Below are positions 1 through 64,000 of a DNA stretch of 64,000 bases, piece by piece. Location: assembly GCA_030704615.1 (NCBI GenBank), contig CM060734.1:62744001-62808000 (forward strand), in the 5' to 3' direction. The notes under the pieces are model-generated. The model was given only the letters and a program-made list of their open reading frames with translations. It was not told where the DNA came from and did no database searches. This DNA is from Takakia lepidozioides (Eukaryota > Plantae > Bryophyta). A program made the position numbers and the translations under genes. Each line of letters begins with the position of its first letter. The first letter of the stretch is position 1.

Positions 1-790
1 ACTACTGCAGTCTCCTTGCAAGCAAATCTAGCTCTCGGCCAAAGAGAAGGAAATAAGGCGAGAACGAGGCAAGTGATGCTTGTTTGCTAAACCTGTAGCC
101 CATGGCCAACCAAGCTAGCTGAAGGTCCCAATCTCCCAAGTGTCCCTTCTGCAAGCCATACTTGCGCAAGCCTCGCTTGACTGTTTGCATAACCCTCTCG
201 GCCAAGCCACCTCGGGATGATCCCGAGAAGTAGTGCGGTGATCTATCAAGGCTTGCTCACACAAAGCCTGAAAACTCCCCAAGAACTCTCTCCCCTGGTC
301 CATGAGTACCTCGGCTGGAGCACCAAATTGGCTAAGCACTCGATCTAAAGAATGCATACGTAGCCTCCTCACTTGCCTTGTCAGGCAATGCCACCAGTTC
401 AATCCATTTGGAGAATTGTTCCACCATCACCGGTACATACTTGTTATGGTGAATAGTTAGTGGCAATGGGCCTGCGAAGTCAAGACTCCAACGATAGCCC
501 AAACCCATAATGGGTAAAGGATGCAATTGTGGAGTAGGGGTGTTGAAAGAAGCCCGCACTCTATCACACACCATGCATCTTGCCACTAATTGCTGCACAT
601 CCGTGTGCATGCCCCGCCACCAATACTGTCCTTGCAACAAACTATGAGTGCGCCGTACCCCAAAATGTCCCAACTCCTCATGGGCATAACGTACCAATCG
701 CGCTCGTTGTTTTGGGTGGGGCACAATCCTCACTCGTCCATCCTCCCATACTCGGAGTAGGTGAGTCCCCTCCCACTTGAACCTCTTGGC
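1..790 (-). pseudogene. Integrase (H2C2 zinc-binding domain plus DDE core), frameshifted
   Basis: AHEELGHFG..YWWRGM..CMVCDR; WSLDFAGP; FGAPAEVLMDQGREF; AERVMQTVK..SPYFLLFGR, spread over ORFs 332-994, 115-402 and 2-205. Confidence 0.9.
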
Positions 791-1009
791 TCGTTGTAGG
801 ATCCGATCTTTCTCCTTAGCAGTCACACTGGCTATTGTCTCTCTAGTACGAAGGTAGGCCAACACTGCTGCATTTTCATGTACATCCTTAGCACCACCAA
901 ACTCCTCACTAGTCTCTGGATTGTCATGCACGCTATCTATATGACATATCGCATGGGATGGACTAGCTTGAACTCCCATTGCTAGGATGCACAAAAAGGC
1001 AAATGCATG

Positions 1010-2410
1010 TCATCCTGGCACCATCTCGTCATCTGTCTCACCATGCCAACGAGCTCCTGTATCATCAAGCTCACTTGTGCATGGATTGCGACTCAATCCA
1101 TCCGCATCCCGGTTGACTATTCCGGCTCGATGCACCACTTGGAAGTCGTACTCTTGAAGCATAAGTGCCCACCGTGCAAGCTTCCCTATAAGCTTGTCTG
1201 ACTCCATCAACCACTTCAATGGTTGGTGATCCGTGACAAGGGTGAAGAGATTGCCATAGAGGTAGCATCTAAAATGTGTCATTGCCCATACTGCAGCTAG
1301 ACACTCCCCTTCATAGGAGCTATACTTTGCCTCGGCATCATTGTTCGAGCGGCTAGTATATGCCACTACAAACTCTCTTCCCTCATCATCCACCTGTGTG
1401 AGCACTGCTCCAATCCCCAGCATACTCCAATCTGTATGTAGCTGGAAAGACCGCCCCCGAATAGGCCGCCTCAGAATAGGCGCAGAAGTCAATCAAACCT
1501 TGAGTTCCTCAAAGGCTTCCTCCTGCTTCTCCTCCCACTGCCGCTCCTGACCCACCTTGGTCAACTTGGTAAGAGCCTTTGCAATGCTGCTAAATCCCTT
1601 GACAAACCGTCGATAATAGTTTGCCAACCCCATGAAAGCACGAACTCTGCTAACATCAATGGGGCGTGGAATGCGTGCAATGGCCTCCACCTTCGTCTTT
1701 TGAACACCCAATCCTCCAGGGTATATCATGTGCCCAGATACTCAATCTAATCGTGGAAGAACTTGCACTTTCTAGGGTTTAGTTTCAATCCATGCGCCCT
1801 CAAACGCTCAAACACCACCTGAAGGTGTTTCTCATGCTCCTCAACCGTGGCACTAAAGATGATGATATCATCAATGTAGCACCGAGCGAAGTCTAGCCCT
1901 GCAAGAATCATATCCATAACCCTCTGAAGGAGCATTCTTCAACCCAAACGGTAGGAACCGCCATTAGTACAAGCAATCGTTCTCATGTTGGTCAATCCCC
2001 CAGAATGTCGTCTTTTGCTTGTCAGCCTCTTTGATTGGCAACTGGTGGTAACCGGATCGCAAGTCCAATGTGCTAAACACCTTTGCATGCCCAATGGCAT
2101 GAAAGATCTCCTCTGGAATTGGCATGGCATATCTATCGGACTTAGTCTGACGGTTCACAGGACGGTAATCCCCACACATCCTCTTTTATGTCCAATTGCC
2201 ACAGATATCCTTCTTAGCTGGCATCACCGTTGTCGAGGCATACTCCCCGCCTGACAACTCCACCAATCCAGCTTCAAACAACTCCATAGTCCGTGACTGG
2301 ATCAAAGACCTCTCCATATCACTATACCTATAGGGCCTTCGAAAGATTGGCGTGTCACTTGCCGAATCAATACGAATCTCCTGACCCTTCAAACTCCCCA
2401 AATCCTTCAA
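1010..2410 (-). pseudogene. Reverse transcriptase and RNase H of the Gypsy pol
   Basis: PIFRRPYRYS, MCGDYRPVN, LDLRSGYHQ, YIDDIIIFS, LKLNPRKC, FMGLANYYRRF, LHTDWS, TDHQPLKW; interrupted by in-frame stops at about 2186, 1964, 1747 and 1493. Confidence 0.95.
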
Positions 2411-2956
2411 ACTAAAGGCAAAGCAATTTCTATAAGCCCTTAGAAATCGCTGGATCCTCCGTTTCTCTCCTCCGGTGACTGTAGGTCCAACATCTGGCTC
2501 CCAATTGTCCTCAGTGACTGCAACCTTGGGTACACCAGGCTTGGAGGTAGGAGACGAATCCTTTGGTTGCTAGATAGCAACCTCTTGGGCCTTGTCCGCC
2601 CAATCTAACTGTGGCGTAGCCTCCACTTGCTCCGCCATAGCTACCTTGAGAACATCCTCTGAGCAAGAAACATTCTCAACTTCTTCAAAAACCTTGGCCA
2701 CCTTGGCTTCCAACTGATCCTTAGTCCATGGCTCTCCCCACTCCTCATATTGCTGCTTGAGAGATCCAATGACTCTCTTTTTGCGCATCTCATCTCACAT
2801 CTGCCATGGGTGTTTGCACCCCATGATCTTGTGCTCGCCCCCATTCACTGCCTCCACCGTCCCGGTTGGCAGAGATGGTGCAATATCCAATGGAAGTGCA
2901 GAAGTAGCCACTAATGCTTGCAATCTCCGTTGCTCAGCCATGCACAAGCCAATGAC

Positions 2957-3900
2957 CTATGTCAAGCAATTGAGATCCATGGCGTGACCCAACACCTTGC
3001 GTCGTGATGCCTCTAACAGAGCTGGCATAGCTGTACTGCCCGTGGCAAATCCCATTGCCCGCTCTCGCTCATCCGCATTGGACTCCACCAATTGCTGTAG
3101 CATACTGTCCCAAGTCAACCCACGATCATTGTTTCTAAAAGCATGAGATGAGGGAAAGCTCATGAGCGTAGGCAAGGCTGCCTGTGGCTGCCCCACTCGA
3201 TTTACCACTGCTAGAGGTGGACGGTCATCATGTCGCACCCTCTGTGGTTGCCTTCCTTGGTCCAAAATGCCCTCAACCGTGAGGTTGGGTGGCCATTGAA
3301 TGGAATCATAGGCTCTCTTGAGCAACTCTGGTGATGCAAGATTGGTCCACCACAACCTAGGCCTATGTGCCCGTGAACCCACTGCAGTTGCATCCAACAA
3401 TACAACTGGTCCAATCCATGACCGGATCTGATGCACACTGGCCATAACCCTGGCCCGAGGATCCCCCATGAGAGGCACATTCTCCAGGATGTAAGCTGGA
3501 GGTTGCACTTGCCTCACCTGCAAGTCACGCAACACTCGCAACATCTCCCAAAACAAATGCGATCATGCATCATGCAAGCCATTCCCATGACCTGTGGGAG
3601 AGTGTCTTTGGCAAGGCCAGCCAGCTATCACCAAGTCAATGGAACCATGCCGGTCCAAATCATCCGCCCCTAGCAAGGTAATGTCTGTTGGCAAGGCCTT
3701 TTGATACCCTTGAATTGCTGAGAGAGGCAACAACTCAGGATACTGGTGTGTGAGCAAGGCGATGTGGCGCATAAAAATACGCCGAGCTATCTCATCCTTC
3801 TTCACATATAAGTACTTGCGTACTTTAATCCCTGCTTGCAATACTCCTGCAAGCCCAGTGCTCATGCCGCCAATCAAGTCTAGCAAACAAATCCTTGAGT
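2957..3900 (-). pseudogene. C5 DNA cytosine methyltransferase domain (DNMT3-like) embedded in the retrotransposon pol
   Basis: Motif I LLDLIGGMSTG, motif IV IDLVIAGWPCQ (catalytic PC), motif VI YILENV, motif VIII GSRAHRPRLWWTN, motif IX ERERAMGF, motif X RRKVLGHAMD; a single in-frame TGA at 3563-3565 splits ORFs 3563-4258 and 2957-3556. Confidence 0.9.
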
Positions 3901-4249
3901 CAGGTGGTTGCCAGGTAATGGGCACTGTGTCCATAGGAGCTAACTCAGGAGGTCCAGATGATGTCACTGAACTCCCCTCACGCACCAATGGAAAGGCCTC
4001 CTGCCATGCTTGGTGCACACACTCGTCTGCTACTTGATGCAAATTCCCAACCGTACCCCACAGTGGTCTATGCACAGACACATGAGGAAGAAAATCAGCC
4101 TTGTATGCCAATTGTTTGTCCTCATCAGGTGATGGCCTATCATCTGCATGGCTATTGCCCTCCAAGAGCTCACCACCCCAAGCCACCACCCCTGAGAATG
4201 CAGCCAATGTGGGCATCATGTTCCTATGATCCACCGCTACATTCCCAAT

Positions 4250-4733
4250 AAACCGCACTGGGAGCAGTGCACGTCGCCCATCTCCTGACTACCATTCCGG
4301 CCTGTAGGATGCCGTTTCCTCCCAAAAATCCAGTGTGAATCCCATGGGGTATAACACCGCCCCACCAACAAGCACATCATAAGATCGCGTCCGTAACAAT
4401 GGCTTTAGCTCTCATGACTGAGCCATCCGTAGGATGATCCGGCTGCAATCGAATAAAGAGCTCATGGCATGTAATCCCTCGTGTCTTCTCTGAACCGCCC
4501 AAAGATGTTTGAATTTGGAAATGGCAAGGCTCCAAATCCGCCTCTGTAAGGCCCAAGCCTGCAATTGTTGCTCTTCCCAACATCAATGGCTGTGCTCCCG
4601 AGTCCAACAAGACCCGCAATGGCCTATATCTCTTCCCGGCTGGGCCACCCAACTGAAACACACCATCCTGATTGTCCACCAGGACTACCCCAGGAGTCAC
4701 CATACTACGCTCAATGGCTGGTCTAGCTGGCAA
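4250..4733 (-). pseudogene. Retroviral-type aspartic protease
   Basis: RVLLDSGAQPLMLG active-site motif, followed after a frameshift by a DVLVGG-like segment at about 4380-4360. Confidence 0.85.
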
Positions 4734-5199
4734 CTCCTACAACCTTGCAGCTGTCACTTGCCATGGCGCGGCTGTGGCTGACTTCACCCTCGAATCCAAA
4801 GCATCCATAGATTGCACCTTATCTGCTATCTCCGCAGATAGTGCCGATGCAGCACCACTCTCACAGAGTCTAGCTGCTAGTCTGAACATAGCAGCTGGCC
4901 GAATCCCCGGCATTGCAATGGTCATTGCAGAAAATAATGGAGCTTGGCAAACCGCCGTAGCCGCCCCCAACAATGTACTGGCTGCACCTTGCTTTGCAGC
5001 ACCACCCACTGGCATTTCCCGAGCCACACCAATACTCCCCAATGACATTCGTGGCTCTACCTCTGACACACTTGGGCGAGCGGGTGCCCTTTGATGACAT
5101 AGGTGGCACTGTCTCAGCCAATGTAAAGGACTGTGGAAGCCTTGTCTGACGACTTGCTTCCCCCCTTTGTGGATCAAAATCCACATCCGCTCCTCGTGG

Positions 5200-6387
5200 C
5201 TCAGGAGCACGCGTTGCTGCTCGAGTGACAGCAGCAGAAGAGTCCAATACATGCAATAGCCCTACAAGTGCGGCTCCACACATGAAGCCCATACCAATCT
5301 GATTTTCCCTAGGCATAAAAGGTTGTGTAGGTGGGGCTTGAACCTCAAGCCTTGGAGCTGGCGCAACATGAGTAGTGGCCATGGCAGCAAGATGTTGCTC
5401 TAGCTAGGCAAGTCTATCCACCATGCCTTGGTCATGACCTTGACCTTGACCCTGTGCTCCTTGGTTTTCGTTACGACCTCCACCGCGACCTCTGCCTCCT
5501 CTACCTCTCTGGACTACATTGCCTCGTCCTCGGCCACCATTGTTCTCTTGGAACTGGCCTGGCCATAGCTCGGGATGCAAGTCATAACAATGGGCCCCCT
5601 CATGCCCATACTTGCTACAATGCCCACATTGTAGTTGTGTAGGTTGTGCCTGTGCCGGCCCTTTGTCTCTCTCCGGGCAATCTCTCTTAACATGGGGTCT
5701 TCCACAATCCCAACATGTCATACCCAACTGTTGTTGGCCTAAGAATGAAGGAAGTGACCTCTGCAATTGAGATCCTCTCTGTCCTTCCCTGGGCTTCACA
5801 TGAGCCCCCTTGTTGCCTTGAGCACGTTGGGGTAGTGGTTGTTGATGGCTAGGAGCCCCGCTTCAATGTGTCTCCTTACCAAACCCTATCATGACTACTC
5901 GCTCCTCCACCATATTGAGCTCTATCCGCTCTGCCAGCAGAAACACGTTTGCTAAGGTGGGTTGGTCCACTTGTAGGAGAGTTGCATCCCGCACCCTTCT
6001 CCTCAGCTCCTTGTCTAGGATCCCATACCAGAACTGGATTGCCCGAGCTTCTGTAACCCCTTGGGTTACGTTTATCAAGCGCCTCATGCAAGTGTAAGCC
6101 TCCCTCAAACTCTCAGTAGACCTTCGTTGGAACTCTTGCAAGCTCCGCAACTTCTCTGTCCTTATCCCTTGGTAGTTTCTCCTCAACTCCTCGAAGAACT
6201 CCACACTGGGTTAAAGGCAGGCACGGGTGCTGGTGCTATAGCAGGAGCTTGAGTGGATTTGCCAGCTCCTGTACCACTTGTCCCACTACTAGTGCTTGTA
6301 GTTGGAGATGTTTGTGTAGCTGCTGGTGTCGCCGCTGCCCTTGTGCCTCTAGTGATTGAGACATAGTTAGGTGACCAATACTTTCGC
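5200..6387 (-). pseudogene. Gag, C-terminal part
   Basis: RKYWSPNYV.., FFEELRRNYQG..FQRRSTESLREAY (retrotransposon gag QxxxES-type motif), two CCHC knuckles, RGG-rich tract. Confidence 0.85.
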
Positions 6388-7150
6388 TAGGGTTAATACC
6401 CGGACCGGCTGGTATTGCCAAAGGCAATACCCGTCCAATACCGATATCATGGGCATAAGCACGGACTATACCATGGTATAGCAGCCATTCTTTTAGTGAC
6501 GAATAATCGCCAGATTTCGACCTCAAAAAATAAAATAAAATATTCTGTCGCAAATCCACTGTTTTTTCATGGATGAAATCACCAAATTTCTCCAAATAAA
6601 AAAACAATTATGGATAAATTTGCCAAATATGGATGATATATATGGATGATGGCACATATGTGGATGAACAGAATAAACGGCTATTTCCTGCAAAACTCTG
6701 TAGCCACTCATGCTGTTTTCCAAATTTCTTAAAAAAAACACTGTGCTATAGATATGAAATTGGGTGGGTACACATGTCAGGGTAAGGGGGTGCACATATG
6801 AGGGGGGTCAGGGCATGTCAAGCCCCAAGGGTCCGCCACCACTGTTCATTTCTTAGCACATGCAGGGCGGGCCCGCCCCTATTCTTCATATTTAAGCAAA
6901 ACTCATTCCAGATGCTGGTTTTGAGGATGAGGTGACTCGTCTTCACTTTGCATACTAAAATCTACAACGTTATTATATAATGCAAGTCTGAATTTTACAA
7001 CATAATAATTAATTTCTGTGCAAAATCAAGTATGCTTCTAAAGTAAAGACATATTAATGATTTGGTGGTTATTTTAATTATTTATATCCGGGTTGATAAC
7101 CGGCTGGTATTAGATTGGAATACCCATCCTATTGATACCCGTTCGCAAAT
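6388..7150. mobile_element. Non-coding, MITE-like insertion interrupting gag
   Basis: AT-rich segment that begins abruptly at the gag break (TAGGGTTAATACCCGG); repeated AATACC motifs; CCGGCTGGTATT at 6405-6416 and 7100-7111. Confidence 0.5.
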
Positions 7151-7494
7151 CAAAAATCATACTACTATTGAGAACCGGCGTGAAGGATAACTGACTTTTG
7201 CTCAGCTCATCGCCTAAATGGGCGAACCTTTGTGGGGTTTTTTTTCCATCCAGAGTATCCTTTACGGATCCTGGTGTCATATTTCCTGGGTTTCCTCGAA
7301 TAGCCTCGTAACAGATAGCTGGAAACAAAGGATCGCTCAATATTTTGGTCAATCTGCATTGTTAGAGGGTTGTCTCAGACTTAGACAGTTTTACGGGTTC
7401 TATGGGGTACCCTTAATTTTCCGCAGACCTACGGGTAGTAGACTCGGATTAGACACAGACCTTAGGGGTGGCATACAGGCTCACACAATCAACA

Positions 7495-7620
7495 ATCACA
7501 AGCTTGTACAGCCTATCACAGCCTATCACAGTCCGACACAACTTGTCACAGCCTGACACAGCCTGTCACAGTTGGACACAGCGTGACACAGCCAGTCACA
7601 GCCCGTCACAACGTACACAG
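7495..7620 (+). repeat. Degenerate ~10-bp tandem repeat (GTCACAGCCT/GACACAG)
   Basis: Seen directly. Confidence 0.75.
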
Positions 7621-9542
7621 GGAACGGTTATCATTGGCAGAGAACGATTGTGTGGGAACGACATCTGCAGAAGGAACGTGCGTTCTATTCTGTCTTGGAT
7701 GACAGTTAGTTAGTTAGGCGGTTAGAACAGCTTGCAGATAGAATAGACAGAGTAGCGACATGGAGAGGATGACTTCTTGGACATGGTTTCTGGCATCACA
7801 GCGGAGAATACGATGTCATGGTTTTAGTCATGGTTATCTAGAATTACCTACTTCTAGTTAACTAGGACATTTTAGATATTTATATTTATATTTTGTGTGT
7901 TGGGACTTCATTTGGTCTCACATGCCAAGTGAGGTGTCGAGCCTCACTTGGGACATGGGGATAGGTATTCCCCTTGTGAGTGTTGAGGAGGCTCATCTTC
8001 TTGTAGTTGAGCCTCCAAGAGCTTCTCTTACCTCCATAGCTCTAGGTATTGAGAGGGAGTGTGTTGAGGGCTTTGTAGGGTGGATTCCCTTAGCAAGGGT
8101 GCCCTTGGCTTGACTTAGTTTATGTGATAGAGTGGATTTCACTTGGAAGGACTAGGGCTTGTTCTTAGTGTGATTGCTTCATGTTTTGAGAGTTTTCATT
8201 GTCTTCCACTTCTCTCATTTCTCATCTCTTATCACTACAAGAAGATCACCTTATGCTTGTGAGTGCGGAGTGTAAGGATTAGTTTTGCACTTGTATGTTA
8301 AAGAGGTTGAGAGCTAGGAGAATTTAGCTCTTGTATCACAAGGCTTGCAAGGGGTTGCAAGAGAAGGTGCTCGAGTGTTGCATGCACCAAGGAGTTGGAG
8401 AGCTTGAGAAGAAAGCTCTTGAATCACAAGATTTTGCAAGGATTGCAAGGAGGAAGTCTTGTGTGTGTGGAAGCATGGATTCTAGGGTTTGAGAATCATT
8501 TGTATGCATTATGGAGTCAATGGTATGTGCCATAGCTTGTGGAGAGCAACTAAAGGATTGTTAGTGCTCATTTCACTATCAATCTAGGGTTAAGCAAGTT
8601 GAAAGTGTGGATGTTGTGGAAGGGAAGCCGAGGAGCTACATAGGCTTGGGCTTGAAGACAACAAGGGCAAGCACTTGGAGAGCACTAAGAAGCTCAAGAG
8701 GTTTTGAAAGGGAGCGTGTAAAGAAATCTTCCAATCATGGTGGTGTGGAGCCAAGCTTAGGGCGCCATTGGAAGGGCTTGGAGAACATATGGTGGGAAAT
8801 CCTTGAAGGGAAATCATCATTCAATGTATGCATAGCTTCACCCTAACTATGTAATGTGACAAGAGGGGGGAGGCAATACTTGGCTATTCATGCTCTTGGT
8901 AGTGCGAGCTTTGTGGTGGATAGTTGACCAAGCAAGTGGTGCATGTGTGGAGCATGCTTTCTTGAGTTTGTAAGTTCAAGTTTGAGAAGGGGAGCTCTTG
9001 AACTAGCAAGAGGTGAAGGCCTTGAGATCCATTTGTGTGTGAAGTGGAGAGGTGTTGATTCATGTTACAATGAAGGAGAGCAACACATAGGCCAAGAGGT
9101 CATGGAACATGCATTCAATGACGAAGGGGAGCATATGGATGATGGATTAGTGCAAGACCCCAAAGGAGGCATATGGCGTGAGAGTGGGATCCAAGATGGA
9201 TTGCTTGGGAGCATTATTGTAAGTGACAAGCATTGCTCCTACACATTGAGATAATTTGTGTTGATTTGGAGCAATTGTCAAGTGATGAGGAGACAAATGC
9301 ATGATTGCTCGGCAATGGAGATATGATAGTTTGCAACCAACTCCCAAGAACTAGAAGGGGGATTGATTTGGTGGACAATGACTTGCAAGTTGAGTTGGAC
9401 CACTCTTGGTTGCACATTGGGGTGGAAGAGAGCAAAAAGATGCCTCTTATGACCACCTAGAGACCAAATTTTTGCTTGAGTAGAAGCATAGAAGTCAAGG
9501 ACTTACATTCTAGCTCTTCATTACAAACCCTAGTAGTATATG

Positions 9543-9940
9543 CTCAGACTATACCTCTGTTAGTATACCAAACAAGAGCTTGTTCCTTTGACTATACCTC
9601 TGTTGAGGTATCACCATATGTGAACCCTAATGTGAGACTATACCTCTGTTAGTATACCAAACAGGAGCTTGTCCATTTTACTATACCTCTATTGAGGTAT
9701 CACCATATGTGAACCCTAATCAGCTCAGACTATACCTCTGTTAGTATACCAAATAGGAGCTTGTCCCTTTTACTATACCTCTGTTGAGGTATCACCATAT
9801 ATGGACCCTAATCAGCTCAGACTATATCTCTGTTAGTATACCAAACAGAACCCTCATTTTCAGACTATACCTCTATAAAGGTATCATCAACATAAGGGAC
9901 CCTAACAACCTCAGACTATACCTCTGTTAAGGTATCAACA
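9543..9940 (+). repeat. Tandem array of ~90-bp units built from ~45-bp subunits with core ACTATACCTCTGTT
   Basis: Core recurs about 9 times, alternating between two related spacer types. Confidence 0.9.
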
Positions 9941-10732
9941 TTGAAAGGACTTAGTGAAATTTAAGGGCCTTTGGAGAATCGTTTGGAAGATATTTGAGGG
10001 CCCTTGGAGGATTGTTTGGAGGATCTTTGGGGTCCTTGGAGGACTATTGGAGGACCCTTCGAGGAGCTTTGGTGGACAATGTTGAAGAGCTCTTGAATGA
10101 TTGATTAAGGGATATTTGAAGGATATTTGTCACGGCCATACAAGCGAGTGGATAGAGACAGGAGGGAGAGTGGTGGGATGAGAGCATTCTGGGGTTAGGA
10201 ATTGCTTTAGTTTCTCTTCTCCATAGTCTTTCACCATCTCTATAGGCCAAAACCTTTCCGTAGGTGGAGGCAAGAGTCAGTCCGGGTTTGGGCTGGGGTG
10301 TCCTTGCAGGAGCGACACTATGGAGTGTTTTTGGTGTGGGGGAGTTGTTGTCTTGATTTTCTTGTGTTTGGATCCCCTCCACACTTGCATGCTTGACTGT
10401 GCGCCATGTTAGCTTTGTGTGGGCGCTTGTTTTCATAGGCGATTGGTCCGGATTTGATCACCGGCCAATCTTAGAGTATGCTGTCGGTGGTGAGGCTGGA
10501 GTGATGACCAGCAAGACCACCAGTGTTTTTTCTATGGTGAGGCTGGATTGATGACCAGCAGACCATATGAGTGTTTGCAGTGGATGCAGGTGTAGGTACA
10601 GGTCTACGTTAGAAACCTATTATTGCTGCTTGAACCAGTAGCCGCAACAGGTTCTCTACCCGGTTACCTTGTGGAAAGTGGGGATTAGAGACAGGTTGAC
10701 AACCGGTTGGGTTGTGAGTTTTCATCACGGAG

Positions 10733-11152
10733 GTGCCACCAGTTGTTGAGGGGAGTGCCGGTACGAGCACCAGTGATACTAGTGGGTACACAAGACGAGG
10801 TGTGCGGTTTAGGCCACCTTCACCTTCAGTGTCTTCTGAGGAAGGTTCAGACTCGGAGTCAGGAGGATTCTCGCCGAGGGTGCAAGTCATTTCCGTGCCA
10901 TTGTTGTGGGACATGATGGAGGAGATGTATGGTGCTACCAAGGGGCCACGTAGGTACTCTGGAGCTGTGGGCACCATCGAGCTTGATGACTTCATACAAG
11001 AGTTTGACAGTTGGTGTGATTTGCAGCAAATGCGCAATCCACAACTGTTTACGCCCTTTATGGCGTGGAAGGGGCTATTCCAGCACCTTGAGGGGCCGCC
11101 CATGGATGATTACCATGAATTTAGGCGGGGACATGCGGTGGAGATTGAGGAG
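10733..11152 (+). pseudogene. Gag N-terminal part, inverted relative to the rest of the element
   Basis: KGPRRYSGAVGTIELDDFIQEFDSWC..LFQHLEGPPMDDYHEF..HAVEIEE; continues in frame into RKYWSPNYV on the minus strand at 6387. Confidence 0.75.
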
Positions 11153-11847
11153 TATTACAATAACCAATACCAGCCGGGTCGGTTATTCAATACCCTGGTT
11201 TCTACCCGCCAAAACCCTATATTCCAGTCCAACACTGGTCTGGAGCTTAATGAAATCCATAATCCAGCTTCATGAGCTCCCTCAAATTGACCATTAGGCT
11301 CTAGGTGGTGATTTTAATATGGTAGATAAAAGTACTGATAGGCTAGGGCTTTTGTGTTCTTGATCTTTCCTGTGGAATGGAAGATGTGGGAATCTCTCTT
11401 GTAGTCTGTGGGTCTTTCAGACTTCTACTCCTTCCCTCTTTCTCCATCTCTCTCATGGACAAACAATTGGGCTCCACCCGGGCTGTGCATGGCGCGGCAA
11501 GACCGATTTTATTTCTCTTCCTCCATCTCCTAGATTGGGCCAAATATCGTCCAATGGGCCCTATCCTCCGAGTCTTCGACTACTTTGAGATCAGAGCGCA
11601 TATCACCACCCCCAGGGCACGAGCTAGGGGTCATGGCTACCAGAAGATCAATGCCTCTATTTTTAGGCATCCAAAATGTGTGGAGGCCCTTAAGTTGTAC
11701 TGGTCCTCCTCCTACCTTCCAGTTTTCAAACAAGGCGTGAGATACACGGATGCCCTCCCATTGTTTTATTGATATGAAGTGTAACATGGCCCAACTGGAA
11801 ACTAAAAACTTTCATGTTCCCATTAAGTCTCATGGGAACAACCCATG

Positions 11848-11948
<101 letters not shown>

Positions 11949-12399
11949 CCATGATATAATGTTAGGGGGCCAACTTGATGCGTAGTCCCTACCCTATCGG
12001 GCAGGGCCAATAAATTAGATGCCTACCGGAGGCTTGGCCTGGGCTTGGCCTGGACTTGGCCAGTGATCAGACATTGACATGGGCTAGATTTTCAGCACGG
12101 AAGGTGATATTGTTCCCATCTTTGCGTGAATGTTGAGCGGAGCTCTAGACGGAAAGTGGCTTTACTTAAATATTTAGGTGAGCTACAAAAATTGCAGCTA
12201 GGAAAAGTGGGTCCTTCCACTCTCTCCTCCCTTCATAAGGCTATGGTACTCTTAGGGACATCCATAAGTCCAGTAGGACTTTATGCGTTGCAAAGTTGGC
12301 ATTAACTGGTATCTCAAAGGGCAAAAGATGAATTGTCATTTCTTTACCAAGACAAAACAAAGATCTGCTCATCTTGCCATTCTTATTCTCCGAGATTCA

Positions 12400-12990
12400 T
12401 CCAATCTCCCTCGCTCCCTTCCAAAAGCTCTTTCATCTATCGCCTTTAATTATTTCTGCAGGCTCTTTGCGGTTGACCCTGTTTCCTATGATGTTCTAGC
12501 TGCTTGTGAGACTGCTTGAACTGATTTCCCTCACAAACTTTTGGACCACCAATCACCTCTTTTAAACCAAGAGCTTTCCTAGGAGGAATTATGGGAAGCG
12601 AGTGAAATCTTAAGGATCTCAAAGCCCGTGGTCTAGACGACGTCCCCATAGAATTTCAGAAAGCCCTTTGGCTCTCAATCTCTGGGATTTTTTGGCCATA
12701 GCGACTGATATCCTTCTTAAGGGGATCATGCCATCCCAGATGTCCCAAGGGTTGTCTTTAAGAAAAGCGCGCCGGACTTAATCTCTAATTACCGTTATAT
12801 TACCCTCATTCATCTAGAACAAACTGGTTTTGCCAAAAACCGTCTCATTTTCAATGACGTTCTTTTGCCTATGAGGCCTTAGACTATGCTGAAGCAACCA
12901 ATAACCCTTTGGCCCTTATCACGCTTAAATTTGAATAAGCATTTGACAGGATCAACTAGGCTTTTCTCTTTGGGGCTCATCGCCGTTTTA
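12400..12990 (+). mobile_element. Highly degenerate LINE reverse transcriptase fragment
   Basis: Remnants KARGLDDVPIEFQKALW (KAPGPDG motif), EQTGFAKNRLIF, and L-FE*AFDRIN (LDFEKAFD motif). Confidence 0.75.
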
Positions 12991-15320
12991 TTTATTTTAT
13001 TTTATTTTAATTTTTAAATCTTGGTTTCAAATTAGACGATGGATGACATATATTCTTGAAATCTATACCACATGCACGGTCAAAACCAGGTTTTATGGAA
13101 GTCCATTTGGCATATCCTCAAGAGATTGTTGCTCTGCATGAGTTCATCTCGTGGAAAGAACGTCAAGTAGCAAGACTTATATCAATCTTGGATGTCATCG
13201 AAGAAACAATGAAATTTATCAAATATTTAGAAGATTTTCAACTATGATAGCATGTAATGGTACATCCACCTTAGGTAAAGACATTGCCTATGTATGGGAT
13301 AAGCACGACTCACATCGCGTGTAGTGGCATGTTAGTTATGGCACATAGGCAAAAATGAACTAATGAAATAATTGAGGTGCAAATGGGCCACTTGACTCAG
13401 CATATGTCCCATTTGATGTACGTTTCAAGAATATTTCTTCATATTCTTGACATGTGGTGCAGATTGGCTATTTGTGGTACAGGTGCAAGTGTGACACTGT
13501 ACTCAAGGCGCCCAGGCTCACCCCATTGCCCTGAAAATGAGGTTGCATTGCCCCAACGCGGGTACAGAGAGGGAGAGAAGACTCCGGCCGAAGCCGGCGT
13601 AACTAAGAGTCACTTCGCGGCTACTGCCGCCTTTCAGGGGTGGAACGCAAATACACAGAGAGAGGTCGAAGGAGGCGCTGCAACGCAAGAGCTTTCAACA
13701 ATTCAACAATGCAAACCATAGCAGGGTCTTGAGAAAAGAGAAATCGCAGGGATGAAAGAATGCACACAAAAGCATGGCCCATCGCCTAACACCCAGCAAA
13801 CCACGACTAGTGGCTGCCGCTGTCCGCACGGGCGAATATGCAGCCCGCCGTGAGGCCCATCGCCGCCAATGGACACCAATTATCTGCCATGTGGGCATGT
13901 CAACTCTGCTTGCGGGCCCCAAGCCATAGATTTTAAGGTACCCTTAGGGCTTTGAAAATTTGCAGCTGCATGGGTTTTTATTCTTTTGGGGCGCAAAAAA
14001 ATTGCCCATGTGCTGCTGGATGCCGCTCTCATTTTTTTTTTCATCCACATTCATCCACAGAAGTTATTCCATGGATGAAAACGACTGCGACTGGTTTGGG
14101 GTCGCATCCACCTTTAGGGGTTAATGTAGAGGGCCAATTTACATTAGGACCAAGTACTCCCCCCCAAAATCCGAGGGGTTGCTTGCTCCGTTCTGCATCT
14201 CGGCTGGGCTTTCGCTTTACACTTTTTATCCTACTTGGCACGTACGTGGCGCTGGAGGAGCGGGCATAAGTCTTGGCCCCTCGCCTGCTAATCAGAACCC
14301 GCCACCACACCGCTGCTTGTGCTGAAGGGGGAAGATTCCGTGTGCTGCGACCTGTCTCTCGCACACTGGATGCGGGCGCAGTCGCATGGAATCAATAATT
14401 CTGCTCCCTCGACCATCTCACGTCCACACAGCGCACGCCGCGTCTGCCAGGCAGCGTCGCTGGCCCAAGCTGCGCTTACCACTTGGTTGCACTTGCAGAC
14501 CCGGCATCCAGGCAATGCATAGGGTATCGGTTACCGTACCAAACCTCGATTGCTCACACTTCAGCTGGACTTGGTGACGGTCGTTCTCAGCGGTCTCTCC
14601 ATCGTCGGAATGCCCTACTGCCGAAGGTACAAAGGATATATGCTGTGTAATTTCGTTTTAGCTCCTTTTGTCATGTCTGTGAATCCAACTAATGCGTTTG
14701 TTTGCGTTTGCCGAAAATGGTCCTCGCAGTTTCGAACGATTTGTTCCGCTCTCGAAATCCTGGTAACGGTGATATAGGTTACCAATTTCTCAGAACCAAC
14801 GCATTACAACTGCGGCAGTTTGTCCGACTTATTCACATAGGCACTAGGGAGGAGCATTGCCTGATTACTTCGGCTCTGTCGCATGTCCCTTTTTTCGCAC
14901 CATGTCCACTACAATGGAGAGATCATTTTCAGAGATGATTTCCAGCGTTAGCGAGGTAGTTTTGTCATATTGTTTACATGAGACCGTCTCAATGATTAGT
15001 GATGCAAGGAGGCCTTGTAGAGCTGGTGATTACCAGTCTGACATTCGGCCGCTCGGAATTTCTGAAGACAGCGTTATTGGTGGGGATTTCTTGTTGCTGC
15101 GTTTGTAAATAACAAAAGGGGCACAAATGGCTGCTGACTTCCTGACCGAGTAGCTCTGGGATTTTCTCTGCAGGTTTCGCACTTGTAGATGTTTTCATAC
15201 ACGGCCAATTGACGTCCGATCACATAAAGCACTTCAGACGGCGTTGCTGTTGCAGAAAGTCGCTATGACCAGTATAGTTTGAGAGGAGGATTACAAGGGG
15301 ACAGGCCGAGGAGAAGAGCC

Positions 15321-18300
15321 ATGTCTTCTCATGGCGCGTCTTCTCACGGGAGTAGTGGAAAGCTTCGACACGGTAGAAGGCCGTCTTGGCCTCTTACCGA
15401 CTATGTTGACAAGCCTACGCTCGCATTGGCACGTTTCTCCATCCTGCACATTCGTAATTTCATAACAAAAATAGACCAGCACTGATTTGATTGGCAATCA
15501 ATCAGTTCGGAATGAGTGGGAAGCAGGAAAATCATGTCCCTCCATTTGTGGTTCCAGGATTTTCTTAGGCAGCTCAGTTTTGATGTAGGAGTTTATTTAA
15601 ATTCCAAACGGAACATTTTGAATGGATTCTACCAGCTGATCCAGCTATTACAGGTAACAGGACATGAATAGGTGGGACAGAGACAGATGGACTTGGTTGC
15701 TGCAATAGCTTAGGTCCCCTCGACCAGGTCGGCAGAGCTATCCCAACACCCACTCACAACCAATCATATTCTAAGCTTTATGCTGAGTGTCTGTCATTTA
15801 ATTTTGGCAATGTTTCTGGTCTCCATTTTTTGTCCACTAACATTTCCTGTCAAAAATTTGATTGTTAAGCTGGTAATGTCCATGGTGAGGGGGAAGGAAG
15901 AGTGGGAGAGGGAGGAAGCACAACACAATTGTACAGTATCATGGTTTGGGGTTGGGGCATAGTTGCGGGATAAGAGAGCTAAACAAAGAAGGAAACATAT
16001 TATTATATTATGTCAGTGAAAGGCTGCCCAAGTGACACAAGCATAACAACATACTACAACCACAGAAAGCACAGAACAAATTCTAAGCTCAAATTCTACA
16101 TTGACAAAGGTCTTTAGAATATATGGTGATATTAAAATGGTTGTTATTATGCGCCACACAGTTTGATGCCAATCCTGGAGCTCCCCCTCAGCAGGCATGG
16201 AGGCGCAAGCTTAACAGCCATGCCAATCTTTTAACAGAATTTCGTGTGACTTTTATGGAGGCCGTCAAAATGGTAATTACTCTTTCAGTCGCCTAGTATT
16301 TTATGCATACGGATTGTGATCTCCTCCTTTTATGCTGACTTGGAGGGTTTATGCTTAAGTTCTGTTGGATTGTAGTTGGGATGGAGTGCAAAGTTGTCTT
16401 GCTGGAGAATCTAGTTTCTCCAACAACCCATCGTATAAAATGTGCTGGATGATGCTCTCACTCTCAAGACTGCTTTCTGTATTTGTAGCTTCGGTTGGGA
16501 ATGCGGATGTGGATGTATGTGCAATCAGAGCGTGCGCAGGGTCGGGTAACTTTTTGGGTCCTTCCTTGCCCAATTTCTTCAACTTTTTGTTCCAATATTG
16601 AATCAAAAGCTGTCTGGTATGTGGATGGGAGATCACGAGTTTGAGTTTATAATTATATTGAGGTATTTCAGAGATCACTGTAACTGTCAGTCTTCTGCAA
16701 CACGAGGGTGATTTCTCTCTTGATATCTTGTACACATTGTCACGCAAGCTGGACTAAGAAGTTATTCATCAGGCCAAAGGGTTTAATTTAAGAGGTGGCT
16801 AGCGGTGCAAATGTGATTATCACCTTCTGTCTGTGACAGCTTCCTCCAATTGATCCATTCACTCGTGGAACAAAGCCCTCTGCCTGCCATGGCGTACCAC
16901 TCGGTGGAATGGGGTCAGTACAGATGTGACCCTAGTAATGTGCTGTTTTCTTCCTTCATGGTGTTCTTTTTGTATGTCTTTCCATTCAAGTATAGTTTGA
17001 TTGGAAAGCTTTCAGATAATTGAGTCTGGACTCATATGTTTGCAGTTGAACTTGTAGTTTGAAACACAAGCTTTAAGAATATTGAAGCAGATACAGTGGA
17101 ATGACATCTGTAACCATTGGCTCAGAATTCTGTGATGAACGACTTTGGTGCAGGGGTGGAAGCATTGGTCGAGGATTTAAAGGGGAATTTAGGCGATGGC
17201 AACTGATCCCTGGTGTTTGTGAGGAAGCGCCTGTGTTGGCCAACCAGTTTTCGGTATTTCTAGCCCCTTCACGATGTATATCTCTGTAGCAGCTCATATT
17301 AATTTTGTTATGAGCTTTGCATATCTGGAATCATGTACAGCCTCCTGATGAGGATTGGTGTAAGTAGAGGATGGTGTCATGAATTTCATGGTGTGTAGGA
17401 AGCGACACGGTGTTTCCCCTCTTGAAGAACTGCCAGGTATTTTGCTATAGACGAGCAATATTGTATTGTTGTCAAAGTTGGTCGTGATTCGACAGTCTGA
17501 CAGTTTGGGACAGGATACACCTATTTGGAGGTGGAAACCACTCACAGACTGCATCTGTCATTTGCACAGGTCTTTGTCACCCGTAACAAGGAGAATGCAG
17601 TAAAGAAAAAAATTTCGTCAGTTCTTGCACCTGGCCGCCCTCCAGAACTTGAAGGGTAGGAGCCACAGCTAGTGCCCTATGGTTTCTTGGAACTTTTTTG
17701 GAAGTCCAATTTAAAAGAAATGTTGGAAAGATGCCATTGGAAAACCCACTGGCTTTGTCTTCTGTAGCAGTGAGTGCCATCTAGTCACATTGAGACACGG
17801 GTTCCTTGCCTGAAAATCTTTATGTTACTTTCTATCTTGGTAGCAAAAAGGATGACGAGGTAGGCATCTCATCTTGGGACTGGAACTTGGACGGTCAACA
17901 GTCTACATACCATGCTCTTTTCCCACGTGCTTGGACAATTTACGAAGGTATGGATATTGGATGTGATCTCAATGATCTTACTTCTTGTTTTGCAAATTTA
18001 TTTTCTGTTTTACCCTGATTTTTGCACAAAACTAACATCACACCTAGTCAAAATGAGATTTAGCTTTGCAACCATGAAATGACTGAAGTTGTTCCTATCT
18101 CCTGCTGAGGCTTTTGATTTTCGTTCTTTCTTCTATTCCGGGATACCCAGTCTCTCATGGAGGTCTTCCATTACAAGGATTAGAAATGCTTGGCAGCTGA
18201 CCTGCATGAGGCATTGACTCTTGTCAATCCCTTGAGCCTTAGTTGCTTTTGGGCTCTTTGTGGCCCTTCTCTCTTTCTCTCTGCTTTCTTCCTCTTCTCC

Positions 18301-21300
18301 CATAAGCTCTTTGAGTTTCCCGCGGACGTTTTAAAAGTGCCCTTCCATTTCATTTCATTTCATTTCATTTCTTCCCTTCTCTCTCCTGTGTACAAGAGAT
18401 CTTGAGGACCTCGTCTCACGTAACCCCACAAAGGTGGTGTCTGTTCCCTCTTGTTCCGCCCAAACTGGGTGCAGGGTCTATGGCCACAAGGCTACGGCAA
18501 ACAATGTCTCATGAGTACATTCTCTCTCTCTCACTCTCTCCCCCGTATGCGCCTTACGCAGGCAGGGGACAGTCAATGAGTACATCTCATACATGACACA
18601 CTTGCCCAGTCCTGGATCACTTTTGTAAACATAAAAGAGCAGTTATCCCTGTTCTCCATCTTGCCTCTCCTGTGTCCCTTTCCGATCTTTTGCCTGCTAT
18701 TACACTGGCTAAAGTGCCGAGTTGTCTTTGTTACTTGCTTGCATGTTAAGTGGAACCTCAAGCATCCAAATGAAAGCTTACATCTTGTAACTATACAGGT
18801 GAACCAGACCCAGACTTGAAGATATCCTGTCGACAAATATCTCCTTTTATCCCTCATAATTACACTGAAAGCAGCTTCCCGTCATGTGTGTTTTCATACC
18901 TGGTAAGAGATTCACATTTGTTGCCCAAAATGTCAATTCATCCATTTGCCTGTCCCCTGGGGGATTCACGAATCTGATCTTACAGCTTGCATGATGTTTG
19001 TTTGCTTGTAAGTTCTGTGATCTTCGAAATGTCTTAATACCTTGGTTGTTTTTTCTGCAGCTTGTCAATACAGGTAAAGAGAGTGCGGAAGTTAGCCTCC
19101 TTTTTACTTGGGCGGTAAGTGTTTCACATTAGCAGTGTACCATCATGTGTCCTTGCTGGATTATAGAGATCCGAATCTCAGCTGAGCTGCCTGTTCATGG
19201 GAGCTTCCGGCATTCATTCGTTTTCCTCCACTTATCATCCTCCATAACCCTCCCATTTCTATTTGAAGGGTCAACTTCTAGGCACACTGAATCCATGTTG
19301 TGTGTAGGTGCGAATTGGGGATCCTTGGGTACATATCAGATAGGATTATTGCCTTGCTATTCTCTTCCTTGGAAATCTTTTCTGCACTTCCAGCGTTGCT
19401 TCTGCCATGGTCCTTTCGTTGGTCTTGGGACCTGGACAGTCCAACACCTATGACTCGCAGCCATCTTGTGACGACACCAGATAACTTGAGTAGTTTATTA
19501 GTTGGTCAGTTCATAGGTCCTCAACTTTTTGTCATCAATGCACAGCTGATACCGGAATATACTGAAATGTTTTCTGTGTGTGACAGAACTCAATGGGAGG
19601 AGACTCTCATTTGACTGGGGGGCACAATAATAAACCATTTGGGTGAGTGTAAAAGCTGTGCTCTTTCTTCCTTGTCATGTTTTGATGGCGACTCCCATTT
19701 CTCATGACGAGTCTAATAAGTGCGAGTTTATTCTGGATGGTGTCTAACCAAGCTGTAATGTAGCATCATGGGTACATCTGAGGCTGACTATATCTTATGC
19801 TTCGGTGTTTATAGGGAGGAGGATAGAGTACGTGGTGTACAACTTTATCACAAGTAAGTTGCAGAGCATTATAGAGTGCACCAAGTTCAGTCTTAAAGTT
19901 CCCTTAGATCCATTAGTTGGTTCATGACAGCAATGTTGGCATTTGAAATTATTTGAGTGGGTCAGAACGTACCGATTTCACTTTTGGATGATTGAATACA
20001 CAGGAGATGATTATATATGCTAGTCTATGCATGCATTTCAGCCTTTGGTCTCTAATACAAAATGATGAAGAACAGACTAGGGTAGTTAGTTCCTCTCTCT
20101 CTCTCTCTCTCCATGTGCAGTGGTAGCATTCAACGACAGAGGAGAGGGAGGAAGTGATCTTAAGTGGCAGTGGGGTAGCCAAGAGATCCCGGTCCTCCCT
20201 TCCTACACTTACCTGGGCGTTGAGTTCTCCTCCAATTGTAATTGGGATGCACATATCCGGAAAGTTGTTCAAACTGGCAAGGGCAAAGCTCTGGGGCTCA
20301 CTAAATTAAACTCAGGACGTCTGATGAAGTCACTCGGGAATTATAACAGCTTGTCACTGTTATACAAGATGTAGTTGATTTTTCTCGTTCTCTTGGATCG
20401 GCACTATAAGTGATGTCTCTTTGTTGTTGTTGCTTTTCCTTGAGATTTTGTCACAGTGCCTTTCTTTTCAACTCTGATACTCTTTTACCTTATGTGGCTA
20501 CCTTTTTAATCTTTTGTTATGTCTCAAGTCAGAGTTTACTCTGCTCTCAGATTGAGCTTATCCTGACCACCGATGCTTATGCTGAGGAGTTTATTAGGCA
20601 CCAGGGAAGTAGCTGTACTGTTGTGTGAGGCTTTTCTTGTTGTCAGAATTCCAGATGTCAGCTGTATTGTGATATTGATGACCAGACCTATGGAGACTGC
20701 AGGACAGCAGCAAGAGGAGGCCGTCCAGTAACATTTGCAATTGCAGCAAAGGGAACACCAGGTGTCTCGCTCTCCAGTTGCCCATGCTTCTCAGTTTCGG
20801 GTAAAGATGGCAAGTATAGTGCGAAGGACATGTGGACAGAAATGAAAGAGGCACTCTCTCTCTCTCTCTCTCTCTCTCTGTCACTCTTTGCACAGGGCAC
20901 TTCGTCTCTCAGCAAAGTTAGGCAGGAGCTTAATTAGCCCATCAGAGCTGCTGCGCACGAGTGGCATGGGACCCCATGTGGGTTTGTGCCTGGAGTGTAA
21001 ACATTTTATCTGTCTGGGACCAACGTTGCACTTCAAATTATTGGACCGACTTGCAATGTGCCATTTCTAGTTGTAAATTCGAGGGTCTTATGTGTTTTCT
21101 TTGAAGGGCTTATTATCTTGGATAAGAGAAATGAAATGAAATGAAATGGTACTTTATAGCGTCCGCGGAAAGCTCATAGCGCTTATGGGACAAAATGGAA
21201 GAAAACATGAGAGCAAACAAAACCAGAGCCAAGAATTAAAACCATTGCTCGAGTGAAGAATCTTGCAGTAAGTTTGTAGAAGTTCAAAACTGGCTTCAGG

Positions 21301-24300
21301 AGGTTTAAAATTCTGTGGGTACTATGCCCCAGATAGAGTATGAACATACAGAGGGTATGACATATCCTTTTTACCTGTAAAAGTCATTTGCATGTCACTG
21401 GTACTGATTGGATGCATACACAACTTAGTTATGTTCCTGCAGTTGGGGGGCGTGCTTAAGAAATGAACCCTTGAGTGGCTGCAATCAAGTCTCAGGTCTA
21501 ATAAGCTCCACCGGGGCAACGCTAAATGGGCTTTGTGATGTGTTCGAAATCTTCTGGTCATAGAAAGAGAGGCTTCAAGCTGACATTATGTGTTTAAATG
21601 TTCACTTTTCGTTGCAGAATGGGTGCTTTGATGAGGGGGATTGGTCTGCAGAAGCCTCGCCTCCTTCACACCAAGGAGCTGATATTGGTGCTGCTGTGGC
21701 AGCTCGTGTAGTTATACCACCACATGAAAAGAGAACTGTAGTCTTTGCATTGGCATGGGATTCCCCTGAAGTCAAGTTTTTGAAGGGAAAATCCTATCAC
21801 AGGTACGATTCAGGTGGCTACAACATGCGTTGACTTGTCTTCCATTGTGTTTAAGTAATTCAACTTCGATCCACATTTGATCAGCCTTCACCTGTGAAGG
21901 TGTAATGGGGTGATTTGAGTCAGTCCCTGTGTTCACCTTTCAGCTGAAAGGCAGTAGTGAAGTGACACCATACGTTACGCTCCCTGGGGGAGGCGTCATA
22001 TATATATATATATTCAGCACATGTTAGTGTGAGTTAAAGAGAGTGGGATGGGGAGGACAAGGAAAGAGTTTAAAGTAATGGATCATTATGCACTTGGCGG
22101 TCTTCGGACCATACTGTGACTACATTGGTTGAGTGCAGACGTTACACACAATTCTATGGCACCGCTGGTGATGCAGCTGCCAAGCTTGTATGCGATGCTC
22201 TTCGTGGTAATCCTTTTTGTACTGCTTTCTGGCACTTGTTTTCAGGGACTGTATCTATTGCATCCATGTTCCAAAGAGTGTTTGCTACCAAATCATGAGA
22301 GAAAAATCATGTTGCATCAAATGCCAAGAATGTTTGTATCGAGTTGGTTGAAAAAAACTTGCTAAGTTTTGCTGCTTCTATGGGGTTTCTCTGACACTGG
22401 TGTTTTCCTCACTGAAGCCGTTCTTCTGCAGCCAATCCTTGCAGCCTTTTGCTCTCATGTGATAATGGTTTTTAAATAGCGCTGTAGCCATTCATGAGAC
22501 ATGCTTTTTGAGTTTCCTAGGTGTCTTTTGCCCACACAATGGTGGTTGATGGGCCTGCAGAAAACATTAGTTCTTTTTTTGGGGATATGGGAATTGAGAT
22601 GAGAGGAGGCATTCTCATACATCATGATCTGAAGTTGTCAAATGACATACATAGGTTTTCCCCATTTTCTAGTAACATTTTTGTGTTATCGATCCCATAT
22701 TCACAAAATTTTCTGGGTGACTAAAGGCACATCTCCATTGACATGGAACCTTTCTTATATTTGTGTCTTCAAATAGAATTTGACTTGCTAAAGCAGGTTT
22801 TGCACACATAATAATCAGTGGAAGTGTCAAATGTGAGTAGACAGTGACCTCCTTGAAATGAACCTGGGCCTCCACCCTTTTCCAGCCCCTCCTCTTAAGG
22901 GGTTGACAAAAGGGGGTTTGTTTGGGGCCCAACCCTTGTAGTCGTAGATGGGTGATTGGATGCAATTTTTCTGGTTACTAACCCTTAACTGAGTAGAAAA
23001 GGGCCAATGGGGATGAGGAATAAGGGGTGCTAATAATTGCTGCTGTCCATAAGCAGTTGGGTTTTGAGCACATGGGAAATGCTGTCTTCAGATTACCGGA
23101 AATGGGAGGTGGAAATTGAGGATTGGCAACGCCCAATATTGAGGGATGAAAAGCTTCCTGAATGGTGAGTTACTAAAAAATGATCCAACCAAGTGTACGA
23201 CTGTTCTTCCCTTCCTTTTGTACTTGTTGATGGGATTCATCTTCCCACATGGGAAGTGTTGATTCATCAGAAGTTGTACAAGTGTAGGCTTGGTTGAATG
23301 CACTGTCGTTGAAATTCATAAACAGTTGTCCTCTTGGTGTATATCGCTTTTCAGGTACCGCGTTACACTGTTCAATGAGTTGTATTATCTTGTCGCTGGT
23401 GGCACTATTTGGACAGGTGCGATGGCAAACCCACATGGGGCAAGTATGTAATGTTATGAAAGTTTACAAGCTAGTTGAGAAGTGCACACGACATTGAGGA
23501 AACTCTGTGGTGCGTTGCTACTATTCGCTGCTCCATGTCCCTTTAAGCCACCTTTCTATGCAGTTTGTTCAGTAGCAAGGCATCTTCACAGTTGCCTTAG
23601 GCACCTTTGCTGTGCTATTAAAAGTTGATGGGGGAGAGCGCACAACTTCACATGAAATCTTGAGAGTGTTTCTGGCATCATATGTTAGCCCTGATGTGTC
23701 TTCCTATTCTAGACCCATTATGCCAGTGAATGTAATGTATCCTTCAAAAGATAGTGTCCAGAGTTGATGGTTTTTCCACCTTCAATTCAAGACTAGTGTC
23801 ATCAGCTTCAGCATCCCTACAAACCAGTCTGCAATTCAGTGCTAGCTTTTTAAAGTTCAGTGTAAAACCTGAAAATAATAGTTCTTACTACTGTCCATGC
23901 TCCCAGATGGCGGGCCTGCATTGCAAGGCAGGCCAGAGCTCTCCGTACCAAGCTCTACGCACAGCACAGCCCCAAGCTCTCCTATTGCTGGCCTTTCAAG
24001 TGTCACCACGTACGATTTGCCTTCTTTGACACAAAATGGTGGAAGCCCAAACCCAACATCTAGAGTTGGGCTTTCCAGTCCTGCAGAGGATGTGGAATTT
24101 TCTACTGGATACCCACAGAAGCAGTTGCTGTTTGACAGGTCTATGAGCAATGGCACCAGTGGAGGTCTTGAAAACCTTTCCCGACTCAGTGGAATGGAAG
24201 ACAGTCAGAGTAACTGGATATCAGAACTAGAGCATGTACATGGCTTCCCCTCTAATGGACCCCTTTCTGAGTTACAAGAAAATGCTGAAGATGCTCCCAT

Positions 24301-27214
24301 TGAGCCAACAGACGGTCCACAGACAGCAGATAAACCAGAGACAGCAGAGACGTTGATATTGAAAGCTATGCAGGAAACGATGCCACATGATGGCCAAGAG
24401 GGATCTGCAGGGCTTCCTTCTGGCATAACATTGCTCCAGAAAGGAGAGGAGAATGTAGGTCAGTTTCTCTACTTGGAAGGTGTAGAATACATTATGTGGT
24501 GTACATATGATGTACATTTTTACGCATCCTTTGCACTACTCTCCCTATTCCCCAAGCTTGAGCTCAGTTTACAAAGAGATTTTGCAGCAGCCACTCTCTC
24601 ACATAGTCCAGAGAGAGTAAAGTTTTTGGCCGATGGACACTGGGGTATCAAGAAAGTGTTTGGTTCGGTGCCACATGATCTCGGTCAACATGACCCGTGG
24701 GCATCAGTCAATGCTTACAACATTCATGACACAAGCCGGTGGAAGGATCTCAATACCAAATTTGTGCTTCAGGTATGTACCTATAGTCACGACTGGTGTG
24801 GGAGATCGACTATAGTTGGTCGAAAGCATGTTTGAGGATCTGTTACAGAGATTTTATCAATCCCCTATCATTGAGTCATACAGGTGAGGTGGCGGTGTCG
24901 GATCCACACAGGGATTTACGTGGAGAGTCTACAGACTATGCCAGTAGATATTGCAAGGAACAGCTCCTAATCCATTTCTACATTTTTGCACCGTCTGAAA
25001 AGAGATCACTACTTAGAAACTGCTGCCTCAATGGCACAGCCTAAATTGATCCCAATTTCCGATATAATTGATTGAATTCCATGAATGAAGTGCTCATGTA
25101 AATCCATAGTTACTAATCCAGTGGATGATGTCTCTGAGTGTCAAGATTCCAAGGTCAGTAGCTGAAATCATTAAGCTAGGAATAGCAAAAACATCTTTGG
25201 TGAAATAGGTGTCCCCTGCTGTTTTTTAACATTGATTTAGCCTTTTAAAAGTCACTGGAAGAAAGTCTACTATATCCAGACTCCCTCTGTTGACAGTTAC
25301 TAACACACATTTTTCAAATCATTAACCTTCTCTTGAACATAAATGAATATCTTCTACAAGCTTTGCATTTGTTACGATACCAGCCTGGTTTGGTGGTTGG
25401 TGCCTTTACTCTCAAGAAATGCTCTAATTATTAATGAAATCATATCTGCACCAGGTATACAGAGATGTGGTTGCAACTGGGGATAAAGTGTTTGCCCGAG
25501 CAGTCTGGCCCGCTGTCTATGCGGCCATGGCTTATATGGACCAATTCGACAAAGACAGGGATGGTTTGATTGAAAATGATGGCTTCCCAGACCAGACATA
25601 TGATACCTGGCCTGTGCACGGTGTCAGTGCTTACTGTGGGGGGCTTTGGCTGGCTGCACTGCAAGCAGCAGCTGCTATGGCTGACTTGTTGGAAGATGCA
25701 GCAGCAGCCCAATACTTTCGATCAAAATTTAACCAAGCTAGGGACGTGTACGAGAAGAAGCTATGGAATGGTTCTTATTTTAAGTATGACAGTGGCTCAA
25801 GCAGCAACAGTAACTCCATTCAGGTGACACTGAATTAGCTCCTTAAGTTGAACTTGTTTATTACTTGCAGCAACTAATGTACTTGTACACAAGTTAGGGA
25901 GGTCATCTTCCCTTGTTTCCTGTCATAACACTTGACAGCACAGGAACTGTGAAAGAAAGTAACTTCCTGAAAAGGTATATCAACCTGCCAGCGTAGGTCA
26001 CGAGGGCTGCATAGGTCCTGTGCAGCCCAATGTCCCGCACTTCGTGGGCCATTGGGCTGCACAGGCCTGAGCTTGGGTTTTGTCAAGAACTGGCACATGG
26101 AAGCGCGATTTAACCTTGTCAGACCCACGATGACTTCATAAAGGGGCATGGGTGCTCTATATGGAAGTGTGCCTTAACCTTGGCAGATGGTCATGCAGAA
26201 AATTGATGGCTCTTCATGAAGGTCTACTGTGATTCAGAGATCTAGAAGTCCTTACAATTGGGGCATTCACTGGTGATACATTGCAGAAGGGGTGGCTTTA
26301 ACTGCACATTTCACATGATTTGTAAGTTTGGAAGAAGCTTTGTGACCTCTCCAGTCAGAGATTGACATTCGGTCCATGTCATGGGTGCAGGTAGATCAGA
26401 TGGCAGGGCAGTGGTATGCATGGGCATCAGGGCTCCCCCCACTCTATGATGATTGCAAAGCCCGCAGTGCACTGCAGAAAATCTATGACTTCAATGTGAT
26501 GAAGGTGAAAGGTGGAAGGTGGGGAGCTGTCAATGGGATGCACCCAAATGGACAAGTAGATGAGACATCAATGCAGTCACGCGAAATCTGGACAGGTGTT
26601 ACATATGCATTGGCAGCTTCCATGATCCATGAGGGCATGCACACCCAAGCATTTAGCACAGCTGAGGGCGTGTTTCTTGCAGGCTGGTCTGACCTTGGGT
26701 ACCAGATACTTTGTCCTCTCCTGGTGGCTATCAGTAGAAATTTGTTCAGATTTCCTTCATTTTTACATATTTCTGCATTTGTATCATGCAAATCCACACA
26801 ACTTTTTTGGTGAGTAAGCATGACAAATACCTCAAGAATCCGGGTATCATAGCCTGATATTTGGGTGATTGCAGTGGATGTATTGTGTTGTCGTCACTAA
26901 CTTTCCAAACTTGCTGCAGATACTGGTTCCAGACCCCTGAAGCATGGTCAACAGATGGCTACTACAGGTCGCTGACATACATGCGCCCGCTTGCTATATG
27001 GGCAATGCAGTGGGCACTGTACCCACCCAAAGGTATTTCTCAAGCTCCTAGTGTCCCCTCCATGACACACAGTTCATCCGAGAGCATTCACTCAGGGTTT
27101 TCTTTTGTGGCTGATGCTCTTCGCAGCGTTCCTGTGCCAGAGCTCAGGAAACTTCGATCATGTTTCCACAAAATGTATGATTGTCTTTGTCTTCGGAGAA
27201 CTTCTAAGGGATAA
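15321..27214 (+). CDS. GBA2: Non-lysosomal glucosylceramidase, glycoside hydrolase family 116; 20 exons, about 1088 aa
   Basis: Exons 15321-15428, 16162-16272, 16489-16545, 16840-16913, 17154-17253, 17570-17655, 17844-17947, 18799-18902, 19061-19114, 19587-19642, 19815-19853, 20703-20850, 21618-21802, 22139-22206, 23092-23164, 23355-23416, 23907-24772, 25455-25823, 26391-26698 and 26920-27214 sum to 3267 nt in frame. Motifs [33 protein letters not shown] (nucleophile), [13 protein letters not shown] (acid/base), [18 protein letters not shown]. Confidence 0.95.
18230..18400 (-). repeat. Intronic dispersed repeat with (TTTCA)n tract; inverted copy at ~21120-21240
   Basis: CCCATAAGCTCTTTGAGTTTCCCGCGGACG..(TTTCA)n versus (GAAAT)n..CGTCCGCGGAAAGCTCATAGCGCTTATGGG. 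Confidence 0.65.
20110..20290 (+). mobile_element. LINE RT C-terminal fragment in GBA2 intron 11, next to a (TC)n tract
   Basis: [34 protein letters not shown] matches the YxYLG..W..HI LINE RT end motif. Confidence 0.7.
21120..21240 (+). repeat. Second, inverted copy of the intronic repeat
   Basis: Reverse-complement similarity to 18230-18400. Confidence 0.65.
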
Positions 27215-27439
27215 GTATTGGGGCCATGTTTCAAGTGTGGCTTCACTCGTGATGATAAATAAATTGGATGTCATTTCAATGGTGTACAAGCCCTCTATTT
27301 GTCAATGGTTTCACTTGATTGTTGCACTCACCTTTGTGTTTGTGTCAGCCATTGTTGAGAGAGCTTGGCCTATGTAGTTGTGGGCTTGCCTGGGCCCTCA
27401 TATGGTTGTACGAACTTCATTAACTTCTGTGTAGCCTCT

Positions 27440-27625
27440 TGAAGACCCCATATATCTAATGTTGAGCATAACCTGAAATCATTCCATGAGACCACATCTT
27501 GTTGAGCCACATTGTGAAACACTTAGGCACATCCTTCATGTTCCCACATTTAGCATACATGTCAACCAAGGAGGTATCCAGAATGACATTTGGCACAAAT
27601 CCTGCTTTGATGGTATCAGCATGAT
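27440..27625 (-). pseudogene. PLS-class PPR gene fragment
   Basis: HADTIKAGFVPNVILDTSLVDMYAKCGNMKD..DVVSW..ISGYAQH with frameshifts. Confidence 0.8.
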
Positions 27626-27933
27626 GTGTTAACCCCTTTGAATGTCAGGTTGTTGGGTGTTTTTATGTCTCCACCCTAAAATTCTATTGGGCTTCACAAA
27701 AACTCTGGTTTTTTAATATTTCTTCTCTACAACCTCCTGAAGAGATGAATTTTGAGCTCCCTCTGTACAAGATTGAAAATCTATTTATGATTATGGCAAA
27801 AGGAAAAACACTTTGTTGAATTGGACATCCAACCTTGCTCTTCCAACGTCACTATCACAGGGGCAAGCATCATCACTCGGTTACAGATAGGTGTTGGAGG
27901 TTTTTTTAAAAAATTTGTGTATTTTATATCGAA

Positions 27934-28410
27934 TGAGAGCAGCAACCTCTCTTGTGCAAGCAATTAACCTTAGAATTTACATCGAAAAGAGAAGAAAATT
28001 GGATAATACTAAGGTGGATGTGGAGTTTTCTTGACTGGGAGGTTGTAAGGATATTTGACATCAAACATCCACAACTCCAACTATACACCCATCAAATACC
28101 TCGTGAAGCTGAAATTGGTAGCCCTCCACCACTAATTCTTGCCCTTACTTGACAATTTCAACTTAACAAATAATGTAGTGTGTGTTGAGTTAGAATCGTG
28201 GATGTTTGATATTAAATATTCCACAAGGAATATGATGCGTGTCAAGTTGGAATCATGGATGTTTGATATGAAACATTCCCACAACCTCCGAGTCATTGGA
28301 TATTCAAGAAAGCTCCGCATGACTCATTCTTGGCCTTAGTACTGTCCAATTTCCGGCTCCAATGCAAATTTTAAGGCAAATTGCTTACGCAACAGAGATT
28401 GCTGCTCTCA
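27934..28410. mobile_element. Foldback/MITE-like element
   Basis: Terminal inverted repeat TGAGAGCAGCAACCTCTCTTGTGCAAGCAATT / AATTGCTTACGCAACAGAGATTGCTGCTCTCA, plus internal inverted TCAAACATCCAC / GTGGATGTTTGA; no TSD found. Confidence 0.6.
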
Positions 28411-28770
28411 GATCATTATAAAATACTTCCAATATCTATCTTCCATCGTTCGTCCTCCTACTTTCCAACTTTTGCAATCTCATCCTCTAAAGCACTCAAC
28501 TCACTCATGAGGTCTGTTTTCCCCCTTTCTGGCTTTTGTCTTGTTTTCTATTGCCCTTTTTTCTGTCTCTTTCTTTGCTGCAATCAAATCCCTACCCACC
28601 TTCTTCCTCCAAAAGCATCTTTGAATGTAGCAACCAACGTTTTGTTCTCGAAAAATATTTCCTCTTCTGAACCAAGTCTCCAATTGTCGTGTTCACCAAA
28701 GGCTCAAAGCTTAATTGATGTTCAAAGTATTGTACTGTAGGACGATCCCAAGTGGCAAGAACATTTTGTT

Positions 28771-31700
28771 TCACCAGTAATCCCCACAAGAACAAACCCC
28801 ATCTTCAAAGTGGTGAAAGCGGTTAGCGTCCCGTACAACAATTGCTCGGCCAACAATCTTTGAGATGAATTTGGTGGAGGTGTGGCAGTCACCACACACT
28901 CGAAGATTCTTGATGAGACGGAGAGGCGTCCTAGGGGTTGTGCTGATCAGCCCAAAACCAATGGCGAGCTTCTCACTGTGGCAAAGAGAAAATTCCTTTT
29001 CCTCCTCCCCCACATCATGCAATACAAGGCGCGTGTCAAGCACATACCCCGCCTCCTTCATCTGCCCAGACAATCTTCTCAGCTCAGCATGGATTTCCTT
29101 AATTCTGGGATGCAACTTGTCATCTACAACAAAGGTGTGCACCCTGTTGTCAACCTCCATGCAGCAGCGACCTGGCTCCTTTCTAACCCCTCTGACCTTC
29201 ATCATTCTTCTCACCTTTGCAGTATCATCCCACCTGCCAGCTGCAGCATAGATGTTTGATAGCACACATAAGTCGCGGCATCCTGTTCATCCCACTTGAG
29301 GATAGATGTTGCCGCACGTTCAGCCATCTCCACATTGCCATGGATTCTGCAGGCACCAAGCAAGGCCGTCCACACCACAGCATCTGGATTGATTGGCATT
29401 TTATTAATCAGGTCCACTGCCTCATCCAGTTGTCCCGCACGTCCAAGAAGGTCCACGATGCAGCCAAAGTGCTTTACTGTCGGAGTGACACCATCCTCCA
29501 CCCCACGTCCCTGCTGTGCATACCCTGCAATCATTGCGCTCCACGACACCACATCTCGGTTCAGCCATATTCTTGAAAACTGCCTTTGCATCCTTAATGC
29601 ACCCACATTTGGCATACATGTTCACCAGGGCAGTGTTCAGAATGACATCTGGTACAATTCCAGCTTTGACGATGTCACCATGGACCTCTTTCCCCTTTTC
29701 CAGGGCTCCCAGGCTTGCACACGCATTACAAACACAAACAAACGTAATGTGGTTGGGCTTCACCCCTTCGCGCATCATTTGCTCATAGGTCTCCAAAGCA
29801 TTCCTACCACACCCATGCTTGGTAAATCCTGCCATCATTATATTCCACGTGATCAAAGATCGTTGAGGCATTCTGTTGAACACTTGGTGAGCATCCATGA
29901 TGCTCCCGCACTTAACATACATGTTGACAAGGGTGTTGAGAAGAAAAACATTTGGCGTGAATCCACTTTGGATGATGTGAGTGTGCACCTGCTTTCCAGC
30001 TTCCAGGCCTTTCATCTTGATGCACTTATGCAAGAGACAGGCATACGTATCTGAATCTGCTGAAATGCCTCCTTGGTTTAAAGTCTGTAGAGCCTCTTTC
30101 AGTCTGCCTGCCTCACAAAGCATCTTCACATACCCAGAAGTGGCATTGTGGACTCCCTCACTTGATCCTCTTCCAGAAGCTGTGGTCATGGTTGAGGTGC
30201 CTGACTTCATCAACTGTGCCGCTGTAGCTGCTGCCTTTAGTTGACCATCCACCCATGCAGGTTTCTTGTAGCTATTGATCCACAGGGAATCATAGGTAAT
30301 CTTGTGCTTGAAATCTGACCTCTTGGATGAATCTGGACCCACACTCTATCCCTGCTCCTTCAGCTAGGCAAATACATCCTTGTATTCAGTAAATAATGCA
30401 GTGGCTTCTTGTAGAAATGATTCTTCAAGACCTGCACTCTATCCCTGCTCCTTCAGCTATCCATGCCTCTGCACAAATCATGCATACATCCTTGCGGAGC
30501 CTATGAGAAAAGAGAGAGGCTGCTGTTGTATCCTCTTCACGGGTGGATGGCAGTCGCATTTCCGGTCCGACATCCTTTCACACTTTCGTTCCCTCAATTC
30601 CAATTTTCGTACAGACTCTTCGTCGAGCTTGTGACACCTTTGCATCCCTTAATACATGGTGGGACTGAAATGTGGTGCAGCATTTCCGTCCAAGCTCCCA
30701 CTCCAACAGGAAGGCCTTTTTAACTGTCTCGACGGAAATGCGGTGTCACATTTCCGTCCTGAGTGACACCTAGGATCTTTCGTACATGGTGCGTCCAAGC
30801 TCCCATTCCAACCGGCCTTTCTAACAATCTCTCTAGAAATGCGGTGCTGCGTCCTGACTGACACGCAAGCATCCTTGCTACACAGTGGGACGGAAATGCG
30901 GTGCTGCATTTCCGTCCCACCTCCCCTTATCACACTAGTTCCGATGCTGACTTGCATCTGCTTCCAACAGGCATTCACCTTTTTGCCTCGATTGTTCCAC
31001 CATTGACTGGGGTCGGAAACGTATTTATTCCATAGCTTCTCCTCGTCTCTGTTATCTGTTTTTCGATACTTTCCTGTTGCCACATTGGCAATAACATGTC
31101 AAAATCACTCCAAAACCACCCTAGATCCACCAACGAGCTAACTTGCAGAATCCAACATGAAAATTTAGGGACGACTATGATAACAGGGAAAAACAGGCTG
31201 ATATGTGTGCCTTCATTAGCAGTGCCTTGTTCTATCAATTGTGCTGCTGCCGCTGCTGTTTCCAGTTGACCATCTACCCACGCAGATTTCTTGTAGCTAT
31301 TGATCCACTGGGAATCAGAAGTAATCTTGTGTTGGAAATCAGGCCCTCTGCGACATCGACAGTAACTTGTCAAATTCACTCCAAACCACCAGAGATCCAC
31401 CCGACGAGCCAACTTCCAGAATTCAATATGCATCCAGGGCCGAGTCTGATGAAAGGGCAAAACAGGTTGAAGAAGAAGGTGCCCTCACCACATTGTCCTT
31501 GACCTTGTGTCATGACCCATGGAGGATTTAACCGACCATCAACCCAAAAGGACCTCTTGTGTGTGCTGCTTGTGTCTGTAGTCAGGTAATCTCGGCTTGG
31601 TCTGTAAGAACCACCACGCTGCAGCTGAGCAGGCAGAGATTGAAACACGGCCTGCTAAGACCAAGCTGACTCTCCCAAGAACCTTGTAAACATCAGGAAG

Positions 31701-31900
31701 AATACCAAATCATGGTACTAAGAGCCCACATTTGCAGGATGGACAAACTTCTTCACATCGTACATTAAGAAAAAGCCACACCTTGCGATTGCGGTTGTCC
31801 CACCATCGTGAAGGATCTTTAAAAAACTCATGCCAGCTCTGCTCCGTGCTCCAAGGTAGAGGTTTGTGCTCGAAAATCCGACAGCATCAACATTTTGACA
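28771..31900 (-). pseudogene. OSB-type PDF motifs fused to a PLS-PPR-E-DYW protein; disrupted by frameshifts and an internal deletion
   Basis: PDF halves: WHEFFKDPSRWWDNRNRK (to 31782), TKPRLPDYRHK..SFWVDGRLNPPWV (from 31601), GPDFQHKITSDSQWINSYKKSAWVDGQL (from 31347), LWNKYVSDPSQWWNNRGKK (31073-30979), DFKHKITYDSLWINSYKKPAWVDGQL (from ~30333), the last in the same ORF as the PPRs. DYW domain: PG box, HSEKLA, CGDCH, CSCGDYW*. 5' end not defined. Confidence 0.85.
30630..30940 (+). mobile_element. Helitron-like 3' end with reiterated hairpins, in an intron of the PDF-PPR gene
   Basis: Perfect hairpin GGGACGGAAATGC-GGTGCT-GCATTTCCGTCCC (~30887-30918) followed by CACTAGT; degenerate copies at ~30661, ~30732 and ~30837. 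Confidence 0.6.
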
Positions 31901-32219
31901 AGGTCCTTTACTGAGGGGTGCTAGTGAGCTTTCAACAACATTCGTGCAAGTTGTTTTGGGCTCCATTGGGCTCTACACGATGAGGACAACGAACATGTCC
32001 AGACTTACACAGATGCTAGAAGTATCTGAGACCTATAGTACCCGCTTCACAGCTAGATGCCAAGGCCCTGCAATGTGCCCACGATTTGGTGCACTTTTGG
32101 TTGTCATAGAAAACATAGATAGCTCACGTGCTCATCTATTCATCCGGGTGGTTAAAAACTGAACTTTCCATTAACTATGCAGTCTTGTGAACAAGCAAAT
32201 CACAGCCTTGAGACATTCT

Positions 32220-32432
32220 TGGTTCTCCGGGATGATAGAATCTTGAGACCCAATTACCTTTCCGCATCTTTATCTCCTTCCCTCCTGAGAGCATTGGGGC
32301 GGTTCAGGGTGGGCTCCCACAACCTACGGATAGAGACTGGCAGATGGGAAAACCTGCAACGGGAGGACCGCCTTTGTCCAGCTTGCACAGGGCGCAACCG
32401 GGAAATTCAAACTGAAGAATACTTCTTCTTCT
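32220..32432 (+). mobile_element. LINE ORF2 C-terminal (zinc finger) fragment
   Basis: YLS..RALGRFRVGSHNLRIETGRW..REDRLCPAC..QTEEYFFF. Confidence 0.8.
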
Positions 32433-32462
32433 ACAGAATACTGGGTAGGGGACACGAGGCAG

Positions 32463-33800
32463 GTCAAGACATATTCAGATTGGGTGATAAATGGCGACTA
32501 TGACTGGCCACCCAAATGCAGCGTATGCCAGGACAGTCTTGCAGATGGAGAGACAGCCACAACTCGTCTCGGGTGCCTATGTAAGTCAACAAGTGAAGTT
32601 TATCTCATGTTTCTTTTTTTCAGCAGCACACACATACATTGCCATAGGTTTTGAGTTGTTGTAGGCCACAAACAGATCTACGCATGAAACTCTTGAGTGT
32701 TTCCAGTCTGTGACCTGCTACTTGGATAACAGTAATGTCCCCATAACAGTAATGTCCATGCATTTTTTCTTTAGGTGGATTACCACATACTAGCCCTTGG
32801 ACGGCTGCTGATGCTGTTCAAGTGCTGAGCGGCCGCCTCCTCAGAGTTTTGGGAAGCCCTTGAGAGCAGTCACAGAAAGGATTCGGGGGACAGTGGACTG
32901 GCCATGATGATTCTTTTGTCAGCATGATGGCCATGGAAACCTATCTTGTTCATGCTCGAAACACAAGTTAAGTGGAGAAACGTCAGTATCACAGTCATGT
33001 GCTTCAGTTGTAGAACCTATACTTGTGGACCTTGGCTTTTTGCAAGAAAATATGGCTCCCAGCTGGTTTAAAAGTGATTGGTCATTAAATCCAACATCAA
33101 CAATCACGGGTTGTGTGGGTAGTTGCAGCCATTGCACATACAAGCTTTCTCCACATACTGCCCCTGCTGGCTAGACTACATACTGAAGTCAGGTGTTGTG
33201 TACTATCTACAGTAGTGTAGGACATCTTAAGATAGTGGATGCCAAAGGGGAGGGTCTTAGATGAGAAGTAGGCAGCTCTTCCTCTTGGTCTCAAAGGATA
33301 AATTTCCCCCGTAGTGAAGATTATGTCTTGTAAACAGTTCCCGGCTTGCACCAATTGGTTTCCCCTTGGAACATCAATGGTAAGGACGAGTTTTTAAAGA
33401 ACTGAGGTAAAAGGCAGGACTTCATTTCTATGTCATTGTTGGGTTATTATTATGCCCACAGAATAAAGTTGTCTCAATTTTTACAGCTCCAGATAGGGAG
33501 TCTTGGTAGGCATGACGCTTTCAACCAGCAAGCATGGCAGTTGTTGGTAATTGCACTGTTAGAATGACAGGCTGCTGAAATTATGTTCGTGTACAGAAAA
33601 CAAGATAAGCAATTTCCTGATTAGTCCACTTGCGGTGCTTGTTCCACTTGGTTACCTAGATCAACTGGAGGGTTGGAAGGTTTGTGCACGGAGATTTGAC
33701 ATGTTCATCATACATTAATTTGACAGATATGGCCTCTAAACAAGTTATTCAAGGATATTGCGGGATCGGCATTGCACAGCTAGAAGATGTGATTTCCCAG
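32463..33800 (+). pseudogene. ZFPL1: Zinc finger protein-like 1 (ZFPL1) fragments: two AG..GT-bounded exons
   Basis: 32463-32580 VKTYSDWVINGDYDWPPKCSVCQDSLADGETATTRLGCL; 33727-33800 IWPLNKLFKDIAGSALHS/LEDVISQ (frameshift). First and intervening exons not found. Confidence 0.7.
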
Positions 33801-34074
33801 GTTGGTATGTGGTACGACCTTTTGATCATCTCATTGCTAATGTGCCTATTAACACTTGAACCACACTTTACATCTGCTGACTTTAAACCCTAGAGATCTA
33901 GGGGGTAAGAGAGGGTCATCAGATTGTTGCTTGCCATACACTTGGGACTATATACCCTAAGCCCGGGCAGAGCAGGGAGACAGACAATTTAAGGTGATGG
34001 ATATTTTAATTGTAATGCTTGTTTTATGCATGAAGAGTGTTGTAGCAAACACTCTCCTGGGAAACGACATTGTT

Positions 34075-34440
34075 GGCCAGTGGTTTCATGGAACACAATG
34101 ATCACAGGATATGCTCAGCTTGGTTATGGTAGGGACGCTTCAGAAACCTACAACGAAATGATCACGAAGGCCGGAAATTGTGCCAAATGTCATTCTGGAC
34201 ACTGCCCTGGTCCACATGTATGCCAAATGCGGGAACATAAAGGATGCGCGACGAGCGTTCGACAATATGGCTTGGCCAAATGTGGTCTCATGGAATGCAA
34301 TGATCGCAGGATATGCCCAACATGGGTGTGGTAGGGAGGCTTTGAACACTCATGAGGGGGTGATACATGAAGGGACATAACCCAACAAGGTCACCTTTGT
34401 TTGCATTCTTAAAGCAGGGTCATTGCTCAACCTCAAGATT
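34075..34440 (+). pseudogene. PLS-class PPR gene fragment
   Basis: VVSWNTMITGYAQLG..PNVILDTALVHMYAKCGNIKDARRAFDNM..VVSWNAMIAGYAQHG..*PNKVTFVCIL. Confidence 0.85.
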
Positions 34441-36271
34441 TGGAAGTTGGTGAACAGAGGTGCAGGGACTATGGTCTTGATGGTCCTCAAGAGGGTCACT
34501 CTCTGATGAAAATACCCGGGACTTTGTATCAGAAAATGGAAACTGTCTTCAGGCCTCCCGCACATCGGGCATTGTCAGAGTGGGTTCTATTTAGATATAT
34601 TGGCAGGTTAGTAGAATGGCTTTGTTGCAGTGGAATTCTGGTAGCCACGGTGAAAAACAGGTTGACTCCTGCGGAAGCAAGCGGAAATTATGGTGTCACT
34701 TCACCCTGAAATGGGCTACTGCCTTCCGTTGGGAAGGTGGATACCTCCTAATGGCATAACCAGGGCAGGTTTGGGCAGGTTTCTACACAATTGGCCTCTC
34801 AGAACTTACGAGTATCTTTGATTGAAGTCATAGCAGTCTAGAAAAATAACCATGTGCACGGCTCTTCAGCTGTCAGATCTTCAAATTTGGATTTCGTCAG
34901 CCTCTTAAGTTTGAAGGTCAAAATCTTTGTCAAAAACCATTGTCTGCCGCGTTTGGCAGGCATATGAAATGCTTCTATCCTGTACTGCATATACAGGTCA
35001 TGGTTAAAAAGGCCTCGTATGAATTTTCCTTGACAGTTGGTTTTCAAATCAGTTTCTTCAATCAACCATTGTATGACTTCCCCTTATTTCGCTTTCTCAA
35101 TACTATCGAGTACTGATTTATGGTGCTTGAAAGGCAATGGCACTGTGGCGGACTTGCATTGTGTATAAGCAGGACACTAAAGGAAGTTGAAGCCGCTGTG
35201 AAGATCGGAGAGGTGGATGCCATCCCGTTGACTGAACTCTCTGCTGCGGGGGGCAAAGTTGACTATGTAAAGGTGGCTTCTCCTTTGTTGCTTCATGGGC
35301 TGAGCTCAACATGGCTCCTGCTTTCCCTGCTGTCATCCTCATCAAACCTTCCCAACAATTGCAGGTTTTGGCTTTAGTTGCAGCCCTCCAAGAACTGATG
35401 TGATTAAAATCATTTCAGTAGGATAGGTTTATCCTATAGCAGCAGGTGTATGTTGCACGTGTACATCCCTTCTGGCCTGCTAATGACTAGACAACTTATT
35501 GGCAAAGGGCTTGCACAGATTTGGAGTGGGTGGGTGGCGACAGTTTAAATTTCACAAAAAAGGTTCAACAATCCAAAATCCAAAACCTATAGTCTGTTTC
35601 GACTTCAAACAAACGGCACAAAATCATAGACAGTGACCTTTACAATACCATGAAATTATCAACGAGAAAGGAGAGGAGATCAATGGATTGTCTGTTAATA
35701 TGAGAGACTTTTGTGGCCATCAAGTGCAACACAAGATATTGACAAAATGCTAAGGGAAGAAACACGGCATCTCTTTCCAAATCATAGGAGTCAAAATGTT
35801 GGCCAAAACTCCTTTACACGTAAAGAATACGGATTATATTAAAACGGTACTTTGGTAAATCTTTGAACAAACTGTGTAAAACACTGAAAACAAATACCAA
35901 TATAAAGACAATTATTTTCTGTTAATTAGATGATCGGTTTTTGTCATGACAATTATCTTTTATCCAGACAATCATTTTTTATCAAGACAATAAAACTAAA
36001 TGTTGAGAAAATAAATGATGAATAGGGGTTCAACTCCCCCTCATGTCTTCGGGGTAGCTGCATCAAAGACATGATAGCTTCGGCAACACTCCGCCATTCT
36101 TCTTCCCAAAAACAATGAATTACAGTATGTATGTTTGTAAGACCCTGGGATGACCCACCTTTTTTTTGTACCACTTGAACGTAATTCACAGAATTCATTG
36201 TTAGTACTATGGATCAATGTAAAGCCCTAGCTTTTCTTTTGTTTTTTGCACCTCTCCAACTTCAGCACATC

Positions 36272-36343
36272 GGCTGGTAGCTCAGCCGGTAAGTGCACAA
36301 TGTGTCACCTTGGTGGTTCGGGCTTCAAACCCGTTGTCTTGCC
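36272..36343 (+). other. tRNA-derived sequence (SINE head or tRNA pseudogene)
   Basis: A-box-like TAGCTCAGCCGG and B-box-like GGCTTCAAACCC about 40 bp apart; poor cloverleaf. Confidence 0.35.
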
Positions 36344-37449
36344 CTATGTATGGATTGTTCGTGACGTTCTATCTAGATGTTGTTCGTCTTATGTACCTCC
36401 ATGGCCCATAAACGAAAGGGGGTTATTTTTTCCCCTCCTCAAGGGCTTGAAATGTGGGCTGTCACTCCCAGGTTTTCTTTGTTGATATTTTCCTTAAGAA
36501 AAACTTGATATTTGTTTTAAGCAAGAAAAAAAATTATTAACAAAATGCATTGACATAACATTCTAGAACTAACATGAGAGACTCCCATATTACCGTCCCT
36601 GGACAATTCTGTGAATTTTTCAGATTTAAGCCTAATTTTAGGAAATTATGGGACCAAAGTGCCTAATGCCCAAAACTGGTTTCACCATGCACCAGCATAC
36701 CAATATGAAAACCAATGTACCCAATGACCAATGTACCAAAGCGTAACATCATGCCTACCCAATGTACCTTGTACCAACATGCCTACACTAGTGTGGAGTA
36801 TCAATATTGAACTCACCTAAAGTGTGAGAGCGAAGGGAGAGCTTGCCTGTACCAGCTTGAGCCTTGGAGCACCGCGCACAACTGTAGTCTATGTGTTAGT
36901 GTAGTATGGTAAGAGTTAGTAGGCTTGGGCTTGGTTTAATCGCATTAAACAGGTTCTAGACACATTGAACATGATGATTAATGTTTAAGGATGATAGCTT
37001 TTAAGTTGGATGAAAACAAGCATGTATCATTATCAATCACCATTGGACATGGATGATGCAAGATGAAACGTCGTTAATATCTAACCTAAAGTGTGTGTAT
37101 ACAAGGTTGGGTCATAAATAATTTTTGGCCTGTATTTTGAATCCTACGTATTTACGACGCTTCAACCACACACTTGGATGACCGGCTCTAACTAGTCGAC
37201 CCATTATGGATGACCGACTATAGCCGGTCCAATATTTTCAAAAAAGGTATCTCGGAAAAATAGATACACATAAATGCCTCTCATTTTAAGATAATAGGGT
37301 CTTCAATGGGCACGTGCGATGTGGCCGGTGGGCCCTGCGCACGGACGCCCGGCTCCCCAGCACCCCGCCCGCCCCGCCCGCCGTTGCGCGCGGTCGCCTA
37401 GCCGCGGGCGCGGCTGCAGCAACCGCGCCCGCGCCCCCGTCTGCCGCGC

Positions 37450-37645
37450 GGCCAGTCCCCCGCCCATGAGTCCGCTGCCCTCCAGTCTGCCAGTCCGCTG
37501 CTGGCCAGTCCGCTGCCCAGCAGTCTGCAAGTCCACCAGTCTGCCTGCCAGTCCGGTGCTGGCCAGTCCGCTGCCCAGCAGTCTGCCAGTCCGCCAGTCT
37601 GCCCGCCAGTCCGCTGGCCAGTCCCCTGCCATCCAGTCCGCTGAC
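37450..37645 (+). repeat. Degenerate CAGTCCGCTGCC/CAGTCTGC short tandem repeats
   Basis: Seen directly. Confidence 0.85.
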
Positions 37646-38420
37646 GGCGCAGGATCGCCACCGTCCATTCCCATAACCCATCCGAGCCCTCCATTTTTAG
37701 GGCTGCGAAAATGGCAATGATCTTCCCACCAAATCCCGGTGGTGGTTGGGTGCGTTGAATGGTATTAGCAAGGTTGTGGGTTCACCCTTGGTTGGGGTGT
37801 TGCATGATGATGAAGCGTGTGCTTCAACATGAGAGGACTGTCTGGGCACTACAGCCACCATCGTGCATATGCTTCCACTATTTTTGCCTTCTTGTTGTGC
37901 TTTCGGGAACCTTCGTTTTATGGTTTGGTTCTATGTCATAAATATGGAAAATGCGGACATCTGTCGTCGATAACGTCCTCTGCTTGTGATCCGTCATGAT
38001 ACGTTTAGCCCTTTCATACTGCATCCCTCATGAGAGCCTTCACAAGTTTAGTTCGTTAAAGGAACCCATGGGTAACCTGGGCGCGAAAATGGTGGAAGCG
38101 TATGCACATGGGGGCGTGTATTGCAGATTTTGTATCGAACGATGAGACTGTTTATGTGACCAAGTATAGCGGCTTGCATCCGTCGTGCATAAGTTGTGGA
38201 AAAGGGTGGAGAATCTGAAGAAACCCAGCTTTGTGATGGATCCACATGGTATTATATAAGGGATGGCAGCACAAAAAAACAATTCGAGTCGTCACGGAAC
38301 ACCATCCAGTCGTAAGGTCCTCAAACATCCACACGCACCTGCTGAATACAGATGTCTGAGCCACGACGGGAGATGTCTGAGACAATTGCATCTGCAAATG
38401 CGCGTGGATGTTTGAGGTCC

Positions 38421-39060
38421 GTTGTGTCGCGAGTCTGTTCACAGTGGGTCCGCTGGCCCGTCAGTGCTCTGGATATTCCCCTTATCGCGTGCATAACAGT
38501 CAGTTTGGAGGCGGTCTGCTGGAAGTCCGTCTGTTGGGATATCAGTCTGTTGCACTTGAGAATTTGTCAGTATGTTGTGTCGGAAGTCTATTGCACTAAG
38601 TCTGTTTGACTTCTTATTTCCCTTCGGTCAGTCTTTTGGCTTGTTCTCCCGCCAGTCTGGCGAAACGACCGTCTGCTGGACAGTTCTCCTCTATGAATAT
38701 CAGTCTGTTGGATTGTGCATGCATTAGTCTGTTGTGTCGCGAGTCTGTTCACAGTGGGTCCGCTGGCCTGTCAGTGCTCCGGATATTCCCCTTATCGCGT
38801 GCATAACAGTCAGTTTGGAGGCGGTCTGCTGGAAGTCCGTCTGTTGGGATATCAGTCTGTTGCACTTGTGAATTTGTCAGTCTGTTGTGTCGGAAGTCTG
38901 TTGCACTAAGTCTGTTTGACTTCTTATTTTCCCTCCGGTCAATCTTTTGGCTTGTTCTCCCGCCAGTCTGGCGAAACGTCCGTCTGCTGGACAGTTCTCC
39001 TCTATGGATATCAGTCTGTTGGACTGTGCATGCATCAGTCTGTTGTGCCGCGAGTCTGTT
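38421..39060 (+). repeat. ~310-bp tandem duplication (two copies plus start of a third)
   Basis: GTTGTGTCGCGAGTCTGTTCACAGTGGG recurs at 38421 and 38731, with a variant at ~39042. Confidence 0.9.
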
Positions 39061-39682
39061 CGCAATGGGTGTGTTCGACTTTCTTGTTCTCCCCTTACTC
39101 TCTTTTGTCTTCATTCCGCTGGCAGGGAAGTGCCTCCAATATGAAGCCGCTTCGCCTCAGCAAAGCGAATAGTCCGCTGGACTGGCGGTCCGGTGGACTC
39201 TCGGCCCGATGGGAAATGAGTCTGTTGCACTTGCGAGGAGCGTGGATGAATTTAGTACGATCCGTTCGTTCAGTGGACGTATTCAATGCGATGACGGCGG
39301 ATAGTTGGCGCCTGTGAAATCGCGCCACGTTGGCAGTGCCATGCCCGCTTTCCCCCTTCTACTTCTACTTTCTCCATTCTCTTCACGCCTGTTTCTTCGC
39401 ACAGTTTTGCACTGCTTTGTTTTCCTCTTTGTGTTTCCATCACCGTAACGAAAGACGACCGTTCTTCCCCAGGTGTGGAGAGTCGCGGTGAGCCGCGAAG
39501 CGTCGCAAACACGCTCGCCTTCGTAACAACTCGAAGTTCATCGGCTCGGTGAGGTTCTCACTTGCTGCGGTGTTTCCATTCCATTATGTGTCCTCTTCTT
39601 GCTTAGGGTGAGTCTTTTCATAGGACTTCTATCTGTCGCTCTGTCGCTCATTGTCCTTGCACCTTTGTTTCATTCTACAGCG

Positions 39683-42600
39683 ATGGAGGATGCTTGTGAA
39701 AAAGGTGGAGCGGACTGGTTGGATTTTGTGCACCAAACCAGACTGAAGAAGGAGCGAAGGGACTGGTACTCACCAAACGAGTTTGATCATAAAATAGTAG
39801 AAGCATTTGTAGACCTCCGCGCCCGGAAGCCCAAAAACTCGAATTGGCAGAAGGACAAGCTCTTCTGTCCCTTCTGTGAAGAGGTAATCAAGGACAAAAT
39901 CCAACTAAATCGGCATTGTGTTGACACGGGTTGCAAAGAGACTGTTGCAATGTTCCACGGGATTTCAAGCCTTGGCCGATACTGAAAGAAATGTCGATTG
40001 TCAAAGATGCCACAATGCGCCTGCGCGGATCAGTGCTTGACCCCCGCACTCTGGAATTAGACGAAGTGCGCGCACGGTATGGCGTCCATTGTGGTGGCCC
40101 GTCAATGGAGGATTTGCAAGTGCAGGGAACGCTGGACGCTCCCAGAAAACGTAAACTGAGTGATGGGGCCCAAAAAAAGGAGAGGCAAAAAAAAGAGAAG
40201 GCTGCAAGGTCTGCTCGCAAGGCAAGGGCAAAATCCACGCAACAGACTGAACCCCGTCCTGGGCGGCAGACCCACACCATCAGTACTGATACTGAAAGTG
40301 AATCTGCTCAGGGCCTGGAAGGGGTGACAAGTCCAGTGGACATTGACTTGCCTGACCAGACTCGGCAGCAGACTCACACAAATATCGCGACCCATGCCAT
40401 CAGTTTAGGGTCAAAACCACTGCCAGTCTGCCCTGGCACATTGCGCCTCGTTGACTTTGGGCTTTTCCCACCAGAGTGCCCACCAATTGGGGATCCAGAC
40501 TTCTTCCGTTATTTCTACAGAGTTGCCCAGTCAGGTCTGCTACGCACATTAATCCGACAGGCGGAACAGAACTGGTTGAACAGCTTTGAAGATGAAGATG
40601 ACGATGATGAAGTAGAGGAGGTAATGGTCAGTCTGACCGCCCAGTCTCTTCTCTGTGCTGTCTGAGTCCATCATCGGGGTCACATTGCCTATTCAGTCTG
40701 GTCAGTCCCCTGCGTCCGCTGGCTCAGTCCGCTCGTCAGTTAGTCTGTTTTATATCGCTGCATTACTTACTGAGTCCGTTTGTCAGTCCGCTGGTCCAGT
40801 CCACTGGTATAGTCTACTAGTTGCCTCCACCCTACGTACGCACATTACAGTCTGCTGGTCTGTGAGTCTAGTCCGCTGCATGAGGTGAATATAGAGTCCA
40901 CGTCCATGTTTTTGACGTCGAAGTTCTCTGCCGTGTACCAGGATGAATGTGTTTCTATTCGTAGGGCCATTCAGGCTTGGCGGATACCTAGCAATGATGC
41001 TCCTTTACAAGCGACTGCAGTGCGTACGGAAGTGGACCGCGTGCGAGAGTACATATTATTGAAGTATCCTGGGTCATCTGCTGCTATAGCAGCATTACAT
41101 ATTGAAGACGCGTCGGGGGGGAATGCGTCTGGGACAGCCGAGTCTGCCATCCAGCAGACTCCCATTCAACAGGCCGTCATCCAGCAGACTCCCGTTCAAC
41201 AGCCTGTCATCCAGCAGACTTCAATAGAGCAGACTCCCAACGAGCAGCCTGTCATCTTGCAGACTCCTCTCCAGGAGCCCATCATGCAGCCCATGCCAAT
41301 GGGAAGTCATGTCATCCAACAGATTGCGGACCAGCAGACTGCCTTTCTCTCACATAGCACGGCGTTTTTTGCAGTTTGGCGATCGCCATCACCGGTAATT
41401 CGACCCGGAGCTGAAGACCTCACACTTCCCCGACTTTGGATGAGAGAAATTAATCCCTATTTGGATTGGCATAATGAGCTCCACCGGATTGTTGCGGACC
41501 GCCGGTGGTCATTTGTACCCTTTCATTATTCCATGGAGTTTTCTATTGAGGAAACCAACCATGTTCTAGAAGCCGCCTCTGCTGTTGCCATTGAAGCCAC
41601 AAACGACCAAAATGCGCCGCCTCTACTTGTGCAGCTGATTCTCATGGATGACCCACAGCCTGAAGACCTCAGACATATGCCTATGGCACATCCAACCTTT
41701 GGGGTGCGAAGAAAGCACTTGTTCGGATTGACTGAGAAGGACTTTGAGCGCATGGCAATTTCCTTCCTACAACACAGATGGATGCAATTTGGCAATTTCC
41801 GCTCATACAATAAGTTGATGAAGGATCTGCATAGTTTGAGGATGAACTTACTCCATGGAACAGACCATCACAGAAGTTTGTGGTGGATGATGCATTGCAC
41901 TGGTTTGCATTGGTGATGGAGCGAGTAGTATTCGACATTGTTTTGCAGAATCCCAATGTCTTCAAAACCCCTGTGGTGTGGGATCCCAACTCAAGACCGC
42001 ATCGGCGCCATTGCTCATCTCGATGGAGCATGCCTGTGCCAGCAAATCAAGGACATTGGCCTCGTCAGAAATCTCTTGGAAGGTAAAATGTTATGGGCAA
42101 CTTTCGTGTTTCAGCTCAATTTCTTTTGCCAACTTTTTTACAAGTTCACATTTGCATAAACATGTGTTGCAAGGCAAGTTGATCTGGGAGACAAGCAAGT
42201 GCAAGCTGCTTTCAACTATTTTGCCAGAGGTGCAAGGGACCTTGTCCTGGCTTTACAAGGAGTTCGGGAGACTAGCCACAAGAATGTCGAACAACATATT
42301 CCCCACGACACATGTGGGCAGACTGCCCAAGTGCTGGAGACCGAGCATGTGCACCAGACCGTCCCGGGTAATAGGCCAGATCACTCCCAGCAGACTGCCC
42401 CGCACACACATACTCAGTATGTGCAAACAGTACTGAGCGGGCAGGGAACTTTGCAGACTTTGCAGCAGACCGGAGAACAGACCGGCCAACAGACTGCCCC
42501 TCAGCCGACTGTGCAGCAGACCAGCAAACATGGCCACCAGACTGCCCCTCAGCAAACTGTACAACAGACCGTGCAGCAGGCCGATGAATCCAGCCAGCAG

Positions 42601-45404
42601 ATTGCCCCTCAGCAGACCGTGCAGCACACCGACGAATCCAGCCAGCAGATTGCCCCTCAGCAAACTGTGCAGCACACTGGCAAACCCACTCAGCAGATGG
42701 CCGAGCAGACTATCCAAGAGACTAACAGCCAGTCTGTTCCTTGGATTGTGCAACAGACTCGGATGCACTGGCCTCACCGGGACCCTGTGGACGAATTTCT
42801 GCTGAGTTCCCAACAACATGTTTTTGGATCTGCCAGTATGAGTGTTTTGACCGAGTCCACTTTCCCCCCAGGCACATTCACTGACGACGTCATTAGGTCA
42901 CCGGTAAAGCATTCTTATCTAGCTCCCCGTGGCCTGCCTTCTATGACCTTCCAGGTTAGTCTCGTTTTCGTGCGCTCAGTGGCGAAAGCCATAGATGAGT
43001 CTTACGTGATGACCGAACTCAATCTGGGAACGCAAAACTGTATCATAGATCTTACAGAAGAGTCTAAGGAAGCAATTGCCGGTGGGTCTTCCATACATGT
43101 TCTTGATGTTTCCCAAGTCCATGGAGATCCAAACACCCAGCCGGCTGTCCACCAGACTGACCAGCACATTGAACAGTGGACACATGGAATGACTGCCGAG
43201 CAACCTGTGGTGGGGCAGCATACTGTCTTCATTGATGAGCAGACCGAACCGCAGACTAACCAGCAGACTGCATAGGTCACAGATGGAAGGACTGACCAGG
43301 ATGGCTCGGAGCGGCAGACTGCACAGTTCAGCTCTGACTGCACAGTTCAGATTGCAGGGCCTGACCAGCACACTGCACACTTCACAGAGGGAAGGACTGA
43401 CGACCAACCTGCCACCGAGCACATTGCCCACATTGAGGAAGAGACTGAACCGCAGAGTTGCCAACAGACTGCATAGTTCACAGACGAAAGGACTGACGAA
43501 GAACCGGCGGCCGAGCAGACTGCCCACATTGAGCAACAGACTGAACATGCTAGCAGGCACACTGACAATGAACCACATGCGGCGCAGACACCGTCTGGTA
43601 TAGCGCTGGATTACATGGAGTCTGCTCCCTCACCCCTTGGGCAGGTTGTGCCATTTCCTCTTTCAGCACTGTTGTTTATTTTTTAGCACATTGTGAAATT
43701 GGGCTAATTCGACATTTTGCTCGGTATCCTCACAGGATGTTCGTCCCTCCGTCGGCAGACTGTCTACTTCTAAGGACATGACATCTTCCGCCCATGCTGT
43801 AAACGTGGGATCGACAACCATCAAAGGTGTGGGGGTGAGCACGCCCCCCGATGCGCGGGTCGGTTTTACGCATGCGACCCACGAAGCTGCAAAGACAGGT
43901 CCAGCAAGTGTAAACAAACCTGCTGACCAGCCTCTGTTGCGAAGTAGGGCGGCAGCGCTGCGTTTGTCTGCTCTATCCAGCCCGCCTACAGCTGTCCCTG
44001 CTTCCCAGGGGAGAGGCAAAGCCAAGAAGCGGACTGTCGTGGACCATGCTGAGGAGGTCGAGGAGGGTCCGAGTACCAAGAGACCGGCGAAGAAAAGTTT
44101 GGCGTCTTTATGAACAAGAACCGCAAGCTGGCCTTGGACATGGACAAAGATGTGGGTCGTTTCCTAGAGCACAGGTGAGTACTGTGCTCAGTCTCCTTGT
44201 CTGTCTTTGTCGTTAAGTGCTTTGCGGTCTGTTGTGGTCAGTCTGCACGCTGGTCAGTCTGCTGCTGGTTTCATCATTGTCTGTTGTGGTTAGTCTGATG
44301 AATTGTTCAGCCTGTAGAGTGTTTGGTACCATGTTGACGTCAGTCTGTTCAGTACATGAGGCTTCCCGAAGGATGGTCTGCTCTGTGCAGGATGGGTGCT
44401 CGGTTTGGCAAAGCACATGTTGTGCACGTGAAGGCGGGTAATTCCATGCTGATGTTTTTTGAAAGGGACCCACGGTTTGAATGCGGACTGTCGCCGGATG
44501 ACATAAAGGCGGTCCAGAAGGTTGAGTCGGAGTGCACAGTTAGACTCCTGGAGCTGTGGTGTCGATTCTATGAGAAGTCGGTTGAGGCTGCGTTCACCAA
44601 CACTATTGTTGTTCTTCCAACGTCGACATGGACGGTGTTGAAGTCATTGGGGGTGGGGCAACATGAAAGCCTTTTGGAGGTCTTGAAAGGTTGCCTCAGC
44701 ACTGAACGACTGGGCAAGGACTTGAAAGAGTGCGATTTCATTTTGGTGCCAATTGGAGACGAGTAAGAACTCTTCTGAGTCTGCTGAGACTGTCTCCTGA
44801 GTCATAGTCTGGTTTCAAAGTGTCATCTTGACTCTGAGCGATTAAGTTGACCTCTGTATTTGTGCAGTGGACTGGGTTTGAAGATTGAGTCTGCTGAGTG
44901 GTCGGTCTGCTGAGTGTCAGTCTACTGAGTCTGCCCATCATGATTGTGCAATGACGCCATGTTGTTTGATACCATTGCAGGGGGCATTGGAATGTTTGTA
45001 TCATCGACCTCCGCAAGGGCTGTTACACTCACCTGAACTCTATCAGGGACTTGCATAAATGTCCCTTTGTTCTAGGGTGGATTCAGAAGCTTCATGCGCA
45101 GTGCTTAGGGTACTCGATGGACTCACCAGAGTGGCATGAGATTGTCCAAGCATTTCAGTTCCACGCGCTTGATGTGCCCCAGCAACCATTCAGCTGGGAG
45201 TGTGGCTTTTACGTCATGTCATTCATTCAAGTGTTTTATGAGTGGGTAAAAGTCAGAGCAAATGTCTCCAAGACTACAAAGCCAGAGAGAGGAACACCTT
45301 TCACGAAGGACTGGTTTTCTCTCAAGTTTGCACTTGGGCAGCGAATGCAGTGTGCCCAGTATATCGTGCGGGGGTTGAACAATGTAGAGAAACTGCTCTC
45401 ATGA
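39683..45404 (+). pseudogene. Large multi-exon transposon gene: N-terminal zinc finger, Q/T-rich repeats, C-terminal Ulp1/C48-like protease; frameshifted
   Basis: CPFCEEVIKDKIQLNRHC; QQT repeats at 41150-41340 and 42300-42720; CDFILVPIGDE (to ~44762) spliced to GHWNVCIIDL..THLNS..VPQQPFSWECGFYV (44981-45404). Confidence 0.75.
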
Positions 45405-45949
45405 GTATGATGTACTTGTCCTGTGAAGTCTATGTACCGAAATAAAAAATGCGAGTCTTTTCGCTTACTATTCCAGTGGTGATAAGCACTTTTGTGTACT
45501 GTGGGTGCTGGCATGTTTTGTAATGTTGTCACTAAACTCAATGGACACAATGATGTCAATTTTTCCATGCACTGTGCACCCGAGTCTGCTGAGCTTGAAT
45601 GTGCGAGCAGTACGCTGCCGAGGCTAGGACTGCTGGGTCTGGTACCTAGTCTGGGAGGCACCATGTCCATGAGTCCGCTGGGACGGTGGATTGGCATAAG
45701 TTGCAAGGATGAGGTGGAAGTGTGGTGAGCAGAGTTTTGGAGTGGGCAGCAGACTGACCAGCAGACTGGCTTACTGGCCCTCGCAGTCTATTGACTGTGA
45801 CTCTGTTGGGAGACTATGCGTGAGTTCGTTGGGAGACTATGCTTGGGAGAGTGTGTGGGAGTCAGTTGGGAGACTGGAGGAGTCCGTTGGGAGACTGTGC
45901 ATTAGTCCATTGCGGACTTGTATTTCAGAAAGGGACAATGCTACCAGAA

Positions 45950-46200
45950 GAATTGCAGACTTATATTGTCTTCTTCGTGACACATACACAACATGAAACC
46001 TTGTCTCTTTTCGAGGAATTGCACACTTATATTGTCTTCTTCGTGACACGTACACGACATGAAACCTTGTCTCTTTTCGAGGAATTGCAGACTTATATTG
46101 TCTTCTCCGTGACACCTACACGACGTGAAACCTTGTCTCTTTTCGAGGAATTGCAGACTTATATTGTCTTCTTCGTGACATCTACACGACCTGAAACCTT
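45950..46200 (+). repeat. 66-bp tandem repeat, about 4 copies
   Basis: GAATTGCAGACTTATATTGTCTTCTTCGTGACAC..GAAACCTTGTCTCTTTTCGAG units. Confidence 0.95.
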
Positions 46201-46239
46201 GCAAATTTTCAAGTATATATGTGCTGCAGGTGCAGGTAG

Positions 46240-46900
46240 ACACCCTCTTGCTTGTTCTCCGCAAAACCCTAGGCCGGGTTTTCCAGGCCTCCACGAAATC
46301 TCGTCTCCTTTTCAGAGACATGTTATTGTTGTCATTCAGAGGACAGAAAGCCTTCGCTGCCGCAGGGTGCAACATTCCAGCCGCACTTTTCGCCAGGATA
46401 TCAATGAGCTGCCCTCTGCACATATGAAGAGCAGATCGGGCATGTGCCTCCAGGTATTTGTCATCACCTACAATGCGAAGTATGTCCGCGAATTCTTGTT
46501 CCAATGAGGCTGAGACCTCCAGAGGTGCCTCATCGTAGGGGAAGTCGTCCGGAGGATGTCTTTCCATGAACTGATTGGATTCGTCGTTGCCGCCGGCACC
46601 ATTGCCCAAGAGCAAGTTAGGTAATCCTCCATGAATGGTTCCCAGCGCCGTGCCACAAGCGCGCACAAGGAGGCCATCCTGCAGGTCAGGGTGAAGCATC
46701 TTCATGACACGGACCTGATGCTTGCATAAGTTTCCCTTCATTGCCCATGGGCACGTGCAACAACCCCAATCGCAATCAGGATTTAAACAATGTACGTTGT
46801 GCCGGGATGGTTGTTGCTGAGAACGTAGGCTGGTTTACCACGACCCAAGGGAAGAGTAACACTCTCAGCAGGAATGTCTCGTGCCGCAAGTATAGAACTG
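46240..46900 (-). pseudogene. MULE transposase C-terminal remnant with SWIM zinc finger
   Basis: NPDCDWGCCTCPWAMKGNLCKHQ (CxC..CxH); paralogous to NPQSNWGCCDCRHARKGNMYAHQ at ~50740-50810, with a similar C-terminal NMSLKRRRDFVE versus NTLMRWKNFLE. Confidence 0.85.
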
Positions 46901-47740
46901 GATATTTTCTCCATTGAATACTACTTGTCCATGGACTCCCTATCTCCTTAGGAACACCAACATACCCATGTCCCTCCCTTACTATTTTTTACTATGACCG
47001 CTACCAAGCGATCATAAACAAATGAGAAAAATATGAACTACTAGTTCTGGCCCTTCGTCAACATTGTTAGCACCAGTGTTGGCCAGGCATAGCACTCTAC
47101 CCCAGTTAATGAGTCGGTTACCACCCTGGTTAGTAGGTATACATAACCGCATACATGGTATTTTTGCAAAATAGAGCAAACAGATAACCGACGATTGGGA
47201 GGTGAGTATGTATATGTATGCCAAGCATTAGATGGGCCCTGGAGTTGAATGCGAGGGAGCCGGTTCAGCCAGCGTGGACCCCCCCCGCCACCCCATGCCC
47301 ACCCCCGCCTCCGTCGCCTGCACACCGCGCGGCCGCTGCCACGCACACGCCTCCCCCCGCGCCTCATATGCCCGCTGCGGGGACATAAGATGTGTCCTCA
47401 CCCGCATCCCCATCCCGCCTCCCATCCTGGGCATGCCAGCGTCGTCCATCCCCCATAGTACATGCTATCCCAAGCATACAGTATGCCCTGTTTCAAAATC
47501 ATTCTGACAGGAATTCAAATTTCAAATGGCAAATCTGAGGAAACGAATGGACGTTCAGATATACGCCACGTGGTCACATACACTGCCACCCCAATCGAGG
47601 GTTTTGCTACCCTCATCATGCATTTCCGTTCTCTCCATGCTTCCGAAACGCATCCCTACCCTGGCACTCTGCATTCACATTCTAAATCGAATTGTTGTTG
47701 TATCTTGCACCAGTTGTTCATGAAGCATTCCATAGTAAGC

Positions 47741-50700
47741 ATGGCTGAAGTGGTTGAAGATGGCAAAATTTTGCCCCACCTTCTCTGTAAACTGCAAGGT
47801 CTGCTACAAACACCAAAGACAGGTACTTTCACACACCATGACGTGCAATGGATGTCCCAATGGCATGGACAGACACCTGATCAGAACACAGCTGAAATTG
47901 CATATATCCCTTGGAAGCGGGTGGTCGACTTCATTGCTGGTGAGTCCTCCCTTAAGGAGGCCCCATGCACCTTCCAAAGTCATCGACAAAAGGGCACTGT
48001 CGCGGCCCTTTGCCTTGAGGGCAGGGGGTCGGGACACATGAGGGGCTGCCCCTGTGGTGGGGGCAGCGGCAGCGATAGGTATGGGGGGCTGAAGCACCCT
48101 TGAGTGCCCAAGGCACTCAAGGAGGCGGAGGCGCTCACTAGGTGGAGCCCCGCACACTGGGTTGCGGTGGGGGTGGCTCCACAAGGGGTGGTGGTAGCTT
48201 AGCGGGACTTAGTGGGGGTGGCATAGGACTCACCATGGGGGCGGAGACCTCGTGGTGGGAGTCGTGGGGAGTCTTGGGACTCATCACGGTCCATAGGGGC
48301 CGTGGTGAGCGGGCCAAGACTCACCGCGACTCATCACCGGGAGTCGAGGGTTTTCGTGGTGGTTCACCATAAAATGGCATGGCTGGTTGTGAAACCCCCG
48401 CGGACAGCTACAGAAGTATATATAGGGAGTAGTAACCCCGAGAACGGTGCAAGCCCGTTGGTGACCAAAAACTAGTGAGTAAGCGAGCGAGCCGGAAAGC
48501 GACCAAAGAGTGGGGAGCTGTTCCGGACTGCCATCTACCAAAGGGAATTCCACCAGTCCCAAATAGGTGGAGGGTTTAGTGGGGAGCGAAGGGGGACCGT
48601 TATGTCCCGGTGAGCAGCCGAAGCTCCAAGTTGGCCCGGCGGCCAGGTTGGGAGTCAGGCGCGCGCATCAAAGCGAGTAACTATGACGTGAAGGGGAGCT
48701 TACCGAAGGGAGGTGCGCGACAGGCACCCCTGCTGGGAGTCTTCAGGCACCACGCATCAATAGTGCCATGAACATTACAAGGTATGAATTCATGATTCAT
48801 GAAAAATGAAATGAATGGTGCCCACTATATAGGTTGTGTCCAATCCCACTAGCCATGCACTTCTGCTTTTCATAGGAGCGGCTCTAAAAGGCCACTCATG
48901 TTTTTGGCATAGGTATCATTGCGCATATGGCCCACAAGACAATACCCAAAACATTGTGGAGGTAACAGATGCTATGCGTGCCAAAAAATGGTAGGTCCAG
49001 CCAAGAAAAGGGGGAGGAAGCCTAGAGTAGGGCCGGAATCCAAAGGACAAAAACCAAAACAAGTAAGGACTACAAACAATAAAACAGGAGAAGGCATGAA
49101 AAGAGGTTGCATGTGCCGATTTGTTGTCAAACAATGTTACCTGGACCCTGCTATGGCGGAGATAGTTTATCTTGAGAAACAACATGTATTTGGAAGAGGT
49201 GAGATATGCCACGGACCTTCATGTCAGTTGAACCGAAGTGCAATGGCTCCCCATCTTAGTGATGACATGAAGTCATGGATTTTGCACAATTTGCGTCTTG
49301 GGCTGAGCATAAACAAGATAATGGCCAAGCACACCATGCGAGTGAAGGAGTTGATGGAGCAAGGGTTGGACGTCAACCGTGACACTTTTCTCCTCTCCCA
49401 AGACATACACAATATTGCGACGCTATGCGATGAAGAGACATTCAGAAAACACCCAAATGATGCCCAGAGTGTCCGCATGTGGGTGCATGAGAATATGGCC
49501 AGTGTTTTCTATTACCAAGAAGAAAAGAACCACAAGGCTTGGACATCCATTGACATCAAGCTTGATCTTCCATTTGTTCTTGGCATACAAACAGTGTGGC
49601 AGCGAGATCAAATGTTGAAATTTGGCCATCATAGAATTTTGCTTGCGACGCCACCTTCGGAACCAATGAGAAGAAGGTGTGATCTCTATTTTCTCTTCAT
49701 TACAATTGTTGAAGCCAGCTTTAGGGTGTACTTGCCATACTGCATCCCCACATCGTACAAAAGTCATCCTCACATCTTTCTCCATTCAAACTTGCCTGAA
49801 TTGTTGTACATTGATTGTTGTTTATGTAGTACCCGCTATACACCATGATGGTATTCGACCAGTGGTTGAATGGAATCCCAGTTGCATTCATCATCACAGC
49901 GAGATCAAAGGCAATCGATTTGGAGCCATGGATGTCTGCACTGAACGGGAAGCTTCAGGGTGACCAGGCAGGATGGTGCCCACATGCTTTCATTGTTGAT
50001 GACGCAGATGCTGAAATAAAAGCAATCAGGTGATTGCCAATTCACACCTCTCTGAAATTTCGAGGTTTTCTGCACTTCTCCATATTATAGTGTTCTCACA
50101 TGTCTTTCTATGTCAGGACCGTGTGGGGGCAGTCTGCAGTATTTCTATGCCTTTGGCATGTGAGGAGAGCATGGCAAAAGAATGTCGTGTCTAAGATCAA
50201 AGATGCAGATTTGCGTGCATGTGTCATGCAAGACATGTCTAAAATCATGTATAGTGCGTCAAAAAGCGAGGGCGACGCAGGTGAAGCATGGGCGGTGTGC
50301 GAACTTGTGAATTTGCGTTTCAAGTACCCCACCCTAAGTGAATTTGTGACTACTTGGAGCAGGAGTGGGTTCCTAAAGCTAAGATGTGGACATTGGGTTC
50401 TTGCAACAATCCTCCATGCGGGACAAGACACAAATGCCGCCATTGAAGCTTATCATGGAAATCTGAAGGCACAGCTAAAATGCACAAAGACTAAATTGGT
50501 CAGCAGACGAGTCGATTGGCTCATTCATGAACTCACAGGTGATTTGCTCACTCATTACTAATATATGTCCTATGCCAAAACATATGGCTTCATCCGTAAT
50601 AAGCGACTCGAAGGCTTCGTCTGCAGCTCTATTTTGCTTGCCAAACAGATTCCGGATTGCAATGTCAACCTTCCGCAGACAGAAGGGGGCATCGCAACTG

Positions 50701-51621
50701 TCAAATGTATTTGGGATGACGGGACTACTTATACGATTCACAATCCACAGTCCAACTGGGGGTGTTGCGATTGTCGTCATGCCCGCAAAGGGAATATGTA
50801 TGCGCATCAGGTGAACGTTTTGCAAATGATGCACCCCGAGTGCTCCAAGCAAAGCTTGAAGTTGAAAATCTGATTTAGGCTCTTCAAAAGAGGAGAGTGC
50901 ATTGTGGAATCCCACTATTTCATGTCTAGAATTGACAAGGGGAAGAACCCCATAGTCTATTGGAAAGGGCACCAATAGAGGCTTGTATTTGAATTGTTTG
51001 AAGAAGGAATCTTTGTGTTTGATTACTAATTTGAATTTCAGCCAATGTTGACAAAAACAGGTCAGTAGGCTGGATCTATGATATAAGGCCACTATAAGGC
51101 CATTATGTGCTAATCCCCTCCCCCCCCCCCCCCCCCCACTATCAAGCCATGGAGGCCTAGGGGAGGGTGGGTTGTATTTTTTTTGTCTTGGGGTTTGGGC
51201 AGGCTAATTTCGCTTGACAGCAGCTGCCCCAAAGTTGCGAGCAGCCCGAGAGGAGCCCAGGTGCTGCGCCTAGAGAGTAGGTACTCGATTACTAAAAGCG
51301 TGGAGGCAGCCGTGGCCATTGATGGGAATGATATCCACTGAGTTCGAGCGGGTTCTCGACATGACCAGACTGAGCACGGTTTTGCAGCAACACCTTCTTA
51401 CTATGGTTCGAGCAGCCAAAGGGAAAATTTGCGATTTGACGTCCACAATGGAGGAGGGTATTCATCATCCCCAGGACGACCCCACTCTCACTGAGGTTGA
51501 CGATGGAAACACCAACACACTTATGAGATGGAAGAATTTTCTGGAGGCACGCGGTAGAAAGCGTCATCTGCCACCTGTGCCTGAACGAACGAATGCGAAG
51601 AGGCAATTGAACACATCCTGA
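47741..51621 (+). pseudogene. MULE DDE transposase with WRKY/GCM1-like and SWIM zinc fingers; interrupted by a solo LTR, frameshifts and stops
   Basis: AYIPWKRVVDFIAGE; KRGCMCRFVVK..HV..CHGP; PFVLGIQTVWQ; DATFGTN (D1); YPLYTMMVFD..GIPVAF; FIVDD (D2); CLWHV (CxxH); TNAAIEAYH (E); SWIM. Confidence 0.9.
47998..48722. mobile_element. Solo LTR (725 bp) inserted in the transposase exon
   Basis: TGTCGCG...CGCGACA termini and 5-bp TSD GGCAC (47993-47997, 48723-48727); removing it restores the frame RQKGT|PAGSLQ. Confidence 0.92.
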
Positions 51622-54600
51622 TGAGGATGGGGTAGGCGGAAATTCAGATGTCTTCTTATGACAATTCCATTTTTTCTTATTTGGCCACAATGACATTGCA
51701 GTATGCTGCGTGTAAGAATGCGTCTGTTTTCATGACGTTTCATGGCATTCTATTTCTTCTGTAAAGACACTTGTTGCGTTGCACATGCAAATGGAATGAG
51801 CTCGCTCAGTGACTGAAAATATTGATGCATGCTACATTGTACATTTTATGAATGCAGCAGAGTACATATCCATATTCCCTTTGCTCCATGCCTGCATTTC
51901 ACCCTTGATTAACGTGAAAGTTGTTATGTTGCATGGAAATGGTATAACAGTATTCATAGCATTTCCATGGTGAAAGAAAACGCCATTTGTGAAGTCGCAT
52001 CCCTTGCATTCAGTTTCATCTTTTGTAAGGAGATTTGGTGCATTGCAATGACATGGAATGAGCTCCCTCAGTGACTGTAAACATTGCTGCATCCAAGTGG
52101 TATGCAAGGGGTTTGGTGATCATTTTCCATACTAGAACCTCACATGTATGTACAGGATACAGCAACCATGACCCAAGCTATGGCACCTGGCAAAAATATG
52201 CGAATGTTTACATAAGCCATACAGTCGTGGATGTCACGAAGCCATGGCCACACTTAACAAGAGTGTATGGAATTGGTGGTGCAGTAATGACAGCAGTTCG
52301 TATGTGAAACTCCATCGACCTTGTCTTCTCGGAAATTTACATGAGACGCATATATGATAGGTCATAGCTGAACTGTGCTCGCATCCTGAACATGAGGATG
52401 TGGGAACTCAAATTCATAGCAACCTTGTGCCTGTGGATGATGTTCACGGGTGTTCAGGTGTGCTCCAACTGTATTGTATGAGGCCACCAAGCAAAACTCC
52501 CTGAACAGAAGGGATGAGCATATGAATCATAGCACAAATGACTCATAGCACTAGCAGGAGACAAATGAATCATAGCACTAGTATTTTATGTCATGTGCAG
52601 CTTGCCCAAAGTCAAGTACTGCCCCTCATACTTGTAGTCATACGAGGTGAAACAGAGAGCGAGGACGTGAAGGGATGGGTGTGGTAGAAAGGTTGTCATG
52701 CAAACTGGAGCGGTTTTTTCATGTGGGTGCATCAGTCTATGCAAAGAAGACATCGAAGATGTAAAGACATCCAATAGTAACAAATGGAACAGTCAAAATA
52801 AGGAAAGCAATTTTACTTCCTCCCGCCCACACAAGAAAGAGCTGCATCGCCTTCATAGGGCAATGTTATGTCTGGAAAATGAAGCCTTACTTCATGACAG
52901 GAAATTCTGAACAAAGAAAACATAAACAAAATGCTGCATAGCAAGATACATTGTTGATGACAACCGTAAGATCCACCACGTTACTCCGCAAACCAGTCAA
53001 TGCATTTGAAGTCCCAGTCATACTCTGGCACATCAACTTCATGCACTTTGGATTTCATTTTCCATGATGAAAGTTGCACATTCCACTGGAACGTACGGAT
53101 GACATGGTGGAAGTGATCCGTCTCCCAGTTCTCCAAGAAGACCCGCAGGAGTATGCTGGAGCTGTTCACCCCCCCCCCCCACCTCTGATGCGAAGTGAAC
53201 GGACATGGTGTCCCCATTTACCGTCATGCAAAGGTCACCTGGACCACTCATAGGGCAGGTATGGGAGATATTCCTTCTCAACAACCGATAAATTGGGTTG
53301 GGGACGGGGTCTACCAATTTCCTGACATCCCAAGAACCCTCCACCCATTGGAAAACTGTCACAAGATGGGAAACTTTCTTGCTCTTTGTCTGGGTCCATG
53401 CCTAGAGTCCAAGGACCCCACTCCTCATTTGGGGCCTCAAGGAACCTAGAACGCAAAACCAGAATGTTAGACATCATGGCATCCCCTGCATTGTTTGGGT
53501 CATAAAATCCGCATCATGCCAACCTGCCAACAAACTCAAAAGCTCTCACAAGAATATCCCCTCGCATGGGTTTGAAATAGTCGATGCAGTGGTCCATCAT
53601 CCAAATGCGTCGTGCGACGAAGGGAGTGAGGTTGCCAAGCATACCTGCATCAGGCTGCTGAATGGAACAGGGGCCACGGCCATTGGATGAGCTCGCACTT
53701 GTGGGCATGGTATTGGTTGAAGATGGTGTGCTGCAGAGATGAAGGAATCAAAACAGGTTGAAACCAAGAGGGCGTCAAGAAATGAAGACATGAAAGCAAG
53801 AGTGCTCAAAACCAGCAAGAAGACTGAACCCTAAACTAGAATGAAATAGGGGTGCTTAAAAGGAAGAGACCTCAGGCTAAGGCTCAAGCTGATCCAAGAA
53901 TGAAAGAGGACTGAAAGAAAGCATGAGAGGAAACAAGAGGGCTTCTTGTATGCCTGAGAGGAAAGCAGGAGGGGTGCAAGAAAGCTAGAATGAAAGAGGC
54001 CTCCAAGAAATCCAGATCGCAATGCAATAGGACTCAAAGAAAGAAACAATGAAAGAGGGCTCCAAGAAAACAAGAGAGCAAAGCAAGAGGACTCAAGTAA
54101 ATAAACAATGAAAAAGGGATGAAAACAACCCTAAACTTAAGTTCAATAGGCGGGAAACTGTTGGCATGTCATGGGAAGTCATGCAAGTCATGCCTCATCC
54201 TTTTTTTATATAAGTATGCACCAACTTATGAACCCAAACTGGCAAGTCATAGAAAGTCATGGCAACTTATGCCTGTATGCGAATGCCTATCATGGCAATT
54301 TATGGCATGTGTGCGAATGCACATTGTATTTGCAAACTATTTTTTCAAGCGCATTTTGAAAGCTCCCTTGACCAGCAAGCTACTCCCAGCCATTTCCATG
54401 CAGTTCTTCAGATCCGTGATGCGTTGTTTGCAAAAGTGACCATGTGCATCATCCCTATTTGCGTCTGCACCATTCATCCCAACATCTTTCATCTAGTCCC
54501 TCGTGCCAACTACACTGTTCATGGCCCCAAGAGTCACGTCCTTCTCAGGTGGCAGTTGTGCCCACATCCCTTATCCCCTCCTCCATGCCACGCCGACGCA

Positions 54601-55299
54601 ATAGGCATAGAGATTGGGGCCCTACCCTGCTACTAACCCCTCGGCACAGGTACGGTGACATGCTTCTTAGAGAATGGTTATGTCTACGTCTGCTACAGGA
54701 GTATATGCTATTAGGACGTCAACGACAATTACCATTTGGTGCACAATTTACAGAGTTCCATGGCGTTTTTCTGAGCCATGCTGGGGTGAGAGTCTGGATT
54801 GTCCTTCTGCATGTAAGATGCCCAATTTGTATGCTGCATTATGGAAATCCGATGTTTTCCATGGCTACGCCACAAGACCTGCATGCTCATTCATGCACCA
54901 TTGAATGATGGAGGGTTCTTTTAGGAAGTTCTTTATGACATTTGAAAACGTTCTGGAATTGTGTGATGTATGATGACATTTTTTTCTCTACAATGACTTC
55001 ACTGTGAACAATCCATGGGGAATGTGTCCTCGTGGAATGGTTTTGAGAGCAAGGCCCTGTGTCCAGGTTTTACATTTGTGCATGCCATAGCGAGGTAGCA
55101 AATCTGCATGGTCGTCGGGCTTGCATGCATGTGCGTTGGAATCCAAGGGTGTGATTCCCTCTATGTTTCCTTGTGGGCCATAGGACCAGAGATCACGTGG
55201 CCATGATCTCAGCATTCAGGTGTTTCTCGTGAGCACAATACGCATGCTCCACTGATGAATAAGGGCAATCACGATGCATGATTCACAATGCAATCTGGA

Positions 55300-58200
55300 C
55301 CCCTGTCAATATTATCTTAACGAAAACCATTCACATATCAAAATGAGAGCGAGGCAGTAAGTCTCCAAGGTGGGTAGGCTTGCATGCGGGTTGCTTGCAT
55401 GTACAGTAAAGTCTGCAATAAAGTTTGCACTTTCGGACTGTAGTAAAAAATCAAGCTTTTCTATATCCACCCTCTTTTCGCAGTACACATTCACTGGCGT
55501 CCATTCATCAGGAGGGAAAAATAGGGTGGGGAAGAACTTCATCTTATTTGACAAGGATTTCACAAGTCGCACGAACCTCCCTCACAGAATCAAATATGCA
55601 ATTCCACCGCCATCATGCAGTTCCAGCAGCATCAGCATCGACGAGGTGATCAACAATGCGATCAAGCTCGACATGTTCATAAACCAACTTCCACGATGAC
55701 GTTCTACATGTCCACCGATGGAACATCCTCATCGTCCCCAAGACAGTATGGTTTGCCATGGCTTCTTGTCTGCAATTCCAGCAATACAACATCCCCAATT
55801 TCCTTCTTTTTGTTGACAGCCTCATGCAACGGAAACCAATGCTTGTTGAGCTGCAAAAACTTTCCATGGTGGATCAGGATCAGAGAAGGGACAACGAACA
55901 CAATGTCAATAATTGAAACACATACTATGAAAGGTAGCAAATTATATGGAGATGAACAATTAGAAACGTACCGGGCCTGCACCTCCAGTCCGTGGATGTA
56001 CAAATGTTTGAGTCAAATAAACATCTATGAAATGTGTCGTGAAACAACCACACTCCCAATTAGACTTCTGTTGGGGGACACGGGGATACAACCAGAGGCG
56101 GGGGGTTGTTGCATTCTTCCATTGCAGGCTAGGTGGTTGTAATCCTCTGCAAAGTGCCCAGAAACGTCCTAACAACGGCTGGAGCATCCTGTGAGAATGT
56201 GAGCTTCTCACACTATTTAAATGAAGATACCGATTGCACTCCAGAATGACGACACTCCAATGCTGACTGCTCATGACAAGTGCAAACGGAGGCGTAAAAA
56301 CATGTTGTGAGAACAGCAGTACATTACAACAATAGTATGTAATATAGGGTAGCATGCAGCAGAGTACGTACGCACAGTGAAGGTAGGGGAAACATTGGTG
56401 CATCCAGAGCGCCCCCACCAAATTCGTCGTAGTGGTCACGAAGGCATATCCACGTGAAACTGTCAAGAATCTGTATTTTGTTTCTGACATGAACGGGAAG
56501 GGACAGTATTTTCCCCCACAAATAGAAATCCATGAGTCTGTCACTTGTCCACCCCCTGGGGTTAAGCAACAGATCTGCGTCATCTAGTCTAAGATTGATG
56601 TGGGGGCCTATAGTTGTGCGGAAAACCACACATCTGAGGAGTTTTTGACTTGTGCACCACATGCTATCCTGAAGACAGCCAACATAACGATACATGTCAA
56701 AGAAGGGAGATTTCAACAATGAGGGTGCATAAGGTAATGATAGTGCAGAATGCAAAACAGTACCATTGTAAAGAAGGGAAAAGAGCACAATTTGTTGACT
56801 CACAAAGCTTCCTTGAGCCTTTCATGGACCCTGCAATCACATACCAGATGTTCATGTCAACAAGATGATGCCGAAGGGGCTGGGGCATTGGGAGAGGAAA
56901 TGCCAAATCGACAGGTGCAGAAAGAGGGCATTCAGTACTGACGGGGACGAGCGACGAAGGCGTGGCTGGGAGACATTGTTCTTTTCAGGTGTGACTGATT
57001 TCCCATTTTTGACGTGATTCTCGTTTGTATCTTCGATGCTACGAGGTGGGGAGGGAAGCAAGAAGTCGCCAACATGCATATCATCGTTGAAGCGTTTGGT
57101 GCGCCGTGAACTGTTGTCCCCAACAGCACTGCTTGATGCTCCCTTACTGCCCAATTCACTTCATTACTCAATTGTGGCCAAGGGAGAGCCTTGGGGGACG
57201 GACCAAAGGAGGGCGTTCCTTGCAGCAAAACCAAATTAAGGGTTGACATAATGCACATGGGGTTTTGAGGACCTCACACCTGTTACTGCATGCATAGCAG
57301 AACGTGTGTCAGAATGAGGGGGTCTCACGCCCAAGGGGGCGGGGCTTTCAACTAATGCCTGGCTTGAATGCAGAACCATTTCCATTTGCGTGAATGCACC
57401 TGGTTCAGTGGCATGAATGCCCAGTAGAGCAAGGTCTGTGGCGCAGGACTCCTGAATATGAAGAGGATTGTCGTCTCCATGGTCGGGCTCCTCCCCATGA
57501 GTCCCAATGTGTTGCACAGCAACATTCCCTTCCACTCCAGGTGTAGGCTCACCATCTTGCAACAGCTCTGTGGGTGACCCGAACATAGGTGAAGTAGGCG
57601 TGACTGGAAGGGACTGTTTATGAGCTCGTTGCAGGACATCCCAATGTACTTGATGAGAAGGCAAAGCAGGAGGGGGTGTTGTCGCATGATCTTCATGAAT
57701 ATCATCACCTGACAGTCGCTGATTATCCAGGTTGCGTCTGCTATCCCCCAACAGTTGCACCTGGAGAAATACTTCCATGTAGGCGTCCTGCAATGCTGCA
57801 TGGTCGATATCACCTACAATGTGAAAGAACCATAGCATCAGTTTAAGGGCACCACAAACAATGCAGACATATGGAAGACAAGTGCATTCAGGGAAAAGCA
57901 TGGAAACATTATCACCTTCTGTGAGCGAAATCCAGCCCATGTCAATGTCTTCACGATGCTTGAGGATATCCTGGAAGACTTGAATTGCTTCGTGTCTCTC
58001 AGAATGGCTGCTTGTATTAGTACACCACAATGTGTCAAAAACCTTTGGCTTCCACATGGCCAGATCCCCCAAAGCACAAAAACGAGTCATTTCAATGAAG
58101 TCAGTCATCTCTTTCTTGATACCATCTCTATAACTCGCATCGGCATGTAATAAATCACTACAACAGATCGCGGTATTTATGACTGTATATATGACTATTC

Positions 58201-60900
58201 TACAGTCATAAACGGTACATATGACTTCTATGACTGTAAGTCGTGCAAATCAAGTCAATACAATGAGTACAGGATGGTACGGTCCAGATGACTACAGTCA
58301 AATAAACCAAGTGATATCTCTCACTGCAGTCATATATACCATACTGCAATCGCCGCTACCGCTTCACATGGCGAGACACAATTGATTATATATATATATA
58401 TATATATATATTTCAAAATAAATTAAAATAAATTAAAAAATGCGTCAGACGCCACGTCACACCGCGTTGTGCCATGTGGCATAATGCATTTTATAATAAT
58501 GAAAAAAACCACGTGGCAACCCATCTAAGGTGCCACGTACTATCCCTAGCTCGCCTACTAACCCTAGGGCCATCTTGTCCATTTGATTGTACTTAGAGGA
58601 GTTTGAACCTCCAACCTCTTTACTATAAGAGTTATAGTTCACTACCTGCTAACCAATGTACCCATTAGTCATTCGTATGATTATATGGTGTTTTAATTGT
58701 ATTATACACACCAAATCACAAAATCCCCAGTAGTCATCATGACTATGTAACCTCATCCATGTACATTGTAGTCATGGAAATGACTATCAGTGGTGAGCTA
58801 AATGTGGTCAATTGTCGTTGACCAGCCTTCCGCCCATTCCGGAGCCATGTAGTCATACAGACGACTACTTAGATAGTCGTTTATATGACTACAGTCCTAT
58901 GAACGACTGCGGGATGTCAATTTTATATAAAAACATGGTGTAGTCATGGTCAAAGTCAAGAAAACCATGACTACCACGGTTTGGCAGTCATAATTACCGC
59001 GATCTGTTGTAGTGAATCCTCCACGCTTCTGCTCGTCTCATGCACGAGATTCTGTGGCAGGTATGCAAAGAGAAAGCGGCCAACAATGTGGAAATTGGTT
59101 GTAGCATGTCTGAGCATGGCAGCCCTCTTCGGTTCCAACAAGTTGAACCAGCACGTCATGCAACAATGGGTTTGCAGGAGATGAGACCGCCTCAGTACTA
59201 CTGGGATATGACATCCAGATAGTCCGCAATACCTTCAAAATTACCGGGCAGTTCACAGGTGGCCCTGCCTTGCGGTACCTTGCAAACACACCCCGTAGGA
59301 GGCTGGATTCGTCCTGCGAGTGTTTCATGAAAGTAGGAAGGGAAGCAGGCACAGTACCAGCATGAACGATGTTGTAAACATGGGACCAACCCCACTTATG
59401 CTCCTCCTGTTCACGATGGAAATTGGCATCCCACACAACCAGCTGGTCTTCGAAGTACTTGTTTCTGATGACCTGCAACTCTGCTTGTCTTGCTATTTCT
59501 TTCGTTTTGCAGGCTGAAACGGCAGTCATGTACTTATGGTACTCTGTAATGGCTGTGCACTCCTTGTAGACAGCTCCATAATCACAAGGAACGCCATGTT
59601 TCTTTGTCCACAACGCCATGGTCTTCAAGACAACATCCTTCTCCTCCTGTGGTGCTTCATGCTAATTCACATGCCAATTTGCACATTCAGGTCAAGAACA
59701 TTCATATAGTAAACCTTTTCAGTGATGCACTTGGGTTGCAAAACCATCGCCATGAGCATGTCTCTTCAAAATGCACCTGCAAAATCAAAATGTGCATGAA
59801 TAGATGTGGTATTTTGATCACCTATCTATTGAGCCACCACCGGCCGTAGGCTGCGCCCAAGAGAAGTGCAACAAAGTCCTCCGCATCAACAAGCTGCCTG
59901 AGGGACTGTTGAAAGTGAGCATCTTCTATGCTTGGAAAGTCTTGAGGAAGCAATCGGTGCTGTAGCAGGGTGAAAAGTCCAGGGCATCTCACATGTGGCG
60001 GTTTTTGGGGCACTTCAATGGATCCACACAAACTTTTGGACTTGTTGATAAAGTAAGAAATTGCCTCCTCCCTGGAGCGAGGAAGTGGAGGATCAGGATG
60101 AACTTTGACAGAGCTCCCTTTGTTGCCTGCCGTAGAGAGCGATGCATGCACCTTCCCTGCCCTCAAACACCCTTTCTTGGAGTTGTCAGGAGGAAGAGTA
60201 CCTAAAGTGAAGGCTTTGTCATGCCCTGGACGATGGGATGAAGAGCCCTTAGTAGGGAGCTGAACCCTCTTGCGTTTCGGCCCATCATCAAATGCCTCCA
60301 TGTCGGAGTCATCCAGTTGAACTGCTGTTGCTTCTGTATGAACGTTGCAGTCCCCCTCAGAATCTGTCAAGACCAGCCGAACTTGACCCCTGTTCTTCCT
60401 TGATGATTTTCTCGGATAATCACCCATTTCTTGGGACACTGGTTCACCAGAGGATGCAGGCTTTTTCTTCTGTGTGGTTTTGCGAGGCGGCATCAAGTTG
60501 TGGCGCCTAAGCACATCCTCCATGATACCCCTCTGGTAGGGTTCAAAAATAGGATACATGTTAAAGGCACCCTCATCTTGCCCATGCTTCCTACAACCAT
60601 CTATCCTGTGCAAGTTCAATTTTTTTTTATCCCCAAAAAGCAGATGACAGTATATGCATCTGTATTGTCATCTGTTAGACGCACCAGGTTCATGCACCCT
60701 CGCCTTGGAGTAGGCCTCGCATATGAGGTCCTCGTATTCATCAGTTTTATATGTCTCGCGGTATTCCCTTTGGTTCTCTATCATTTTGCTTTTCTTCATC
60801 GTGATTGCCGCGTCTGCCAACATTTGCAGCACCGTGCAAACCTACACAGCCAATGCCCACTGGAAATCCTAAGCAAGGTATAAATCATGTAAAGGCCAAT
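55300..60900 (-). pseudogene. Second MULE gene, multi-exon, with Ulp1/C48-like protease domain
   Basis: LLNPRGWTSDRLMDFYL..IQILDSF (56600-56420), then QHWSVVIL..YLHLNS..VPQQKSNWECGCF (56270-56030); upstream exons in ORFs 59822-60619, 59038-59628 and 57236-58108; ends uncertain. Confidence 0.7.
58156..59014. mobile_element. Non-autonomous CACTA element (859 bp)
   Basis: 20-bp TIRs CACTACAACAGATCGCGGTA / TACCGCGATCTGTTGTAGTG, 3-bp TSD AAT, subterminal ATGACT repeats. Confidence 0.95.
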
Positions 60901-62606
60901 TGCATCCATGGCCCATGAACCTAGCCAATATACCTTAGACAATGATATGCATGTCATTAATAGTAAACCCTAAACCCCAAAACACCACGAATGGACTGCA
61001 GCTCATATGACAGCCATATATGGAGATGGAGAGTGAAAATACAACAAAGTGCGGAAAGAAGCAAAGAATGCGATAGCTGGTATGTGCGCGTCCGTAGAGG
61101 GAGACAGTGAATTATCAGTGATGCCGTCACCTTGAATTCTTTCGGAATACAACATCACAAATTGCAAAATAGGTAGGTTTATGCCTTACCAGGCTTCCCA
61201 GGATCAGCAAAGAATCAGCAAAGGAACGAACTCCTCACCTCAGCTCCATATGAAACAATGTGTTCACCTCACCTCCATATGAATGCTTGCATGAAGTGGT
61301 TTGAGGACTAGCAAACAGGCCCACTTGTCCACTTTGCTAACTAGTGTACTGATAAAACGATTGCTGAGTATGGGTATGGTGCATTTAGGGCAAGAGAGTT
61401 GTTGTTCATACGCAGTAGTTTCCCTAAACCCATGCCCCGTCCGTCGTTTTTAGTATCCCTAGTTGTCGACTGAACAAAACCATGTTTCAATTACGATCCA
61501 ACGGGTGAATCTATGCATGCATCTGTGAAAGAACCAACAAAGAAATGAACATGGCAGAGATGTGAGGGTTTCGGATGTTCATTGCAGAAATCACTCACCC
61601 GCAAGGTATAAACTGGACGAAGAGAACAATGAAAATCCAAAGAAGCGCAATGGTACTGTTGATCGTTCTGGAGCGATAACAAGGACCTGCATGCAAGATA
61701 CGTTTGTTGCGCAAGCGTTGCAACCTTCAAACACGGCGAATACATCTTGCATCGTAACGATTGCCCAATGCTGTCCACCCAATTGATGCATGACGGGACG
61801 CGGTACGCCAACAATAGAAACGAAAGCGAAAGCTGGTACGTGTATTCTCCACCTACCCTGGTCATTTTAGATGCATGGGGTCATATGGATGCAATGGCAT
61901 GCATGGGGAGTGTGAAGGCATGCATGGGGGATGGACGACGATGGCATGTCCAGGATGGGAGGCGGGATGGGGATGCGGGTGAGGACACGTCTCATGTCCC
62001 CGCAACGGGCACATGAGGCGCAGGGAGGCGTGCTGCGCGGCAGCTGCCGCGCGGTGTGCGGGCGACGGAGGCGGGGTGGGCATGGGGTGGCGGGGGGGTC
62101 CACGCTGGCTGAACCGGCTCCCTCGCATTCAACTCCAGGGCCCCATCTAATGCTTGGCTATATGTATATGTACCATATATTAAGGTTAGCACTACACTGT
62201 ATACCCGGATTAGTAAGGCGTTTTGACCCCTAGAGCGGTTACAATTATGTATAAGACACGTTCCTGCTCACACAACGCATCTGCATTTCTAGCACCGTCT
62301 CTCCATTAAAGGCGTTCAATGAATCAGCAAGCTACATCAGCATCTAGAGCATGAATACGATGTTTGGATCTTCTAAGCACATGGATGATGTGGGGAGACC
62401 AGTTGTGCTGATAGCAAGAATGGTTTAGAGTTCCAGGCTCCTGGCCACTGAGGTGGTGACAGAGGGTTTCCTTGTGACATAGCTCATGGCCAAGCTGCTC
62501 CACCCTGGAGCCCCTAGGGATGTCATGTGTGAATTGATTATTTTTAAAGAAAATCATTGAGAAATACAAGTGCCCATTCAATATATTATATGTAACCACC
62601 AATTGC

Positions 62607-62781
62607 ATATATATCCGCCAGTTTTAGGACACCTCTAACCGTCCTATTCACAACCGTCTAAATTTGAAGAATTTTGTAGAATAGATAACCGGTGAATATA
62701 CTAAAATAAATCCTTATACATAACCATGGAGTGTGTCCGTCCCAAAAATATTGAAGTAACCTTAACCGGCGGATATATAAA
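62607..62781. repeat. Short inverted repeat pair
   Basis: TATATATCCGCCAGTT ... AACCGGCGGATATATA. Confidence 0.6.
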
Positions 62782-64000
62782 ATTCTTATAACCGGTCAAC
62801 ACTGGTTAGCACACCACCCCATTGATTATTATTATTGCAAATGTTAGAGGTTGCGCGCATAGCTACAATATTAATGTCATATTGCCAAGAGAACATGTTC
62901 CCAGACCAACCCCACGACATTATCTGGTAGCCCACAACCCGGTGATTGCTGCTATCTGTGCTAAGCTTTGCTCATTCCCCACGTTGGCTCTCGGAGGTTG
63001 CTCGCAGCTCCAATCCAGAAGGGATCCAGTGGCCACTTGCCTCAATCCGATGATCTTTCGCAGGAAGCCCTCCCCAACATTCCTTGTCACTGCTAGGGAG
63101 AATATGAGCTTTGACTCTATCTGGATTTCTGTGCATGACATACAATCATTCATATCTAAGAGTCCTATGGACAACAGTCCCATTCCCACTTTATGCTCCA
63201 AAATTCAAGCCTACTTTCACTCTAATTTTTCTCTCTTCTCTCTCCTTTCCCACTCCACCGTAACTTGAGGTACTTACGCAGAGTCATTCCCTGGTTTACG
63301 TCAAGACCTTACCCCCAACACTAATATCCTCAACAACAACAACAACAACTGTAACACTTCTGTTAAAAGAGTTTGGGCCGGGTAAATCTGAATTTGCAGA
63401 GAGTTTGTCGAATTTGTGCATCAGATGCAGCTATAGTGTGCCAGAAGTGATTGGACAATTTGTGGTGGAGTACTTCGGAATGTGTCCATTTTTGGATATG
63501 TTGTTTGGTGTGGCTGAGGACCCATATCACCAAAGTATTTCTCAAATACTATGAAATGTTTCTCAATGCGAAATCACTGCTGCTTACGTTTGTGTCCATA
63601 TCACCAAGTTTGTCTCAAATACCAGTAAGGGTTTCTCAATGCGAAACCCACCACTGCATAGGTTTGTGCCCATATCACCACATCTTCATCAATGCCAAAC
63701 TCGTCGCTGCATGTTCCTGGCTACTCAGTTTTTGCCTCGTGGAATTGGCGCAGATGTACTGTATATATGCACCGGTCCTCTATTATACCCGCTTATGGTT
63801 TTATTCTGTTTTGGAAACATATAACTCCTACGACCGATGTTAGAAAAACATAAAACTCCCATGACCGTGGGTTGTGCTCACGCGATACCAACCCTTGATC
63901 TGTGGTATGTACAAAAACTCGGGTGGTTCCAGATAGGTCGGAAATCCGTAGAGTACCTACATGCAGGATATGATAAGGGTTTTGGAGAGGCCGATACCCT

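Follow-up and report, generated by a model that had tools for sequence, protein, structure and literature searches.

Analysis of a 64,000-nucleotide stretch of Takakia lepidozioides DNA (hereafter the window) revealed a decayed Ty3/Gypsy retrotransposon on the minus strand of positions 1-6387, the integrase of which runs past the window edge. Its domains follow one another in the order gag - PR - DNMT - RT - RNase H - integrase (Table 1). The sequence-only reading had placed a cytosine methyltransferase between the protease and the reverse transcriptase, in the same orientation as both, and this is the arrangement that we found. A single frame, interrupted by stops, is common to the DNMT, most of the RT, the RNase H and the integrase, with the PR being frameshifted around position 4385. 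The gag-PR-RT-RNase H-integrase order that characterizes Ty3/Gypsy elements is present in this copy and in an intact relative (L042), and the domain content excluded a host gene, a Copia element and a DIRS element.

Table 1. Features of the retrotransposon copy, in window coordinates
Feature	Coordinates	Strand	Remarks
Integrase, H2C2 finger and core	1..760	-	continues beyond window; PF00665, PF17921
RNase H	1139..1504	-	PF17917 E 5e-36
ORF2 start and reverse transcriptase	1562..2563	-	several stops, two frameshifts (~1922, ~1732); YIDD in shifted piece
Conserved in-frame UAG followed by CAA CCA (UAG-CAR-YYA type), ORF1/ORF2 boundary	2564..2572	-	likely leaky
Linker from DNMT to end of ORF1	2573..2959	-	two stops (2959-2957, 2797-2795) absent from host's other copies
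DNMT3-like C5 cytosine methyltransferase domain, 315 codons	2960..3904	-	premature TGA 3565-3563; PDB sequence search, Foldseek
Motif I, LDLIGG	3883-3866	-	
Motif IV, GWPCQ	Cys 3613-3611	-	
Motif VI, ENV	3484-3476	-	
Motif VIII, AHRPRLWWTN	3370-3341	-	
Motif IX, ERERAMGF, then motif X, LGHAMD		-	
Aspartic protease, LLDSGA	4274..4670	-	Asp 4604-4602; frameshift ~4385
Gag, C-terminal part	5056..6387	-	two zinc knuckles (~5715-5584)
Inverted-repeat arm	6388..6435	.	partner arm 11147-11219; TAGGGTT at both ends; likely DNA-transposon end at inversion breakpoints
Probable inverted 5' repeat and leader (candidate)	7814..10915	+	begins TGTCATG as relatives' repeat A; no DNA homology found
Gag, N-terminus, inverted here	10916..11153	+	P0123 residues 1-80, 81% identity; host's other copies connect 11153 to 6382/6387

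Stops and frameshifts are spread over gag, PR, DNMT, RT and IN. Moreover, host contigs from four sequencing runs join position 11153 to 6382/6387 on opposite strands, and therefore the 5' part is inverted in the window copy. With its stops, frameshifts and inverted 5' part this copy is dead and, being dead, uninformative on the activity of the enzyme. Three related short elements that share a CCGGCTGGTATT core lie at 6388-6435, 7090-7140 and 11147-11219, two of them ending in TAGGGTT. We take the TAGGGTT-ended inverted arms that flank the inversion to resemble the ends of a DNA transposon, and the short elements at the gag inversion breakpoints are likely to be the DNA transposon that rearranged this copy. 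Tandem repeats were also found in or beside the inverted 5' part (four 92-nt units at 9546-9910 and nine 10-nt units at 7497-7616). The segment 7140-10916 matched none of the relative loci that we collected.

Elsewhere in the window, a PLS-E-E+-DYW PPR gene (28771-30345, minus strand) is apparently broken by frameshifts, with its middle missing or shifted, and the Atlas neighbours of the PPR protein are mostly Streptophyta. Exons of a GH116 (GBA2-like) glucosylceramidase were found at 23882-26813 on the plus strand (PF04685). This gene content marks the host as a land plant. From ~39500 to 60900, fragments on both strands include a SWIM finger (45944-46834) and a Ulp1-like C48 peptidase (44970-45401); they likely belong to MULE-type DNA transposons carrying a protease.

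We then considered the methyltransferase domain. Its motifs, which correspond to C5-methyltransferase motifs I, IV, VI, VIII, IX and X, occur in the canonical, unrearranged order on the minus-strand translation and end at position 2960, which excludes a DRM-type enzyme and upholds the complete ordered motif set described earlier. The features expected of a DNMT3-type domain (motif I, the PC of motif IV, ENV in motif VI, RxR in motif VIII, and motifs IX and X) are all there, with motif I altered in the window copy. As for the extent, 2957..4258 had been proposed; the domain proper covers 3904-2960, and 4258-3905 is the linker between PR and DNMT. In a PDB sequence search, 29 of 30 matches were DNMT3A/B/C (best E 1.4e-9) and the remaining one was M.HaeIII. 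An AlphaFold model of low confidence (pLDDT 59) gave a best Foldseek E-value of 6e-8, with DNMT3A/B throughout among the top matches listed. Pfam responded weakly to the broken halves, with PF00145 at E 0.009 on one and nothing on the other, and intact relatives passed its cut-off (E 1.8e-13 for L042). The Atlas returned a generic DNA-methylase cluster only, most commonly from Streptophyta. Together, the motifs, searches and predicted fold confirm a DNMT3-like C5 methyltransferase domain at the level of sequence.

Relatives of this domain are numerous. Protein searches gave 200 near-length matches (the best 120 listed), 53 long ones and 47 more, and a scan of metagenomes confirmed 96 stretches, from which 80 loci were kept; in almost every one, other domains of the element adjoin the DNMT in an unchanged order. 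By contrast, none of 61 pattern matches in a scan of viral contigs was a relative. In the host itself, 45,903 contigs of run X1 fell on window 1-11400 and covered all 30 bins, which indicates many copies and is not a copy number. DNMT relatives share 54-67% identity in Marchantia, Calypogeia and Sphagnum and about 42-47% in Closterium, with 67% between the window DNMT and the Marchantia Mp4g09160 model P0123. Named carriers are Marchantia polymorpha, M. paleacea, Calypogeia fissa, Sphagnum troendelagicum, S. fallax and Closterium, in agreement with the earlier suggestion that the lineage is present in land plants. None of the proteins found in these searches bears the name Klebsormidium. Among the Marchantia models, P0123, P0124, P0175, P0176, P0182 and P0183 encode Gag-PR-DNMT in ORFs of 1248-1281 aa labelled as hypothetical proteins, and two of the six map to the V chromosome (Mp_Vg).

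Relationships were read from quick trees with SH-aLRT supports, built from DNMT rows reduced from 125 to 72 at 80% and from 38 RT rows of which 10 near-duplicates were dropped; both trees are weakly rooted and do not include Klebsormidium or host DNMT3 sequences. In the DNMT tree, the window copy falls into a group with Marchantia, Calypogeia and Sphagnum (14 rows, SH-aLRT 99), and this bryophyte group is nested in a 26-row clade (SH-aLRT 99) that contains the forms with a stop at the end of ORF1. The RT tree shows the same nesting. Forms with PR, DNMT and RT in a single ORF (P0225, P0229, P0264 and P0153) and the Closterium proteins fall outside the 26-row clade. In a large sister lineage (P0157, P0158, P0160, P0164 and representatives from the profile search), the DNMT follows RNase H and precedes the integrase, and a C-terminal PHD finger is usual. 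This RT-RH-DNMT-IN order occurs in 35 of 133 new representatives, 30 of them with the PHD, and both trees recover the RT-RH-DNMT-IN(-PHD) type as a separate clade (RT 99, DNMT 96).

These data bear on whether the domain could have been picked up from a host DNMT3 in a single event and retained as a neutral passenger, for which the premature stop and altered motif I of the window copy might speak. Other copies of the family carry the DNMT, in the same position in elements from two genera of liverworts as well as from Sphagnum and Closterium, and with element neighbours; the domain is intronless in the relatives; none of the 53 long matches is a DUF3444-bearing host DNMT3, and DUF3444, the C-terminal feature of host DNMT3, gave no Pfam match in 22 long relatives or in the ORF1 of L042. 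A profile search reached 442 clusters (50% identity) at E<1e-30. Together with the purifying selection described below, the family-wide matches and the locus context already contradict a neutral capture, which we regard as extremely improbable. The DNMT is a family trait, and it belongs to the element, as first proposed, and not to a neighbouring host gene.

Ratios below one had been put forward as a check, and between diverged copies with estimable dS we obtained dN/dS values of 0.12-0.20 for the DNMT. First, the intact pair L041-L042 gave dN 0.031 and dS 0.270 (ratio 0.115). Second, the window copy and L001 gave the same ratio of 0.115 at a dS of 2.9, near saturation. Third, seven other between-subfamily pairs with finite dS ranged from 0.15 to 0.20, the rest being saturated (pN 0.22-0.38 vs pS 0.75-0.88). 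These estimates argue that the DNMT is under purifying selection. Recent decayed copies of one subfamily gave 0.46-0.94, as expected if copies degrade once inserted. The DNMT has diverged at roughly double the rate of the RT (pN 0.27 vs 0.13 between the window copy and L001; the misaligned L002 RT5 rows were left out of the selection comparison). Sorted by context, 24 copy-private transitions were 2 CG, 6 CHG and 16 CHH, approximately as in the background.

The DNMT had been read as lying inside pol, in one uninterrupted PR-DNMT-RT frame. This did not hold, since a conserved in-frame stop divides Gag-PR-DNMT from RT-RH-IN. In the intact L042, a 1369-aa ORF (Gag-PR-DNMT) is followed by one TAG and then, with the frame unchanged, by a 1047-aa ORF (RT-RH-IN-PHD). 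The homologous codon is a stop in 46 of 48 distinct linkers (TAG in 32 and TAA in 14; three were placed by eye), the 48 being drawn from 61 and not independent, most coming from one subfamily. Of the two exceptions, L019 carries its stop downstream of this position, past an insertion, and L013 does not align colinearly. As a background, the DNMT shows 170 stops in 14,513 codons, with 11 of 46 copies hit at the most-hit site. Linker offsets range from 267 to 411 nt over six subfamilies, each of which retains the stop in frame. Within 2572-2564, no variant reached 30% in host runs X1, X2, X3 and X5, and the two other linker stops of the window copy differed in about 99% of the depth.

The six letters that follow the stop are CAACCC in 35 cases, CAACCA in 4, CAGTTA in 2, CAACTA in 1 and others in 4. 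UAG-CAR-YYA is thus fully matched in 7 of 46 (the window, with TAG CAA CCA at 2572-2564, and 6 distinct linkers), and CAA CCC, present in 35 of 46, is one letter off. UAG-CAR-YYA is described in the published texts as the type I readthrough signal, sufficient in plants, including in reporters (PMC3542737, PMC2754532). The tobamovirus signal discussed there precedes a polymerase, and the UAG with CAA CCA, CAA CTA or CAG TTA found here does likewise; the present signal differs in that it belongs to a retrotransposon, follows Gag-PR-DNMT, has CAA CCC in the main subfamily and is known from sequence (PMC3542737, PMC2754532). No shared fold was found in the 80 nt after the stop of 9 sequences. Among 45 collected proteins with PR and a complete DNMT at 45% identity at least, many of them near-duplicates, 42 lack RT; the other three are Marchantia models in which the DNMT-RT spacing is shortened, probably through splicing past the stop. 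A conserved UAG in a readthrough context between Gag-PR-DNMT and RT-RH-IN suggests that ribosomes likely read through it, and hence that the enzyme is likely made at Gag stoichiometry and packaged.

The stop could instead be real while RT-RH-IN is reached by splicing or reinitiation, leaving the DNMT linked to Gag all the same. As reinitiation would need, the largest subfamily has an in-frame AUG two codons past the stop, and L041 has one four codons past it, but neither the window copy nor L042 has an AUG within the first 60 codons after the stop, and in L001 and L079 the first comes at codon 48. Likewise, spliced-looking gene models connect DNMT with RT in Marchantia (P0126, P0129 and P0133) and Sphagnum (P0166). 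Their DNMT-RT spacing is 56-121 aa vs ~158 codons in the loci, and from this shorter spacing the joined models likely reflect predicted introns that skip the stop. That there is a single stop, flanked by one unchanged frame and set in a CAR-YY context in six subfamilies, also argues against splicing or reinitiation, which we consider improbable compared with readthrough.

The repeats of the family proved to be split, a structure known from relatives because the 3' end of the window copy lies outside the window; repeats A and B of the relative L068 had no match in the window. Loci that group with Sphagnum have a repeat A (~340 bp, starting with TGTCATG) at the 5' end and, at the 3' end, a purine tract, a repeat B (~115 bp, ending in CACGACA) and, in some copies, A and B again. 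What comes after the first B is A in 5 loci plus a degenerate pair and unrelated flanking sequence in 10 distinct loci, a tally from which one rearranged pair and one contig end were left out. The full A-I-B-A-B arrangement is complete in L029, L054 and L068 and partial in L003, L077 and L037/L038. The TG...CA ends, polypurine tract and target duplication of an LTR element were found in the relatives only, which have A-I-B-A-B or A-I-B in place of two whole LTRs and a tRNA primer-binding site; in 3 loci inspected by eye, no TGG-type primer site followed repeat A. Among 8 loci with both ends, the 4-bp target duplication is exact in 5, has one mismatch in 2 and is absent from 1. None of 7 target duplications fits the NCGN preference that the published text gives for the Phygy clade (PMC6317226). 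At the B|A junction, GACA-NN-TGTC has exact arms in L003, L054, L077 and L042 and decayed ones in L029 and L068. This palindromic junction suggests integration from a circle; the duplications and junctions would fit cutting of such a circle, and B-B recombination could also yield A-I-B.

From these observations we infer a sequence of steps comprising readthrough, packaging, circle cutting and methylation. Most ribosomes would stop at the UAG and produce Gag-PR-DNMT, with a minority continuing into RT-RH-IN(-PHD), and the protease would free the DNMT within the particle. The double-stranded cDNA would be circularised, and the integrase would cut the GACA-NN-TGTC palindrome inside an LTR consisting of B+A, a two-LTR circle giving A-I-B-A-B and a one-LTR circle A-I-B. 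The DNMT would methylate this extrachromosomal DNA, most likely at CG, and the DNA would enter chromatin already host-like in its marks. We lean slightly towards this model, in which Gag-PR-DNMT is made in bulk, readthrough gives RT and integrase, and the DNMT released in the particle methylates the element's own cDNA before integration, probably at CG. Several points stand against it. First, the domain of KnitGypsy-Dnmt3 from Klebsormidium gave no methylation in yeast, a result that its authors call inconclusive in the published text (PMC5890265). Second, CAA CCC, the most frequent context, lacks the final A of CAR-YYA, and the AUG that this subfamily has two codons on allows reinitiation. 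The GWECQ form of motif IV in outer relatives, the dominance of one subfamily among the linkers, the higher dN/dS of recent decayed copies and the gene models joining DNMT to RT also count against it.

An abundant ORF1 enzyme might also work chiefly inside the nucleus, with integrated copies or the chromatin of the host as its target (limiting the element itself or silencing competitors), and not on particle cDNA. Synthesis at the Gag level would give far more enzyme than one cDNA requires, but fusion to Gag and PR, an established packaging route of retroelements, points to the particle. A slowing, host-beneficial role is among the options that de Mendoza et al. raise in the published text (PMC5890265); against a nuclear role, host DNMT3 and CMT are reported to explain non-CG methylation already in Physcomitrella and Marchantia (PMC6453930, 10.1101/2021.02.12.428880). 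We find mainly nuclear action unlikely.

Alternatively, the domain might have been retained because it binds nucleic acid or methylates RNA within the particle, rather than for methylating DNA. This would agree with the inactivity in yeast noted above for the Klebsormidium domain (PMC5890265), with the Pro-to-Glu change in motif IV of outer lineages (GWECQ for GWPCQ in P0227, P0225 and P0160, 3 of 10 aligned rows) and with the two different polyprotein positions that the element tolerates. It is harder to reconcile with the motif IV Cys, the ENV/EN and the motif VIII R-x-R, all kept in 10 of 10 aligned rows, with the closest solved structures being DNA enzymes and with the Dnmt3 domains of dinoflagellate retrotransposons, which are described as methylating CG in yeast (PMC5890265). 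A binding or RNA role seems to us improbable, and methylation of the element's own cDNA stays our preferred account. On a broader scale, we tentatively picture an old and widespread green-plant lineage in which DNMT is packaged at capsid stoichiometry by readthrough, circular cDNA is cut at a palindrome and pre-methylated copies are delivered, with a sister lineage having moved the enzyme between RNase H and a PHD-bearing integrase; this wider picture is plausible, with somewhat more room for doubt than for belief.

Retrotransposon-borne DNMT3 is already known from KnitGypsy-Dnmt3 of Klebsormidium nitens, and the present family works likewise, differing in having its DNMT outside the Pol ORF. 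As characterized in the text of de Mendoza et al. 2018 (PMC5890265), KnitGypsy-Dnmt3 has Ty3/Gypsy domains, an intronless, divergent, in-frame Dnmt3-like domain and purifying selection, and its Fig. 4 legend calls an A-coding-B-A-B layout DIRS-like, the same split layout as in the window's relatives. There the DNMT is placed in the Pol ORF, whereas in the bryophyte family it lies upstream of the conserved stop, in a Gag-PR-DNMT ORF; its host is an alga and the present family is in land plants, the likeness being drawn from the published description and not from sequence comparison (PMC5890265). SymbioDIRS-Dnmt3 shares a retrotransposon-borne Dnmt3 and split repeats, and its enzyme is reported to methylate CG de novo in yeast, but it is a dinoflagellate DIRS element with a tyrosine recombinase, in contrast to the DDE integrase (PF00665, PF17921) found here (PMC5890265). 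EpiLTRs/DAM-LTRs (bioRxiv 10.64898/2026.05.21.726589) are likewise LTR elements with methyltransferases and a chromatin-reader domain; the posted text places their DNMT as the sister of DNMT4, accompanied by DAM and a chromodomain, whereas the present family has a DNMT3-like enzyme and, in L042, a PHD on the integrase. Plant host DNMT3 (PpDNMT3a/b) has the same DNMT3-type domain with unrearranged motifs but carries a C-terminal DUF3444 in the published description (PMC6453930), which is lacking in the 22 long relatives of the window DNMT.

Our literature search found no paper on land-plant copies, on the stop or on the circle route, and supplements or subscription papers outside that search may hold bryophyte copies. 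Among the papers it turned up, only PMC5890265 and the preprint 10.64898/2026.05.21.726589 name elements of this kind. The text of 10.64898/2026.05.21.726589 mentions 'streptophytes (Gypsy-DNMT3)', and passages of PMC12344493 write 'streptophytes' without naming land plants there. By word search, Marchantia and Sphagnum are absent from three supplementary files of PMC5890265.

It has been asked since 2018 why a transposon would carry the very type of enzyme by which it is silenced, and the hosts described so far, Symbiodinium and Klebsormidium, are hard to work with. The conserved stop predicts an enzyme made at the Gag level and present in particles, and the split repeats together with the target duplications suggest that the element integrates by a route uncommon for a DDE integrase. 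Copies of the family also distort the DNMT tallies of bryophyte annotations by making them larger and harder to interpret. Long intact Gag-PR-DNMT frames are found among the gene models of Marchantia, for which methylation mutants and methylomes exist. If the proposed mechanism is true, self-methylation by a transposon would become testable in a model land plant, Marchantia polymorpha.
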